The notes: generated by a model not told the origin, from the sequence alone. Shown: positions 1 to 64,000, numbered from the stretch's first letter. The stretch is DNA of 64,000 nucleotides from Bacilli bacterium (GCA_017541325.1 JAFXZI010000005.1:6074-70073); one strand, 5' to 3'. Made by a program: numbers and translations.

Positions 1-1
1 A

Positions 2-601
2 AGCAATCGTATACATATGTATGGAAAGGATGGTGTGCTGATCGTGGCGAAGAAAAACGTGACAGGTAGTATAAAGTCTACCGAAAGCTGGGTTCCAGTA
101 CAAAGTATAACTAATGGAATGATTGTTCTAGATAACAATCTAAAGGTTACTGGAGTAAAAATAACTCCAAGAAATATCTTTATCTTAGATGCTGATTCTC
201 AAATGGGAATTATCAATAACTTAAAGAATTTCTACAATCAAATTGATTATGAATTTTGGTTAGTAGTTGCTGATAGACCGGTAGATATATCTGTTTATAT
301 GTCTCAATTACAACTTCAATATAATCAAACACAATCACCTGCAGTAAGAAAACTTATTACAGAAGATATTCAAAAAGGTAATAGTTTCATGAATAATAAT
401 GTAGTTGATACAGAATATTATATTTTGTTTAAAGAAAATGATATGGATAAAATTCAAAAGAGAATCAGGGCTTTAATTAATGCTTTATCAGCATGTGGAC
501 TTACATCAAGTCAAACTACTAATGAAGATTTAAGAATCATTCTTGATAACTTCTTGAATGGTGGACAAACAACTGATTTCGGAACGGTGGTGGCACTATG
601 A
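2..601 (+). CDS. T4SS-associated soluble protein resembling the N-terminal domain that is fused to VirB4-type ATPases (ConE/Orf16 class) in other Gram-positive elements. The 5' end may lie outside the window.
   Basis: Frame is open from nt 2 to the first ATG at 17, and there is no RBS before 17. ATGA stop/start overlap with the downstream ATPase gene. Pattern IVLDNNLKVTGVKITPRNIFILDADSQMGIINNLKNFYNQIDYEFWLVV resembles the N-domain of Gram-positive VirB4 homologues (by eye). Confidence 0.5.
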   Translation, partial: SNRIHMYGKDGVLIVAKKNVTGSIKSTESWVPVQSITNGMIVLDNNLKVTGVKITPRNIFILDADSQMGIINNLKNFYNQIDYEFWLVVADRPVDISVYMSQLQLQYNQTQSPAVRKLITEDIQKGNSFMNNNVVDTEYYILFKENDMDKIQKRIRALINALSACGLTSSQTTNEDLRIILDNFLNGGQTTDFGTVVAL

Positions 602-2388
602 GTAACACATTTAAATCACAAATTGCACCAAAAAGTTTGGACTTTAATGCAAGCGATTTCTTTATAAGTGATAAATATGCAACAATATTAACAGTTGTAT
701 CTTATCCTAAGTTTATCGCACCAGGATATTTGTCAACGCTTACAAATATGTCTGGTATAAAGATTGTTATTAAGCATATTCCAGTACCATTTTCTACAAT
801 TTCAAAAATGTTAAATAAACAAATTGTTGATTTAAAAACAAAATATCAAGAAGAACATGATCGTACTCGTCAAGAAAGTATTAGATTAGACTATGAATCT
901 TTAGAGTATTTCGTATCTATGCTTGCTGGTAGTCAAGCCCGTATTTTTGACTTTCAAATGCATATTATGATTACTGCTGATACTAAAGAAGAACTAGAAC
1001 TTAGAAAAGTTAATGTTAAAAACTACTTAGAAGCAATGGAACTTCGTGCTGTAGCACTTAGATTTGAACAAGAGAAGGTTCTTAAATCTATGCTTCCAAT
1101 ATTCCCTAAACAAGATTTAGAGGATCGTGTAGGAACTCCAATTCCTTCAGTTACAATTGCTGCTATGTATCCATTTATCTTCGATAGTATTAAAGATCCT
1201 GGACTTTCTGCATTAATCGGAGTTGATTTCTCTGGAGGAGTAATCTTATTTAATCAATTCTTGTATAAAATTAAGAAAGAAAACAACCGTAATAATGCTA
1301 ACTTAATTCTATTAGGTACTTCTGGATCAGGTAAATCTACTGCTGCTAAGTTATTACTTCGTAATCATATCCGTAATGGTTGTCAAATTGTTGCAATTGA
1401 CCCAGAAAACGAATTAGAGGAAATGACTAAAGCCTTTGGTGGAGATACTATTGACTTAGGTAAAGGTGGAGAATTCGGTATGATTAACCCTTTACAAATA
1501 GTTATTGATGCTGATGAAGATGAAATTAAACAAGGTTTAGGATATACAGTTTTAACAAGAACTTTACAATTCTTAAAAGCATTTATGAAATATTATGATC
1601 CATCTATGGAAGAGGATACATTAACAATATTCTCTGAAATTGTACAAGATACATATCGTAGATTTGGAATAGATTTTGATAAAGATTTCTATCATTTTAC
1701 TGCTAATGATTTCCCAACTTTCTCTGATGTATATGCAACTGTAAAAAGTAGAATAGTTGCTATGCCAGAACATACTCATGAAAGAGAAACAATGGAAAAG
1801 TTAGAGTTAAAGATTAGACCTCTTACAAATGACTTGAAGTATTACTTTGATGGTAAGACTACTATTACTCATAATAGTGATTTCATTACATTTAATATTA
1901 AAGAGTTAATGAATGCAGAACAAAATATTAAGAATGCATTATTCTTCAATATCTTAAAGTATGCATGGGGACTATGTCTTGATAGAAACGTTGATACTGT
2001 AATGATGATTGATGAGGCACACGTATTATTAGGAGATCAAAATAGTTTAGGTGCTGACTTCTTAGCTCAAGTACAAAGACGTGCTCGTAAATATAATACT
2101 GGTACTATAATCATTACTCAACAACCATCAGACTTTGCTGCTCCAAACGTAATTATGCAAGGTAAAGCAATATTTGATAACGCTTCTTACTATTTAATCA
2201 TGGGGCTTAAGAAACAAGCTGCTGATGATTTAGGTAAATTGGTTGACTTAAATGATAACGAGAAAGAAAGTATCAAGCATTACAATCAAGGTGAAGCACT
2301 GTTTGTTTGTGGTAATAGACGTATGCGTATCAACGTAATAGTAACTCCAGAAGAGTTAGCTTCATTTGGTTCTGGTGGAGGACTATAG
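598..2388 (+). CDS. VirB4/TraE-family T4SS (conjugation-type) ATPase
   Basis: 595-aa ORF. Walker A is LLGTSGSGKSTAAK and Walker B is VMMIDEAHVLL. The N-terminal region APKSLDFNASDFFISDKYATILTVVSYPKFIAPGYL is typical of Gram-positive VirB4/TraE proteins. Translationally coupled to the upstream ORF. Confidence 0.85.
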   Translation: MSNTFKSQIAPKSLDFNASDFFISDKYATILTVVSYPKFIAPGYLSTLTNMSGIKIVIKHIPVPFSTISKMLNKQIVDLKTKYQEEHDRTRQESIRLDYESLEYFVSMLAGSQARIFDFQMHIMITADTKEELELRKVNVKNYLEAMELRAVALRFEQEKVLKSMLPIFPKQDLEDRVGTPIPSVTIAAMYPFIFDSIKDPGLSALIGVDFSGGVILFNQFLYKIKKENNRNNANLILLGTSGSGKSTAAKLLLRNHIRNGCQIVAIDPENELEEMTKAFGGDTIDLGKGGEFGMINPLQIVIDADEDEIKQGLGYTVLTRTLQFLKAFMKYYDPSMEEDTLTIFSEIVQDTYRRFGIDFDKDFYHFTANDFPTFSDVYATVKSRIVAMPEHTHERETMEKLELKIRPLTNDLKYYFDGKTTITHNSDFITFNIKELMNAEQNIKNALFFNILKYAWGLCLDRNVDTVMMIDEAHVLLGDQNSLGADFLAQVQRRARKYNTGTIIITQQPSDFAAPNVIMQGKAIFDNASYYLIMGLKKQAADDLGKLVDLNDNEKESIKHYNQGEALFVCGNRRMRINVIVTPEELASFGSGGGL

Positions 2389-2413
2389 AATCAAAAATAA
2401 TATAATAATAATT

Positions 2414-2447
2414 AGTGATTTTAAAGTTTTAAAATCACTTTTTTTTT
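2414..2447 (+). terminator. Rho-independent terminator after the ATPase gene
   Basis: Perfect 10-bp stem agtgatttta/taaaatcact, 6-nt loop, then T8. Confidence 0.7.
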
Positions 2448-2478
2448 GATATAATTTTATTAGAATAGAGGTGATAGT

Positions 2479-4665
2479 ATGGATGATGAAGAACTTGAAG
2501 AAGAACTTGAAGAGGAAGAGACCGAAGTAGATGAGGCTCAAGTTGAATACGAAGATCAAGAATATGGACTTCATGATGCAACTATTACTGAAACAGGAAC
2601 TGCCAAAGTTGAATCAGTTACTGTTGGTGGAAGTGTACTTATTGAAAAAGCATTTAAAAGCAAATGGTTTTATATAGGTGCAGCAACTTTTTTAGGATGT
2701 TTTTATGTTTTTGTTATTATAATAGCTTTTCTAGTAAAAACTACTGATGGTATGGAATATGCTATAGATAAAATGGATGAAAATGAAAAGTATACACAAA
2801 TATATAAAGCAGTAGAAGAAGTTGAAAAAAGTATACAGTCCGAATATGGAGTAAGTGTTAATAAATATCTAATTATATCTGCATTAACTGTATTTATGAA
2901 CAATCACTATTATCAAAACAATAGTAGTGGTGCTTTTAACTATGTAAATGTTGAATCTGACGATGGTACTAAATCTACAACAGTTATTAAGAATTTTGCA
3001 GAAATCTTAGCAAAATATCAAATTGTTAATAATTCATCATGTGATATGCCGAGTGATAATTATAGAGAAATTGCTAGTAATGATGATGATGGAATGACAT
3101 ATTTTACAACATCTGCATCTGCTAAGGAAAAAAATTATGACTGCAATGGTGAAGGTGGTTCTTATAAAGTATCATATAAACAAGGAGTTCTAGATGATGA
3201 AGAATCTGGAAGTGCTTTTTATTGGAATATGTTAGATGAGAATTTTTTCAACAATTATTATCCAGAATATTTTGGTAATTTAACTAAAAATGGAGATAAT
3301 CCTGATCAATATTACAAAGCAGCTGATGAAGTATTAGATTATATTTATTTATATGCAAGATATTTAAAAAGTTTGGATACAAGAGCTAATTCTTGTAATG
3401 AAAATAATTATGGAACTATATATAAAGAATGTAAAGGCGTTACTGTCCTTGCTAATTCATCAGGTCAATATGGTGGCACTTACTCTTTAGAAGATTATGT
3501 TGCTGGTGTTATTAATGCTGAAGCTCCTCCAACTTATATTAGTATAAATCTTCCTGGAGGACTAAAAGCAAATGAAGAAGTTGTTAAAGAAGCAACTAAA
3601 GCTTTTGCAATAGCTATTAGATCATATACTATTAATAGAACTAACGGTTGTCAAAATACAATTAGAAATAGTGATCAAGATCAAGTGTTTAAGCCAACTA
3701 ATGATCCTTTTATTACTTCTATTGTAAAAGAAACAGAAGGTTTAGTAATAACTAATAATGGAGAAATAATATCTGCTGAATATGATTCTTTCTGTGGAGG
3801 TAGTTCTTCTTGTAGAGCTAGCCATTGTAACAGTGAAAGAAACTGTAATTATCAAAAAATTCCATCAAGTGAGACTCATGAAGTAAGTATACCAACTTCA
3901 TGGCAAGGAATAGCTGGTGGACATGGTCGTGGAATGAGTCAATGGGCAAATGTATGGTATTCATATGATAAAAAGTGGAAATTCGAAGAAACTTTAAAAT
4001 TCTTTTATGCAGATACTATCGAAATAAAGAGACTTTCAAATACATCAGGAGAATCATCTAGTGGACTTACTTGTTCATCATCCGGTGGTGGTACTCAAGC
4101 AAAAGATTTTAATGCTTTAGGAGATAGAGCATATAACGGAGATAAAGCAGCACAACAAGAATGGATTGAAAAAGTAGGTAAAATAGTACAAAATGCACAA
4201 CATTCTAAATATGGTATTAAAAATTCTCTTATAATTGCTCAAATTATCCAAGAAAGTGGATGGATGCACACACCAAAGACTAAGAATTCAGATGGTAATA
4301 CTCTAACTAATTCATGTAATAATGTTTTAGGAATTAACTATGATATGGGTAAAAAAATTTCCGATCAAACATCTACTTGGTCAAAAAATCCTCAAAAATG
4401 TGCAAATAGTAGTGTTACTCAATGGGATTCTAATGGTAATGTAATTGGTACTGTTGAAGATATGAGAAAATATAATAGTCTTGAAGATTGTATTGAAGAC
4501 TATGCAAATCTTGTTTACTTATATCATCCTGAATGTAAGAATAATAATGACATAGAATGCTATAGATCTTTCTTACAAGGTTATACTCCAAACCCTAATA
4601 GAAGTACTTGTGATTTTTATAAGTCTGTTATAGAAATGTATAATCTAGATAGGTTTGATCAATAG
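2479..4665 (+). CDS. Membrane-anchored bifunctional peptidoglycan hydrolase: SpoIID-like domain plus C-terminal GH73 N-acetylglucosaminidase-like domain
   Basis: RBS agaggtga. Acidic N-terminus, then one TM (WFYIGAATFLGCFYVFVIIIAFLV). SpoIID-type motifs LEDYVAGVINAEAPP, ATKAFAIAIRSYT, SAEYDSFCGG and GHGRGMSQWANVW. GH73-type motif SLIIAQIIQESGWMH near the C-terminus. Confidence 0.8.
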   Translation: MDDEELEEELEEEETEVDEAQVEYEDQEYGLHDATITETGTAKVESVTVGGSVLIEKAFKSKWFYIGAATFLGCFYVFVIIIAFLVKTTDGMEYAIDKMDENEKYTQIYKAVEEVEKSIQSEYGVSVNKYLIISALTVFMNNHYYQNNSSGAFNYVNVESDDGTKSTTVIKNFAEILAKYQIVNNSSCDMPSDNYREIASNDDDGMTYFTTSASAKEKNYDCNGEGGSYKVSYKQGVLDDEESGSAFYWNMLDENFFNNYYPEYFGNLTKNGDNPDQYYKAADEVLDYIYLYARYLKSLDTRANSCNENNYGTIYKECKGVTVLANSSGQYGGTYSLEDYVAGVINAEAPPTYISINLPGGLKANEEVVKEATKAFAIAIRSYTINRTNGCQNTIRNSDQDQVFKPTNDPFITSIVKETEGLVITNNGEIISAEYDSFCGGSSSCRASHCNSERNCNYQKIPSSETHEVSIPTSWQGIAGGHGRGMSQWANVWYSYDKKWKFEETLKFFYADTIEIKRLSNTSGESSSGLTCSSSGGGTQAKDFNALGDRAYNGDKAAQQEWIEKVGKIVQNAQHSKYGIKNSLIIAQIIQESGWMHTPKTKNSDGNTLTNSCNNVLGINYDMGKKISDQTSTWSKNPQKCANSSVTQWDSNGNVIGTVEDMRKYNSLEDCIEDYANLVYLYHPECKNNNDIECYRSFLQGYTPNPNRSTCDFYKSVIEMYNLDRFDQ

Positions 4666-4674
4666 AGGTGCAAT

Positions 4675-5364
4675 ATGAAAAAGAGAAATATTATATTATT
4701 AGTAATTATTACTTTTCTTTTAACTGGATGCACATTTAATTATGATGCAAAGATAATGCTTGATGGTAGTGTAGAAGAAAATGTTAATGATAAAACTTAT
4801 GTAAAAGAAATATTTAATGTAGAGTCTATTGAAAAAGAAATATTAAAGAAAGCTACACTATCTTATTTAGACAATTTAGAAGTTAAAGCAGATAATATTG
4901 AATATAAAGATGATAGTGTAACAGCATCAGTTTATAATAGATATGAAGATATTAACAATTATGTTGATAAATCTAATGCAATTAAAATACTATTTGAGAA
5001 TGTAAATATTAAAAAAAATAAAAAGATAATAAGCTTAGAAACTGTTAAAAGTAAATATGATTACGGAATAGAAGATTATTATGGATCAACAATTTCTATA
5101 TCGCTTCCGTATAAAGTACTTAATCATAACGCAAATTATGTTGATGAAAACAATAATACTTATACTTGGAATATAGACGAAGGTTTTGATGGTATTTCTT
5201 TAGAATATAAAACAAGTAGTTTTTATACTTTAAATATTTTAAAACTATTTAATTATTTTACAATGAATACATTTATAACTGTCATTGGAATAATAATGAT
5301 AATAATATTTGCGATTTTTGTAATTATATATTATTATAGAGCGATAAAAGGTGTACGATTCTAA
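4675..5364 (+). CDS. Lipoprotein with C-terminal TM helix, function unknown (T4SS-linked by position)
   Basis: RBS agaggtg. Lipobox LLTGC at residues 15-19. C-terminal hydrophobic helix FITVIGIIMIIIFAIFVIIYYY. Confidence 0.7.
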   Translation: MKKRNIILLVIITFLLTGCTFNYDAKIMLDGSVEENVNDKTYVKEIFNVESIEKEILKKATLSYLDNLEVKADNIEYKDDSVTASVYNRYEDINNYVDKSNAIKILFENVNIKKNKKIISLETVKSKYDYGIEDYYGSTISISLPYKVLNHNANYVDENNNTYTWNIDEGFDGISLEYKTSSFYTLNILKLFNYFTMNTFITVIGIIMIIIFAIFVIIYYYRAIKGVRF

Positions 5365-5434
5365 TAATAATTAATTGTAAATTAACCTATTATTGTTTAT
5401 AATATATTTGATTACTCAGAAAGAAGGGGTCATC

Positions 5435-7861
5435 TTGAAATTAAAATTTAGAGCAGAACCACAAGACATTTTAATATTCATAGTATTTGCAATATTTTTA
5501 CTATTTATAATAGCGCTTGGAGTTTTAAATTTAACAAGTTTAGCCCAAGAAGGGACTTTTTTTGGTATAAATCCATTTCCTGCTTTTGCACCTGAACATA
5601 TAGTACCAACAATTACATTTTATATACTTGCTTTAATTGGTCTATTTATCAGTGTTAGTTCTTATTTTTTTGAAAGAGAAGATGGTTTTGGATTTTCTCT
5701 AAACAAAAAGGACAAAGGATATAGTAGATGGGCTAAAGAGAGAGAAATGAAATCTGTTTTATATGAAGTAGATCCTAAGGCCCCACATTCAGAACATGCT
5801 GGAATTCCTTTAATAAGTAAAAATGGAAGACTTTGGGTAGATGATGGTGAATATCATACATTAGTTATTGGTGCTACTGGATCAGGTAAAACAGTTAGTA
5901 CTATTTTCCCATCTATTAAAGTTTTAGCAAAAAAGGGAGAATCAATGATTCTTACTGACCCTAAGGGTGAGTTATATGAAAAAACTGGTGGACTTTTAAG
6001 AAAAAAAGGATATGATATCATTCTTTTAAATTTCCGTAGTCCTCAAAAAGGTAATGCATGGAATCCAATGTCACTTCCTTATAGATTATATAAAAGTGGA
6101 AATAAAGATAAAGCAATTGAGTTATTAGATGACTTAGCATTAAATATTCTATATGAAGAAAAAAGTGGAAATGCTGATCCGTTCTGGGAAAAAACAAGTG
6201 CAGACTATTTCTCTGGACTTGCACTTGGTTTATTTGAAGATGCTCCTGAAGAACAAATTAACTTAAATAGTATTAGTATGACTACTACTGTAGGAGAAGA
6301 AAAATGTGGTGGTTCTACATACGTAAAAGAATACTTTAATATGAAGGATCCTAATTCACCAGCATATATTAATGCTAGTGGTACTATTATGGCTCCATCT
6401 GATACTAAAGGATCAATTATTTCTGTATTTAAACAAAAAATTAAGTTATTCTCATCTCGTGAAAATTTATCTGAGATGTTAAGTTATAGTGATTTTGATA
6501 TTAATACAATTGGTGAAAGACCAACTGCTGTATTTATCATTATTCAAGATGAAAAGAAAACATACCATTCACTTGCTACTATATTTGTAAAACAATGTTA
6601 TGAAACATTAATTGATGTAGCTCAAGCACATGGTGGAAAACTTCCTTGTAGAACTAATTTCTTATTGGATGAGTTTGCTAACATGCCACCACTTAAAGAT
6701 GTTACTACAATGATTACAGCTGCACGTTCAAGACAAATTAGATTTACAATGATTATTCAAAACTTTGCCCAACTTACTCAAGTATATGGTAAAGAAAATG
6801 CTGAAACTATAAGAGGTAACTGTGGTAATACAATTTATTTAATTTCTACAGAGTTAGCGGCTCTTGAAGAAATTAGTAAATTATGTGGTGATGTTAAATC
6901 TAAGAAAGATGATAAAACTGCATCAACTCCATTAGTTACTGTTTCAGACTTACAAAGAATGAAACAATTTGACCAAATTGTTTTAAGACTTAGAATGCAA
7001 CCATTCAAGACATCATTCGTACCAGATTTTAAAATAGATTGGGGAGGAGAAACTTCTCCTAAAGTTGATTATCCAGAACGTGAAAAACGTCCAGTTCAAG
7101 TATTTGATGTACGTGAATTTGTTAAAAAGAAAAGACAAGAAAAAATTAAATCTATGATGATGGATGGAGAAGGAGATGGTCCTGCATCATCATTTGGTGG
7201 AGGCGCAACACCAAGTCCTTTTGGGCAAAATTCGTTTGGTGGACCTATGGAAAAACCATCACCATTTATTAAACCAGAACCACCAAAACCAACATCAGAA
7301 CCATTCGCTAAAAAAGAAGAAAAATCATCAGGTTCTCTTGATATTGATGAATTAGTTAAGAAAATTGATGCTAAGATTGCAGAAATTGAAAAAGAAGAAA
7401 AAGAAATGCAAAAACAAGAAAAACAAGCTTCTGTTCCTGTAAAAGAACCTGCTGTTAAAGAAACAACAATTAAAGAAACTATTAAAGAAGAACCTGTTAT
7501 TTCTAAACCGGTTGAAAAACAAAATACTTATCCTGAGATTTCTTCTAAGAGTATAGAGGATAAAGTCAATGAAATAATTAGAAATCAAGAGATTGCTAAC
7601 AATACAAATGGTACAAACAATAATAATGTAGTTAAAGTTGAACAACCAGCACCAGTTCCAGAAGAACCACCTAGACCGGTTGTTACACCAGAACCACAAA
7701 AACCTATAGTAGCTCAGGAACCAACAAAGCCAGTTGTAGTACCAGAATCACCTAAGAAGATAGTTGAACAAGAAATAACAACAAAGACAGAAAATAAACC
7801 AACTATATCATTAGATGATGTTAGTGAATCAGAATTCTTTGATGACTTCTTTGAAGAATAA
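5435..7861 (+). CDS. VirD4/TraG-family type IV coupling protein with about 250-aa low-complexity C-terminal tail
   Basis: Likely TTG start at 5435 behind RBS agaaagaagggg; the ORF-track start at 5393 lacks an RBS. Two N-terminal TM helices. Walker A is LVIGATGSGKTVS and Walker B is NFLLDEFANMPPL. RFTMIIQNFAQL is typical of the T4SS-DNA-transfer family. Confidence 0.85.
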   Translation: MKLKFRAEPQDILIFIVFAIFLLFIIALGVLNLTSLAQEGTFFGINPFPAFAPEHIVPTITFYILALIGLFISVSSYFFEREDGFGFSLNKKDKGYSRWAKEREMKSVLYEVDPKAPHSEHAGIPLISKNGRLWVDDGEYHTLVIGATGSGKTVSTIFPSIKVLAKKGESMILTDPKGELYEKTGGLLRKKGYDIILLNFRSPQKGNAWNPMSLPYRLYKSGNKDKAIELLDDLALNILYEEKSGNADPFWEKTSADYFSGLALGLFEDAPEEQINLNSISMTTTVGEEKCGGSTYVKEYFNMKDPNSPAYINASGTIMAPSDTKGSIISVFKQKIKLFSSRENLSEMLSYSDFDINTIGERPTAVFIIIQDEKKTYHSLATIFVKQCYETLIDVAQAHGGKLPCRTNFLLDEFANMPPLKDVTTMITAARSRQIRFTMIIQNFAQLTQVYGKENAETIRGNCGNTIYLISTELAALEEISKLCGDVKSKKDDKTASTPLVTVSDLQRMKQFDQIVLRLRMQPFKTSFVPDFKIDWGGETSPKVDYPEREKRPVQVFDVREFVKKKRQEKIKSMMMDGEGDGPASSFGGGATPSPFGQNSFGGPMEKPSPFIKPEPPKPTSEPFAKKEEKSSGSLDIDELVKKIDAKIAEIEKEEKEMQKQEKQASVPVKEPAVKETTIKETIKEEPVISKPVEKQNTYPEISSKSIEDKVNEIIRNQEIANNTNGTNNNNVVKVEQPAPVPEEPPRPVVTPEPQKPIVAQEPTKPVVVPESPKKIVEQEITTKTENKPTISLDDVSESEFFDDFFEE

Positions 7862-7885
7862 GAGCAATTTATTGCTCTTTTTTTG
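7861..7885 (+). terminator. Rho-independent terminator after the coupling protein gene
   Basis: agagca/tgctct stem directly after the stop codon, followed by T7. An extended -10-like tgtataat follows at about 7888-7895. Confidence 0.65.
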
Positions 7886-7925
7886 TTTGTATAATATAAT
7901 TAAAATGATAAGGGAAATGATAAAT

Positions 7926-8390
7926 ATGAACAAAGATTTTGGACATGATTTGATTATGAGATTGCTTATTAAAGTAGTTTTACCTACAGTATTAACAATG
8001 TTTTTCTTATATATTATGATTCAAGGAACAGAAAGCGAAAAAACTGAACCTAATATATATAATTTTAATCCTGAAGAAATAAGTAATAATATTACGGCAG
8101 TTGGTCTTGAAGAATTTAAAGCAAGTATAAATACTAAAAGTGATTCTATTTTCTTGTTTTGTAGTAATGAAGAAAGAAAATGTTATGAACAATTACAAGC
8201 ATTAAGTAGTCTTAATATTAATATTGAATATTTAAATGTTTTAGAACTTACTAATTCTGAAAAAGATGAATTAAAAAACTATGAAATGTTTAAAAACAAT
8301 TTGTTTCCAAAGTTAATTATTATAAAAAATGGATCTATAAAATATTATAGTGATTACTTAAATACTGAAGAATTAAGTAAAATAATATAG
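7926..8390 (+). CDS. Small membrane-anchored protein, unknown function (possible thioredoxin-like fold, weak)
   Basis: In-frame ATGs at 7905, 7917 and 7926. 7926 has the best RBS spacing (aggga at 7911). One TM (VVLPTVLTMFFLYIMI). The ORF-track start at 7815 overlaps the previous gene and its terminator, so it is rejected. Confidence 0.5.
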   Translation: MNKDFGHDLIMRLLIKVVLPTVLTMFFLYIMIQGTESEKTEPNIYNFNPEEISNNITAVGLEEFKASINTKSDSIFLFCSNEERKCYEQLQALSSLNINIEYLNVLELTNSEKDELKNYEMFKNNLFPKLIIIKNGSIKYYSDYLNTEELSKII

Positions 8391-8400
8391 AGGTGATATT

Positions 8401-9609
8401 ATGAAAAGAGCTATAGGCTTTACTATAATTTTTACATTACTATTGTTTATATATCAATTTGTAGTAGTATTCTTAGAAAATGGTCATGAAATTACATATA
8501 TATTAGAAACTAAGAATAATAAATATGAAGTAAAAGAATCGTATTTAAAACAAAAAGATATTGATGGATATTTTATTAATATAAAGAATGGTGATAAACA
8601 ATATAATTTCTTTGTTAAGAACCAATATAATAAACAAAAAAAGATTATAAAAGAAATAAAAGAGTATGAAAAAGATGGATATTTTTGTATCTATCCAGTT
8701 CCAATGAAAAAGGATACAAATATTGATATTGTATGTTCATATAAAAATAAATATTATAATGCTGCTTATGTAAAAACTAAGGTAAACATAGATAGTTTTA
8801 TAAAGGAATATGAGGATGTAAATAAATATAAAATACGTACTAAAAGTACTAATGAAGTATCTGATAATTTTTATGAAAGTAATATAGATAATAATGAATA
8901 TGTTGCACTTTATAAATATAATTCCTTTATTGTTTACCATAATAAGAATGTAAAAAGAGTATCTATGTACTTTAAAGATATTTATATTAATAATATAGGT
9001 GAATATTTAGATTTCTATTATTTGTCTCCAAATTCAGTAACTGATCAAACAGAAGAATATTTACTAGTTAATTTAAAAGATGCGACTAGTAGAATAATAT
9101 ATCTAGACAGAAAGTTCTCACCTAACAGTTATAATGTTGGAGTAGTAGATCATAAATTATATGTATTTGATATAGATAATAAAATAGAATATGAATTTGA
9201 TACTTATGGGAATTATAGTATTGTAGGAGATCCTAAAAAAGGATATAGATTCTATGAAAATAATAAATGGGAATCAGTTCCAGTAACTAAATTTACAGAA
9301 GAAAAAGCAGTATTTAAAAAAGATATAGAAGTTCCATTTAAATATGATGAAATATATGATGCTAATGAATTCTATTATGTAATTAAAGATAATAAATTAT
9401 ATAAAGTATATAAAAATGATTTAGAACATGAAATATATTTATATGATATTGGGAACCACTTTAATGTAAAAGTATATAAAAATAATTTATACTATATAAA
9501 AGATGGTTATGTATATAAATATAATAAGTATGGTAATAGAAAAATTGCTTATGATAATGAGTTAAAATATAATTATAATAAGATAATGTATTACGTCTAT
9601 ATAGAGTAG
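8401..9609 (+). CDS. Membrane-anchored Tyr/Asn/Lys-rich protein, unknown function, with an N-terminus resembling a degenerate prepilin leader
   Basis: RBS agaggtga. N-terminus is MKRAIGFTIIFTLLLFIYQFVVVFL; compare KGFTIIELL in the next gene. The rest is beta-rich with repeated YxYxKxG-type segments. Confidence 0.6.
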   Translation: MKRAIGFTIIFTLLLFIYQFVVVFLENGHEITYILETKNNKYEVKESYLKQKDIDGYFINIKNGDKQYNFFVKNQYNKQKKIIKEIKEYEKDGYFCIYPVPMKKDTNIDIVCSYKNKYYNAAYVKTKVNIDSFIKEYEDVNKYKIRTKSTNEVSDNFYESNIDNNEYVALYKYNSFIVYHNKNVKRVSMYFKDIYINNIGEYLDFYYLSPNSVTDQTEEYLLVNLKDATSRIIYLDRKFSPNSYNVGVVDHKLYVFDIDNKIEYEFDTYGNYSIVGDPKKGYRFYENNKWESVPVTKFTEEKAVFKKDIEVPFKYDEIYDANEFYYVIKDNKLYKVYKNDLEHEIYLYDIGNHFNVKVYKNNLYYIKDGYVYKYNKYGNRKIAYDNELKYNYNKIMYYVYIE

Positions 9610-9611
9610 TG

Positions 9612-9642
9612 AAAAAAAGAAGAATTTTTTCTTCTTTTTTTT
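9612..9642 (+). terminator. Rho-independent terminator
   Basis: aagaagaa/ttcttctt stem with a tttt loop, followed by a T-run. Confidence 0.7.
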
Positions 9643-9696
9643 ATATTAAAATGATATAATAAAATAGATTGAAAATAGGAAAAATATGGTGATGCT

Positions 9697-12600
9697 ATGA
9701 AAAATAAAAAAGGGTTTACAATCATTGAATTACTTGCAGTAATTGTAATATTAGGATTAATTATTGTTGTTGCTATTCCTGCAATAAATAAGGAATTAGC
9801 TAAATTTAGGGAAAAATACTATATTGAACTTGAAAATACAGTTAAAGCAGCAGGTCAAGATTATATAGGTGATAAGCGTTTTGCAAAACCAAAAAAACTT
9901 TTAAATACAAATATTATTAAAGCGTCTGATATATCTGATAAAAATTATATGGATTCAATTAAAGATTATCGTGGACATGAATGTGATAATGAAGATGATT
10001 CATATAGTTATGTAGTTATTGTTAAATTAGATGATAAGAAATATGAATATCAAACATGCCTAAAATGTTCAGATGATGAATATGAAACTGATACAAGTAA
10101 TACAGATTTAGATTTATGTAATCCAGCATGGCTTAATAATGATAATATTACTTATAATGGATTAAGTGATAATAGCGATGAAATCATTTGGGTTTATTAT
10201 GGAACTGATTTTGAAGAAATAGAAAGACAAGTTGGTATTACTTATGGAGTAGTTAAAAGAGATGCATCTGGACACGAAATTGCTACTATAGCAGAAGGTG
10301 GAACTGGTAAAGCTAAAGTTATTTATCCAGATAATATTAATGAACTTGTTTCAGCTAACTTAGATACAGTAGTAAATTTAGTATATACATTACCCAGTGG
10401 AGAAAAAGTTAGTAAAAAAGCTAAGATGTATAGATATGGAGTACCTAAAATTACTATGAAATATAAAAATGGTAACTCTGCAACAGGTAAAGCAGCTGGT
10501 GCAACTTATAATAATGGTGCTGATGAATGGGCAAATAACCTAGATGTTGTTATTTCATATGCACAAGATGATCAAGACAAATATCCTGAGGTTATTTCTC
10601 AAAACGGTATTAAGAGAATTGAATACTATGATAAAAATGAAAAAACTTGGAAAAAAGTAGATTCTTGTAATTCTCCTGATACTGCTACATGTACATGGAA
10701 TATTAATGCTGATTTTAATAAAAACGTAAAATTAAGAATTGTAGATGGTAAAGGAAATGCTAGTAAAGAAACTGGTTTTGGAACAATTAAAGTAGATGCT
10801 CAAAAACCAGATGTAAAAGTAAAAATAGAATATCCTGGAACAATTGTAAATGGTATTTATACTGGTGACATTGTTGTAAAACTTAATTATTCTGATGCTG
10901 GTGGAAGCACTCTTAAAGGATATGGTTTAATTGATAGTGCAACTCCTACATATAATAGTGTTTCTAATATAACAATTAATTTTGATGTTAGTAAGACTTA
11001 TTATGGATATGCAATCGATTATGCTGGTAATACAAATGTAGATTCTAAAAAAGTAATAAGAGATACTACACCTCCAGTACTTAATATAACAATGCAAAGA
11101 TGCACAAACGCAGAAACACAAGATGGTTGTGCAACGGCAACTGCAGCTGCAGATGCTAAAACATGGAAACTTAAAAACATGAGATACAATATAAATGTTA
11201 CTGAAGAAAACATGGATAGAATAGAAGTCTTTGTTAACCCAGAAGGAACACTAACATCTTCTAAAGCATTACCAACATCTCCTACAACAGTAATAGGTGA
11301 TGGAGTAAAACAAACATATACAACTTTGGTTGGACCTGGAATGAGAAAGATTAAGATTGTTGCTTATGACTTGGTTGGACAAAAAGACGAAAAAACATAC
11401 GAAGCATATATTTCAAAAGAATTCACTATAACTCTAAATCAAGGTGGTGGATCTGGCGGAACAGATAAGGTCTACGAAGTATATGGAGATAAGTATTCAA
11501 AAGCAAATAATGATGGTGCAGCAATGTCTTCTACTGCAAACAAAGTAACAGTACCTTCAAGAACACATTATACATTTAATGGATACTTTACTACTTCAAC
11601 TAATACAGAAAAATATATAGATAATACGGGTGGTTTAACATCAACTGCAGATAATAAACATTTTACGGCTAATGGAACACTATATGCTCAATGGACACCT
11701 GTAAAATATACATTAACTTATAATAGTAATGGTGGAGCAGCATGTAACCCAACAACAAAGAAACAAGACTATAATGCTGAATGGGGAACACTATGTACAC
11801 CTACTAGAACTAATCATAGATTCGATGGATGGTATACTGCTGCATCTGGAGGAACTCAAGTTTCTGCTTCTACAAAAGTAACAGGAAACCTAACAGTTTA
11901 TGCTCACTGGACTGAAACAAGAAAAATTACATATAACAATAATGGTGGAACTGGAACAATGAATCCTACTGAATGTGTTAAAGGAACATCTTGTAAAGTT
12001 GCAGCTAATAGTTTTACAAGGACAGGACATACTTTTAATAAATGGAATACAAAAGCAAATGGATCAGGAACTAATTACAATCCTGGAGCTAATATTAATC
12101 CTTTGAATAATGATGTTGCATTATATGCACAATGGAAAGCAAATGCTGTAACAATTACTTTAAATCAAAATGGAGGAACTGGTGGTAATGCTCAAGTAAG
12201 TGCAACTTACGGTCAAGCAATGCCAACTACAACAAAACCTACAAGAACAAGTTATACTTTTGCTGGATATTGGACTGCTAAAAGTGGTGGAACAAGATAC
12301 TATAATCAAAATGGAGCATCTGTAAGAAATAGTGATTTCACTTCTACAGCTACTCTATATGCTAGATGGTTTAATAACTGTGTAAATACTTCAGTATGTA
12401 CACTTAAAATAAATAATGATGGAACAGCAACATATACAACATCATGTCCAGCTGGATATACAATTTCACATAGTGGAGAATATAATGCTTCATGTACTGC
12501 TAATACTTATAAAGTAGTATATAATGCTAATGGTGGTTCTGGATCGATGTCAGCTACAACTTGTACATATGGAACAGGTTGTAAATTAACTGCGGTAGCA

Positions 12601-13533
12601 TTTACTAAAACAGGACAAGGATTTAGTGGATGGGCAACGTCTTCTGGTGGAAACGTTGCATATGGAAATGGAGCAACAGTTACAAATTTAACTACTACAA
12701 ATGGAGGAACTGTTAATTTATATGCTAAATGGGCTAATTGTGGAGCAGGAAAATATCAAAATGGATCAGTTTGTAGTTCATGCCCTAAAGGAAAATATAG
12801 TACTGGAACAACTAATACAACTTGTACAGTATGTCCAAAAGGAAAATATGCTGCATCAGAAGGTAGTTCAGCGTGTACATCATGTCCAACAGGATATAAT
12901 ACTTCTGGAACAGGTTCAACTAAAAAAGCAGACTGTACTATTACTTGTGCTGCTAATAAACGTGTAGGTTCAGCTGATGCACAATGTACAACAAGTTGTT
13001 CAACAGGTTATACACATGCTGGCCATACTGTTGCTGCTGGAAGCACAAGTAGCGCTTGTTCTGCTAAAACAGTAACAGTAACATTCAATTGTAATGGTGG
13101 ATCTGGTGGTGGAAGTCAAACGTTTACATATGGAGTGGCAAATCAAAAATTTAATAAAACATGTACAAGGTCTGGATATAAACAAACATATTGGAATACT
13201 AATACTGCTGGAACTGGAACAAATTATAGTGTAGCAAGTGGAGTATCTGATGGTTGGATTAATTCTAACTCACCATCAGTTACGTTATATGCTAAATGGC
13301 AAGCAAGTTGTGCGCTTGTAACTCCTATTAAAAATGGTAATAGTACATGGAAAACTTGTTGGCAAATGGCCGTAGATACATTTGGTGATGGTTCATTATG
13401 GGATGATTATATATATGTTTGTAAAGGTACTAATAAATCCAATTGTTATAAAGCAACAACTGATAGATGTATGGAGATAGGTGTTTATGTTTATACACAC
13501 TGGAGTTATAAAACACCTAAAAGATGTGGATAA
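9697..13533 (+). CDS. Giant modular type IV pilin-like protein: prepilin leader, Ig-like region, six InlB-type B repeats, Cys-rich modules
   Basis: N-terminus MKNKKG/FTIIELLAVIVILGLIIVVAIP matches the class III (prepilin peptidase) signal, with Glu at +5 and a hydrophobic helix. There are six about 75-aa repeats, each ending in xLYAxW. 1278 aa in one open frame. Confidence 0.85.
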   Translation: MKNKKGFTIIELLAVIVILGLIIVVAIPAINKELAKFREKYYIELENTVKAAGQDYIGDKRFAKPKKLLNTNIIKASDISDKNYMDSIKDYRGHECDNEDDSYSYVVIVKLDDKKYEYQTCLKCSDDEYETDTSNTDLDLCNPAWLNNDNITYNGLSDNSDEIIWVYYGTDFEEIERQVGITYGVVKRDASGHEIATIAEGGTGKAKVIYPDNINELVSANLDTVVNLVYTLPSGEKVSKKAKMYRYGVPKITMKYKNGNSATGKAAGATYNNGADEWANNLDVVISYAQDDQDKYPEVISQNGIKRIEYYDKNEKTWKKVDSCNSPDTATCTWNINADFNKNVKLRIVDGKGNASKETGFGTIKVDAQKPDVKVKIEYPGTIVNGIYTGDIVVKLNYSDAGGSTLKGYGLIDSATPTYNSVSNITINFDVSKTYYGYAIDYAGNTNVDSKKVIRDTTPPVLNITMQRCTNAETQDGCATATAAADAKTWKLKNMRYNINVTEENMDRIEVFVNPEGTLTSSKALPTSPTTVIGDGVKQTYTTLVGPGMRKIKIVAYDLVGQKDEKTYEAYISKEFTITLNQGGGSGGTDKVYEVYGDKYSKANNDGAAMSSTANKVTVPSRTHYTFNGYFTTSTNTEKYIDNTGGLTSTADNKHFTANGTLYAQWTPVKYTLTYNSNGGAACNPTTKKQDYNAEWGTLCTPTRTNHRFDGWYTAASGGTQVSASTKVTGNLTVYAHWTETRKITYNNNGGTGTMNPTECVKGTSCKVAANSFTRTGHTFNKWNTKANGSGTNYNPGANINPLNNDVALYAQWKANAVTITLNQNGGTGGNAQVSATYGQAMPTTTKPTRTSYTFAGYWTAKSGGTRYYNQNGASVRNSDFTSTATLYARWFNNCVNTSVCTLKINNDGTATYTTSCPAGYTISHSGEYNASCTANTYKVVYNANGGSGSMSATTCTYGTGCKLTAVAFTKTGQGFSGWATSSGGNVAYGNGATVTNLTTTNGGTVNLYAKWANCGAGKYQNGSVCSSCPKGKYSTGTTNTTCTVCPKGKYAASEGSSACTSCPTGYNTSGTGSTKKADCTITCAANKRVGSADAQCTTSCSTGYTHAGHTVAAGSTSSACSAKTVTVTFNCNGGSGGGSQTFTYGVANQKFNKTCTRSGYKQTYWNTNTAGTGTNYSVASGVSDGWINSNSPSVTLYAKWQASCALVTPIKNGNSTWKTCWQMAVDTFGDGSLWDDYIYVCKGTNKSNCYKATTDRCMEIGVYVYTHWSYKTPKRCG
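11422..13305 (+). repeat. Six degenerate protein-level repeats of the Listeria-Bacteroides / InlB B-repeat (Flg_new-like) type inside the pilin-like gene
   Basis: Recurring pattern (Y)TxxxNxNGG(S/T)G ... xRxG(Y/H)xFxGW(Y/N)T ... G(T)xY ... xxLYA(Q/K/R/H)W. The repeats end in LYAQWT, VYAHWT, LYAQWK, LYARWF, LYAKWA and LYAKWQ. Confidence 0.7.
12739..13020 (+). repeat. Cys-rich CxxCPxGKY-type repeats (ephrin-receptor-like / GCC2_GCC3-like) within the pilin-like gene
   Basis: CGAGKYQNGSVCSSCPKGKYSTGTTNTTCTVCPKGKYAASEGSSACTSCPTGYNTSGTGSTKKADCTITCAANKRVGSADAQCTTSCSTGYTH. Confidence 0.6.
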
Positions 13534-13547
13534 TAGGAGATGATATT

Positions 13548-14162
13548 ATGAAAAATAAATTATTAACTATTGTGATTATAATTATTGGTGTTGTTGCAAT
13601 TGCTTTAGGATTATTAATAAGCAATAATGATACAACTAAAAAAGATAAAAAAGAAGAATCAGTAAAAAAAGATGAAAACTATATAAAGCATTATAATACA
13701 TCATCTCAACAAGAAGATGGAGAGTTTAGCGGTCAAAAGAAAGATGATGTAAAAGAAAATTATAAAACAACAGGATTTGATAATGTTAAATGTGATGATA
13801 ACACTTGTACATTATCTAAACCAGTAGGAAATGATTCAAAGCATGAAGACTCTTTAGTACTAACTTTCAAAGAAGATGTAATTGAATATATGAATGTTAG
13901 GTTATTATATTTAAGTGATTCATTTGATTCTTCAACAGTAACTAATGACTTAAATACTATAATTAATAATTATTATGGTTATAAGTTAGATCAAAGTGTT
14001 GTAAGTAAGGGACTTGAAGAATTAAAAAAGAAAACTGATGCAGGAAATTACTATATTGAACTAAAAGATGGAGAATATCTTGTAACTTATGTAACCGGAA
14101 AGGAAGACAATTATTATTTCTGTTCTGTTCAAATAGTAAAACAATCAGATTATTATAATTAA
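13548..14162 (+). CDS. Membrane-anchored protein, unknown function
   Basis: ATG at 13548 behind RBS aggag. The ORF-track start at 13524 overlaps the previous gene. Single N-terminal TM (LLTIVIIIIGVVAIALGLLI). Confidence 0.6.
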   Translation: MKNKLLTIVIIIIGVVAIALGLLISNNDTTKKDKKEESVKKDENYIKHYNTSSQQEDGEFSGQKKDDVKENYKTTGFDNVKCDDNTCTLSKPVGNDSKHEDSLVLTFKEDVIEYMNVRLLYLSDSFDSSTVTNDLNTIINNYYGYKLDQSVVSKGLEELKKKTDAGNYYIELKDGEYLVTYVTGKEDNYYFCSVQIVKQSDYYN

Positions 14163-14163
14163 T

Positions 14164-14189
14164 AAAAGGTGTCGTAAGACATCTTTTTT
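14164..14189 (+). terminator. Rho-independent terminator
   Basis: aaggtgtc gtaa gacatctt hairpin (one G-T wobble) followed by a T-run. Confidence 0.65.
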
Positions 14190-14240
14190 GATTGACTGTA
14201 AAAAGTTATTATTTTAAAATGGAAATATGGAAGTGATTAT

Positions 14241-15608
14241 ATGAAATTAGATTTAGCTGATTTAATAAAAGATTATAAAAAATATTTAGATAAAGAAATA
14301 ATATTAGAAGGATGGGTAAGAAATCATCGTAAACAAAAAAGTTTTGGTTTTATAGATTTTTCTGATGGTACATGTTTTTCTCATTTACAAATAGTATATG
14401 AAGATGATATTAAGAATTTTGATGATATTCAAAAAATGTTAGTTGGTTGTGCGATTAGAGTTACTGGTACTTTAGTAAAATCTACAGGAAATCAAGAGTA
14501 TGAGTTAAAAGCAAAAGAAGTAGAATTATTAGGAGATTGTCCAGCTGATTATCCAATTCAACCAAAAAGACATACAAGAGAATTCTTAAGAGAAGTAGCT
14601 TATCTTCGTCCTAGAACAAATTTATTTCAAGCTGTATTTAAGGTAAGAAGTGTAGCAGCTCAAGCAATTCATGAATATTTTCAATCTAATAATTATGTTT
14701 ATGTTCATACACCACTTATAACTACTACTGACTGTGAAGGTAGTGATCAAATGTTTAAAATTACAACACTTGATTTAAGTGGTGATAAAAAGTTAGATTT
14801 GTCTAAAGATTTATTTGGTAAACAAGCATATATTACTGGAAGTGGACAACTTCATGGAGAAACTTTTGCTTTAGCATTTAAAAAGATTTATACATTTGGA
14901 CCAACTTTTAGAACTGAAAACTCTAATACTAAAACTCATGCTAATGAGTTTTGGATGATTGAACCAGAAATTGCTTTTTGTGATTTAAATGGTTTAATGG
15001 ATATTGAAGAAGATATGCTTAAATATGTTGTAAAATATGTATTAGATAGATGTAGTGATGAAATAGATTTCTTTGATAGTTTTGTTGAAAAAGGATTAAG
15101 AGAAAAACTTGAAAAATTAGTAAGTTCTCATTTTACTAGAATTACTCATCATGATGTAATAGATATTTTAAGAGCAGCTGACATTAAATGGGAGTTTACT
15201 CCTGATTATGATGATGACATAGCTAAAGAACATGAAAAATATATTACTGAATATTTTAATGGACCAGTATTTATTACTGATTGGCCAAAAGATATTAAAG
15301 CATGGTATATGAAAACTAATCCAGATAATAAAACAGTTGCTGCTGTTGATTTGGAAGTTCCAGGTGCTGGAGAGTTAATGGGTGGTTCACAAAGAGAAGA
15401 TAACTACGATGTTTTAATAAAACGTGCTAAAGAATTAGGAGTAGATATTGATAGTGTTGATTGGTATATGAATCTAAGAAGATTTGGTGGATGTTATCAT
15501 TCAGGATTTGGAATGGGATTTGAAAGATTGATTATATACTTAACTGGAGTAGAGAATATAAGAGATGTAATTCCTTATCCAAGAACTCCAGGAAACTGCC
15601 AATATTAG
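14241..15608 (+). CDS. asnS: Asparaginyl-tRNA synthetase
   Basis: 455 aa. N-terminal OB-fold region, then class IIb motifs FRTENSNTKTHANEFWMIEPE, GGSQRE and GFGMGFERL. Confidence 0.95.
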   Translation: MKLDLADLIKDYKKYLDKEIILEGWVRNHRKQKSFGFIDFSDGTCFSHLQIVYEDDIKNFDDIQKMLVGCAIRVTGTLVKSTGNQEYELKAKEVELLGDCPADYPIQPKRHTREFLREVAYLRPRTNLFQAVFKVRSVAAQAIHEYFQSNNYVYVHTPLITTTDCEGSDQMFKITTLDLSGDKKLDLSKDLFGKQAYITGSGQLHGETFALAFKKIYTFGPTFRTENSNTKTHANEFWMIEPEIAFCDLNGLMDIEEDMLKYVVKYVLDRCSDEIDFFDSFVEKGLREKLEKLVSSHFTRITHHDVIDILRAADIKWEFTPDYDDDIAKEHEKYITEYFNGPVFITDWPKDIKAWYMKTNPDNKTVAAVDLEVPGAGELMGGSQREDNYDVLIKRAKELGVDIDSVDWYMNLRRFGGCYHSGFGMGFERLIIYLTGVENIRDVIPYPRTPGNCQY

Positions 15609-15622
15609 TTTACTATTTTTAC

Positions 15623-15651
15623 AAAAAAAGAGATTTATTTCTCTTTTTTTT
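15623..15651 (+). terminator. Rho-independent terminator after asnS
   Basis: aaaaagaga tttat tctcttttt hairpin running into T8. Confidence 0.6.
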
Positions 15652-15695
15652 GTTATCAAAATACTATATACTTATTATAGAATAGGGGTGGTATT

Positions 15696-17312
15696 ATGGT
15701 ACTACGTAAACCATATGCATTTTTAATTCGACACTTTAAAGCTATCCATATAATTTTAGTAATCTTAATGGGATTCCTTGTTTATAAAATGTATAATATG
15801 AGTTCCTTCTTAGGACCTTATCTTGAAGCAGGAGAATATGGTGTAGTAAGTGGAGTAGCTGGCAAATATGTCGGTTTCTTTGGATTATTAATTCCTATAA
15901 TAATTATATTCTTATTAGGTAGTATTGCCTATTTATTAAAACGAAAAGAAAAACCTATTAAATATTATTTAATTACAATGCTTATTTACTTCATTGAATT
16001 AATTACAATGATAGTAGGTTTTACTATATTTACATCAATTGAACAAGGTACTGTTAATAGTACTTTAGCAAGTATTTTTAACGATTTAGTAAAAGCTTTA
16101 GCGGTTCTGCCTTTACCTTTTATGCTTATTTCTTTAGTAAGAGGTGTAGGTTTTAATGTAAAACAATTTAATTTTAAAAAAGATTTAATTGAACTTCATA
16201 TTGAAGAAGGAGATAGTGAAGAATTCGAACTTGAAATGGAGTTCGATAATGAAAATCTAAAAGCTAGAATCAATAGAAGAATAAGATTTATAAGATATGT
16301 TTATTTAGAAAACAAAAAAGTCTTTTTTGGAGTATTTATATTTGTTATTCTAGTTATTGCAATATTAGTAATAAAGTATTTAACAAGCATTGAACATATT
16401 TATACAACTAAAGAACATTACAAATCTAGTGGAATAGACTTTGTTGTTAATAATTCATATATTACTAATAGAGATTGTAGTGGAAGAGAAATAAAAGCTG
16501 GTAAGTATTATGTAATAATTAATATGACTGGAAATAATAAAACAAAAAATGATCAAAAATTATTAATGGATTATATGTATTTAAAAGTAGATGGACATAA
16601 ACAATATAATCCAACTGACAGTTATATAGATGAATTCTCTGATTTTGGAAATAGAATGACATCTGATACATATATACCTGCTAAAACTACTATGACATTT
16701 AACCTAGTATTTGAAATAGATAGTAAGTATAAAGATATTAAAAAAGTAAGATTTGATCATATAAAAAGTTTTAAACAAAATCTAGATGGTTCATATAAAT
16801 ATGCAAAAGTTAATTTATGGCCAAAAAGATTTAAAGAAGAACAAACTATTAATACAGTAAAACTTGAAAAGAAATTAGACTTTAAAGGTAGTCTAGTAGA
16901 AGGTACTAGTTTAGTAATAAATAGTGCAGAAGTTGGAACTAATTTTAATTATAAATATACTAAAACTATTGGTGGAAAAGAAAAAGAATTTACAAAAAAT
17001 ATTTTCCCAACAGAAATAAGCAGATATAGAAAAGCAATTATTAAATTAGATGCAAAACTAACTAAAAATGATAATCTAAATAGCAAAATCTATGATAGTT
17101 TCTATGAAAAATTTGCTCTTATAGAATATGAAGATAATGGTATTATGCGATATGGAAAATCATATATAATTGATTTAACAAAAGATGATGGATATACATA
17201 TCTAGAAGTAAACTATGAAGCACTTAATTCAAATAAAGTTAATCTAGTATTTACTATAAGAGATAAAGTATATAAATACACTATAATAGAAAAAGATGTG
17301 AATAAGAAATAA
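15696..17312 (+). CDS. Polytopic membrane protein with extracellular beta-rich C-terminal domain, unknown function
   Basis: RBS aggggtgg. About 5 N-terminal TM helices, an acidic linker, another TM, then a 300-aa soluble region. Confidence 0.7.
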   Translation: MVLRKPYAFLIRHFKAIHIILVILMGFLVYKMYNMSSFLGPYLEAGEYGVVSGVAGKYVGFFGLLIPIIIIFLLGSIAYLLKRKEKPIKYYLITMLIYFIELITMIVGFTIFTSIEQGTVNSTLASIFNDLVKALAVLPLPFMLISLVRGVGFNVKQFNFKKDLIELHIEEGDSEEFELEMEFDNENLKARINRRIRFIRYVYLENKKVFFGVFIFVILVIAILVIKYLTSIEHIYTTKEHYKSSGIDFVVNNSYITNRDCSGREIKAGKYYVIINMTGNNKTKNDQKLLMDYMYLKVDGHKQYNPTDSYIDEFSDFGNRMTSDTYIPAKTTMTFNLVFEIDSKYKDIKKVRFDHIKSFKQNLDGSYKYAKVNLWPKRFKEEQTINTVKLEKKLDFKGSLVEGTSLVINSAEVGTNFNYKYTKTIGGKEKEFTKNIFPTEISRYRKAIIKLDAKLTKNDNLNSKIYDSFYEKFALIEYEDNGIMRYGKSYIIDLTKDDGYTYLEVNYEALNSNKVNLVFTIRDKVYKYTIIEKDVNKK

Positions 17313-17325
17313 TCACATCTTTTTT
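17294..17325 (+). terminator. Rho-independent terminator
   Basis: agatgtga/tcacatct stem enclosing the stop codon, followed by T5. Confidence 0.6.
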
Positions 17326-17375
17326 ATATTATTATTGAATTAATCAATGTTTTTTGTTATAATTTTTTTATCAAC

Positions 17376-17449
17376 GGGTCTATAGCCAAGTGGTAAGGCA
17401 TGGGACTGCAACTCCCCGATCGTTGGTTCAAATCCGACTAGGCCCTCCA
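17376..17449 (+). tRNA. tRNA-Cys (anticodon GCA), CCA encoded
   Basis: The acceptor stem gggtcta pairs with taggccc (one G-T). The anticodon loop is ctGCAac. The T-arm is ggttcaaatcc. Discriminator t followed by cca. 74 nt. Confidence 0.9.
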
Positions 17450-17456
17450 ATATGAT

Positions 17457-17486
17457 AAAAACTAACTAGAAATAGTTAGTTTTTTT
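17457..17486. terminator. Bidirectional hairpin terminator after tRNA-Cys
   Basis: aaaaactaacta gaaa tagttagttttt is a perfect 12-bp palindrome with an A-run on one side and a T-run on the other. Confidence 0.7.
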
Positions 17487-17679
17487 GTTTAGAATGGTAA
17501 TAATTTTTTATCTATATCAAATGCTCTTGCTATCTTAACAGTTTTTGTAGTAGCGTTACCATTGTTTTGTCTTTTATTTAATACTAAAACTAGTGGGAAA
17601 GTTATAATACCATTTATACAAACTAATCCAATTACAATATCATAATATATTTATATAGTTAGTATTAATTATATTATAT

Positions 17680-18429
17680 TTATTTTTTGTGTTCACTAGT
17701 AGGATATATCTCTTTACACATATCAAGAAATTGTTGATGAGTAAATACTTTATTAGGATTAAGACCATTTTCGCTCATACAAGTTCTTAAACCTTCAACA
17801 TTTTCACCAGTAGTAATAATACCTACAAATCTATCTTCATCAAAACGAATACTTTCAACACCACCAAATACTTCAGTACTTTTTCCAGTAGATAATACTT
17901 TTTCATATTCATGTTCCTTTGGATAAAAAACAAAAATCGCTCCATATGGCATAAATAAATCAGTACTACTTTCTGCAAATTCAAGACTAACTTGAATATT
18001 AGTTTTAGCAGTAACATCTATTTGAGTAGCAAATGATTTAAAATCAACACCTCTTTCTTCTGGAGTAAATAAACCACCTGATTCAATTATTTTTTTAATC
18101 ATACCAATATTATTATTACCATGAAATACAACAGGAACATCATCTGGGATAGATTGATCAACAAGCTGAGCATAAGTTTTAAAAATACGAGTTCTTTCTT
18201 CTAAATCTTCATCAGTATGAGGTCTCATACTTGATAATCTTGTTTGAATATTTGTTATAGAAGCTAAAAGATTATTAACTCTTCTTGTATATAAATCAAC
18301 TTTTTTAGTATCACCATTTGATTGTGCTTCTTTTAATTTTCCTTCTATTTCTTTTAATTTTTCTTTTTTATCATGATAAATACTAGAATAATTAGTTTTC
18401 ATTGTTTCAAATCTTTCATTATTAGCCAT
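17680..18429 (-). CDS. Hypothetical protein: N-terminal coiled coil plus conserved C-terminal domain, distant paralogue of 21782..22492
   Basis: 249-aa ORF on the minority strand with an RBS-like gagggtga upstream. No TM or signal peptide. Shares ordered motifs with the 21782 ORF (see findings). Confidence 0.7.
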   Translation of the reverse strand: MANNERFETMKTNYSSIYHDKKEKLKEIEGKLKEAQSNGDTKKVDLYTRRVNNLLASITNIQTRLSSMRPHTDEDLEERTRIFKTYAQLVDQSIPDDVPVVFHGNNNIGMIKKIIESGGLFTPEERGVDFKSFATQIDVTAKTNIQVSLEFAESSTDLFMPYGAIFVFYPKEHEYEKVLSTGKSTEVFGGVESIRFDEDRFVGIITTGENVEGLRTCMSENGLNPNKVFTHQQFLDMCKEIYPTSEHKK

Positions 18430-18723
18430 CTAATCACCCTCTATAATTTGATTATAGCATATTGAAAGTTTTGATTAATATGATTAGACAGAATTATTGT
18501 CAAATAATAATTGTTATGTTATCTTTAAATTTATAATAATAATTAATTAGGGGGGTTGTATGATAAAGAATCTAAATGTATTTTTTAATAAAATTAAAAA
18601 ATGCTCTTACGGTGTAGGTTACTTCCATAGAAAAAGAAATTTCCTTCCTGTTTTACAAGAAGATAAAAGATATACAGTACATCCACCAAAGAATACATAT
18701 AAAGCTAGACAATATACAAAAAG

Positions 18724-18753
18724 AAAAACTAACAGATACTGTTAGTTTTTTTT
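18724..18753. terminator. Bidirectional hairpin terminator downstream of the minus-strand lipoprotein gene
   Basis: aaaactaacag ata ctgttagtttt is an 11-bp perfect stem flanked by A-runs and T-runs. Confidence 0.7.
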
Positions 18754-19447
18754 ATTTTGATTTTGTTATAGTAGCTCTGCTTAATTGTAAATATTGTCCT
18801 TCTTTTAGAGTGATTATCTTTTTTCCATTAAAATTATCATTTGACACTATTTTATTATTTCCAACAGGACCTGACAAAATAGCATAATAACCACTTCCCA
18901 TACTTTCTACAACGTATTTACCAGGAGTAATATCTACACCAACTTTATAAAATCCAGATTGATTCCAATTCGTTTGTTCATTTAATGCTTCATATAATTC
19001 TTTTGCACCTTTGACTTCTAAATCCTTAAGTGCAGATGTTTTTACTAAAACACCACTTGTTTCAATATTTCCAGCAGCATGTACATATACATAACCAAAA
19101 CTATCAAAATTTTCATTGTCTATTATATTTCCTGCTGCATCTTCTTCGCTATAATATGATCAGCTTCCTTCAAATTTAACAAATGCATATTCTCCTTTAG
19201 GAATATCTCCTTTTATATAATCTCCTGCATCATATGCTAGATTCTTATCAAACAAATCACTAATTAGTAATAAAGTCTTCTCATATTTTGTTAATTCTTT
19301 TTGTTGTTCTGGTTCTTTAACTTCTTCTTTTTGTTCAGTATCAGTATTTGATGACTGAGCATCATCTGTGTTAGCTTCTTCATTTGATGAACATCCAACA
19401 ATCAGCAAAGCAAATAATAATACAAATAATAATCTAATCTTTTTCAT
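18752..19447 (-). pseudogene. Lipoprotein gene interrupted by a single in-frame TGA (95 codons, TGA, 135 more codons in the same frame)
   Basis: Lipobox LLIVGCSS. The ORF-track call stops at the TGA (complement of 19160-19162). My translation continues in frame for 135 codons (SYYSEEDAAGNIIDNENFDSFGYVYVHAAGN...LQLSRATITKSK) to a TAA at 18752-18754, just before the terminator. Confidence 0.6.
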
Positions 19448-19459
19448 TTTAACCTCCTA

Positions 19460-20071
19460 TTATTCAGCTATGAATTCGTGATTTTTGTCACCAAGCATAT
19501 GTTTATATTCAACTGTGACTTTTTTAGAATCTTTTGGAACTTCACAATAAATAGATAGAGTTCCTTTTTTTCCTCTAGTTAATTTTAATTGAGTATCTAA
19601 CCCTGCACCTTCGACACTATAGAATTGTTCCATATCTTCATCATCGGCATAACAATCAAAATCAGTATAATCTAGAAGGTAATCATCGTCATCTTCTTCA
19701 TCATCTTTAGTTATATTTTCTGCTGTAAAAGTGAACTGAACTACTTTATAACCTTCTTTAACTGTTGCATATTCGCTATATTTTTTAAAATCACTATTTG
19801 ATGAATCAAAGTGCATTTTTATATGTTTTGATTCAAATGTTTCGCCAACTTTAAATGAAGTTTTACCATTTTGATCATCATATGATTTAAATGCTTTATC
19901 AACTTCATTTGCACAACTATTTACACAAGCTACTAAGCATACAAAAATAATAACAAGGACTATAATTATTTTTAACCAAGTTGGCATTCCTAACTTACCT
20001 CCACATTTTGGACATCTTTTTGCATTCTTTGCAATGTCTTCTTTACAATATTTACATTTCTTTGTTTTCAT
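19460..20071 (-). CDS. Zinc-ribbon membrane protein with extracellular beta-sandwich (DUF4352-like) domain
   Basis: N-terminal CKYCKEDIAKNAKRCPKCG ribbon, one TM (IIIVLVIIFVCLVACV), then a domain with an acidic stretch. Confidence 0.75.
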   Translation of the reverse strand: MKTKKCKYCKEDIAKNAKRCPKCGGKLGMPTWLKIIIVLVIIFVCLVACVNSCANEVDKAFKSYDDQNGKTSFKVGETFESKHIKMHFDSSNSDFKKYSEYATVKEGYKVVQFTFTAENITKDDEEDDDDYLLDYTDFDCYADDEDMEQFYSVEGAGLDTQLKLTRGKKGTLSIYCEVPKDSKKVTVEYKHMLGDKNHEFIAE

Positions 20072-20186
20072 ATTTTTCTCCTTCCTATATTTTCATTTTA
20101 GTAAATATAGATGCATTTAAACAGGACATATTACTTCCCGGACATTTTAGACATTTAAAAGTAATTATATTATTGAGGTGAATAGT

Positions 20187-20429
20187 ATGACTACTTTTAA
20201 AAGAGAGTTTAACTTTGATAAGAATTTTATGGTTAAAGTATCAAATAATATTAGAAAATATAGAAATTTAGCTGGAATAACTCAAGAACAGTTAGCGGTT
20301 GATGTCGAAAAAAGTTATGATTTTATTAGAAGACTTGAATATAAAAAAGGAGAAATTGGTTGTTCTATTGAAACATTGTATAGAATTTCAATAGTTTTAG
20401 GAGTATCTATAGATAAGTTTTTTGAATAA
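20187..20429 (+). CDS. XRE-family helix-turn-helix transcriptional regulator
   Basis: ATG at 20187 behind RBS gaggtga. HTH segment is LAGITQEQLAVDVEKSYDFIRRLEYKKG. Divergent from the minus-strand genes. Confidence 0.8.
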   Translation: MTTFKREFNFDKNFMVKVSNNIRKYRNLAGITQEQLAVDVEKSYDFIRRLEYKKGEIGCSIETLYRISIVLGVSIDKFFE

Positions 20430-20456
20430 TTATTCTTTTTATTTTATAATTATCTT

Positions 20457-20825
20457 ATGAATAAAGAAGAAATCATAAAAAAGTTAAAAATACTAAATTT
20501 AGATAAATCAAAATATTTAGTAATCAGTGGTGCTAGTTTAGTTTGTCATGGAATAATTGATGATACTTCGGATATAGATCTTAGTTGTAGAAGAGATTAT
20601 TATGATGAGATAGATTGGAAAACTAAAACAGGATTGTTTGATACTGAAATAAAATATTTTGATTGTTTTGAAATTGGGCCAAATTTTTATACTGAAGAAC
20701 GTGATAATATAGAAGGATTTCCTTTTATGACTTTAGATGATTGCCTTGAACTTAAGAGAAGGGAGAATAAACCTAAAGATAAAGAATTAATTAAAAAATT
20801 AGAAGATTACTTAAATAATAACTAA
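20457..20825 (+). CDS. Small nucleotidyltransferase-fold protein (putative)
   Basis: Minimal NTase signature in LVISGASLVCHGIIDDTSDIDLSC (G-S ... D-x-D). No clear RBS. Confidence 0.5.
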   Translation: MNKEEIIKKLKILNLDKSKYLVISGASLVCHGIIDDTSDIDLSCRRDYYDEIDWKTKTGLFDTEIKYFDCFEIGPNFYTEERDNIEGFPFMTLDDCLELKRRENKPKDKELIKKLEDYLNNN

Positions 20826-20845
20826 TGAAAAATCATTAGTTTTTT
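20821..20845 (+). terminator. Rho-independent terminator
   Basis: actaatga aaaa tcattagt hairpin overlapping the stop codon, followed by T5. Confidence 0.65.
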
Positions 20846-20869
20846 AGTATAATTAACTAAGGTGATGAT

Positions 20870-21751
20870 ATGTATAGCATAATAACATTTTTTTGTTGGG
20901 GTATAGCAGATCTTTTTTATAAAAAAGGAAATGCTAGTGAAAACGAGTATAATCATTTAAAAACAGGAATATTTGTTGGACTTGTAATGGGACTTCATGC
21001 AACTTTTTATATGATATTTAAGGGGTTAAGTTTAAACTTTATTGAGTTAATTAAATACTTACCAGTTTCTCTTTGTTATATTGTTTCAATGATTGTTTCG
21101 TATAAAGGGTTTAAGTATATAGAACTATCATTAGCTAGTCCTATTGAAAATACTTCAGGAGTTATTACGTCTTTATTATTGTTATTATTCTTTAGAGAAA
21201 AATATCCTTTAGTAGCATATGTTGCTTTCTTTTTAGTTCTAATAGGAATAATAACTATTTCTTTACTTGAAAGAAAAGAAGAAAGAAGTACTGAATTAAA
21301 AATATCTAAAAAGAAAAAGATAAGTGTACTTATAGTATTATTTCCGATAATATATTGTATTCTTGATGGAGTAGGAACTTTCCTTGATGCTTTATATTTA
21401 GATAAATTTAGTATTATTAGTGAAGATAGTGCTTTGTTAAGTTATGAATATACTTTTTTAATATATGCATTCTTTTCTTATTTATATTTAAATAGAAAAA
21501 AAGAGAAGATAAAAATAAACAAAGAAAAAGATAAAATCTTAGCAGCAGTACTAGAAACATCTGGTCAATTTTTTTATGTATTTGCGATGGCAAAAGATTC
21601 AACAATAGGAGCAACTATAGTTGGATCATATTGTATTCTTGCACTAATACTATCTCATATATTCTTAAAAGAAAAATTATCTATTGGAAAGTATATTGGG
21701 CTATTTATAGCAATTATAGGAATAGTTATACTATCTATTCTAAATATATAA
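20870..21751 (+). CDS. EamA/DMT-superfamily transporter
   Basis: 293 aa and about 10 TM helices in two halves, typical DMT architecture. RBS aaggtga. Confidence 0.75.
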   Translation: MYSIITFFCWGIADLFYKKGNASENEYNHLKTGIFVGLVMGLHATFYMIFKGLSLNFIELIKYLPVSLCYIVSMIVSYKGFKYIELSLASPIENTSGVITSLLLLLFFREKYPLVAYVAFFLVLIGIITISLLERKEERSTELKISKKKKISVLIVLFPIIYCILDGVGTFLDALYLDKFSIISEDSALLSYEYTFLIYAFFSYLYLNRKKEKIKINKEKDKILAAVLETSGQFFYVFAMAKDSTIGATIVGSYCILALILSHIFLKEKLSIGKYIGLFIAIIGIVILSILNI

Positions 21752-21781
21752 TAATATGTTATAATTAAAGAGGTGAGTAGT

Positions 21782-22492
21782 ATGGGACTTAGAGATTTTT
21801 TTGGTAGAAAAACAGAAGATAAAGCAAAAAGAGAATTAATTGAATCAGATATTTTAAGAATAGTTAATGATGCCGCTGCTCAAGGAAGATTTTCATTATT
21901 TATGTGTTCTGATATTAAAAACAATTTTACTAAAGACAAATCTTTGGATACAGTAGAATTCTTCTATGATCTTTGCAAAGGATGGGATGAGATGTGTAAT
22001 ATTCCATTAAACTTTGGCTTGTTTTTAGATGAGTTGTCTCAAGATGAATCTGTTGTTGTTGGATTGCATCGTACTAATATACGTTACGGAGAAAGAAATG
22101 GAGATGTACCTTCATCTAATGATTTAGTTGATATGATGGAAAACGGTCTAATAAACTATGGACATGCAAACGCTGTCGGTGGAAGTGCTTTTATGAAAGA
22201 TCCGCCACCATCTCTTACTTTTTCACCATTAAAAGGTATAACTGGATATATTAATCTTGTTGGCTCATACAATGGAAACAATACAGTTGTTCTTGCGTGT
22301 TTTCCAAGTGAATTAGTAGATGATGAATTAGGGATAAAAGATCGTTCTAGAATAGATGAGTTATATGATATGAGTGGTAATAATGCTAGAGTTAGACCAG
22401 AACATATGATGGGAGCAATTATAAAAAATAATAATGGGTTAGATGAAGTTTTTACTAAAGAAGAAATATTATCATCTAAACTTAATAAATAG
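21782..22492 (+). CDS. Hypothetical protein, distant paralogue of 17680..18429
   Basis: ATG at 21782 behind RBS agaggtga. No TM. Shares an ordered motif set with the 249-aa minus-strand ORF. Confidence 0.65.
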   Translation: MGLRDFFGRKTEDKAKRELIESDILRIVNDAAAQGRFSLFMCSDIKNNFTKDKSLDTVEFFYDLCKGWDEMCNIPLNFGLFLDELSQDESVVVGLHRTNIRYGERNGDVPSSNDLVDMMENGLINYGHANAVGGSAFMKDPPPSLTFSPLKGITGYINLVGSYNGNNTVVLACFPSELVDDELGIKDRSRIDELYDMSGNNARVRPEHMMGAIIKNNNGLDEVFTKEEILSSKLNK

Positions 22493-22500
22493 GAGGAAAT

Positions 22501-22797
22501 ATGAAAAAAACATTAAGAATAATACTTGTAATAGCGCTTGTAATTATTATTTTAGCAGTACTAATGTTCTTATTTATATTTAGTCCAGCAGATAAATATG
22601 TATGTACTAGTGATGAAGGAAATATTACTATTTTATATAAAAAAGATAAAATAGTTGGTGTAACAAACAAAGGATATAGTTTTGATTTAGAAGAACAACA
22701 AGAACATGCTAAAAAAGTTGGAATAGAAACTTATTTAAACGAATTTAATGCGTGGTTTATATCAAATTCTACAAATGGTAAGTGTGAGAAAAAATAG
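22501..22797 (+). CDS. Small membrane-anchored protein, unknown function
   Basis: RBS aggagg. N-terminal TM (IILVIALVIIILAVLMFLFIF). Confidence 0.55.
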   Translation: MKKTLRIILVIALVIIILAVLMFLFIFSPADKYVCTSDEGNITILYKKDKIVGVTNKGYSFDLEEQQEHAKKVGIETYLNEFNAWFISNSTNGKCEKK

Positions 22798-22818
22798 AAG
22801 AGTTATCTTCTATTTTTG
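22793..22818 (+). terminator. Rho-independent terminator
   Basis: atagaag agttat cttctat hairpin followed by T5. Confidence 0.6.
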
Positions 22819-22856
22819 TTTATAAAAAGATATAATTAAATAAAGGAAGTGATATT

Positions 22857-25790
22857 ATGTATATACCTTTATATGTAAAGAGTAACTATTCTTTATTATC
22901 AAGTTTAGTTACAATAGATAATTTAGTAGATTTATGTATATTACATAATATTACAGAAATTGCACTTTGTGATGATGATTTAACTTATGTCATGAACTTT
23001 TATAAAAAGTGCAAAGAAAAAAATATAAAACCAATTATTGGACTAGATGTAAAAATAGATGACTTATCTATACTTTTATATGCTAGAAATTATGATGGAT
23101 ATAAATCTTTGATAAAAATGTCTACTTTAAAATATAGTAGAGAAATAACTATAGAAGATTTAAAAAAATATAATAAAGAACTTATATGTATATTGCCTTT
23201 TTCTAGTATAAAGAAATATGAAGAATTAAAAAGTATTTATAAAGAGTTATATTTAGGATATCAAGATAAAGGAGAAGAGAAAATTGTCTCTGATATTAGT
23301 GATAATATTGTCTTTTTAAATAAGATTTTATATTTAAAAGAAGAAGAAAAGTCATTTCTTAAATATTTATATATGATAAGAGATGGAAAAACTATTAGTG
23401 ATGAAATAGATTTATTAGATGAAGTTAACTATTATATAGATGATAATGAAGTAATAAATATATCTTCTAATAAAGGGCTTATTAATACTAAATTGATTGC
23501 AGATTCTTGTAATTTTGAATTTGTTGATAATGGAATTCTTTTACCAATATATGAAACAGGAAATGGTAATAGTGATGATTATTTAGAGAAATTAAGTATT
23601 AAAGGATTACAAAAAAGGCTTAATAATAATATAGATAATATCTATAAAGAAAGATTATTGTATGAGTTATCTATTATTAAAAAGATGGGGTTTTCTAATT
23701 ATTTTTTAGTTGTTTATGACTTTATTAAATATGCAAAACAAAACAATATTTTAGTTGGACCAGGAAGAGGTTCTGCGGTTGGTTCATTAGTTGCATATTC
23801 TTTAGGTATTACTGATATCGATCCGCTAGAATATAATCTATTATTTGAAAGATTTTTAAATCCAGAACGTATTTCTATGCCTGATATAGATACTGATTTT
23901 CCAGATGTTTATCGTGATCAAGTAATTGATTATGTAAAAGAAAAATATGGAGAAAAGAAAGTAGCAGGAATAGTTACTTTTGGTACTATGAGTACTAGAC
24001 TTGTAATTCGAGATGTTGGTCGTGTTTTAAATGCGGAAGCTAAAGATATAGATTATTTATGTAAAAAAGTTCCAACTACATCAAAACAAAAAATTGGATA
24101 CTTTTATCAAAATGATAAAGAATTTAGAAGTATGATTGATAGTGATGAAAAATTAAAACTTCTTTATAGAATATGTACGAAGATTGAAGGATTTCCTCGT
24201 CATACATCTATGCATGCAGCGGGAATAATAATGAGTAAAGTTGATTTAGATACAGTTATTCCTTTAGTTAAAAATAATGATATTTATTTATCTGGATATA
24301 CTATGGAATACCTTGAAGAGTTAGGTTTAATAAAGATGGATTTCTTAGGATTAAAAAACTTAACTACTATTATGAATATTATTAAAGATATTGAAACAAA
24401 CGAAAATATTAGTATCAATTTTTCTAATATTCCTTTAGATGATAAAGATGCAATTAATATTTTTAAAAGAGCAGATACATTAGGTATATTCCAATTTGAA
24501 TCTGTTGGTATGAGGGAATTTATTAGAAAATTAAAACCAAATAATTTAGATGATATTATTGCAGCGATTGCTTTGTTCCGACCAGGAGCAGCTGTAAATA
24601 TTGATTCTTATATTTTGAGAAAACAAGGAAAAGAAAAAATAACTTATTTAGATGATTCTTTAAAAGATATATTAGAACCTACTTATGGAATAATAATATA
24701 TCAGGAACAAATTATGCAAATTGCAAGTACTCTTGCAGGATTTACATTAGGAGAAGCAGATATCTTAAGAAAAGCAATGAGTAAAAAGAAGAAAGATATT
24801 TTATCTAGCCAGGAAGAAAAGTTTATAAATGGTTGCATAAAAAATGGACATAGCAAAGAAAAAGCAAAAGAAATATTTGATTTAATATTAAATTTTGCTA
24901 ATTATGGTTTTAATAAATCACATTCTGTAGCATATTCAATTATTGCTTATCGTATGGCTTATTTAAAAGCAAAATATCCAAAGTATTTCTTTAGTAATCT
25001 AATGAGTTCAGTTATTGGAAGCGAAGTTAAGACTAAAGAATATTTAGATGAAGCTAGAAGACTAAATATAAAAATTCTACTTCCATCTATTACAAAAAGT
25101 AGTAATCATTTTGTAGTAGAAAAAGCTGGAATTAGATTTCCTCTTTCTAATATTAAAAATATTGGAGTAGCAATTTCAAGCGACATTATTAATAATAGAA
25201 GAGAATTTACTGATATATTTGATTGTATTAGTACAATTTTATCTAAAAATGTTAATAAGAGTACTCTAGAATCATTAATTTATGCATCTTGTTTTGATGA
25301 GTTCGGATATAATAAAAGAACCTTAATTGAAAATATAGATGTATTAATTAATTATGCTAATTTATCAATGGATTTAGATCCATCTTTAATATTAAAACCT
25401 GAAATAGAAATTAAAGATGAATATCATAAAGATTATCTTATGGATAAAGAAAAAGAATTGTTTGGATTCTATTTAAGTGAATATCCTACTACTAAATATA
25501 AAACTGAATATAAGACTATTAATTCTAATGAAATAGATTCATACTTTAATAAAGTAGTAGACTTAGTTCTATTAATTGACAGAGTAAAAGAGACAAATAC
25601 TAAGAAAGATGAGATTATGGCTTTTGTATCTGGAAGTGATGAATATGGTACTTGTAGTCTAACATTATTTCCAAAAACATATGATACTTATCCTGTCAAA
25701 AAAGGACAAATAATTCTTGTTAGAGGTACTGTTGAAAGAAGATTTGATAAGTACCAAATAGTAGTTGATAAAATTAAATACTTAAACTAA
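22857..25790 (+). CDS. dnaE: DNA polymerase III alpha subunit, DnaE type
   Basis: N-terminal PHP domain (MYIPLYVKSNYSLL), catalytic MPDIDTDF, GLIKMDFLGLKNL and FNKSHSVAYS. At 977 aa it is shorter than Bacillus-type DnaE. Confidence 0.95.
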   Translation: MYIPLYVKSNYSLLSSLVTIDNLVDLCILHNITEIALCDDDLTYVMNFYKKCKEKNIKPIIGLDVKIDDLSILLYARNYDGYKSLIKMSTLKYSREITIEDLKKYNKELICILPFSSIKKYEELKSIYKELYLGYQDKGEEKIVSDISDNIVFLNKILYLKEEEKSFLKYLYMIRDGKTISDEIDLLDEVNYYIDDNEVINISSNKGLINTKLIADSCNFEFVDNGILLPIYETGNGNSDDYLEKLSIKGLQKRLNNNIDNIYKERLLYELSIIKKMGFSNYFLVVYDFIKYAKQNNILVGPGRGSAVGSLVAYSLGITDIDPLEYNLLFERFLNPERISMPDIDTDFPDVYRDQVIDYVKEKYGEKKVAGIVTFGTMSTRLVIRDVGRVLNAEAKDIDYLCKKVPTTSKQKIGYFYQNDKEFRSMIDSDEKLKLLYRICTKIEGFPRHTSMHAAGIIMSKVDLDTVIPLVKNNDIYLSGYTMEYLEELGLIKMDFLGLKNLTTIMNIIKDIETNENISINFSNIPLDDKDAINIFKRADTLGIFQFESVGMREFIRKLKPNNLDDIIAAIALFRPGAAVNIDSYILRKQGKEKITYLDDSLKDILEPTYGIIIYQEQIMQIASTLAGFTLGEADILRKAMSKKKKDILSSQEEKFINGCIKNGHSKEKAKEIFDLILNFANYGFNKSHSVAYSIIAYRMAYLKAKYPKYFFSNLMSSVIGSEVKTKEYLDEARRLNIKILLPSITKSSNHFVVEKAGIRFPLSNIKNIGVAISSDIINNRREFTDIFDCISTILSKNVNKSTLESLIYASCFDEFGYNKRTLIENIDVLINYANLSMDLDPSLILKPEIEIKDEYHKDYLMDKEKELFGFYLSEYPTTKYKTEYKTINSNEIDSYFNKVVDLVLLIDRVKETNTKKDEIMAFVSGSDEYGTCSLTLFPKTYDTYPVKKGQIILVRGTVERRFDKYQIVVDKIKYLN

Positions 25791-25848
25791 TATTTCCTTG
25801 TTTATGTATTAATTTTACTATATAATATATCTTGTTGGAGGAGTTAAT

Positions 25849-27126
25849 ATGGCAAAGAAAAAAGAAGAAACAAATAGCAATGTACATGAAATAGTAGTAA
25901 AAATTGATGGTTCTGAATGGAAAGAAGCACTAGATGCTGCATTTGAATCAAAAAGAAAAGAAGTAACAGTTAGCGGATTTAGAAAAGGTAAAGTACCAAG
26001 AGATGTATATGAAAAGAATTTCGGTAAAGAAAGTTTATATACAACTGCAATTGATAGTGTTATGCAAATTGCATATATGAAAGCTCTTGATGATTCTAAA
26101 TTAGTACCTGTTGTACAACCTAAAGTAGATATTACTGCTATAGATGATGAACATATAGAATTTACTTTTATATTTGTTACTAAACCTGAAGTAAAAGTAA
26201 AAAAATATAAAGGATTAAAAGTAACTAAAGAAAAAGTAAAAGTAACTAAAGAAGAAGTAGAAGCAGAATTAAAAAAATTACTTGAACAATATGGAGAAGT
26301 AAAAGTAAAAGAAAAAGGAAAATTAGAAAAAGGTAATATCGCAGTTATTGATTTTGAGGGATTTGATGATGGTGTTCCATTTGAAGGTGGAAAAGCAGAA
26401 AACTATGAACTTGAAATTGGAAGTAATACTTTTATTCCTGGATTTGAAGATCAATTAATAGGAATGAAATCACATGATGAAAAAGATATTAAAGTAACTT
26501 TCCCTGAAGAATATCCTGCAGAAAACTTAAAAGGAAAAGAAGTTGTATTTAAAGTTAAACTTCATGAAATTAAAGAAAAGGTTGAAAGAGATTTTGATGA
26601 AGAATTATTTGAAGATTTAGGAATGGAAGGAGTTAATAGTAAAGAGACTCTTGAAGCAGAAATTAAAGCAAATATTGAAGCACAAAAAGAAACAGATGCT
26701 GAGAATAATTATGTAGATGCTTTACTTGAAGCAGTATCTGAAAATACTGAAGTAGAAATTCCTGATGAAATGATTGACGAAGAAACAGATAGACTTCTTG
26801 GACGTTATGAAGAACAATTAAAAATGCAAGGAATAACATTAGATTTGTATTATCAAATTACAAATACTAAAGAAGAAGATTTAAGAGACCAAATAGCTAA
26901 AGAATCTGCTAAAAATGTTAAGTATCGTTTAATGCTTGAAGAAATTATGGAAAAAGAAAAAATTGAAGTTAGTGATGCTGATGCTGATGCAGAAGCAGAA
27001 AACTTAGCTAATAAATACGGAATGAAGAAAGATGAATTCTTAACTTCATTTGGTGGACTTGAAATGATTAAATACGATTTAGAAATTCGTAAAGTAGTAG
27101 ACTTATTAAAAGAAGAAAACAAATAG
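25849..27126 (+). CDS. tig: Trigger factor
   Basis: Ribosome-binding signature GFRKGKVPRDV, FKBP-type segment FIPGFEDQLIGM. 425 aa with an acidic C-terminal arm. Confidence 0.95.
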   Translation: MAKKKEETNSNVHEIVVKIDGSEWKEALDAAFESKRKEVTVSGFRKGKVPRDVYEKNFGKESLYTTAIDSVMQIAYMKALDDSKLVPVVQPKVDITAIDDEHIEFTFIFVTKPEVKVKKYKGLKVTKEKVKVTKEEVEAELKKLLEQYGEVKVKEKGKLEKGNIAVIDFEGFDDGVPFEGGKAENYELEIGSNTFIPGFEDQLIGMKSHDEKDIKVTFPEEYPAENLKGKEVVFKVKLHEIKEKVERDFDEELFEDLGMEGVNSKETLEAEIKANIEAQKETDAENNYVDALLEAVSENTEVEIPDEMIDEETDRLLGRYEEQLKMQGITLDLYYQITNTKEEDLRDQIAKESAKNVKYRLMLEEIMEKEKIEVSDADADAEAENLANKYGMKKDEFLTSFGGLEMIKYDLEIRKVVDLLKEENK

Positions 27127-27140
27127 TTTTCTTCTTTTTA
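27111..27140 (+). terminator. Rho-independent terminator after tig
   Basis: agaagaaaac aaata gttttcttct is a perfect 10-bp stem, followed by a T-run. Confidence 0.7.
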
Positions 27141-27204
27141 TTTTATAGACATTTTTATATATTTTAGATATACTAGAAGTAGTATTAAGATAGAGGGTGT
27201 TGAA

Positions 27205-27933
27205 ATGGAAAACAATGAAAATAAAACTCCAGTAACTGAAGAAAAAAAAGTAGAAGAAGTTAAGACTACAGAAGAAGTAAAAAAAGAAAATCCAACAGAG
27301 ACTAATGCTGAAGCAAAAACAGAGAAAAAAGCTAAAAAGTCTTTGTTTGCCCGAGAGAAAAAACCATGGGAATTAGAAAAAGAGAAAGAACCATTAGATA
27401 AAAAAGATTATATTTGTATTTGTGGTTTTGTTATTCTGTTCATTGTGGCTTTACTTCCATATTTTGTAAGAATATTAGATGCTGGATATGATGAAAATAG
27501 AAAATTTAGTTTAAAAGGTGAAGATCCAAAAAAAGAACAAGATGTACCTAAAGTTAGAAAAAAACTTATTTGTAATAAAGCTGGAACTGCAGAAGGATAT
27601 ACTTATTCAATTGATATTGTTAATATATACGAAAATGGTAATGCTAAAACAAATGATATAACATATAATATTGTAGAAATAACAGATCCTACACTTACAA
27701 ATGATACTGTTGTAATAGATGAATATAAATTAATATCTGAAATATCATCTACTGGAATTCAAGCAACACATGAAAGTGGAACAACTATTTATAAAATTAC
27801 AATTAATTATGATATTGATCAAAATTTAATAAAGAATAAAGATTTATCAGGACATTTTAAAGCACTTAGTTTACAAAAAACAGATTATGAACAAAATGGA
27901 TATACTTGTAGTGAAGAAGTGATGGAGGGATAA
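27205..27933 (+). CDS. Membrane-anchored protein with Lys/Glu-rich cytoplasmic N-terminus, unknown function
   Basis: RBS agagggtg, single TM (ICICGFVILFIVALLPYFV). Coupled to the next gene by a 1-nt gap. Confidence 0.6.
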   Translation: MENNENKTPVTEEKKVEEVKTTEEVKKENPTETNAEAKTEKKAKKSLFAREKKPWELEKEKEPLDKKDYICICGFVILFIVALLPYFVRILDAGYDENRKFSLKGEDPKKEQDVPKVRKKLICNKAGTAEGYTYSIDIVNIYENGNAKTNDITYNIVEITDPTLTNDTVVIDEYKLISEISSTGIQATHESGTTIYKITINYDIDQNLIKNKDLSGHFKALSLQKTDYEQNGYTCSEEVMEG

Positions 27934-27934
27934 A

Positions 27935-29314
27935 ATGAAATTAACTACTGATATCAATAAGAATATTTTTAGGGGTTATGATATTAGAGGAAAGTATCCT
28001 ACAGATTTAAATGAAGATGTATATTATACAATTGGTAGAAGTTTTGGAACTTATATTCAAAAATTTGACCAAAAGAAATGTGTTGTTGGACATGACAACA
28101 GATATTCATCTGAAGAATTAGTAAGGGCATTAATTACTGGACTTACTGATAGTGGTATCGATGTAATTAATATTGGCCTTGTTACTACGCCAATGTATTA
28201 TTATGCTCAAATCAAATTAAATATATTAACTGGTATGATGGTAACTGCAAGTCATAATCCAAAGGATGAAAATGGAATAAAGTATTCAATTAATTCATTT
28301 ACTAATTGTAAAGGAGAAGAAATACAAGATTTCTATAAATTTACAATGGAACAACAATTCGCAGAAGATATTCCTTTAGGAGAATTAACTGAATACGATA
28401 TTAGAGATGAATATATAGATTTATATAAATCAATATTAAAATTTGGAGATAGAAGAGTAAAAGTAGTTTTAGATCCAGGAAATGGTACAACAACAACTAT
28501 AATTAAAGATCTATTTAGAGAATTTCCTATTGATTTTGATATTATTTGTGGTGAATCTGATCCAATGTTTCCAAACCACCATCCAGATCCATGTGTAGAA
28601 GATAATCTAAAAATGTTAAAGGAAAGAGTTTTAGAAACAAAAGCAGATCTTGGTATTGGTTTTGATGGAGATGGTGATAGAGTTGGTGTTATTTCTAATA
28701 GTGGTAAATTTATTCCTACAGATAAATATATGATTATAATTATTAGAGATATCATTAATAAAGTTACTAAAAAAGAATTCTTATATGATATAAAATGTTC
28801 AAAATCATTAAGTGATGAAATTGAAAGATTAGGTGGAAAAGGAATATGTTATCGTACAGGAAACTCTTATACTAAAGGAAGAGTTAAAGAACTTGATCTT
28901 CCATTTGGAGGAGAGTTATCTGGACACGTTTATTTTAGAGACCGTTGGCCTGGATTTGATTCTGGACTATATGCTGGCCTTAGATTATTAGAAATATTAA
29001 GCTATACTGATAAACAAGTAGATGATTTACTAGAAGGAATAAATGAATATTATTCAACTGAAGAATTGAAATTTACATCTACTGATGAAAAGAAAGTAGA
29101 AGTTGTAGATAAAATAATAAAATATTGTGAAGAAAAAGGATATAACACTAACACAATTGATGGAGTAAGAGCAGATTTCTCTGATGGTTGGGGCTTAGTT
29201 AGATATAGTAATACTGGTCCAAATATAACTGCTAGATTTGAAGGAAATACTCCTGAAAGACTTGAAGAATTACAAAAAGAATTTGTGAATTTAATAGAAG
29301 AATATAATAAGTAG
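27935..29314 (+). CDS. Alpha-D-phosphohexomutase (phosphomannomutase/phosphoglucomutase or GlmM-like)
   Basis: Active-site loop TASHNP, metal loop GFDGDGDR, sugar loop GGELSGH. 459 aa. Confidence 0.9.
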   Translation: MKLTTDINKNIFRGYDIRGKYPTDLNEDVYYTIGRSFGTYIQKFDQKKCVVGHDNRYSSEELVRALITGLTDSGIDVINIGLVTTPMYYYAQIKLNILTGMMVTASHNPKDENGIKYSINSFTNCKGEEIQDFYKFTMEQQFAEDIPLGELTEYDIRDEYIDLYKSILKFGDRRVKVVLDPGNGTTTTIIKDLFREFPIDFDIICGESDPMFPNHHPDPCVEDNLKMLKERVLETKADLGIGFDGDGDRVGVISNSGKFIPTDKYMIIIIRDIINKVTKKEFLYDIKCSKSLSDEIERLGGKGICYRTGNSYTKGRVKELDLPFGGELSGHVYFRDRWPGFDSGLYAGLRLLEILSYTDKQVDDLLEGINEYYSTEELKFTSTDEKKVEVVDKIIKYCEEKGYNTNTIDGVRADFSDGWGLVRYSNTGPNITARFEGNTPERLEELQKEFVNLIEEYNK

Positions 29315-29323
29315 GTGATTCAA

Positions 29324-32300
29324 ATGAAAAAGAATAAAAACAAAAAGGATACTAAAAATATTGAAAAAGAGTTAGAAGTTAAAGAAGAAGTGTCTACTGA
29401 TATGCCTACTGAAGAAAAAAAAGTTAAAAAAGGAATAAAGTATAATAAAAAACTATTATATATTATTCCTTCTTTTGTTGTTTCAATTATCATTTTATTA
29501 TTGGTTATTACTAGGACAAATGTAGTACCTAATATACTTGGAATAGATACAAATAAAACAGCTAGAATAACTAATATTACTTATCAAGGTAAAAATAAAT
29601 ATCAAATAGAATCTACTTCTAAATTTTTAGTAGAAACAAAAAATATTGCTAAAGATGATTTAAATAAATATCTTGCTTTAGAACCAGCTTATAATTATAC
29701 AATTGAAAATGTTGGTAAAAATAAATTTAAGATTACAGTAGATAATATAGAAGCTAATAAAGTAGTTAATATAGATTTTGTAAATAATGAAAAGATAGAT
29801 AAAAAATGGGCTTTTCAATCTAGTAATAAATATATGGTAAGTTCATCTTATCCAGCTAATAAAGCTAATAAAGTATCAATTAATACAGGAATAGATATAT
29901 CATTTACTCATCCTGGAACTAATATAGAAGAATTCAAAAAACGTTTTGTTATTGAACCAAAAGTAGAAGGAGAATTTACTACATATGGTAGGACAATTAC
30001 TTTTATTCCTAAAGATGAATTAAAACATGGAACTAATTATGTAGTTACATTAAAAAAAGGATTAAAATTAGATGATGATGAAATAAAAGAAGATTATTCT
30101 TTTACATTTACTACTGATGGAAAAGAAAGTGCTAATGCAGCAAGAATAATAAATGATTCCATAACAATAGATAATATTAGTACATTTAAATCAAGTGATT
30201 TACCAAAAATTGCAGTTATTGAAAATGAAGATGCAGAATATGATGAAGATGCTGAAGATGTAACTTATAATTCTATAAAGAAAGTAGTTGTAGAAAAGTT
30301 TTCAAATGCTGATGATTTTGAAAAATATATAAAAGGTAATACAACTATTAAAAGAGAAAATCTTGGAGAATATAAATTTCATAAATATAATACAAAAACA
30401 GTTGAACTAGATAAACAATTAGGAATTGGTTATTATCTATTTAATGTATATACATCAGGAAATCAAATTTTATTTAATTTACCAGTTCAAATAAATAATT
30501 TATCTGCATATCTTATGAATAGTGAAAGAGATTTAATTGTTTGGGTTGCCAATAATGGTAGTTTTGCTAAAGATGTAGAAGTCTCTTATGAAGGTAAAAA
30601 AGAAAAAACAAATGAAGATGGTATTGCACTTATTAAAAATATATCCGATGGATCATTAAATACAAAATATGTAAAAGTAAATAGTGATTCTAAAAATCCT
30701 ATTTTTGTAGGAATTAAAAATTATTCTTTAAATAATTATCCATATGGATATATTTATACAGATCGACCACTATATAAAAATACTGATGAAATAAATGTTT
30801 GGGGATATGTTCCTCTTGAATTTTTTGCTGATTCAGTTGATAGAGACAAATTTAGTATAGTATTTAATGAAAAAAATATACCAGTAAAGGTATCTGAAGA
30901 TGGTACATTTGATGCAAAAATTGCTTTAAATAATCTAGCTAGCGATTATTATTCAATTGAATTAAAATATAATAATACTTTTATAGGATATAGAGAAGTA
31001 ACAGTTGAGAATTATCAATTACAAAACTATATTTATGAAATTAGTACAGATAAAGAATATGTTGAAGCTGGAAAAAGTTTTAAAGCAACTATTAAAGTAA
31101 AACATGTTTCTAATCTACCAGCATCAAATAAAGATGTTAGTGTTGTTTTCTGTGAAAAAACATATAAAGGTAAAACTAATCAAGCTGGAGAAGTAACATT
31201 TAATTTAACTGCTTCAGTAGATCAAGATAATTATTCAAATAATGTACTTTATGAATCAATAGAAATATTAGGAACTGCTTTAGATTCAGAAGATTGGAAT
31301 ATAACATATCCTATATATGTTATATATAATAAAGTAGCTTTTGATAAGGCTAAATATGATGAAAAAACGAAAGTATATTCAGCTGAAATATTTAATTTAG
31401 ATTTAACAAAAAAACTAAATCCAGAACTAGAAGTTGTAGATAGTTTAAGAGGAACTCCTTATAAAGGAAAAGTAAATATTGTTATAAAAGAAGAAAAAAA
31501 TATTAAAACAGTTGAAAAAGAATATGATGAATTTACTAAAACTACTAAAAATGTTTATAGTTGGGAAACGGATTATGAAAAAGAAGTAGTTAATAAAAAT
31601 GTAGATGTAGTAAATGGAAAACTTGCATATAAAGTTGATTACGCATTTAAACAAAAAACAGATAATTCATTCTATTCATATAATATTTATATAACTGTTA
31701 AAGATTCAAACGGACATGAAAATGAAATTTATGATTGGATTTATTCAAATTATTATGATTTGGATGATGAAAAATTAGGGCCAAATGAAGTTGAAGCAAT
31801 ATCATATGGTTATGATACTTATGATTTGTATGAATACGAATTTAATGCTCTAACAGATGAGTGGGATAAGAAATATTCTGTAGGAGAAAAAATAAATACC
31901 AATATTTTAGATAAGACTCAAAATCCTATTAGTAATGATAATAAAGTATTAAGAATAAAATATCGTGAAAAGATTATTTCATCTGGAATAAAACCTTCTT
32001 CTAATCTAGATTTATCTTATGAAAAGAAAGATATTCCTGGAGTTGAATTAACTGGTGCATATTTTGATGGTAAAAACTTTTATCGTATGCCAAGTGGTTA
32101 TTATAAATACAACGAAGAAGATAGTAAGATTAATATAAAGATAACGCCAAATAAAAAAGAATACTCTCCTGGTGATGAAGTTGAAGTTAAAATCAAGACT
32201 GTCGATAAAGATGGAAAGCCAATAAAGAGTAATCTAAATATAAGTGTTGTTAATGAGGCTGTATTTAATCTTGTGGCAGATGATACAAGTATTTTAAGTA

Positions 32301-34132
32301 CAATATATAATTATAGATTCTTTGAATCATATACCTTCTCAACATATCGTAATTATGCTTTAATAGCATTTGATGGAGGAGCTGGAAATGAATCTGGTGG
32401 ACCGAGAGCAGATTTTGGAGATACAATTTATTTTGATAGTGCATCCACAAATAAAGATGGAGAAGCAACTGTTAAATTTAAACTAAATGATTCAGTAACA
32501 AGTTTTAGAATAACAGTACATGCAACTACTAAAGAAGGAAGTGTAGGTGCAAATTATACAAAGATTTCATCTACTTTACCGCTTGCAATAGAATCAAATG
32601 CACCATTATTTGTTAAATCAAGTGATGATTTGGTATTAAATGCAACTTCTATTTCACCAAAGAATAAAAATGAAAAAGTTAATTATACATTTGAAATAAA
32701 AGAATTAAAGAAAAAAATAGATAAAAGTGGTATTCCTGGATCTGTAGTATATGCTAATTTTGGAAAACTAAAAGTTGGTAAATATACTGCTGTAATAACT
32801 GCAAAACAGGGAAAACAAAAAGATGCAGTAGAGTATCCAATAGAAATAATTGAAACAGCAAATGAAATAAAGATAGTTGCTGAAGATAATATTAAAGATG
32901 TAAAGAAAATTAATCCAACTAAGAATCCTATATATGTAGAAGTATATCCAGAGTATTTGAGTAAATATATAAAATATTTAGATAAATTAAACGGATATAC
33001 TGAAAGATTAGATACTAAAATTGGATATTATAAAGCATTAGAGTTTGAAAAGGATTTTTATAATACAGATAATATTATAACTGTTGAAGACTTTTCTAAG
33101 TATCAAAAAGATGGTGGATTAAAAGCGTTAATAAACGGAGATAAAGATGATGTTTTAACTGCATTAAGTTTATATTACACTAATTATTTTGATATAGATT
33201 CTACCTCTTATTATGAAAAAATTGGAAAACAAACAGAAGAAGCTTTCTCTTCAGAAGACGCTTTAACTGAATATGAAAATAATAGAATTAAAGCATTACT
33301 TGTTCTAGCAGCAAAACATGAACCAGTATTATTGGATTTAAATAGTTATACACCTGTAAATGTTGAAGGATATATTTATAAAGCTTTAGCATATATTTTC
33401 TTAGGAGATTATGAAGAAGCAGAAAATATATATAAAAAGGATATAAATAAAGTTCCTGATGATTTAAAATCATTAGTAGCTGTAATAGAGACATTTGTAA
33501 ATCGTGATGAAGCTGGTAAAACAATTGATAATATTTTAAAAACAAAGAAATCAGATGATTATATTAACTTTGCTATTATTTCATATTTCTTAAATAATCA
33601 AGATGAATTATTACATGATGAAAAAGTAACTGTTACTTATGGAGACAAAAAAGAAGAAATAGTAGTTGATAAATATAATGTAAATAGATTAGTTTTATAT
33701 GATGCAAAAGATATTAAATTTAAATCTAAGAGTAAAAAAATAAATGTTTCTTACTATTATGTAGGTAAAGTATCAGAACTTGGAGATAAAGCAGTTAAAA
33801 ATATCAATATTTCAGTTAGTGGTAATAAAACAATTGGAAATACAATGTATTTAAATATTGATACATCTAAAACTGGAAATGGATATAGATATATGTATGT
33901 ATATTTACCTGCAAATGTTTCTTTATCACCTAATAGTTCTAATATTAAGAATGTAGGAGTATCTAAAGTGCTTGAAAATAAAGTATTAATATCTTTATCT
34001 AATAGTAGTCCTACTAAGTTTAGTATTCCATTAGTTGTTAAACTTCCAGGAAAATATACATTTGAAAGTATTATTATGGATAATAATGGTAAGTATAATA
34101 TTTCTAATGAAGTATCTTTTGAAACTAAATAA
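29324..34132 (+). CDS. Membrane-anchored alpha-2-macroglobulin-family (MG-domain) giant surface protein, no thioester motif seen
   Basis: ATG at 29324 behind aggtga. N-terminal TM (YIIPSFVVSIIILLLVI). MG2-type motif YTDRPLYKNTDEINVWGY. A2M-type segment FGDTIYFDSASTNKDGEATVKFKLNDSVTSFRITVHA. No CxEQ was found by eye. Confidence 0.75.
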   Translation: MKKNKNKKDTKNIEKELEVKEEVSTDMPTEEKKVKKGIKYNKKLLYIIPSFVVSIIILLLVITRTNVVPNILGIDTNKTARITNITYQGKNKYQIESTSKFLVETKNIAKDDLNKYLALEPAYNYTIENVGKNKFKITVDNIEANKVVNIDFVNNEKIDKKWAFQSSNKYMVSSSYPANKANKVSINTGIDISFTHPGTNIEEFKKRFVIEPKVEGEFTTYGRTITFIPKDELKHGTNYVVTLKKGLKLDDDEIKEDYSFTFTTDGKESANAARIINDSITIDNISTFKSSDLPKIAVIENEDAEYDEDAEDVTYNSIKKVVVEKFSNADDFEKYIKGNTTIKRENLGEYKFHKYNTKTVELDKQLGIGYYLFNVYTSGNQILFNLPVQINNLSAYLMNSERDLIVWVANNGSFAKDVEVSYEGKKEKTNEDGIALIKNISDGSLNTKYVKVNSDSKNPIFVGIKNYSLNNYPYGYIYTDRPLYKNTDEINVWGYVPLEFFADSVDRDKFSIVFNEKNIPVKVSEDGTFDAKIALNNLASDYYSIELKYNNTFIGYREVTVENYQLQNYIYEISTDKEYVEAGKSFKATIKVKHVSNLPASNKDVSVVFCEKTYKGKTNQAGEVTFNLTASVDQDNYSNNVLYESIEILGTALDSEDWNITYPIYVIYNKVAFDKAKYDEKTKVYSAEIFNLDLTKKLNPELEVVDSLRGTPYKGKVNIVIKEEKNIKTVEKEYDEFTKTTKNVYSWETDYEKEVVNKNVDVVNGKLAYKVDYAFKQKTDNSFYSYNIYITVKDSNGHENEIYDWIYSNYYDLDDEKLGPNEVEAISYGYDTYDLYEYEFNALTDEWDKKYSVGEKINTNILDKTQNPISNDNKVLRIKYREKIISSGIKPSSNLDLSYEKKDIPGVELTGAYFDGKNFYRMPSGYYKYNEEDSKINIKITPNKKEYSPGDEVEVKIKTVDKDGKPIKSNLNISVVNEAVFNLVADDTSILSTIYNYRFFESYTFSTYRNYALIAFDGGAGNESGGPRADFGDTIYFDSASTNKDGEATVKFKLNDSVTSFRITVHATTKEGSVGANYTKISSTLPLAIESNAPLFVKSSDDLVLNATSISPKNKNEKVNYTFEIKELKKKIDKSGIPGSVVYANFGKLKVGKYTAVITAKQGKQKDAVEYPIEIIETANEIKIVAEDNIKDVKKINPTKNPIYVEVYPEYLSKYIKYLDKLNGYTERLDTKIGYYKALEFEKDFYNTDNIITVEDFSKYQKDGGLKALINGDKDDVLTALSLYYTNYFDIDSTSYYEKIGKQTEEAFSSEDALTEYENNRIKALLVLAAKHEPVLLDLNSYTPVNVEGYIYKALAYIFLGDYEEAENIYKKDINKVPDDLKSLVAVIETFVNRDEAGKTIDNILKTKKSDDYINFAIISYFLNNQDELLHDEKVTVTYGDKKEEIVVDKYNVNRLVLYDAKDIKFKSKSKKINVSYYYVGKVSELGDKAVKNINISVSGNKTIGNTMYLNIDTSKTGNGYRYMYVYLPANVSLSPNSSNIKNVGVSKVLENKVLISLSNSSPTKFSIPLVVKLPGKYTFESIIMDNNGKYNISNEVSFETK

Positions 34133-34138
34133 TAATTT

Positions 34139-34166
34139 GACACATATATAATATATGTGTCTTTTT
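34139..34166 (+). terminator. Rho-independent terminator
   Basis: gacacatatat/atatatgtgtc is a perfect 11-bp palindrome, followed by T5. Confidence 0.75.
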
Positions 34167-34173
34167 ATTTGTA

Positions 34174-34202
34174 TTGACAAAAAAAATTATTTTTTCTATA
34201 AA
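34174..34202 (+). promoter_or_regulatory. Sigma-A-type promoter candidate for topA
   Basis: TTGACA at 34174-34179, a 17-nt spacer, then TATAAA at 34197-34202. Confidence 0.45.
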
Positions 34203-34222
34203 TATAAAAGAGGAGTGAATTT

Positions 34223-36250
34223 ATGGCAAAGAATTTAGTAATAGTTGAGTCTCCTAGCAAGAGTAGAACTATAGAGAAATATTTAGGAAGTGACTATAAA
34301 GTAGTTTCTTCTAAAGGACATATTAGAGATTTAGCAACTACTGGTAAGTATGGACTTGGAGTAGATATCGAAAATGATTTTAAGCCTAACTATATTCCAG
34401 TAGAAGGAAAAACTAAGACTATAAATGATTTAAAAAAAGAAGTAAAAGCACATGAAATGATTTATCTAGCAACCGACCCAGACCGTGAAGGAGAAGCTAT
34501 CGCATGGCATTTAAAAGATGAACTTGGAATAAAAGAAGATAATTATGGTAGAGTATTATTCCACGAAATTACTAAAGATAAAGTAATAGATGCTTTTAAA
34601 TCTATTGGTAAAATTGATTATGATTTAGTACATAGTCAAGAAGCTAGAAGAATATTAGATCGTATTATTGGTTTTAGATTAAGTAAGTTAATGCGTTCTA
34701 AAACTGGTGGTAAAAGTGCTGGTAGAGTTCAAAGTGTTGCTCTAAAACTAATAGTAGATCGTGAACGTGAAATAGAAGCATTTGTACCAGTAGAATACTG
34801 GACTATTACTGCAATATTTAAAGAATTTGAAGCTAAATTATTTGCCTATAACCATAAAGATATTGAAATATCTACTGAAGCTGAAGCAGATGATATTTTA
34901 AGTAAATTAAGCAATAAATTCTTAATAGATTCAATAGAGACAAAATTAAAGAATAAAAAAGCAAAACCCCCATTTATTACAAGTACATTACAACAAGAAG
35001 CAGTTAATAAACTTAATTTTACATCTAAGAAAACAATGTCTATTGCTCAAAAATTATATGAAGGAATTGATTTAAAAAGTGAAACAGTCGGACTTATTAC
35101 TTATATGAGAACTGATTCAGTAAGACTTTCAGATGAATTTATTAAAGCAGGATATGCTTATATTAATGAAAAATATGGAAAAGATTATGTAGGATATGTA
35201 AAAACAACAAAGAAAAAAGAAAATGTTCAAGATGCTCATGAAGCGATTAGACCAACTAGTATTAATAGAACTCCAGAATCGGTAAAAGAATATTTATCAA
35301 CAGATGAGTATAAATTATATAGTATGATTTATTATCGTGCTCTTGCATCTTTAATGGCTGATGCTAAAGTAAATGCTACTACTGTAGTGCTTGATAATAA
35401 TAATTATCAATTTAAAGCTACTGGTCAAGTGCTTGTATTTGATGGATATTTAAAAGTATATAAGGATTATGAAAGTTCAGAAGATAAAATACTTCCAGAT
35501 ATGGAAAAAAATAGAGAAACTGGTTTTATTTCAGAATCAATTGAAAAAGAACAACATTTTACTCAACCACCATCAAGATATACAGAAGCAAAATTAATTA
35601 AAGAAATGGAAGATTTAGGAATAGGTAGACCATCTACTTATGCAACTATTATCGACACTATAAAAGAAAGAGAATATGTAATACTTGATGATAAAAAGTT
35701 TAAACCAACTGAAATTGGAATTGAAACTACTGATAAATTACAAGAATTCTTTAAAGATATTATAAATGTAGAATATACTGCTAAAATGGAAAAAGAATTA
35801 GACGAAATAGCAGATCAAAAAATAACAGAACTTGAAATATTAAGAAAATTTTATGACGAATTTGATCCGTTATTAAAAAAGGCATTTACTGAAATGGAAA
35901 AAGCAGGTCCAGAAGAAACTGGAGAAACTTGTCCAGAATGTGGAAGTCCTTTGGTAATTAGAAAAGGTAAATATGGTGAATTTGTTGCTTGTTCTAATTA
36001 TCCAAAATGTAAATACATAAAAAAAGAACAAAAGGAATCAAAAGATATATGTAAATGTCCAAAATGTGGTGGGACAATAATTGAAAGAACTACTAAAAAA
36101 GGAAAAACATTCTATGGATGTAGTAATTATCCAAAATGTAAATTAGCTTCATGGGACTTACCTACTGGAGAGTTATGTCCTGAATGTAAAAGCCTTTTAG
36201 TAGAAAAAAATGGAACAATTAAATGTAGTAATTGTGATTATGAAAAGTAG
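34223..36250 (+). CDS. topA: DNA topoisomerase I (type IA) with three C-terminal Cys4 zinc ribbons
   Basis: TOPRIM start LVIVESPSKSRTIEKYLG, ATDPDREGEAIAWH, active-site region GLITYMRTDS. CPECG...CSNYPKC, CPKCG...CSNYPKC and CPECK...CSNC ribbons. Confidence 0.95.
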   Translation: MAKNLVIVESPSKSRTIEKYLGSDYKVVSSKGHIRDLATTGKYGLGVDIENDFKPNYIPVEGKTKTINDLKKEVKAHEMIYLATDPDREGEAIAWHLKDELGIKEDNYGRVLFHEITKDKVIDAFKSIGKIDYDLVHSQEARRILDRIIGFRLSKLMRSKTGGKSAGRVQSVALKLIVDREREIEAFVPVEYWTITAIFKEFEAKLFAYNHKDIEISTEAEADDILSKLSNKFLIDSIETKLKNKKAKPPFITSTLQQEAVNKLNFTSKKTMSIAQKLYEGIDLKSETVGLITYMRTDSVRLSDEFIKAGYAYINEKYGKDYVGYVKTTKKKENVQDAHEAIRPTSINRTPESVKEYLSTDEYKLYSMIYYRALASLMADAKVNATTVVLDNNNYQFKATGQVLVFDGYLKVYKDYESSEDKILPDMEKNRETGFISESIEKEQHFTQPPSRYTEAKLIKEMEDLGIGRPSTYATIIDTIKEREYVILDDKKFKPTEIGIETTDKLQEFFKDIINVEYTAKMEKELDEIADQKITELEILRKFYDEFDPLLKKAFTEMEKAGPEETGETCPECGSPLVIRKGKYGEFVACSNYPKCKYIKKEQKESKDICKCPKCGGTIIERTTKKGKTFYGCSNYPKCKLASWDLPTGELCPECKSLLVEKNGTIKCSNCDYEK

Positions 36251-36325
36251 TAGTAAAATACTGCTTTTTTTGTTGTAAAAAGATTTTTTATGTCATATAA
36301 TTAAATAGAGTAGGAAGGTGTCGAT

Positions 36326-37495
36326 ATGAATACTTTAAAGAAAAAAATAATAATTATTGCACTTATATTCGTTAGTGTATTTTTTATAGATAATTACACA
36401 GTTAAAGCTGACACTGTAAAATTAGACAATATATCATTTGAATGTATTTATAGTGATGGAAGTTTGTTTAATGTTACTTGGGCTTCAGATGATGATTCAC
36501 AAATAATTGTTAATAGAGATGTATATAATGTTAGTGGATCATCTAGTCAACAAGCAGGTTCAACTGGTGGAATTAATTACATTAATCCAGAAGGTGTAAG
36601 AGATTCAACTAAGAATCATTGTAGCCCTTACGTAATACTAGGACAAGTAAAAGATAATGAGAATGATGATGAAGAAAGTCCGATGACATATATTAAATAT
36701 ACTTCTCAAAGTGGTGAGCAGTTTAGTGATAGCGATATAAGTCAAGGTGATTCTTGGTTTTTATGGTGGAAAACATCAGATGGTGCAGATCAAGCTAATA
36801 AGAATTTAGTTGAAGGAAAACTTGTATCTGAAAGTGTAAAAATATTTAATACAGAACCTGATGATGCTGTTTATTTTAAAAAGGTTACAACAAGTAGTAA
36901 CGATCCAGTATCCTATATTATTGTAAAAAAATATGGAAATTTTGTAGTATTAGAGTCAAACGGAAGAACAACTCCTATACTTTATGGTTTTGGGTCTTTA
37001 TCATCTATGGCTGATGGGGACGTAATATATGTTAATGATCCTAGACCTCAAGCTTTTAATTCGACTTCTGGAAATTCTTCTTATACTTTTCCAGCTGTGA
37101 GGTTTCAATTATCTAAATCAGCAACTACAAATGTTAAGTATAAATATGAAAAGGTAAATAGTGATGATGTACCACCACTTGATCCTAGTTCTGCTCTTTG
37201 TGAACAATATTTAGAGCATACAGCAGGAACTTTAAGAGATATAATACAAATCGTTCAATTATTAGTACCAGCTTTAATGATAGTACTATGTGGTATTGAT
37301 CTTGCAAGAATAGTATTTGCAGGAAAGATAGAAGATGAATTACCAAAAGCAAGAAAGAGACTTATTATTAGATTAATAATTGGTGCTGCATTCTTCTTTG
37401 TTCCATTAGTTGTAAATTTAGTAATTACTATGCTAAAAGAGTCTGGTGGAGAAAACATGGAATTGATTGAAGAAATTGGATGTTTATTTAATTAG
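36326..37495 (+). CDS. Secreted protein whose C-terminal two-helix hairpin resembles TrbC/VirB2-type (ICE pilin-like) proteins
   Basis: Signal peptide IIIIALIFVSVFFIDNYTVKA. About 290-aa extracellular region. Then two helices, IVQLLVPALMIVLCGIDLARIVFAG and LIIRLIIGAAFFFVPLVVNLVITML, separated by the basic loop KIEDELPKARKR. The CDS is confident; the family assignment is by topology only. Confidence 0.5.
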   Translation: MNTLKKKIIIIALIFVSVFFIDNYTVKADTVKLDNISFECIYSDGSLFNVTWASDDDSQIIVNRDVYNVSGSSSQQAGSTGGINYINPEGVRDSTKNHCSPYVILGQVKDNENDDEESPMTYIKYTSQSGEQFSDSDISQGDSWFLWWKTSDGADQANKNLVEGKLVSESVKIFNTEPDDAVYFKKVTTSSNDPVSYIIVKKYGNFVVLESNGRTTPILYGFGSLSSMADGDVIYVNDPRPQAFNSTSGNSSYTFPAVRFQLSKSATTNVKYKYEKVNSDDVPPLDPSSALCEQYLEHTAGTLRDIIQIVQLLVPALMIVLCGIDLARIVFAGKIEDELPKARKRLIIRLIIGAAFFFVPLVVNLVITMLKESGGENMELIEEIGCLFN

Positions 37496-37533
37496 TATTT
37501 AAAAAGATTTACAATATAAGGAGATGATGAATA

Positions 37534-40179
37534 ATGCCAGTAAATGATATCATTGGTATGGTAATGTCCTTGGTTCAAATAGGATTACAAGTTGGAGAAA
37601 TGGGTATAGTTCACTGGATTCTATTTAATAACGGATGGGTTTACTTAGGACGAGTAATAGGATTTAGAATTGATTTAAGAATTGTACACTATATTGGCGT
37701 TTTTTATGATTATTTTATGAAAATGCTATCAAATGACATTTTTAATGAGGACATAACTAGAGAAATTTTAACTAATATATATGTATTCATTGGCGTTATT
37801 ATGGCATTTAGGTTAATGATGTTATTAATGAAGTATTTAATTAATCCTGATTTGACGGCGGATGCTAAATTAGGTGTAACATCATTAATTAGACGTGTTA
37901 TTATTGGATGTGTTGGTATTCTGTTTATTCCAACAATTTTCGATTTAGCACTTAAATTACAATCTGGTATAATACAGGATAATTTAATTCAAAAAATAAT
38001 CATTCCAAAAAGCATACTTCCAAGTATTAATAAGGTACAGGCTAAAGGTGGTAAGTATATAGCAACCTTTATACAGGCTGGATTTGTTACTCCTTCTGAT
38101 ACTGCACCACAAAGTCTTAAAGATTCTTATAAAACAGGAATTGAAAATGGAGATTTGTCTGTTTTGAAAGGTTCAATGCTTCAAGGATTCCTTGGAGATG
38201 TTGATAATTATGATTTAAACTATGTTCCAATCGTATCTACTATAGTTTTAGCATATGCTCTAATGCAAATGGCAAAGTATTGCTTGGATCTTGCAGTAAG
38301 GTGTCTTAGATTGTTATTATATAAAATTTTAACTCCAGTAGCGATGATAGAATACATGATAAAAGGTGCAGATGATGGAGTATTTAAAGCTTGGAAAAAA
38401 GCAATAATAAGTACATATGTTTCTTTATTTGTAAGGGTTATGGCTCTATGGTTCGTTATATTTGTAACGGCACTGATGCAGACTAACAGTGGTATTGATT
38501 CTAAATATATTGCTGGGTCATTACTTGAAGATCCAAATGATACATTATTAAGAGCTCTTATAATTGTTGCACTTCTAGGATTTATGATGGATTTACCAAA
38601 ATTAGTAGGATCATTATTTGATTTAGACTTAGAACAATCTGGTGGAGCAGATGGAGTATTTAAATCTATTACTGGATTAGTAAAATCAGGATATATTGCA
38701 GGAATAGGAGCTACAGCTGCTATGGTTGGATCTGGTGTTAATGCTTTAGGTGCAGGAAAAGACTTATTAAAACAAGTTCCGGGTATTAAAAATGGATTGA
38801 ACAAGACTGTAGGTAGCGGATTCTTTAATAATAATAGATTTGGTCAAGGACTCAAAGGATTTGCCGATGCATCGGGTAAAGCAGGAACTGCTGATAGACT
38901 TAGAGCAGGAAATATGGGATTGTTAGGCGCTGCGGCTGCAATGAATCCTATAACTAAGGGTATTCTTTCTGGATATCAATCAACCGAAGAAGCAGGTAGA
39001 AAAGAAGGTATATCTGCTGCTAAAGGTACAAAAGGAAAAGAAAAAGAAGCAGCTCAAAGAGCAGAAGATCAAGCAGAAGCTAGAGAAAATGCAGATAGAG
39101 TTGCAAGACAAGTTGAGTCTAATGCACAAAAACAAGTACAAACTCTTGCTAATCAAATAGCTCAAAATAATCCTAGTATGTCTGAAGCTGATATTAAGCA
39201 AAAAGTTGAAGCTCAATTGGGTGTCAATGCAGATGCTGTTACTGCAGCACTTACTGCGCTTCAAGGTCAATTAGCTGGAGGATTAGAACTTCCAATTAAA
39301 GCAGTTGCAAAACAACTTGATGATGCAACTGGTGGAGGACACATTAATTCAATTACTGCTTCTATAGAAAGTGTTGTAGGTCAAGGAGGAGCAATTACGG
39401 CTGGTAATGTTTCAGGTGTTGTTGCACAAGCTCAAACTGATCTAGAACATACTATTAGCGTTCAAGCAGCATCTGCTGCTCATGAAGCTAGGGTTGCATT
39501 CCCACAAGATGCTAGTGGTACACCACAACATGGTTATGTAAATGGAGCTCCAGTAGTTGTACAAGATACTTCTTCAACAACAACTTCAGCGCCTGGACCA
39601 ACTATTACTACAACTGGAAGTGGTCCAACAATTGATTTAGATTCAGTTAAGATTAATGTTACTGGAAAAGCAGAAGCAAATTATAATGGTGGATTAGAAA
39701 CAACTATTACTGGACCTGCTAAAACAACATATAATGGATCTCTTGAAACAGAATTTAACGGTGATGTTAAAGGTTACTATAATCAAGGTATGACTGTTGA
39801 TGTAGGTGGACCAGTTAGTGCTACATATTATGACAACATTGATGTTAAAGTTGGTGGAAGTGTTAACACTGATGTTCAACAAGATGTTAATACAACAATA
39901 CATCAAGATGTTAACAATGTTGTTGAAGGAAGCGTTACTAATACAGTTAAACAAGATGTAGATAATTTAGTTGAAGGTAATGTTACTAATGTAGTTGAAC
40001 AAAATGTTGAAAATTTAGTTAAAAATCAATCAACAATAGTTCAAGAAGACAGTGTTACACAAATAAACGGAAAAGCAACTACGGTTGTAAATAAAGATGC
40101 AGACATTCATGTTAATGGAAATGTAAATACTGATATAGGAAATAACAGTAGAAAAAATAAAGACAAAGATGATGCATAA
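37534..40179 (+). CDS. Polytopic membrane protein, VirB6/TrbL-like, with about 400-aa repetitive hydrophilic C-terminal extension
   Basis: RBS aaggag. Multiple TM helices over the first about 440 aa, then a Gly/Ala-rich segment, a coiled-coil-like AQRAEDQAEARENADRVARQVE segment, and Val/Asn/Asp tandem repeats. The position directly after a VirB2-like gene mirrors the pilin-VirB6 order of T4SS/ICE loci. Confidence 0.5.
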   Translation: MPVNDIIGMVMSLVQIGLQVGEMGIVHWILFNNGWVYLGRVIGFRIDLRIVHYIGVFYDYFMKMLSNDIFNEDITREILTNIYVFIGVIMAFRLMMLLMKYLINPDLTADAKLGVTSLIRRVIIGCVGILFIPTIFDLALKLQSGIIQDNLIQKIIIPKSILPSINKVQAKGGKYIATFIQAGFVTPSDTAPQSLKDSYKTGIENGDLSVLKGSMLQGFLGDVDNYDLNYVPIVSTIVLAYALMQMAKYCLDLAVRCLRLLLYKILTPVAMIEYMIKGADDGVFKAWKKAIISTYVSLFVRVMALWFVIFVTALMQTNSGIDSKYIAGSLLEDPNDTLLRALIIVALLGFMMDLPKLVGSLFDLDLEQSGGADGVFKSITGLVKSGYIAGIGATAAMVGSGVNALGAGKDLLKQVPGIKNGLNKTVGSGFFNNNRFGQGLKGFADASGKAGTADRLRAGNMGLLGAAAAMNPITKGILSGYQSTEEAGRKEGISAAKGTKGKEKEAAQRAEDQAEARENADRVARQVESNAQKQVQTLANQIAQNNPSMSEADIKQKVEAQLGVNADAVTAALTALQGQLAGGLELPIKAVAKQLDDATGGGHINSITASIESVVGQGGAITAGNVSGVVAQAQTDLEHTISVQAASAAHEARVAFPQDASGTPQHGYVNGAPVVVQDTSSTTTSAPGPTITTTGSGPTIDLDSVKINVTGKAEANYNGGLETTITGPAKTTYNGSLETEFNGDVKGYYNQGMTVDVGGPVSATYYDNIDVKVGGSVNTDVQQDVNTTIHQDVNNVVEGSVTNTVKQDVDNLVEGNVTNVVEQNVENLVKNQSTIVQEDSVTQINGKATTVVNKDADIHVNGNVNTDIGNNSRKNKDKDDA
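39904..40047 (+). repeat. Three tandem 48-nt (16-aa) degenerate repeats in the C-terminal tail of the VirB6-like gene
   Basis: QDVNNVVEGSVTNTVK, QDVDNLVEGNVTNVVE and QNVENLVKNQSTIVQE. Unit starts read off at 39904, 39952 and 40000. Confidence 0.8.
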
Positions 40180-40184
40180 TAATT

Positions 40185-40212
40185 AAGCAAGCTAAAAAGC
40201 TTGCTTTTTCTT
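40185..40212 (+). terminator. Rho-independent terminator
   Basis: aagcaagc taaaaa gcttgctt hairpin followed by a T-rich run. Confidence 0.7.
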
Positions 40213-40254
40213 TTTTATAAAAAGTATAAATGATATAATAATTTTGGTGATATT

Positions 40255-42864
40255 ATGAAAAAAGTTTTATTGATTGATGGTAATAATATTTTATTTCGTA
40301 GTTATTATGCTACTGCATATAATGGTAATACTATGAAAAATAGTAAAGGATTTCCTACTAATGCTTTATATGGTCTTGTTAATATGATGAATAAAATAAT
40401 TCATGAAGAAAATCCTGAGTATGTAATGATTGCTTTTGATAAAGGTAAAACTTTTAGGCATGATAAATATTCTGATTATAAAGGAGGAAGAAGTGCAACT
40501 CCTGATGAACTTATAGTTCAATTTCCTAAAGCTAGAGAATTAGTTACAGCAATGGGATTTAAATATTATGAAATAGATAATTATGAAGCTGATGATATTA
40601 TAGGTACATTTGCTAAAAAAGTAGATGAAAGTAATGACTATGTTGCTACTATTATTTCTAGTGATAAAGACCTTTTACAATTAATAAGTGATAAAGTAGA
40701 AGTAAAACTTCTTAAATCAAATGATTATATTCGTATGACTAAAGAAGAATTTGAAAAGACGTATGGTATAGAACCTCCTCGTATGGTCGATTTAAAAGCT
40801 CTTATGGGAGACTCTAGTGATAATATTCCGGGAGTAGCTGGTGTTGGCGAAAAAACAGCTTTAAAACTTTTACAAGAATATCATACATTAGGTAATCTAT
40901 ATAATAATATTGATTCTGTATCAGGAAAACTAAAAGATAAATTAGTAGTATCTCGTGATAATGCTTTTATGAGTTATGATCTTGCTACTATTTATAAAGA
41001 TGTAGATATTGATACTAATTTTAATAATATTAAATATACCGGTATTGATACTTTAAAATATATAGATATTTTAAATGATTTAGAGTTTTATTCATTTATT
41101 AAGAAAATGGATATTTCAGAATCTACTATAAAAGAAAATATAATTGATATTGATTATAAAATTATAGATGATTTAGATAAAATTAATTTAAAAGATGATT
41201 TTTCTATATATGTTGAAACTTTTGGATATAATTATCATAAAGATAAAGTACTGGGTATATCTATTTATAATAAAGAAATGTCATATTATATTCCTTTTGA
41301 AGTAATTAAGAATAATCCAACTATTTTAAATAGTACTTATAAGAAGAGTACATATGATTTAAAAAAATTAATATATGTTTTAAAAAGTAATAATTTAAGT
41401 ATTTCAAATGTAGATTTTGATCTGATGATAGCAGAATATCTTCTAAATGAAAATATTAAAGATGATATTGCATATCTTATGAATAATAATGGATATAATG
41501 TAGATTTTTATGAAAAAGAGTTTGGTACTCTTGCAAAACTTTCTCTTCCAGATGAAGAAGTAATCGCTAAAAACGCTTGTATGAAAGCAAAGTTTATTTA
41601 TGAAATGAAAGATTCGGTTATATCTAAATTAAAAGAAGAAAAGAGTTTGAATCTATTTGAAAATCTAGAAATGCCTCTTGTATCAGTTTTAGCTGATATG
41701 GAATTAACCGGTATTAAAGTTAATAAAGACTATTTGATTGAGATGGGGAAAGAATTAAATGAAAAGATAGATTCTATTGCAAAAGAAATATACAAATTAA
41801 GTGGAGAAGAATTTAATATTTCATCTCCAAAACAGTTAAGCGAAATATTATTTATAAAAATGGGATTACCATATCCAAAAAGAGTTAAAAACGAGTCATA
41901 TTCTACAAGTGTTGATATTCTACAAAAATTAGAATCTGTTCATCCAATTGTTCCTTTAATAGAAGAATATCGTACTTTAACTAAATTAAATGGAACATAT
42001 ATTGAAGGATTAATAAATGAAATTGATAATGATGGAAGAATTCATACTTGTTTTAATCAAACTTTAACTAGAACAGGAAGACTATCTTCATCTAATCCTA
42101 ATTTACAAAATATACCAATTCGTTATGAATATGGAAAACTAATTAGAAAAGCTTTTGTTCCTGATCCTGATTCAATTATTCTATCAAGTGATTATTCGCA
42201 AATTGAACTTAGAGTATTTGCATCTTTATCAAATGCAACTAATATGATTGAAGCATTTAAAAATGGCCTTGATATTCATGCTAAAACAGCGAGTGATATT
42301 TTTGGTGTTCCAATAGATAAAGTTGAACCTAAAATGAGAAGAGAAGCTAAAGTAGTTAATTTTGGTATTTTATATGGTATGAGTAGTTTTGGACTTTCTG
42401 AAGACTTAAATATGAATTTTAAAGAGGCACAACAGTTTTTAGACAATTATTTAAACAGTTATCCTGCTATAAAAGAATATATGGATAATGTTGTAAAAGT
42501 TGCTCATGAACAAGGATATGTAAAAACTATAATGGGTCGTAAACGTATTATAGATGAACTTAATAATAAGAATTATTTAATTCGTCAAAGTGGTGAAAGA
42601 ATGGCTAAAAATACGCCAGTACAAGGAAGTGCGGCTGACATTCTAAAGAAAGCTATGATTGAGATTTATGATGAATTTAATAAACGAGGACTTAAAAGTA
42701 AAATGTTAATTCAAGTACATGATGAACTTGTATTTAATATATTAAAAAACGAAGAGGAAGAAGCTACTAAAATAATTGTAGATATTATGGAAAATACATA
42801 TAAATTAGAAGTACCTCTTGTTGTAGATGTTAATAAAGGATCTGATTGGTACGAAGCAAAGTAG
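40255..42864 (+). CDS. polA: DNA polymerase I
   Basis: 5'-nuclease N-terminus (LLIDGNNILFRSYYA, GDSSDNIPGVAGVGEKTA). Pol motif A SSDYSQIELRVFA, motif B RREAKVVNFGILYG, motif C QVHDELV. Confidence 0.95.
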   Translation: MKKVLLIDGNNILFRSYYATAYNGNTMKNSKGFPTNALYGLVNMMNKIIHEENPEYVMIAFDKGKTFRHDKYSDYKGGRSATPDELIVQFPKARELVTAMGFKYYEIDNYEADDIIGTFAKKVDESNDYVATIISSDKDLLQLISDKVEVKLLKSNDYIRMTKEEFEKTYGIEPPRMVDLKALMGDSSDNIPGVAGVGEKTALKLLQEYHTLGNLYNNIDSVSGKLKDKLVVSRDNAFMSYDLATIYKDVDIDTNFNNIKYTGIDTLKYIDILNDLEFYSFIKKMDISESTIKENIIDIDYKIIDDLDKINLKDDFSIYVETFGYNYHKDKVLGISIYNKEMSYYIPFEVIKNNPTILNSTYKKSTYDLKKLIYVLKSNNLSISNVDFDLMIAEYLLNENIKDDIAYLMNNNGYNVDFYEKEFGTLAKLSLPDEEVIAKNACMKAKFIYEMKDSVISKLKEEKSLNLFENLEMPLVSVLADMELTGIKVNKDYLIEMGKELNEKIDSIAKEIYKLSGEEFNISSPKQLSEILFIKMGLPYPKRVKNESYSTSVDILQKLESVHPIVPLIEEYRTLTKLNGTYIEGLINEIDNDGRIHTCFNQTLTRTGRLSSSNPNLQNIPIRYEYGKLIRKAFVPDPDSIILSSDYSQIELRVFASLSNATNMIEAFKNGLDIHAKTASDIFGVPIDKVEPKMRREAKVVNFGILYGMSSFGLSEDLNMNFKEAQQFLDNYLNSYPAIKEYMDNVVKVAHEQGYVKTIMGRKRIIDELNNKNYLIRQSGERMAKNTPVQGSAADILKKAMIEIYDEFNKRGLKSKMLIQVHDELVFNILKNEEEEATKIIVDIMENTYKLEVPLVVDVNKGSDWYEAK

Positions 42865-42872
42865 GTGATAAT

Positions 42873-43694
42873 ATGCCAGAACTTCCTGAAGTTGAAACAG
42901 TTAAGGAAACTTTAAAGAAAAAAGTAATAGGTAAAACAATAAAAAATGTAATAGTAAGACATAACAATATTATAGCGAGTCCAGATGTTTCTACTTTTAA
43001 AGAAAAACTAATTGGACAAAAAATAATAGATTTATCTAGAAGAGGAAAATGGATTATATTTCATTTAACAGATTATTATTTGTTATCTCATCTTCGTATG
43101 GAAGGAAAATACTTTTTAAAAGATATAGGTGATGAAGTAACAAAACATCAACATGTAATATTTGAATTTACTGATAATACTTCTTTAAGATATCAAGATG
43201 TTCGTAAATTCGGAAAAATGTATTTAGTTGATAAAGATAAATTATTAGATTGTGAACCAATTAAAGAATTAGGACTAGAGCCTTGGGATAATAATTTAAA
43301 TGTTTCTTATTTAAAAGAAAAATACAAGAATTTAAAACATCCTATTAAAACAACTCTACTTGACCAAAGTATTATTACAGGAATAGGAAATATTTATGCA
43401 GATGAAATACTATTTCTTTCTAATATAAATCCACATAAATTACCTGGAAGTTTATCAGATAAAGATTTATCTAATATTATTAAAAATACTAAATCTGTCT
43501 TAGAAAAAGCTATAAAAAAAGGTGGTACTACAATTAGAAGTTATACTTCAGATGAAGGTATTACTGGAATGTTTCAAAATGATTTATATGTTCATCAAAG
43601 AGAAAAAGAATCTTGTCGTATATGTGGTTCAACAATAATAAAAGAAAAAATTGGAGGAAGAGGAACATATTATTGTCCTAAATGCCAAAAATGA
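42873..43694 (+). CDS. mutM: Formamidopyrimidine-DNA glycosylase
   Basis: Canonical MPELPEVETV N-terminus at the ATG at 42873. The ORF-track start at 42846 overlaps polA. C-terminal zinc finger CRICGSTI...YYCPKCQ. Confidence 0.9.
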   Translation: MPELPEVETVKETLKKKVIGKTIKNVIVRHNNIIASPDVSTFKEKLIGQKIIDLSRRGKWIIFHLTDYYLLSHLRMEGKYFLKDIGDEVTKHQHVIFEFTDNTSLRYQDVRKFGKMYLVDKDKLLDCEPIKELGLEPWDNNLNVSYLKEKYKNLKHPIKTTLLDQSIITGIGNIYADEILFLSNINPHKLPGSLSDKDLSNIIKNTKSVLEKAIKKGGTTIRSYTSDEGITGMFQNDLYVHQREKESCRICGSTIIKEKIGGRGTYYCPKCQK

Positions 43695-44545
43695 ATGAAA
43701 TAATAGTAGTAGATAAACCATATAATTGGACAAGTCGAGATGTAGTAAATAAGATTAGTCATAAATTTAATATGAGACGTGTTGGACATTTAGGAACGTT
43801 AGACCCAATCGCAACAGGAGTTCTAATTGTTTTACTTGGTGAAGCTGTTAAACTTACAGATTTAGTTATTAATGATAATAAAGAGTATATTGCAACTGCG
43901 AAAATTGGAATTGAAACTGATACTTTAGATATAACTGGTAATGTTCTAAATACAAGTAGCGTACTTCCAACAAAGAAAGAAATAGAAAGTGTATTAAAAA
44001 CGTTTCTTGGAAAAAGTATGCAAGAAGTACCTTTATATTCTTCGGTTAAAGTAAATGGAAGAAGACTATATGATTATGCTAGGAATAATATTAGTGTTGA
44101 ACTTCCAAAAAGAGAAATAGAAATATTTAGTATAGAATTACTTGAATATAATAATGATTCTTTCAAATTTAAAGTGCTTGTTAGTAAAGGTACTTATATT
44201 AGAAGTTTAATTAGAGATATTGGGAAAAAATTAAATACTTATTGTACTATGAGTGAACTTAGAAGAACTAGTCAAGCTGGTATTAGTATAGATAACTCTT
44301 ATTCTTTAGATGATATTTTAAATGATAATTATAAGTCTTTATCATTTAATGATTTATTAAAAGATTATCCTAGTGTTACAGTTGATGAGTATTTAGAAAA
44401 GAAAATAAAAAATGGAAGGCCTTTAGAAAATAGATATGAATATGATAGATTTATCTATCAAAATAAAGAAGGAAAAGTACTTGCTATTTATGATGTTTCT
44501 CTTGATAAAACTATGGTAAAACCATATAAAGTATTTAATCTATAA
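43682..44545 (+). CDS. truB: tRNA pseudouridine-55 synthase
   Basis: Catalytic motif VGHLGTLDPIATGVL. The start is ambiguous (ATG at 43682 or 43691). Overlaps the mutM stop. Confidence 0.9.
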   Translation: MPKMNEIIVVDKPYNWTSRDVVNKISHKFNMRRVGHLGTLDPIATGVLIVLLGEAVKLTDLVINDNKEYIATAKIGIETDTLDITGNVLNTSSVLPTKKEIESVLKTFLGKSMQEVPLYSSVKVNGRRLYDYARNNISVELPKREIEIFSIELLEYNNDSFKFKVLVSKGTYIRSLIRDIGKKLNTYCTMSELRRTSQAGISIDNSYSLDDILNDNYKSLSFNDLLKDYPSVTVDEYLEKKIKNGRPLENRYEYDRFIYQNKEGKVLAIYDVSLDKTMVKPYKVFNL

Positions 44546-44573
44546 ATAATCTAGAAAAACTAGATTATTTTTG
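44545..44573 (+). terminator. Rho-independent terminator after truB
   Basis: aataatctag aaaaa ctagattatt is a perfect 10-bp stem followed by ttt. Confidence 0.7.
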
Positions 44574-44638
44574 CTTTAAAACTATTAAAAATAATAACAT
44601 TATGATATAACTATATTATGGGTATAGAAGGTGATTTT

Positions 44639-45466
44639 ATGAACGTTGAGTTCACAACAAATGATTATTTATTAGCTTGGTATTTATTATTTAAACCATC
44701 TTTCTGTGAAGAAATGCAAAACTTAAAAGTTAAACTATATAAAAATTATGGTAAACAATATATGAGTTTAGAGAAAGATAATGTTGAAATTCTTAAATAC
44801 AATGATGATTTTATTCCTGATGATGATACAGTATATAACATTGTATTTGAATCAGATATCTTTCAAAAAATAAAAAAAGAAACAGATAAACATCGTATAT
44901 TTCTAATGAAATTATGGGATACTAATCAAAAGAAAATAAAGTCTTTATTTAAAGAGATAACTAGAACTCATGTCAAAGATGATTTTACGATAATAGTTAT
45001 TCATCCTAAATTAGATACTATTGAGTTTATAGAGACTAATCCTAAAAAGAATATTTCTTGGGGAAAAAATGATGATGTTGAAAACGAAAATCAAACACTT
45101 ATGAGAATTCTTTATACAATTACTAAATATGAATTAGGAACATTCCATAAAGAAAATAGGGAAATAGTTTCTTCAATAATAGATCTCGCTATTACAAACG
45201 AGTTACAAACTAGATTTGTAGGAACTAGTAAATATAGCGAAGGATTTAAAAGTCTTAGAACGCTAAAGAAACATTTGTATCCATACTTTTTAATGTATTT
45301 GGGTGCGGTTGATAAAGAAGATTTAGTAAGTTATATGATGCGTGATAAAATAGCATTTGATATAGATAAAATAAGAATTGAAAAAGATCTTAAAGAAATT
45401 GATTTATATGGATTTATTGATTTCTGTTGTAAAAATCAAAAATATATTTTAAAAACTAATAATTAA
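44639..45466 (+). CDS. Hypothetical cytoplasmic protein
   Basis: ATG at 44639 behind RBS gaaggtga. 275 aa. No TM and no recognisable motif. Confidence 0.6.
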   Translation: MNVEFTTNDYLLAWYLLFKPSFCEEMQNLKVKLYKNYGKQYMSLEKDNVEILKYNDDFIPDDDTVYNIVFESDIFQKIKKETDKHRIFLMKLWDTNQKKIKSLFKEITRTHVKDDFTIIVIHPKLDTIEFIETNPKKNISWGKNDDVENENQTLMRILYTITKYELGTFHKENREIVSSIIDLAITNELQTRFVGTSKYSEGFKSLRTLKKHLYPYFLMYLGAVDKEDLVSYMMRDKIAFDIDKIRIEKDLKEIDLYGFIDFCCKNQKYILKTNN

Positions 45467-45489
45467 TTATAATTATAGGAGGGGGAAAT

Positions 45490-48400
45490 ATGGATAAAGA
45501 GATTAAAAACTTATTAGAAAAGTTAGAAATTGATTCCAAGTATTATAGTGAATTTGATAATGCTACTGTAGGTAAAGTTTCAATTAATAAAAAGTACAAT
45601 GTTGTTTCACTATATTTAAATACTGAATCTAATTTAAGTATTGAATTATATGAAGAATTAGAACGTTCTTTAAATAACTTTTTTAATAGTGAAAGATCTC
45701 TTGTTTTTATTTCACCTAAAAATAGAAATATTGATTATTTTAATAAGTATTTTAATAAGGCATTTCATATTATTGAAAAAAAGAATCCAATTATAAATAT
45801 CTTTAGTGATAGACTAATAAAAGTAGATGATAACTACTATGTTGAAGCACTAAATAAAGCTGAACAAAGACAAATAAATGGATTTTTAAAAGATATAAAT
45901 AACTATATGAATATGTATGGTTATAGCGTAAATATAAGTACTCAAATAAATGAAGAAAAAAGAAATGATATAAAACATAGTATTGATTCTGAAAAAGAAA
46001 AAACAAAAGAAGAAGTAAAAGAAATAGAAAGAAAAATAGAAGAAAAGAAAAAAGAAGAGAAAATATTAAAGAAACAAAGAGAAGAAAAAATAAAAATAGA
46101 AAAAGAACAAACAGATGAAAGTGTCTTAAAAGGGAGGGCAATTTTAGATAAAGTAAAAAGAATTAAAGATTTAGTTGTTGAAGAAGATTCTGTTTCAATT
46201 GAAGGAGAATTGTTTGGAGTAGAAACTTTTGAACCAGCTAGTCACGAATTTAAAATTATTACTTTAAAAGTAACTGATTATACTGATAGTATTACTGCTA
46301 AACTGTTCTTAAGAGATGAAGAAGAATATAATTCCATTATTAGTAAATTAAAAAGTGGGGTTAATGTTAAATTAAGAGGATATACTAAAGTAGATAAGTA
46401 TTCTGCTTCTGAATTAGTACTTAATTTAAGAGATATTAATGTTATTGAAAAAGAAGTTAATAAAAGAGTAGATACTTATCCAAGAAAGAGAATAGAACTT
46501 CATTCTCATACAAAAATGAGTGATATGGATTCTGTATGTGATGAAGTAGCTTTAGTTAAACAAGCTATTAAATGGGGACATCCTGGAATTGCTATAACTG
46601 ATCATGATTGTTGTCAAGCTTTTCCACATGTTTATTCAGAAGTTTCTAAATATAATAAAGGATTAGATGCACCTGTAAAAGATGCAAAGAAAAAAGTAGC
46701 AGAACTAGAAAAAGAAGTAGAAGAACATCCTGAGAAAACGAATTTACTTGAACTTGCTAGAGAAGAATTAGAAGAAGCTAAAGAAAAAAGAAAAAATACA
46801 CCTAACTTTAAAGCATTATATGGATGTGAACTTGAAATGAGTGAAGACTACTTAAATGTAGTATATAACTCTACTAACAAAAAAATAGATGATATAGCAT
46901 TTGTTGTATTCGATACAGAGACAACTGGTTTTAATGCTGGATTAGGCGACTCTATGATTGAAATTGGAGCTGTAAAAGTTAAAAATGGTGTTATTACTGA
47001 TGAAAGATTTGATGAATTAATTAATCCTGGACGTCATATTGATTCTGTTATAACTAATCTTACTGGAATTAGTGATTTTAAAGTACGTGATGCCGATAAT
47101 GAAGAAAATGTAGTTAAAAGATTTAAAGAATTTATTGGAGATGCTGTATTAGTAGCTCATAATGCAAAATTCGATAAATCAATGCTTGATATGGCATATT
47201 ATAAGTATGGTTTAGGTAAACTTACTAATCCTATTGTTGATACTTTAAATCTATCTAGAGTAATTAATAAAGATTTAAAAAGACATAGTTTATCTGCTCT
47301 AACTAAGTTCTATAAAATTGAAATGGATGAAGTAGATAATGAAGATGATGAAGATAGAGTAGAAACTGTAGAAGAAGATTCTGCTTTTGAAAGCGATTTT
47401 TCTGGAATAAAAGAGATTAAAGTAAATGGAAATATTGCTTATTCTGATGTAGATAAAAAACTTATTCAAGTTGAATTTGAAGAAGAGTCAGAAGTAGAAA
47501 TAGAAGTAGTTTATAACAATTCTTCTATTACATCAGTTATTAATTATGGAAGTCGTAAAGAAAATATTAAACCTGGAAAAAATAATATTTTAATAAAATA
47601 TGTAGATGATAATATTGAAAAAGAAGTAAATATTACTGTTAATAAAGTAAGAAGTCACCATAGAGCAGACTACGATGCTGAAAAAACAGCTGAAATGTTC
47701 TTAAAAATGCTTGGTGGTATTAAAGATTTAAAAGACTTATCAGAACTTTCTAGTGTAGAATTTTTATGTGAAAAATCTGGACAAACTTTAAATCCACTTG
47801 AAACTGAATATGATAATATTCCTCATAAAACAGTAGCAGAAAAAGTTATAAATGATAATAGTCGTGCTATGCATGTAAATTTAATAGCAAAGAATAAAAT
47901 AGGTTTAAAGAACTTATTTAAGATTATTAGTTATGCCAATACTGGCTTCTTACTTAAATATGCTAGGATTCCAAGAAGAATAATAGAAGAAAATAGAGAA
48001 GGAATATTAATTGGATCATGTTGTGAAAGTGGAGAAATATTTGATATAGCTTTAACTCGAACTGATGAAGATTTAATTAAAGCAATGGAGTTTTATGACT
48101 ATATAGAAGTTCAACCACCAACAAATTATTTATATTTAGTTAGAAATAGAGATATAAATAGTCTAGATGAAATTAAAGAAGTTATTAATAAAATTATTAG
48201 ATGTGCTAAAAAGTGTGGAAAAATAATATGTGCAACTGGAGATGTTCATAATATTAATAAAGAAGATTTAATCTATCGTGAAATAATAGTAAATCAATCT
48301 AGTCCATCTAAAGGAAGACATCCTTTAGCACGTTATTTAAATCGTAAAGGTATTGCTGCATCTAATGAAGACTTATTTGAGAAAATAAAAAGAATTAGTA

Positions 48401-51126
48401 AAGAAGAATTTAATGATGAATTAACACTTGCTGAAGAAAAGGTAGTTAAAATAATTATTTCATTATCAGAATTTAAAAATATAAAAATTACAAGAAATAA
48501 TCTTTATGAATTATATATTCCAGAAGATGATGAGGAAATATTTAAAAGAAGTAAAACTGGAGAAGAAAAGAAAGAAGCAATTAATAATGCTTTAAGAAAA
48601 TTTGAATCTCGTGGATTTATTAAATCTAAATATTTAGAAGAAGGAATAGAAGTATATTTATTAAAGGATGGTTTTAAAGATGCACTTTTAGGAGAAGATC
48701 CTGAAATACCTAACGAATATTTTAGAACTACTGATGAAATGATGGAAGAATTTAGTTTCTTAGACAAGGATCTTGCTGAAGAAATTGTAATAGATAATCC
48801 TAAAAAAGTTGCTGATTTGGTTGAAGAGATAGAAGTAATTGAATATCCTGAAGTACCATTCTCTCCAATAATTGAGGACTCTCAAAAAATAGTAACTGAT
48901 ATGGTTTATGATAAATGTGAAAGTATTTATGGAAAACCACTTCCATATAATATAGAAGAAAGATTATCTAAAGAATTATATGGAGATTGTGTCTTTGAAA
49001 CATTAAAAAAACAATATAAAGAAAAATATCCAGATAAAGAAGAAGCTGATTATCAAGAAGAATTATATGCAGAACTTAATAAAACTGTTCGTTCTGGATT
49101 CGAAAATATTAAAAATATTTTAAGAGAAGATATAAAAAAGGATGATCCTGATTTAGATGAAGAAAAAATAGATGCTAAAATGACTAAGACTTTAGGTGGA
49201 GTAATAGGTGGAGGATTTGACGTTATCTATTTAATAGCCCAAAAGTTAGTTAAACACTCTAATGATGATGGATATTTAGTTGGATCACGTGGATCTGTTG
49301 GATCAAGTTTTGTTGCAACTATGATGGGAATAACTGAAGTTAATCCACTTCCAGCTCATTATGTTTGTCCGAAATGTAAACATTCTATTTTTGAAGACGA
49401 AGAAGGTAATAGTTTAGGAGCTACATACTCTTCTGGAGTAGATCTACCTGATTTTAATTGTCCTAAGTGTGGAACATTAATGAATAAAAATGGACAAGAT
49501 ATGCCTTTTGCAACTTTCTTAGGATTCAATGCTGATAAAGTACCAGATATCGACCTAAACTTCTCTGGAGATAATCAAGCTAGTGCTCATGAATATACAA
49601 AAGAATTATTTGGAACAGATAATGTTTATCGTGCTGGAACAATTGGTACAGTAGCAGATAAAACAGCTTATGGATTTGTTCAAGGATATGAGGAATTTAA
49701 AGAATTTGATAAATTAAAAGTAATAATGAATTCTTATGGACTTAAACCTCCATCAAAAGATGAACTTAAGAAAAAAGGACTTATAAAAAGTAGACTTAGA
49801 AGTTGTGAAACTGAACGTATTTCAATTGGTTGTACTGGTGTTAAAAGAACTACTGGACAACATCCTGGTGGAATAGTAGTAGTTCCTGGATATAGAGATG
49901 TATTTGATTTTACACCTTTCCAATATCCCGCAAATGATCCAACTGTTCCATGGAGAACAACACACTTTGATTATCATGCTATCGATCAAGATTTATTAAA
50001 GTTAGATATACTTGGACATGATGATCCTACAGTATTAAGACTTTTACAAGATTTATCTAAAGAAGCAATTGAATTAGGTGATGACAAAAATACATATCCA
50101 ATTAATGAAAATGGAGAAGTAGATGTTACTTGTGTACCTCTTGATGATAAAGATACTATGCAAATATTTTCATCTACTAAAAGTTTAGGAGTATCTGAAG
50201 AAGAAATAATGTGTCCGACTGGAACTCTTGGTGTTCCTGAATTTGGTACAAAGTTTGTTATTCAAATGTTAGTTGATACCAGACCTACAACTTTCTCAGA
50301 ATTAATTAAAATATCTGGACTTTCTCATGGAACTGATGTATGGCTTGGTAATGCTCAAGATTTAATTGCTAATAAAATAGTACCATTTAAAGAAGTAATT
50401 GGTTGTCGTGATGATATAATGGTTTATTTAAGTTATCATGGAGTTGTACCAATTAAAGCATTTAAAATAATGGAATTTGTTCGTAAGGGAAAAGCAAGTA
50501 AAGAACCAAAAGAGTGGGCAAATTGGAAACAAGTAATGCTAGATGCTAAAATAGAACCATGGTTTATTGATTCTTGTCAAAAAATTAAATACATGTTCCC
50601 TAAAGCTCATGCTGCGGCATATGTAACAAGTGCTTTTAGAATAGCTTGGTATAAAGTACATCATCCTATTTTATATTATGCAGCATATTTTTCAATAAGA
50701 TGTGAAGCATTTGATATCGATGCAATGGTAAGGGGATATGATGGAATTAAGAATAAATTACTCGAAATAGATGAAAAAGGAGCAAGCGCAACAAACAAAG
50801 AAAAGGATACGTCTGATGTATTAAGAGTATGTTTAGAAGCTGCTGCTCGTGGAATTAAATTTAAAAATGTAGATATAAATGAATCTGATGGAAAGTATTT
50901 TAAGATTGACAAAGATAGACAAACATTAATACTTCCATTTAGAGCAATGGATGGTCTAGGAGAAAATGTTGCACAAGGAATTGTTGAAGAAAGAGAAAAG
51001 GAACCATTCATTAGTATAGAAGATTTACAAAAGAGAGGACATGTATCAAAGACATTAATTGACAACATGTCGAAGATGGGAATATTAGATGGATTATCTG
51101 ATAGTAACCAGTTGACACTATTTTAA
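45490..51126 (+). CDS. polC: DNA polymerase III PolC-type, expanded (1878 aa)
   Basis: PHP RIELHSHTKMS. Exonuclease motifs FVVFDTETTGF, LVAHNAKFD and HHRADYDAE. Zinc module CPKCKH...CPKCG. GVKRTTGQHPGG and PKAHAAAYV. Strong RBS ggaggggg. Confidence 0.95.
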   Translation: MDKEIKNLLEKLEIDSKYYSEFDNATVGKVSINKKYNVVSLYLNTESNLSIELYEELERSLNNFFNSERSLVFISPKNRNIDYFNKYFNKAFHIIEKKNPIINIFSDRLIKVDDNYYVEALNKAEQRQINGFLKDINNYMNMYGYSVNISTQINEEKRNDIKHSIDSEKEKTKEEVKEIERKIEEKKKEEKILKKQREEKIKIEKEQTDESVLKGRAILDKVKRIKDLVVEEDSVSIEGELFGVETFEPASHEFKIITLKVTDYTDSITAKLFLRDEEEYNSIISKLKSGVNVKLRGYTKVDKYSASELVLNLRDINVIEKEVNKRVDTYPRKRIELHSHTKMSDMDSVCDEVALVKQAIKWGHPGIAITDHDCCQAFPHVYSEVSKYNKGLDAPVKDAKKKVAELEKEVEEHPEKTNLLELAREELEEAKEKRKNTPNFKALYGCELEMSEDYLNVVYNSTNKKIDDIAFVVFDTETTGFNAGLGDSMIEIGAVKVKNGVITDERFDELINPGRHIDSVITNLTGISDFKVRDADNEENVVKRFKEFIGDAVLVAHNAKFDKSMLDMAYYKYGLGKLTNPIVDTLNLSRVINKDLKRHSLSALTKFYKIEMDEVDNEDDEDRVETVEEDSAFESDFSGIKEIKVNGNIAYSDVDKKLIQVEFEEESEVEIEVVYNNSSITSVINYGSRKENIKPGKNNILIKYVDDNIEKEVNITVNKVRSHHRADYDAEKTAEMFLKMLGGIKDLKDLSELSSVEFLCEKSGQTLNPLETEYDNIPHKTVAEKVINDNSRAMHVNLIAKNKIGLKNLFKIISYANTGFLLKYARIPRRIIEENREGILIGSCCESGEIFDIALTRTDEDLIKAMEFYDYIEVQPPTNYLYLVRNRDINSLDEIKEVINKIIRCAKKCGKIICATGDVHNINKEDLIYREIIVNQSSPSKGRHPLARYLNRKGIAASNEDLFEKIKRISKEEFNDELTLAEEKVVKIIISLSEFKNIKITRNNLYELYIPEDDEEIFKRSKTGEEKKEAINNALRKFESRGFIKSKYLEEGIEVYLLKDGFKDALLGEDPEIPNEYFRTTDEMMEEFSFLDKDLAEEIVIDNPKKVADLVEEIEVIEYPEVPFSPIIEDSQKIVTDMVYDKCESIYGKPLPYNIEERLSKELYGDCVFETLKKQYKEKYPDKEEADYQEELYAELNKTVRSGFENIKNILREDIKKDDPDLDEEKIDAKMTKTLGGVIGGGFDVIYLIAQKLVKHSNDDGYLVGSRGSVGSSFVATMMGITEVNPLPAHYVCPKCKHSIFEDEEGNSLGATYSSGVDLPDFNCPKCGTLMNKNGQDMPFATFLGFNADKVPDIDLNFSGDNQASAHEYTKELFGTDNVYRAGTIGTVADKTAYGFVQGYEEFKEFDKLKVIMNSYGLKPPSKDELKKKGLIKSRLRSCETERISIGCTGVKRTTGQHPGGIVVVPGYRDVFDFTPFQYPANDPTVPWRTTHFDYHAIDQDLLKLDILGHDDPTVLRLLQDLSKEAIELGDDKNTYPINENGEVDVTCVPLDDKDTMQIFSSTKSLGVSEEEIMCPTGTLGVPEFGTKFVIQMLVDTRPTTFSELIKISGLSHGTDVWLGNAQDLIANKIVPFKEVIGCRDDIMVYLSYHGVVPIKAFKIMEFVRKGKASKEPKEWANWKQVMLDAKIEPWFIDSCQKIKYMFPKAHAAAYVTSAFRIAWYKVHHPILYYAAYFSIRCEAFDIDAMVRGYDGIKNKLLEIDEKGASATNKEKDTSDVLRVCLEAAARGIKFKNVDINESDGKYFKIDKDRQTLILPFRAMDGLGENVAQGIVEEREKEPFISIEDLQKRGHVSKTLIDNMSKMGILDGLSDSNQLTLF

Positions 51127-51127
51127 C

Positions 51128-51156
51128 TTTAAAAAAAGTGTAAAGTGTGGTATAAT
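51128..51156 (+). promoter_or_regulatory. Extended -10 promoter candidate for the 571-aa orphan gene
   Basis: TGgTATAAT at 51148-51156, with a weak -35 TTTAAA 17 nt upstream. Confidence 0.4.
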
Positions 51157-51222
51157 GATTAAGTGAGGTGTTTTAGACAAAAAAGTCTAGAAGCATTTAT
51201 AAATAATTAGGTGGTGAATAAA

Positions 51223-52938
51223 ATGGCTGTATTTAGAGATGATATTTTAGAAGTTATAATGTCTTGTAAGCCAGAAACTGAAACTGAAGAAGATTATAAA
51301 GCAAGAATTCATTATGATACCATAGTTGGTGCATTAACTATGTCTGAGGATTTAAGAGTTCGAGGGCAAAAAATTCAAGCTGGAGAATTACCTGCTAGTA
51401 ATAAAGATGCTGCATCAGAAAAGTTAATTACAACTTCTCGTGCTATGGAGATTCATATATCTGAAACTGTTTTTGCAAATATAGTTCTTCCATATGTTGA
51501 AAAACAACCAGAAACCGATAGAGCAAGAATTATACAAGAATTAATAGCAAATCATAGTTCTTTAAAAGAGGTAAGTGGATTACTTCCTAAAGAAGGAACT
51601 GTTTCTTATTCTGAAGAAGAAATTATACAAATTATGGAAGATATTTCAAATGGTACTATCAAATTTGAAGAAATTCAAAAGTTTGCTAATGCAGTTATAA
51701 AAAGAGATGTTGATGGTGAAGATTTACCAGAAGATTCTGTTGAGGAAATAAGAACATTAGATTCTACTTTAACAAGCCTTGTTGTTGAAAAGAGAATGAA
51801 AGAAGTAGCAAAAAAATTAGTAGAATTAAGAATGAAGACTCCACAAACAGAAGAAACTGCAAGAGAAATTAGTGACTTAAAAGAAACTATTAAAACTGAA
51901 TTTGGATATTTATCTAATTATGAAGAAATCTTTGGAAGAATTGTTGATGAAGTAGATATTGAAGATTTAGATCCTATGGTTGTTGCAGCATATGAAGCAG
52001 TTAGACAAGCAGAAAGAGATGCTGAAACTGCATTTAATACTGAAGTAGAACCAACTATAACTATGGTTCAAAATAAGGACAAAAGATTCCTAGTTAACAC
52101 ATCAACAGGTGAAGTAATAGATAATAGAACTCGCGATAGAAAAGAAAGAATTAGAAACTATGCATACGCTACTGGTGAAAGAGAAGCACAATTTACTGAA
52201 ACTGACAAAAAAACTATGGAATTTTTCATGAATGCTTATATGCCTAAATTATTGCCTGACTTAAATACACCTTTAGGACAAGCAAGATATAAAAAATTAG
52301 AAGAAGAATTAAAACCTAGAAATGGAGATAACTGGTATGAGATTTATAAGCAAAATGTAATTAGTGCTTATGTTTCATCATATAAATCTACAACTCAACG
52401 TTTAGAACAACCTGAAATAGTAGAAGGTTTAACAGAAAGAAGTAATGGAGAAGATAGAGTAAAACCGGTATCTTTTGAAGAATTAAGTTTTGTAATTAGT
52501 ACTTTTGAAAGAAGACTTGATGAAACAGGAAATGAGATACTTGTAGTTAAAGAAACTGGAGAAAAAGTAACTTCTGGAAAGACAATTTCAAGTTTTGCTT
52601 ATGCTGAAGCTTGGGCAAAAGCCTATGGTAAACAAGTTGGAGAAGATGGAAGCGTAACAATTAGAACATCTGTTGCCTTTAGTCCAGAAAAAGAACGCTT
52701 ATTTAATGCTGTTCAAACTGCTGTTAACGGTGTTTTAGCAAGCGGACCAGTCGAAAATGCAGAAGATCTTGATACTGCCGCTATAATGGAGGCTCTTCCA
52801 GAAGATATGAGAACTGCTGAAGCAACAGAATTATTAACAAGAACTGGTGATGCAGTAATTGCATTCCATGGTGTACAAACAACAGCACCTGTAAGAGAAG
52901 CTGCTGAAACAGCAGAAGAAGAATCAAGAACTAGATAA
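51223..52938 (+). CDS. Acidic cytoplasmic protein of unknown function (571 aa)
   Basis: ATG at 51223 behind RBS aggtggtga. No TM or signal peptide. Glu/Thr/Ala-rich, with no motif I recognise. Has its own promoter-like element and terminator. Confidence 0.7.
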   Translation: MAVFRDDILEVIMSCKPETETEEDYKARIHYDTIVGALTMSEDLRVRGQKIQAGELPASNKDAASEKLITTSRAMEIHISETVFANIVLPYVEKQPETDRARIIQELIANHSSLKEVSGLLPKEGTVSYSEEEIIQIMEDISNGTIKFEEIQKFANAVIKRDVDGEDLPEDSVEEIRTLDSTLTSLVVEKRMKEVAKKLVELRMKTPQTEETAREISDLKETIKTEFGYLSNYEEIFGRIVDEVDIEDLDPMVVAAYEAVRQAERDAETAFNTEVEPTITMVQNKDKRFLVNTSTGEVIDNRTRDRKERIRNYAYATGEREAQFTETDKKTMEFFMNAYMPKLLPDLNTPLGQARYKKLEEELKPRNGDNWYEIYKQNVISAYVSSYKSTTQRLEQPEIVEGLTERSNGEDRVKPVSFEELSFVISTFERRLDETGNEILVVKETGEKVTSGKTISSFAYAEAWAKAYGKQVGEDGSVTIRTSVAFSPEKERLFNAVQTAVNGVLASGPVENAEDLDTAAIMEALPEDMRTAEATELLTRTGDAVIAFHGVQTTAPVREAAETAEEESRTR

Positions 52939-52947
52939 TAAAAAAAT

Positions 52948-52976
52948 AGAAGTAAGTAGAAGTACTTCTTCTTTTT
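52948..52976 (+). terminator. Rho-independent terminator
   Basis: agaagta agtagaag tacttct hairpin followed by tctttttatt. Confidence 0.65.
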
Positions 52977-52995
52977 ATTAAGAAAGGAGGAATTT

Positions 52996-54735
52996 ATGAA
53001 TAATGATATTATTAATGAAGTAAGACAAAAAGTAGATATTGTCGATATAGTATCTGAATATATTCCTCTTGTCCAAAAAGGAAAAAACTTCTTTGGAGTT
53101 TGTCCTTTTCATGATGATACAAATCCATCTATGAGTGTAAGTCGTGAAAAACAAATATATAGATGTTTTTCTTGTGGTGCTAGTGGTAACGTTTACAACT
53201 TTTTGATGGATTATAATCATATTGATTTTAAAGAAGCATTACATATATTAGGAGAAAAAGCAGGAATTGATATTGGTGGAGTTTCTGTTTCTAAGACTCC
53301 TAACAAATATGATAGATTTTATGAAATATATGATATAGCTAATAAATATTATCAAAATAATATAAATACTAAAGCTGGTACTAAAGCTAAAAAATATTTA
53401 GAAAAACGTAGAATAGATGAAGAATTAATAAAAGAATTTGGAATAGGTTTAAGTTTAGATAGTATGGATTCTTTAACAAAGATTCTTACTCAGAAAGATT
53501 ATAATTTAAAAGAATTAGAAGCAATTGGACTTGTTTCAAATAATCATGATTTATTTATTAATAGAATTACTTTTCCTTTATATGATCCATCAGGACATAT
53601 AGTAGGATTTAGTGCAAGAATATATGATGGTTCGAGTCAAAATAAATATTTAAATACAAAAGAAACAATCATTTTTAAAAAAGGAAATTGTTTATATAAC
53701 TATCATATTGCAAGGGAATATGCTCGAAAAATAAAATATCTTATTATAGTTGAAGGTTTTATGGATGTAATAAGACTTTCTAGTATAGGATATAAGAATG
53801 TTGTAGCATTAATGGGAACTGCTTTAACAGATGATCAAATTAGTTTAATAAAAAAATTATCTAATAATATTTATTTATCACTTGATGGTGATAATCCTGG
53901 AAGAAATGCAGCTTTATCTAATGGAGAATTATTAACTAAAGCAGGATTAAATGTTAAAGTTATAACACTTCCGAATGTAGACGGAGAACACGATCCAGAT
54001 GAATATATTATTAAATATGGAAAAGATAGATTTGATGGACTTTTAGAGTCTGCGATAAATTATAGTGATTATAAGATAAATTCACTTAAAAATGGAGTTA
54101 ATTTTAGTAGTGATTTAGAGTTATCTAACTATATTAATTCTGTTATTGTTGAAGCATCTAAAATAGATGATGAAATTAGACGTGAAATAATCCTTAAAAA
54201 ACTTGCAAATGAAGTAAATATAAGTTATAATACACTGGAAAAACGTTTAAATGAGTACTTAGAATTCAGGAAAGTTACAAATAAAAAAGAAGAGAAAAAA
54301 ACAGCACCACAACCAAAGACTAGATTATCTAAATATGATATTGCAGCATACAATTTAATATATGCTATGGTTAATAATAGTGAAATAATTAAATTGTTTG
54401 AAGATAAAAAAGTACAATTAATGACAAAAGAACTTAGAAGTTTAGCTAGTGAAATATGTTATTATTATAAAAAGTATGGTAATATCAATGTGGCTGATTT
54501 TTATACTTATTTAAATGATAAAGAGGAGTTACTTACAATCTTTAATCATATTACTAGTATGGATTTTGATGATGATACTAGTATTCAAGCTATTAATGAT
54601 TATATTGGAGTCTTAGAAGAATATAGAGTGAGGCAAGAGATAAAACGCCTAAATGAGCTGATAAAGAAAGAAACAGATCCAATTGAAAAATCTAAAATAG
54701 CTGAAAAGATTAGATTGCTTAGAATTGGGGATTGA
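52996..54735 (+). CDS. dnaG: DNA primase
   Basis: Zinc-binding [13 protein letters not shown]...[26 protein letters not shown] and [11 protein letters not shown] aaggagg. Confidence 0.93.
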
Positions 54736-54740
54736 ATACA

Positions 54741-55829
54741 ATGGTAGAAGAAATAAAAACTATTGAAGCAAGAAAAGAAGCTTTACTTAAAAAAGGTAAA
54801 GAAAATGGTTATATAACTTATGAAGAGTTAGCTGCTGAACTTAAAGGACTTGATGTTGACAGTGATACCTTAGATGACTTGTATAACGCTCTTGTAGATA
54901 ATAATATTGAAGTAATTTCTGAAACTGCTGATAATGATAATACAACAGATGATCCAGAGGATTTAGTAGTTGAAGACCTAACAATGTCAAAAGACATTAA
55001 AATTAACGATCCTGTTAGAATGTATTTAAAGGAAATAGGTCGTATAAACCTTCTTACAACAGATGAAGAATTTGAATATGCAAAACTTGCTGTTGAAGGA
55101 GATGAAAATGCTAAAAAGATTTTAGCTGAATCTAACTTACGTTTAGTAGTAAGTATTGCTAAACGTTATGTAGGTCGTGGAATGTTATTCTTAGATTTAA
55201 TTCAAGAAGGAAACATCGGACTTATGAAAGCAGTAGATAAATTTGATCCAACAAAAGGATATAAATTTAGTACATATGCAACATGGTGGATAAGACAAGC
55301 AATAACTCGTGCAATTGCAGACCAAGCAAGAACAATTCGTGTACCAGTACATATGGTAGAAACAATTAATAAACTTGCTCGTGTTCAAAGACAATTAACA
55401 CAAGAATTAAATAGAGAACCAACAGAAGAAGAACTAGCTAAAAAGTTAGGTATTACTGTTGATAAGGTTCGTGAAGTATATAAAATAAGTCAAGATCCAG
55501 TATCTCTTGATACTCCAATTGGTGAAGAAGATGACTCTCACTTAGGAGATTTTATTAAAGATGAAAGAACTATGTCACCAGAAGAATATGCAACTGTTGA
55601 AATGTTAAAAGAAGAACTAGCTAGTGTTTTATCAACACTAACTGATCGTGAAGAAAAAGTCTTACGTTTAAGATTTGGACTTGATGATGGACAATGTCGT
55701 ACTCTTGAAGAAGTTGGACAAATATTTGGAGTAACACGTGAACGTATTCGTCAAATAGAAGCAAAAGCTTTAAGAAAATTAAGACATCCATCACGTTCTA
55801 AAAAATTAAAGGATTTCCTTATTGATTAA
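54741..55829 (+). CDS. sigA: Primary RNA polymerase sigma factor
   Basis: Region 2 [40 protein letters not shown]. Region 4 [30 protein letters not shown]. The ATG at 54741 is preferred over the TTG at 54732. Confidence 0.95.
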
Positions 55830-56488
55830 TGAGAATTAGCAATAGATTAAAAGAAATTGCATCTTTAGTAGATGATAATACTAGCATAATAGATATCGGT
55901 TGTGATCATGCACTTCTCGATATCTTTTTAGTTCAAAATAAAAAATTAAATAAAATAGTTGCATCTGATAATAAAAAAGAACCTTTAAATAGTGCTCTTT
56001 CAAATATTAAAAGGTATCATGTAGAAAATAAAATAAAATTATCTTTAAATGATGGATTAAAAAATGTTGATGATGATATAGATACTGTTATTATTTCTGG
56101 TATGGGTGGAGAATTAATTAAAGATATTTTAAAAGTAGAATATTTAAAAAATATAAATACTTTAATATTATCACCACAAAGTGATATTTATGCTTTAAGA
56201 ACACACCTAAATAAAATTGGTTATAAATTTATCTTTGAAAAAATAATAAAAGATCAAAAAAAATATTATATAATTATGAAATTAGAAAGAGGAAAAGAAA
56301 AATTATCTGAAGAAGAATTAAAATATGGACCAGTTTTATTAAAAAACAAAGATGATATTTTTCGTGAGTATTATGACTCTATCCTAAAGGAGAAAATTAA
56401 TATCTTAGATAAAGTACCAATTAATCTAAAAAATGCAGTAATGGATGAAATAGATGAATTAAATGAATTATTAGATAACTTTACATAA
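55829..56488 (+). CDS. trmK: tRNA (adenine22-N1)-methyltransferase, TrmK/YqfN family
   Basis: SAM-binding IIDIGCDHALL, then VIISGMGGELI. The position after dnaG-sigA is as in Bacillus. ATG overlaps the sigA stop. Confidence 0.8.
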   Translation: MRISNRLKEIASLVDDNTSIIDIGCDHALLDIFLVQNKKLNKIVASDNKKEPLNSALSNIKRYHVENKIKLSLNDGLKNVDDDIDTVIISGMGGELIKDILKVEYLKNINTLILSPQSDIYALRTHLNKIGYKFIFEKIIKDQKKYYIIMKLERGKEKLSEEELKYGPVLLKNKDDIFREYYDSILKEKINILDKVPINLKNAVMDEIDELNELLDNFT

Positions 56489-56499
56489 GTTATCTTTTT
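56472..56499 (+). terminator. Rho-independent terminator after trmK
   Basis: agataactt tacat aagttatct is a perfect 9-bp stem enclosing the stop codon, followed by T5. Confidence 0.7.
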
Positions 56500-56592
56500 T
56501 ATTGTCTAATTTACATTTTATGTTTACGAAACAAGTAAAATGTTGCCATCATTTTGTTATAATTAAATTAGGAAAATAGGGTTGGTGATCTT

Positions 56593-58221
56593 ATGAAAAA
56601 AATAATTAAAAAGATTAAATCTTTAGGAATTAGTGGATTTACTTTAATAGAATTATTAGGTGTTTTAGTAATTATGGGATTATTAATTCTTGTAGTTATG
56701 CCTAACTTATATAAATTAATTCACAAAAATGATGCCAAAGATTATACAACTTATTATGATTTAATTGAATTTGGAGCAGTAAAATATGCTGATGATGCTA
56801 GAAGTGAACTTGGAACAACTCATGATATTGGTTGTACTCATATTTCACTGGAAGAACTTGTACAAAAAGAATATGTTAGTGAATTTTCTAAAAAAGGAGT
56901 AGATTGTTCACTTGGAAGTCATGGAATAGTTATTAGAAATAATAATGGTAAGATAACTGTTAAGTATAGAATGACTTGTAAAAAAGGTGATGATGTAATC
57001 TTTGCTGAAGGTGAAGATGATGCTTTAACTTGCCTAGCTTATAAAGGTGACGATAGTATTAGTTTTGTTGAAAAAATAAGTGGATTAACTCATACTGATA
57101 AAGATAATATTTCATATATAACAGCTACTTCAAACTATGTAAAATTCTCTGGTCAATTATTTAGAATTGTTAGTATTAATAAAACATTAAATACTGTGAA
57201 ATTAGTTTCAGATACTCCAGTAGCATCTATTAGATATAACGGAGATGAAAGAACAACATACACTAATAGTGATATAGAAATGTGGTTAAATAATGAATAC
57301 TTAAAATCATTACAACCTGATTATAGAACATACTTAGCATCAGCTGCTTGGAAACCAACTTCAACAACAACAAGAAAAGCAGTTGTAGGTTTAGTTAGTA
57401 AAGAAGATTATGGATATATTAGTGGTTGGTATGGATCAGATCAATCTTGGTTATTAGACGAAGGTGGATTTACTGCTAAATCACCATTTGGTAATCCAGC
57501 AGTTAATTCATTCCATTCTGTAAGACCTGCTATTACTTTAAATCCTGATGTTGTATGGCACAGTGGTACTGGAAGTAAAACAGATCCATATGTAATTAGC
57601 GATACTCCAATTGGAGCTGTAGATGAATTCTTAAATCAAAGAATTCCAGGAGAATATGTTAAATTTAGCGGAAGTAAATATAGAATAGTTTCAGTTAATG
57701 CAGAAGGAACAAAACTAATTGGAACAGCATCAATTGGTAAAAAGAAGTTTGCTGATGAATTAGGAGAAGGAGCATTAAACTATTTAATTGATTCAAGTAA
57801 TTTAGGTATTTATTTAAACGATGGATGGATTACATCTTTATCAGGAGGAGAGAAAAACTTATTAGATAAAGGTGATTTCTGCCTAGATACAATTAATAGT
57901 ACAGTAACAACTAGATTATCAACAACTTGTATAGATGATACATTAATAAAGAGTATGAAAGTAGGAGTTCCTAAAATAGGAGAACTATTTACTGGACCAT
58001 ATGCTGGAATAAATTATTGGACAGTTAATCCTAATACTATTAGAAATGATGGAGGAACATATACTAATTCAACTATTAATGTTGTAAAAAGTGATGGAAC
58101 TATAGCTGGAGTTAATATTAAAGACCAATCAACAGATGTAGTTGTAGTAATCTATTTAGGTTCAAATGTTCAAATAAATGGTGGTAGTGGAACAGAAGCA
58201 TCACCATATACAATAAAGTAA
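56593..58221 (+). CDS. Modular type IV pilin-like protein (prepilin leader plus about 490-aa C-terminal module)
   Basis: MKKIIKKIKSLGISG/FTLIELLGVLVIMGLLILVVMP is a class III signal with Glu+5. The C-terminal module has two segments ending in GTGSKTDPYVI and GSGTEASPYTI. Confidence 0.8.
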   Translation: MKKIIKKIKSLGISGFTLIELLGVLVIMGLLILVVMPNLYKLIHKNDAKDYTTYYDLIEFGAVKYADDARSELGTTHDIGCTHISLEELVQKEYVSEFSKKGVDCSLGSHGIVIRNNNGKITVKYRMTCKKGDDVIFAEGEDDALTCLAYKGDDSISFVEKISGLTHTDKDNISYITATSNYVKFSGQLFRIVSINKTLNTVKLVSDTPVASIRYNGDERTTYTNSDIEMWLNNEYLKSLQPDYRTYLASAAWKPTSTTTRKAVVGLVSKEDYGYISGWYGSDQSWLLDEGGFTAKSPFGNPAVNSFHSVRPAITLNPDVVWHSGTGSKTDPYVISDTPIGAVDEFLNQRIPGEYVKFSGSKYRIVSVNAEGTKLIGTASIGKKKFADELGEGALNYLIDSSNLGIYLNDGWITSLSGGEKNLLDKGDFCLDTINSTVTTRLSTTCIDDTLIKSMKVGVPKIGELFTGPYAGINYWTVNPNTIRNDGGTYTNSTINVVKSDGTIAGVNIKDQSTDVVVVIYLGSNVQINGGSGTEASPYTIK

Positions 58222-58224
58222 AAC

Positions 58225-58253
58225 TTTACAAAATTACAAAATTATTCTATAAT
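58225..58253 (+). promoter_or_regulatory. Sigma-A-type promoter for the T-box leader
   Basis: TTTACA at 58225-58230, a 17-nt spacer, then TATAAT at 58248-58253, about 10 nt before the leader's GA-motif. Confidence 0.5.
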
Positions 58254-58263
58254 TTGATGCATA

Positions 58264-58472
58264 GGCGATGAAGTTGAGGAGTATTACATAATAATTTTTA
58301 GAGAGTTAGTGGTTGGTGTAAACTAATAATTAAAGTGTAAGAAGGTAGCAAGGGAGCCAAACTATTGAACAAAGTAGATAGTTTCGTTATACGCGTTAAG
58401 TATTTGAGATAGATTATTCTATAAATTAAGGTGGTACCGCGGTTTTTCGCCCTTATAGGTATCATCTTTTTT
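58264..58472 (+). promoter_or_regulatory. T-box riboswitch leader (tRNA-sensing transcription attenuator), probable Val (GUA) specifier
   Basis: Stem I GA/K-turn ggcgatgaag. AGUA S-turn half. AG bulge agagag at 58300-58305. Distal loop ggttggtgtaaac. Specifier loop gaaGGTAg at 58341-58348. T-box aattaaggtggtaccgcgg at 58425-58443. Terminator ggtaccgcg...cgc...ggtatc plus atcttttttt to 58472. Confidence 0.85.
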
Positions 58473-58484
58473 AATGGAGGATTT

Positions 58485-59225
58485 ATGATAGATATAAAAA
58501 AAATAGAAGAAGAATTAGTTTCATATTTGGAAGAATTTGATCATTCTAAAGAAAAGATTGCTTTAAAACATGAACATTCTTTAGAAGTTGTAAAAGTAAT
58601 GAATATGATAGTTTCTAAAATGAATTTAACAGAAGAAGATAAAAATCTTGCTTTAACAATTGCTTATCTTCATGATATAGGAAGATTTGAACAATTAGTT
58701 AAGATTGGTAAGTTTGATGATTTTATATATGATCATGCCGATAATGGAGTAGATTTATTATTTAACAGAGGATTAATAAAGAAGTTTAGTATTCCAGAAG
58801 AGTATTATAGAATTATTAATGTTGCTATTAAAAATCATAATAAATTATCTATAGAAGAAGGATTAACTGATCAAGAATTATTCTATAGTAAATTAATTAG
58901 AGATGCTGATAAAATTGATATATTTCGAGTGAGACATAAGTATAATCAAGATTTATTTTTAGAAACACCTAATTCTGAAAATATTAAAGATTTTTATGAT
59001 CATAAATCAATTGATTTAAAAAATAGAGTTTCAAAAAGTGATGCTATTTTATGTGTTTTAGCTTTTGTATATGATTTGAATTTTAAAGAAAGTTTTGATG
59101 TATTAAAAGAATTAGATTATTTAAATATGTATATAAGTAGTATAAAAGTAGATGATTCTGTTAAAGAAGAATTTAATGGATATATTGAAGAAATAAATAA
59201 ATATATGGAGGATTATAATGAATAA
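58485..59225 (+). CDS. HD-domain metal-dependent phosphohydrolase
   Basis: ATG at 58485 behind ggagg. The ORF-track start at 58431 lies inside the T-box and is rejected. HD motifs are HEHSLEV and AYLHDIGRF, with a later DADKID. Confidence 0.8.
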   Translation: MIDIKKIEEELVSYLEEFDHSKEKIALKHEHSLEVVKVMNMIVSKMNLTEEDKNLALTIAYLHDIGRFEQLVKIGKFDDFIYDHADNGVDLLFNRGLIKKFSIPEEYYRIINVAIKNHNKLSIEEGLTDQELFYSKLIRDADKIDIFRVRHKYNQDLFLETPNSENIKDFYDHKSIDLKNRVSKSDAILCVLAFVYDLNFKESFDVLKELDYLNMYISSIKVDDSVKEEFNGYIEEINKYMEDYNE

Positions 59226-60513
59226 GAAAAATATAATAGTAATAATTTTGATAATACTTATAATTTGTTTAACTATAGCAGGAGTATATTTTATTAATAA
59301 AAAAGAAAAACCAAGAAATGTAAATGAACCAACTGGAGAAAAACCAATAGATAAACCTGCTGATTTAGAAGTAACACTTAATAATAAATTTAATATGGAT
59401 ATTATAAAAATAGTTAATAGTAAAGAAAAAGATAATTATTTAATTAGTCCATATTCTATGGAAATAGCTCTTAATATGTTAAAAGAAGGAGCTGATGGAG
59501 AGTCATTTAATCAAATAGATAAAGTAATTCCTACAAGAAATATTACTGTATTTAATGTCAAAAATAGAATATCTGTTGCTAATGCTTTATTTATTAAAGA
59601 TAGTGAAAAATCAACTATTTATGATAGTTATATTTCAAAATTAAAAACATCTTATAATGCAGATTTAATTTATGATAAGTTTACTACTCCAAATAAAATA
59701 AATAATTGGGTAGAAGAAAAAACTTATAAAATGATTCCTAAGATTTTAGATAGTATACCAAAAGACTTTGTTCTTGGTATGGCTAATGCTGTTGCTATAG
59801 ATGTTAATTGGAGTAGTCAATTTGAATGTAATAGAACTGTTGAAGATAGTTTTACTACTCCAACAGGAGTTAAAAAAGTAGAAATGATGAATAGAAATTT
59901 TTCACAAGTTGAATATATTAAAAACGATGATGAAATAGGTATTATTTTACCATATTTTAGTTATACAAAAACTGGTGAAGTTGATTATGAAGATAAAGAA
60001 GAATCTACTAGATTAGAATTTGTTGCAATTATGCCAACTAAAAAGGATGTTAGAACTTATATTAATGATTTAACTCCAGATTTATATAATAATGTTATAA
60101 ATAGTAAAAAGAGTTTAAATGAAAATCAAGAAGTAAGATTATCTTTACCTAGATTCGAGTATGATTTTGATGATCAACATTTTATGTATGATTTAATTGA
60201 TTTAGGTATAAAAGATGTATTTGATCAAAATTTAGCAAATTTAAGTAAAATAAGTAAAAATAAACTATATGTTAGTCAAGCTATTCATATGACTCATATC
60301 TCTTTAAATGAAAAAGGAACAAAAGCTGCTGCTGTAACTTATTTTGGTCTTGAAAAAAGTGCTGCTGCTTTTGATGAAAAACAATATATTGACATAAAAT
60401 TTGATAAACCATTTATGTATATAATAAGAGATTCAAAAACTAAAGAAATGTTATTCTTTGGTGTTGTAGAAAGTCCAAATGAATGGAAGGGTACAACTTG
60501 TAGTGAAAAATAG
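59218..60513 (+). CDS. Membrane-anchored serpin (serine protease inhibitor family), inhibitory-type hinge
   Basis: N-terminal TM IIVIILIILIICLTIAGVYFI. YLISPYSMEIALNMLKEGADGESF. Hinge/RCL NEKGTKAAAVTYFGLEKSAAAF. C-terminal FDKPFMYIIRDSKTKEMLFFGVVESP. 8-nt overlap with the HD gene. Confidence 0.9.
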   Translation: MNKKNIIVIILIILIICLTIAGVYFINKKEKPRNVNEPTGEKPIDKPADLEVTLNNKFNMDIIKIVNSKEKDNYLISPYSMEIALNMLKEGADGESFNQIDKVIPTRNITVFNVKNRISVANALFIKDSEKSTIYDSYISKLKTSYNADLIYDKFTTPNKINNWVEEKTYKMIPKILDSIPKDFVLGMANAVAIDVNWSSQFECNRTVEDSFTTPTGVKKVEMMNRNFSQVEYIKNDDEIGIILPYFSYTKTGEVDYEDKEESTRLEFVAIMPTKKDVRTYINDLTPDLYNNVINSKKSLNENQEVRLSLPRFEYDFDDQHFMYDLIDLGIKDVFDQNLANLSKISKNKLYVSQAIHMTHISLNEKGTKAAAVTYFGLEKSAAAFDEKQYIDIKFDKPFMYIIRDSKTKEMLFFGVVESPNEWKGTTCSEK

Positions 60514-60521
60514 GAGGGTTT

Positions 60522-63059
60522 ATGGAAGAACTTGAAAAGAAATATAATCATGAAGAAGTAGAAAAAAATAAATATGATGAATGGTTAAAGAAAGATTATT
60601 TTAAATGTGATGAAGAAAGTGCAAAAAAACCATTTTGTATAGTTTTACCTCCACCAAATGTTACAGGAGTATTGCATTTAGGACATGCTTGGGATGTAAC
60701 ATTACAAGATATTATAATTCGTTATAAAAAGATGGAAGGTTATGATACATTATGGCTTCCTGGAATGGATCATGCTGCTATTGCAACAGAAGCAAAAGTA
60801 GTACAAAGATTAAAAGATAAAGGAATTAATAAATACGAATATGGTAGAGAAAAATTCTTAGATGCTTGTTGGAATTGGACTCATGAACATGGAGATATAA
60901 TTAGACAACAATGGGCAAAACTTGGAATAGCACTTGACTATAGTAAAGAAAGGTTTACTCTAGATGAAGGTCTATCTCTAGCAGTAAAAAAGGTATTTGT
61001 AGATTATTACAATAAAGGACTAATTTATCGCGGAGAAAAGATAATTAACTGGGATCCAGCTGCTCAAACAGCTTTATCTAATGAAGAAGTTATTTATAAA
61101 GAAGAAAAAAGTGCATTTTATCATATCAAATATAAATTAGAAGATAGTGATGAATACCTAGACGTTGCAACAACTCGTCCAGAAACACTTTTTGGTGATA
61201 CTGCAGTTGCAGTTAATGAACTTGATGAAAGATATAAGAAGTTTGTTGGTAAAAATGTAATCTTACCTCTTGTTAATAAACCAATTCCAGTTATTACAGA
61301 TGAACATGCTGATATGACTAAAGGAACAGGATGTGTTAAGATTACTCCAGCACATGATCCTAATGACTTTGAAGTAGGTAATCGTCATAATTTAGAAAGA
61401 ATTGTAATTATGAATGACGATGCTACTATGAACGAAAATGTTCCTGAAAAATATCAAGGAATGACAAGAGAAGAGTGTCGTGAAGAAACATTAAAAGATT
61501 TAGAAGAATTAGGACTTCTTCTTGAAGTAGAACCATTAACTCACGAAGTAGGACATTCAGAACGTACTGGGGTTATGGTAGAACCAATGATTAAAAAACA
61601 ATGGTTTGTTAAAATGAGATCTTTAGCTGATCGTGTACTTGATACTCAAAAGAAGAAAGATGAAAAAGTAAATTTTGTACCATCAAGATATGAAAAAACA
61701 ATGAATCACTGGATGGAAATAACTTATGACTGGTGTATTTCTCGTCAATTATGGTGGGGACATAGAATTCCTGCATGGTATAAAGGTGATGAGATTTATG
61801 TTGGAATGGATGCACCTACTGGTGATGGATGGATTCAAGATGAAGACGTTTTAGATACTTGGTTTAGCAGTGCTTTATGGCCTTTTGCAACTTTAGGTTG
61901 GCCAGAACAAACAAAACTACTTGAAAAATACTATCCAAATCAATGCTTAGTTACTGGATATGATATTATTCCATTCTGGGTTAATAGAATGACTTTCCAA
62001 GGAGAAGAATTGCTTGGTCAAAGACCATTTGAAGATTGTTTAATTCATGGACTTATTCGTGATAAACAAGGAAGAAAATTCAGCAAGAGTTTAGGTAATG
62101 GAATTGATCCATTTGATATGGTTGAAGCTTATGGAGCTGACTCACTTCGTTATTACTTAGCAACTGATGTAGCTCCTGGAACAGATATGAGATTTGATGA
62201 AGAAAAGATTAAATCAACATGGAATTATATCAACAAAATATGGAATGCATCTCGTTTTACTTTAATGAATATTTCTGATTTAAAAGAAGTAAAACTTGAT
62301 AATTTAAAATTAGAAGATAAATGGATTTTAACTAAATTAGAAAAAACTATTCATAATGTAAAAAAATATATGGATAAATATCAATTTAATAATGCTGGTG
62401 CTGCAATATATGATTTTTCATGGAATTATTTCTGTGATTACTATATAGAAATGTCTAAGTATTCTAGTGATAGTGAAACAACAAAATCTGTATTATGTTA
62501 TGTATTAACTGGTATTTTAAAAATGTTACATCCATTTATGCCATATGTAACTGAAGAAATATATCAAAAACTTCCTGTAAAAGAAGCTGAATCAATTATG
62601 ATAACTGAATATCCAAAATATTCTAAAAAATATATTTTTGAAAAAGAAGAACAAATTATTGATGATCAAATAGATTTCATTAAAAACTTTAGAAATATAA
62701 AAGCAGAAAATAACATAACAAAAGATATGAAAGTTTTATTTGAATCTAATAATGATAATGAACTAATTATTAATATGTTAAAAATTAAAGAAAACTTAGT
62801 TACTGAACCACTAGATATAAAAGCATATAAAGTTTTCTCAAAAGATGTAAAAGCAACAATATACTTTGAAAAACAAGAAACAGAAGAAGATAAATTAGCT
62901 CGTGAAAATCAAATAAAAGTATTAACTGAGTCAATTAAAAGACGTGAACAATTACTTGCTAATACAAATTATGTTAATAAAGCACCTGCTAATATAGTAG
63001 AAGCTGATAGACAAAAACTAATAGAAGAAAAGAAAAAATTAGAAGAATTAACTAAATAA
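60522..63059 (+). CDS. valS: Valyl-tRNA synthetase
   Basis: HIGH region PPPNVTGVLHLGHA. KMSKS region RKFSKSLGN. CP1 editing domain. C-terminal coiled coil. 845 aa. Starts 8 nt after the serpin stop. Confidence 0.97.
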   Translation: MEELEKKYNHEEVEKNKYDEWLKKDYFKCDEESAKKPFCIVLPPPNVTGVLHLGHAWDVTLQDIIIRYKKMEGYDTLWLPGMDHAAIATEAKVVQRLKDKGINKYEYGREKFLDACWNWTHEHGDIIRQQWAKLGIALDYSKERFTLDEGLSLAVKKVFVDYYNKGLIYRGEKIINWDPAAQTALSNEEVIYKEEKSAFYHIKYKLEDSDEYLDVATTRPETLFGDTAVAVNELDERYKKFVGKNVILPLVNKPIPVITDEHADMTKGTGCVKITPAHDPNDFEVGNRHNLERIVIMNDDATMNENVPEKYQGMTREECREETLKDLEELGLLLEVEPLTHEVGHSERTGVMVEPMIKKQWFVKMRSLADRVLDTQKKKDEKVNFVPSRYEKTMNHWMEITYDWCISRQLWWGHRIPAWYKGDEIYVGMDAPTGDGWIQDEDVLDTWFSSALWPFATLGWPEQTKLLEKYYPNQCLVTGYDIIPFWVNRMTFQGEELLGQRPFEDCLIHGLIRDKQGRKFSKSLGNGIDPFDMVEAYGADSLRYYLATDVAPGTDMRFDEEKIKSTWNYINKIWNASRFTLMNISDLKEVKLDNLKLEDKWILTKLEKTIHNVKKYMDKYQFNNAGAAIYDFSWNYFCDYYIEMSKYSSDSETTKSVLCYVLTGILKMLHPFMPYVTEEIYQKLPVKEAESIMITEYPKYSKKYIFEKEEQIIDDQIDFIKNFRNIKAENNITKDMKVLFESNNDNELIINMLKIKENLVTEPLDIKAYKVFSKDVKATIYFEKQETEEDKLARENQIKVLTESIKRREQLLANTNYVNKAPANIVEADRQKLIEEKKKLEELTK

Positions 63060-63078
63060 AGTTATTTCTTCTTTTTTT
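63041..63078 (+). terminator. Rho-independent terminator after valS
   Basis: The agaagaattaac/gttatttcttct stem (one mismatch) encloses the stop codon and is followed by T6. Confidence 0.6.
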
Positions 63079-63116
63079 ATGTTATAATTAAATAAGAATA
63101 GAATGGAGAGTTGTTT

Positions 63117-64000
63117 ATGAAAATATATATTATAGAGGACAACAGTATAACTAGTTTAGTATTACCACAAGTTGTAGGTGGTAACTATCAAGTTAAAAAT
63201 AAAGATAATGAAAACTTAATAACTATATCTTCAAAGGACAATAACTGGTATGCCAATGGTGATATGTATTTTAAAATATTTGACGGACAAAATGTTCGTA
63301 ATGAAGTACAACTATCCAACTTTCTACATTTAGTTATTCATGAAGAAGAAAAAGATAAGAACTATATAATGATTACTGCCCCTGTTAAAGAGGAGTTTAA
63401 TGATTTTAAATCTAGTATAAAAGAAATAAAAATAGGTAAAAATAAAGATAATGAATTAATCTATAATTCTTCATTAATAAAAGATGTACACGCTAAAATA
63501 ACTAATGCAAATGGTTCTTGGACAATTGAAAGAGAAAAAGACTCTACTGGAATATTTGTTAATGGACAAATAATGAGTGCTTTATCTCAAAGATTATTAT
63601 TTGGTGATGAAGTATTTATTTATGGATTAAAAATAATTATAATGCCTAACGATATATATATAAATAATCTAGGTAATAATATTATTTTAAAAGAAGGATT
63701 ATTTGTTGACGCACCAAAGAAACCAGCACCAGATATTTCTTTATCTGAAAAAGATGGTAATGAAAATGTTGTAAAATTATATGAAGAAAATGATTATTTT
63801 GCACGTAAACCAGCATTTTCTGAAAAGGTTAAAACAGAACATTTTATTCTAGATAATCATCCAGAAATTCCAGAAGAAGATGATACTCCAATATTATTAA
63901 CTGTTGGACCTATGTTAACTATGGCTATGTCTTCTATAATTACAATAGTAGTTGCTTTTAACAATCTTCAAAATGGAGGAAAACTTATTTCTGTTATTCC
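63117..64000 (+). CDS. essC: N-terminal part of an FtsK/SpoIIIE-family type VII secretion ATPase (EssC/YukB-like); 3' end outside window
   Basis: Not in the ORF track because it is open to the window edge. I translated ATG 63117 onward with no stop. FHA-like segments (NELIYNSSLIKDVHAKI...GIFVNGQIMS...LLFGDEVFIYGLKIII) are followed by a TM region ILLTVGPMLTMAMSSIITIVVAF, the EssC N-terminal architecture. Confidence 0.6.
   Translation, partial: MKIYIIEDNSITSLVLPQVVGGNYQVKNKDNENLITISSKDNNWYANGDMYFKIFDGQNVRNEVQLSNFLHLVIHEEEKDKNYIMITAPVKEEFNDFKSSIKEIKIGKNKDNELIYNSSLIKDVHAKITNANGSWTIEREKDSTGIFVNGQIMSALSQRLLFGDEVFIYGLKIIIMPNDIYINNLGNNIILKEGLFVDAPKKPAPDISLSEKDGNENVVKLYEENDYFARKPAFSEKVKTEHFILDNHPEIPEEDDTPILLTVGPMLTMAMSSIITIVVAFNNLQNGGKLISVI

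Follow-up and report, generated by a model that had tools for sequence, protein, structure and literature searches.

Satellite copies of a pilin-fusion and VirB6-like gene module between topA and polA in a lineage of gut Bacilli

Introduction

Why should two genes that look like the pilin and channel genes of a T4SS stand by themselves between topA and polA, 28 kb away from T4SS ATPase genes? The locus lies in a 64,000-nucleotide stretch of DNA from a Bacilli bacterium (GCA_017541325.1, JAFXZI010000005.1:6074-70073), referred to here as the window. A preliminary description proposed that the pair, together with the ATPase genes, would make up a minimal T4SS dispersed across the core genome, and it considered this arrangement its best candidate for an undescribed system in the window. 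Here, we ask whether the pair is related to T4SS genes at all, whether the secretion system needs it, and what it might contribute.

Results

The cassette between topA and polA

The cassette consists of two ORFs, A (36326..37495, + strand, 389 aa) and B (37534..40179, + strand, 881 aa), whose boundaries were unchanged on reanalysis. The features of the locus are as follows.

34223..36250, + strand: topA, the conserved left flank of the cassette
36273..36301, + strand: promoter-like site TTGTAA-17-TATAAT in the 75-bp topA-A spacer (10 of 12 matches, by consensus only)
36326..36409, + strand: predicted signal peptide of A, aa 1-28, ending in TVKA before D (hydropathy; cleavage inferred)
36410..37198, + strand: variable beta-rich ectodomain of A, aa 29-291 (AlphaFold model; conserved Cys40 and Cys99)
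37199..37495, + strand: VirB2/T4SS_pilin-like two-helix hairpin of A, aa 292-389, with a basic cytoplasmic loop (hydropathy and homology)
37534..38628, + strand: VirB6/TrbL-like polytopic core of B, aa 1-365 (hydropathy, model, and homology)
38629..39753, + strand: Gly/Ala-rich linker and helical coiled-coil-like hydrophilic region of B, aa 366-740 (model)
39754..40137, + strand: about 16 octad repeats of B, V-x-G/Q-x-V-x-x-x, gp5-like beta-helix type, aa 741-868 (8-residue register)
40185..40206, + strand: intrinsic-terminator-like hairpin with a 9-bp stem and a trailing T-run, at the end of the pair ahead of polA
40255..42864, + strand: polA, the conserved right flank of the cassette

Shine-Dalgarno-like sequences precede both starts (GGAAGG for A and AAGGAG for B), and together with the terminator-like hairpin they agree with the earlier view that the pair has its own ribosome-binding sites and terminator. 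Judged by these signals, A and B appear to form a small operon of their own. No terminator-like hairpin was found in the topA-A spacer, so read-through from topA may also occur. An ORF-calling artefact was ruled out by the intact state of the pair in 17 related loci, its invariant residues, and the low dN/dS of its membrane parts.

ORF A fuses a pilin hairpin to a variable ectodomain

The preliminary description of A as a secreted protein ending in a two-helix hairpin with a short basic loop was borne out by hydropathy and by the AlphaFold model, secretion being predicted. The N-terminal hydrophobic segment is conserved across homologues, and the model shows a beta-rich ectodomain followed by a C-terminal helical hairpin. 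The two hydrophobic helices (aa 306-324 and 350-368) are separated by a 25-residue loop (aa 325-349) containing 7 K/R and are followed by a 21-residue tail, and near-invariant Cys292 and Cys386 bracket the hairpin. A is therefore predicted to have the signal peptide and the two-helix, short-basic-loop topology of VirB2/TrbC/T4SS_pilin proteins. However, these are small proteins, essentially a hairpin of about 70 to 120 aa when mature, and A has 389 aa; it is a pilin-domain fusion rather than a classical major pilin. The extra length is largely the hydrophilic ectodomain of about 260 aa, most of which was modeled at pLDDT 70-90 and for which Pfam, PDB-sequence, and Foldseek searches all returned no match. 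An HMM of this ectodomain matched the topA-polA copies only, and the ectodomain was not found in the fusions at T4SS loci.

ORF B is an extended VirB6-like protein

B likewise has the architecture first described for it, a polytopic protein of 881 aa with an extended hydrophilic tail. Single-sequence and family-averaged hydropathy gave five strong hydrophobic helices (aa 81-99, 122-140, 233-251, 296-314, and 341-359) with a loop of about 90 aa between TM2 and TM3, which corresponds to the VirB6 topology of at least five helices and a large loop after TM2. The N-terminal 380 residues were modeled at pLDDT 80-95. Four residues, P105, R256, P268, and W287, are invariant across the resident and satellite VirB6-like proteins, and W287 is invariant in 95 of 95 family sequences; VirB6 has a conserved essential Trp in a TM-cytoplasmic region (PMC2653234; the A. 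tumefaciens Trp). The tail comprises about 520 aa (aa 360-881). With this large hydrophilic domain toward its C terminus and at least five hydrophobic helices, B corresponds to the "extended" VirB6 proteins (PMC12857230).

Within the tail, aa 499-655 form helices at pLDDT 70-85, whereas the rest of the aa 366-740 region was modeled at low confidence; the sequence of this region varies among homologues. The octad region, which contains tandem DNA repeats of 48 bp and 24 bp at 39904-40023, shares with the C-terminal beta-helix of phage T4 gp5/VgrG the octad periodicity V-x-G-x-x-x-x-x. B matched the phrog_430 gp5 hub weakly (E 2.4e-5), and two of its homologues (P0003 and P0004) exceeded the Pfam Gp5_trimer_C cut-off. 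In B, however, the octads are joined to a membrane protein rather than to a baseplate hub, and model confidence is low in the octads. By VirB6 topology and the positive-inside rule, the tail is more likely cytoplasmic, a location that would be hard to reconcile with the gp5-like repeats acting at the surface.

The pair is related to the pilin and VirB6-like genes of the T4SS

The ATPase genes at the start of the window belong to a T4SS locus with the following features.

17..601, + strand: split VirB4, N-terminal TraC/CagE-like part
598..2388, + strand: split VirB4, ATPase part, the proposed motor partner of the A-B pair
2479..4665, + strand: SpoIID/glucosaminidase wall hydrolase
4675..5364, + strand: 229-aa lipoprotein-like protein
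5393..7861, + strand: VirD4 coupling protein (T4SS-DNA_transf, 2.3e-57)

The VirB4-like (598..2388) and VirD4-like (5393..7861) genes are real and lie about 28 kb upstream of the pair. On the contig just upstream of window position 1 (L096), a 125-aa pilin, a 583-aa TrbL_4 protein (27.7 bits; cut-off, 27), and a 111-aa VirB3/PrgI-like protein are encoded directly before VirB4. The main locus is thus sufficient by itself and is simply cut by the start of the window. The order of its genes inside the window recurs in about 80 loci, and the order upstream of VirB4 recurs among the listed T4SS loci of relatives. In T4SS loci, the gene that immediately precedes the VirB6-like gene encodes a hairpin protein of 127 to 567 aa, often with an N-terminal ectodomain; one of these bears Flg_new repeats.

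Both members of the pair resemble the genes at these positions. The hairpin of A matched the 125-aa pilin next to the resident VirB6-like gene (34% over 77 aa, E 3e-11), and the core of B matched the resident 583-aa TrbL_4-positive protein (26% over 376 aa, E 6e-26). Profile against profile, hhalign gave 99.5% (E 1e-22) for the A hairpin with the T4SS-locus pilins and 100% (E 6e-55) for the B core with the resident VirB6-like family, compared to 0.4% for a control of similar topology, the two-TM VirB3-like protein against the A hairpin. HMMs built solely from topA-type sequences matched T4SS-locus pilins (1e-11 to 1e-22) and VirB6-like genes (1e-37 to 1e-58) among the 36 loci listed of about 80. 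In searches against the VirB2 and VirB6 families, PF18895 (T4SS_pilin) matched 67 of 131 members of the A hairpin family (best, 9e-8), TrbC (PF04956) matched 2 of 131, and TrbL_4 matched 39 of 65 members of the B family (E up to 0.01; best, 3.7e-10). Finally, in a Foldseek search of the B model against the PDB, the top seven matches were R388 TrwI/VirB6 chains (7o3v, 8rtd, and 8rt9), the best with a probability of 1.00 and otherwise moderate scores (E 1.4e-2, target TM-score 0.47, 320 columns).

A and B themselves reached no curated Pfam or NCBIfam threshold and had no PDB sequence match. The A hairpin alone matched a single profile, PF18895, and its score of 15.6 bits (E 0.017) fell short of the cut-off of 26.6; B itself had no TrbL match in Pfam or NCBIfam. 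As A and B themselves miss the Pfam cut-offs, their family membership is transitive. These low individual scores would be expected of a chance topological look-alike unrelated to T4SSs. That reading, the refuting case named in the preliminary description, is highly improbable, given that the genes flanking virB3 and virB4 were matched strongly in pairwise, HMM, and profile-profile comparisons, that the same-topology control was negative, and that the fold search ranked VirB6 first. The matches instead support homology, remote but consistent, of the A hairpin to T4SS_pilin/VirB2-like proteins and of the B core to TrbL_4/VirB6-like proteins, and they identify A and B as paralogues of the two genes, pilin-like and VirB6/TrbL-like, that this genome carries beside virB3/virB4. 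The assignment of the pair as VirB2-like and VirB6-like was thus upheld, and its link to the ATPases is a real one of homology, running through the paralogues adjacent to virB3/virB4. The canonical VirB6 position next to virB3/virB4 is held by the paralogue only; B sits 28 kb from virB4.

The T4SS is core, and the pair is an accessory duplicate

At least 525 species-level genomes encode VirB4, and its ATPase part is 77 to 95% identical in the best 80 of 525 species-genome matches. Mean identity is 91.5% for the VirB4 ATPase part compared to 81% for TopA; the nearest named relatives of VirB4 are Erysipelotrichales proteins, at 34% identity. The T4SS is a core, chromosomal, vertically inherited machine of an uncultured low-GC gut Bacilli clade. 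The pair, in contrast, is restricted to one subclade (TopA identity of at least about 76%), so the expected co-occurrence with the ATPases across related genomes did not hold. The topA-polA interval contains zero, one, or two copies of the pair, and empty sites measure 63 to 77 bp; the pair is missing from two genomes, L107 and L113, where topA abuts polA. Most species of the lineage run the T4SS without the pair, which means that any contribution it makes is dispensable. With the main locus complete and most species lacking the pair, its role as the missing piece of a scattered T4SS was rejected. The pair is an accessory satellite duplicate of the native module, a variable pilin fusion followed by a VirB6-like gene.

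Some trends in divergence were apparent. First, between relatives with TopA and PolA 91 to 93% identical, the A proteins were only 30 to 48% and the B proteins 42 to 45% identical. Second, third-base identity at 4-fold sites was 60 to 75% in the flanks and 39 to 52% in the pair, where chance is 46%; a fast-evolving A2M-like neighbor showed 60%. Third, dS was 1.28 or saturated for the pair compared to 0.23 to 0.40 for the flanks. These values suggest that the pair coalesces deeper than its flanking genes, although a locally higher mutation rate, instead of allele exchange, could also raise dS. Finally, dN/dS was about 0.17 to 0.25 for the A hairpin and B core compared to 0.6 to 1.0 for the B tail and A ectodomain; between relatives, the values for the ectodomain ran from 0.23 to 1.03. 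By these ratios, the membrane cores are under purifying selection, and the ectodomain and tail are hypervariable. The 14 contigs from the same strain were identical, and the divergence values given here are all between relatives.

The patchy presence of the pair (0 to 2 copies), its synonymous divergence far above that of the flanks, and the fact that VirB2-like and VirB6-like genes are typical cargo of mobile elements are also what a decaying remnant of a conjugative element integrated between topA and polA would leave. Such an origin is improbable for several reasons. Besides A and B, the interval encodes only one or two small bitopic proteins in some genomes, and no repeat boundary or gene for an integrase, relaxase, or ATPase lies in it. 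Each of the 17 loci at this position has intact ORFs, with the purifying selection on the membrane cores noted above. The 17 satellite VirB6-like copies form one clade, and their nearest relatives are the chromosomal T4SS genes of this same lineage. The higher GC content of the A-B region (0.29 to 0.36 compared to 0.24 to 0.30 nearby) is accounted for by the Gly/Ala-rich tail of B. Moreover, no relaxase or integrase Pfam domain was found in the whole window or the 10 kb upstream of it, and the T4SS locus is syntenic across species, with the VirB4 conservation given above; on these grounds, an integrative conjugative element was rejected as well.

Discussion

The closest parallels come from other vertically inherited or chromosomal systems. 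The T4SS of the patescibacterium (CPR) Ca. Southlakia epibionticum (PMC10633639, PMC12102498) likewise is chromosomal, belongs to a monoderm with a small genome, has VirB1-, VirB3-, VirB4-, and VirB6-like parts and several divergent PF18895/VirB2-like pilin paralogues, and lies near no relaxase gene. However, the host here is a gut Bacilli clade, a VirD4 coupling protein is present that the Southlakia system does not recognizably have, and the extra pilin, instead of belonging to a tandem pilin array, carries a fused ectodomain of about 260 aa and has been duplicated along with a VirB6-like gene, far from the main locus. The rvh T4SS of the Rickettsiales (PMC2653234), found in reduced genomes, is also vertically inherited, with components across several chromosomal islets, and its multiple, highly divergent, extended VirB6 paralogues (674 to 1154 aa, most variable in their flanking regions) resemble B. 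Yet rvh is diderm and its VirB6 copies are in tandem, whereas here each VirB6-like copy, the single resident as well as the one or two satellites, is paired with a pilin-fusion gene, and because the main locus is complete alone, the arrangement is no true archipelago.

Other likenesses are looser. PrgH (pCF10), Orf15 (Tn916), and TcpH (pCW3) are polytopic VirB6 analogues encoded just upstream of VirB3-like/VirB4 genes, the same order as in the resident copy, and are likened to it by gene order. These systems are carried on mobile elements with relaxases and have no VirB2-like pilins, in all of which they differ from the system described here. F-plasmid TraG is an example of an extended VirB6 protein; the likeness of B to TraG-type proteins is one of architecture, and we know of no VirB6 tail described as combining Gly/Ala-rich, coiled-coil, and gp5-type octad segments. 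Gram-positive T4SSs are otherwise described as lacking VirB2-like pilins (PMC12857230). The label "undescribed" suits the lineage's pilin-bearing chromosomal T4SS as a whole better than the dispersed arrangement for which it was proposed.

What the satellite copies do is best considered against two readings. We think it somewhat probable that they supply alternative surface and channel subunits to the same T4SS, the supply step being the inferred part. A neofunctionalized surface-display pair, in which B is a mere membrane scaffold for a hairpin-anchored variable A (an adhesin or decoy) independent of the T4SS ATPases, seems considerably less probable. Such independence would fit the promoter-like site and terminator of the pair, its distance of 28 kb from the ATPases, its identity of just 26 to 34% to the resident copies, an ectodomain unseen in T4SS-locus fusions, and its dispensability in most of the lineage. 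It fits less well with the four residues kept across resident and satellite VirB6-like proteins or with the Cys bracket and loop Arg349 kept in the pilin hairpin of A, which suggest that the pair has kept its ancestral interactions. The genes also stand in the order of the native module, and the interval encodes no alternative energy source or partner.

As a supplier of subunits, the pair might work as follows. B would enter the membrane with VirB6 topology and, on the VirB3/VirB4/VirD4 engine, take the place of the resident VirB6-like subunit or mix with it. A would be exported via Sec and anchored by its VirB2-like hairpin, perhaps closed by a Cys292-Cys386 disulfide. It may then dock onto its cognate B and be displayed on, or built into, a pilus- or stalk-like structure of small pilins; in a structure-based model of R388, VirB6 reportedly acts as a platform onto which VirB2 is recruited. 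A review (PMC12857230) describes the role of extended VirB6 proteins as unknown, and the variable VirB2 paralogues of Anaplasma and Bartonella are believed to function in antigenic variation or host range, according to work cited in PMC12102498. The A ectodomain could be a variable contact or adhesin module. Placed between two highly conserved genes, the cassette would allow whole alleles to be swapped by homologous recombination, and such swaps may alter target specificity or permit evasion of recognition.

A pilin-domain fusion and an extended VirB6-like protein between topA and polA

The preliminary description placed a protein of VirB2-like topology and one of VirB6-like topology between topA and polA, and both open reading frames (ORF A and ORF B) lie exactly there on the + strand. 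A Shine-Dalgarno-like sequence precedes each of them, and an Rfam scan of positions 33500-41000 returned no RNA family.

Features of the topA-polA interval (window coordinates)
34223..36250, topA, the flanking gene before A
36273-36301, promoter-like site
36326..37495, + strand, ORF A, 389 aa
37534..40179, + strand, ORF B, 881 aa
40185-40206, clean terminator-like hairpin
40255..42864, polA, the flanking gene after B

The N terminus of A is a hydrophobic leader ending VKA-D, followed by ~260 hydrophilic residues; a loop of 25 residues, seven of them Lys or Arg, then connects two hydrophobic helices (aa 306-324 and 350-368). AlphaFold models A as a beta-rich ectodomain plus a helical hairpin. 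In B, five strong transmembrane helices, with a loop of ~90 residues after helix 2, precede a hydrophilic tail of ~520 residues; residues 1 to 380 of B are modeled with a pLDDT of 80-95. A sixth transmembrane helix (aa 386-404) was considered and rejected, since its hydropathy is weak and the positive-inside rule speaks against it. Rather than a classical small pilin, A is a fusion protein with a pilin domain, and B falls in the "extended VirB6" class, the role of which was called unknown in a 2025 review (PMC12857230).

The VirB2-like and VirB6-like identities were borne out by several kinds of match to T4SS-locus genes and to the VirB6 of R388. First, B matches a 583-aa protein encoded upstream on the same contig (locus L096) at 26% identity over 376 residues (E 6e-26), and the hairpin of A matches a 125-aa pilin of that locus at 34% over 77 residues (E 3e-11). 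Common to this hairpin and the pilin are cysteines before helix 1 and at the C terminus, VP and FFVP motifs in helix 1 and helix 2, respectively, an Asp at the end of helix 1, and a loop Arg. Second, HMMs built from topA-polA-type sequences alone find the pilins (1e-11 to 1e-22) and the VirB6-like gene (1e-37 to 1e-58) in the T4SS loci listed for related species. Third, profile-profile comparison gave 100% (E 6e-55) for B against the VirB6-like family and 99.5% (E 1e-22) for the A hairpin against the pilin family, compared to 0.4% for a control, the VirB3-like family, which also has two transmembrane helices. TrbL_4 was matched by 39 of 65 members of the B family and T4SS_pilin by 67 of the 131 hairpin-family members, with two more matching TrbC/VirB2. 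Fourth, the seven best fold matches of the B model in the PDB were without exception TrwI/VirB6 chains from the T4SS of R388 (probability up to 1.00, E 1.4e-2, TM-score 0.47). Finally, P105, R256, P268, and W287 are invariant in 95 of 95 VirB6-like sequences, and the 131 hairpin proteins retain Cys292, Cys386, and Arg349 with few or no exceptions. The conservation of the two cysteines, which bracket the hairpin, suggests a disulfide tying both ends of the pilin domain. Scans of A and B against Pfam, NCBIfam, and PHROGs gave no usable family, just weak HrpJ and gp5 matches; PDB sequence profiles of both families returned low-complexity or coiled-coil noise alone, and all matches in a fold search with the A model were at noise level. 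Given the T4SS-locus, profile, and fold matches, a chance look-alike is extremely improbable. One T4SS-locus pilin fusion in the hairpin family alignment (A5) has an ectodomain of Flg_new (Listeria-Bacteroides) repeats (E 7e-30).

The tail of B consists, in order, of a Gly/Ala-rich stretch, a helical region, and about 16 octad repeats of the form V-x-G/Q-x-V-x-x-x (aa 741-868), which are underlain by 48-bp and 24-bp tandem DNA repeats. The weak gp5 match of B is to the T4 gp5 hub family. The tails of two homologues (P0003 and P0004) pass the cutoff for Pfam Gp5_trimer_C, the C-terminal trimerisation beta-helix of phage T4 gp5, and other homologues carry coiled-coil tails instead. We know of no description of a VirB6 combined with a gp5 trimerisation beta-helix. 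VirB6 topology and the charge distribution favor a cytoplasmic location of the tail, and this location matters for function.

A complete T4SS locus conserved across the clade

The pair had been proposed to complete a minimal T4SS with its parts scattered through the core genome. This proposal did not hold, because the main T4SS locus has its own pilin, VirB6-like, and VirB3-like genes and is therefore complete. At the start of the window are a SpoIID/glucosaminidase hydrolase, a VirD4 coupling protein, and a VirB4 split into two genes that share a 4-bp overlap.

The split VirB4 (window coordinates)
17..601, TraC/CagE-like N-terminal part, 194 aa
598..2388, ATPase, 596 aa

Three genes of L096 lie directly before the VirB4 N-terminal gene; they encode the 125-aa signal-peptide-plus-hairpin protein (T4SS_pilin, E 8.6e-5), the 583-aa polytopic protein, which is above the Pfam TrbL_4 cutoff (27.7 bits versus 27), and a 111-aa PrgI/VirB3-like protein with two transmembrane helices. 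Because these three genes (L096:7553-10053) sit upstream of position 1, the window edge divides the locus in two. The whole comprises pilin(s), VirB6-like, VirB3-like, split VirB4, the hydrolase, a small bitopic or lipoprotein-like gene, and VirD4, and this order is syntenic in the relatives' T4SS loci listed.

VirB4 relatives occur in at least 525 species-representative genomes, the best 80 of the 525 being 77 to 95% identical (loci L016-L095). Across seven genomes the mean identity of VirB4 was 91.5%, compared to 81% for TopA and 71% for PolA. T4SS genes are not usually so conserved, which points to a core and possibly essential function. In neither the window nor the 10 kb upstream of it was a relaxase or integrase domain found. 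Rather than an ICE, the T4SS is core machinery, inherited vertically, in a large uncultured gut Bacilli clade. That the pair between topA and polA is the remnant of an ICE was rejected, partly on the same absence of these domains, and is very unlikely. Clade members include Clostridium sp. CAG:710, "Ca. Faecimonas," and "Ca. Pelethosoma," which NCBI places in Bacilli incertae sedis; we take the clade to be order RF39 of GTDB. Beyond it, the nearest named VirB4 relatives are "VirB4 family" proteins of Erysipelotrichales (about 34% identity), and judged by these nearest matches an origin of VirB4 in Patescibacteria was rejected.

Several further genes lie in or near T4SS loci. The window's genome has an AP endonuclease gene within the locus (L096:6614-7495), and a staphylococcal-nuclease-like gene (SNase, E 7e-10) follows VirD4 at L031:18112-18729 and in several other T4SS loci; both hint at a DNA-related role of the T4SS. 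One more distant genome has a small pilin and an 812-aa VirB6-like gene ~7 kb downstream of topA (L169:18700-21623), where the locus ends too early to tell whether they belong to the main T4SS locus. Just downstream of the window's T4SS genes, a 1278-aa protein (9697..13533) carries a prepilin N-methylation motif, five Flg_new repeats, and an ephrin-receptor-like domain. Two more N_methyl pilin-like genes are upstream of the T4SS locus (L096:5264-6540), so that type IV pilin-like adhesins are interleaved with the T4SS; a weak N_methyl protein is encoded at 56593..58221.

Distribution and origin of the cassette

Co-occurrence of the pair with the ATPases had been proposed as a check. VirB4, as noted, is present in at least 525 species-representative genomes, whereas the pair is confined to one subclade, with TopA at least about 76% identical. 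In this subclade the topA-polA interval spans 3.5 to 4.8 kb where it holds one pair and 8.1 kb where a second pair and a bitopic gene of ~315 aa are also present. In two genomes (L113 and L107) polA follows topA by 63 to 77 bp and the pair is absent; L113 is an outgroup, and the absence in L107, which is nested, is probably a loss. Larger cassettes add one or two genes of ~305 to 411 aa (L001:4112-5059, L004:4293-5231, L012:12084-13319, and L013:12243-13322). The 315-aa type, with a charged N terminus, one transmembrane helix, and an extracellular domain, has a VirB8-like topology; neither of the two families of extra genes (~315 aa and ~305 to 411 aa) matched a T4SS-locus gene or Pfam.

In the T4SS loci listed, the gene directly upstream of the VirB6-like gene always encodes a hairpin protein, ranging from 127 to 567 aa because many bear an N-terminal ectodomain. 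This means that a variable-ectodomain hairpin protein followed by a VirB6-like protein is a native module of the system. In a neighbor-joining tree, the 17 VirB6-like copies from between topA and polA form one clade apart from all resident copies, those of the main locus. An older split within it separates topA-proximal from polA-proximal copies, and the window copy is polA-proximal. The simplest history is that the module was duplicated once into the spacer between topA and polA, with later tandem duplication in some lines and occasional loss.

Divergence and selection

In the nearest relatives found (L098 and L183), TopA and PolA are 91 to 93% identical to those of the window, whereas A is 30% and 48% identical and B 42% and 45%, respectively. 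At four-fold sites of identical residues, third-base identity was 60 to 75% for the flanking genes but 39 to 52% for the pair, where chance gives 46%. The hypervariability of the cassette is more than fast protein evolution. In the closest genome pair available (L013/L014, TopA 97%), dS was 0.23 for topA, 0.40 for polA, and 1.28 for A and was saturated for the B core. The alleles of the cassette appear older than its flanks. We read this as recombinational allele exchange anchored in topA and polA, the alternative cause of the high synonymous divergence being a locally raised mutation rate. The dN/dS values were low for the hairpin and core (0.17 to 0.25) compared to the ectodomain (0.23 to 1.03) and the tail (0.6 to 0.74), which means that the membrane parts are kept by selection while ectodomain and tail diversify; the B tail is just 29% identical. 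The resident pilin and VirB6-like genes are fast-evolving too, with a mean identity of 51 to 53%, but A is lower still, at 36%. Fourteen contigs with identical TopA are uninformative on within-species variation because their pair sequences are identical in all.

Other genes of the window were also of note. Directly upstream of topA is a 1605-aa bacterial alpha-2-macroglobulin-like protein (29315..34132; Big_5, A2M_BRD, and A2M), of protease-inhibitor type like the serpin further downstream (59218..60513). It is 60 to 62% identical in the nearest relative, with synonymous divergence equal to that of the flanks: at 62% protein identity, its third-base identity at four-fold sites is still 60%. 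PolC (45490..51126) has 1878 aa, several hundred residues above the usual length. About 600 residues separate its exonuclease domain (to aa 612) from its Pol III alpha domain (from aa 1207), and between them no intein or other Pfam domain was found at E up to 1e-4.

A proposed role for the pair

We think it somewhat probable that A and B act as alternative subunits on the resident VirB3/VirB4/VirD4 engine. B would replace, or mix with, the resident VirB6-like subunit, and A, anchored by its VirB2-like hairpin and possibly clamped by a Cys292-Cys386 disulfide, would dock onto its cognate B. The variable ectodomain of A would then be displayed on a pilus- or stalk-like structure built from small pilins. 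VirB6 is said, from the R388 structure, to be a platform recruiting VirB2, and the duplication of pilin and VirB6 genes as a unit fits this idea. The pair might instead have been neofunctionalised for surface display independently of the ATPases, which we consider unlikely, although less so than an ICE remnant.

No published description of this system was found in the searchable literature, which is absence of evidence only. Closest in kind are the chromosomal, pilin-bearing, relaxase-poor T4SSs of Patescibacteria with their divergent VirB2 arrays (PMC10633639, PMC12102498) and the rvh system of the Rickettsiales, whose genes lie in scattered islets and include multiple extended VirB6 paralogues that are divergent (PMC2653234). 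Unlike these, the system described here belongs to a Bacilli clade and has VirD4, its additional pilin carries a fused ectodomain, and the pilin and VirB6 genes were co-duplicated into a recombination-friendly, hypervariable cassette. VirB2-type pilins are said to be absent from Gram-positive T4SSs save those of Patescibacteria, which are held to be the only monoderm systems that may build pili (PMC12857230).

The pair itself is less interesting than the pilin-bearing core T4SS found across the lineage. A joint reading, quite unlikely as a whole, is that these small-genome bacteria rely on this T4SS for an obligate cell-to-cell interaction, with the topA-polA cassette as its swappable specificity module. 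If true, the interaction could be, for example, epibiosis, predation, or the uptake of nutrients and DNA from the host or from other bacteria. The cassette would encode a pilin-anchored adhesin and a cognate extended VirB6 with a gp5-like spike, would decide which partner cells can be engaged, and would be swapped by recombination between topA and polA. For a gut Bacilli clade with hundreds of species-level genomes, a chromosomal pilin-bearing T4SS is a core trait, and the function of a non-conjugative, pilin-bearing monoderm T4SS can be studied in this clade as a second, independent lineage. The cassettes, which sit between essential genes, provide natural variants of extended VirB6 and a concrete hypothesis on cognate pilin-VirB6 pairing and specificity switching. 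The T4SS may also relate to the clade's resistance to cultivation.
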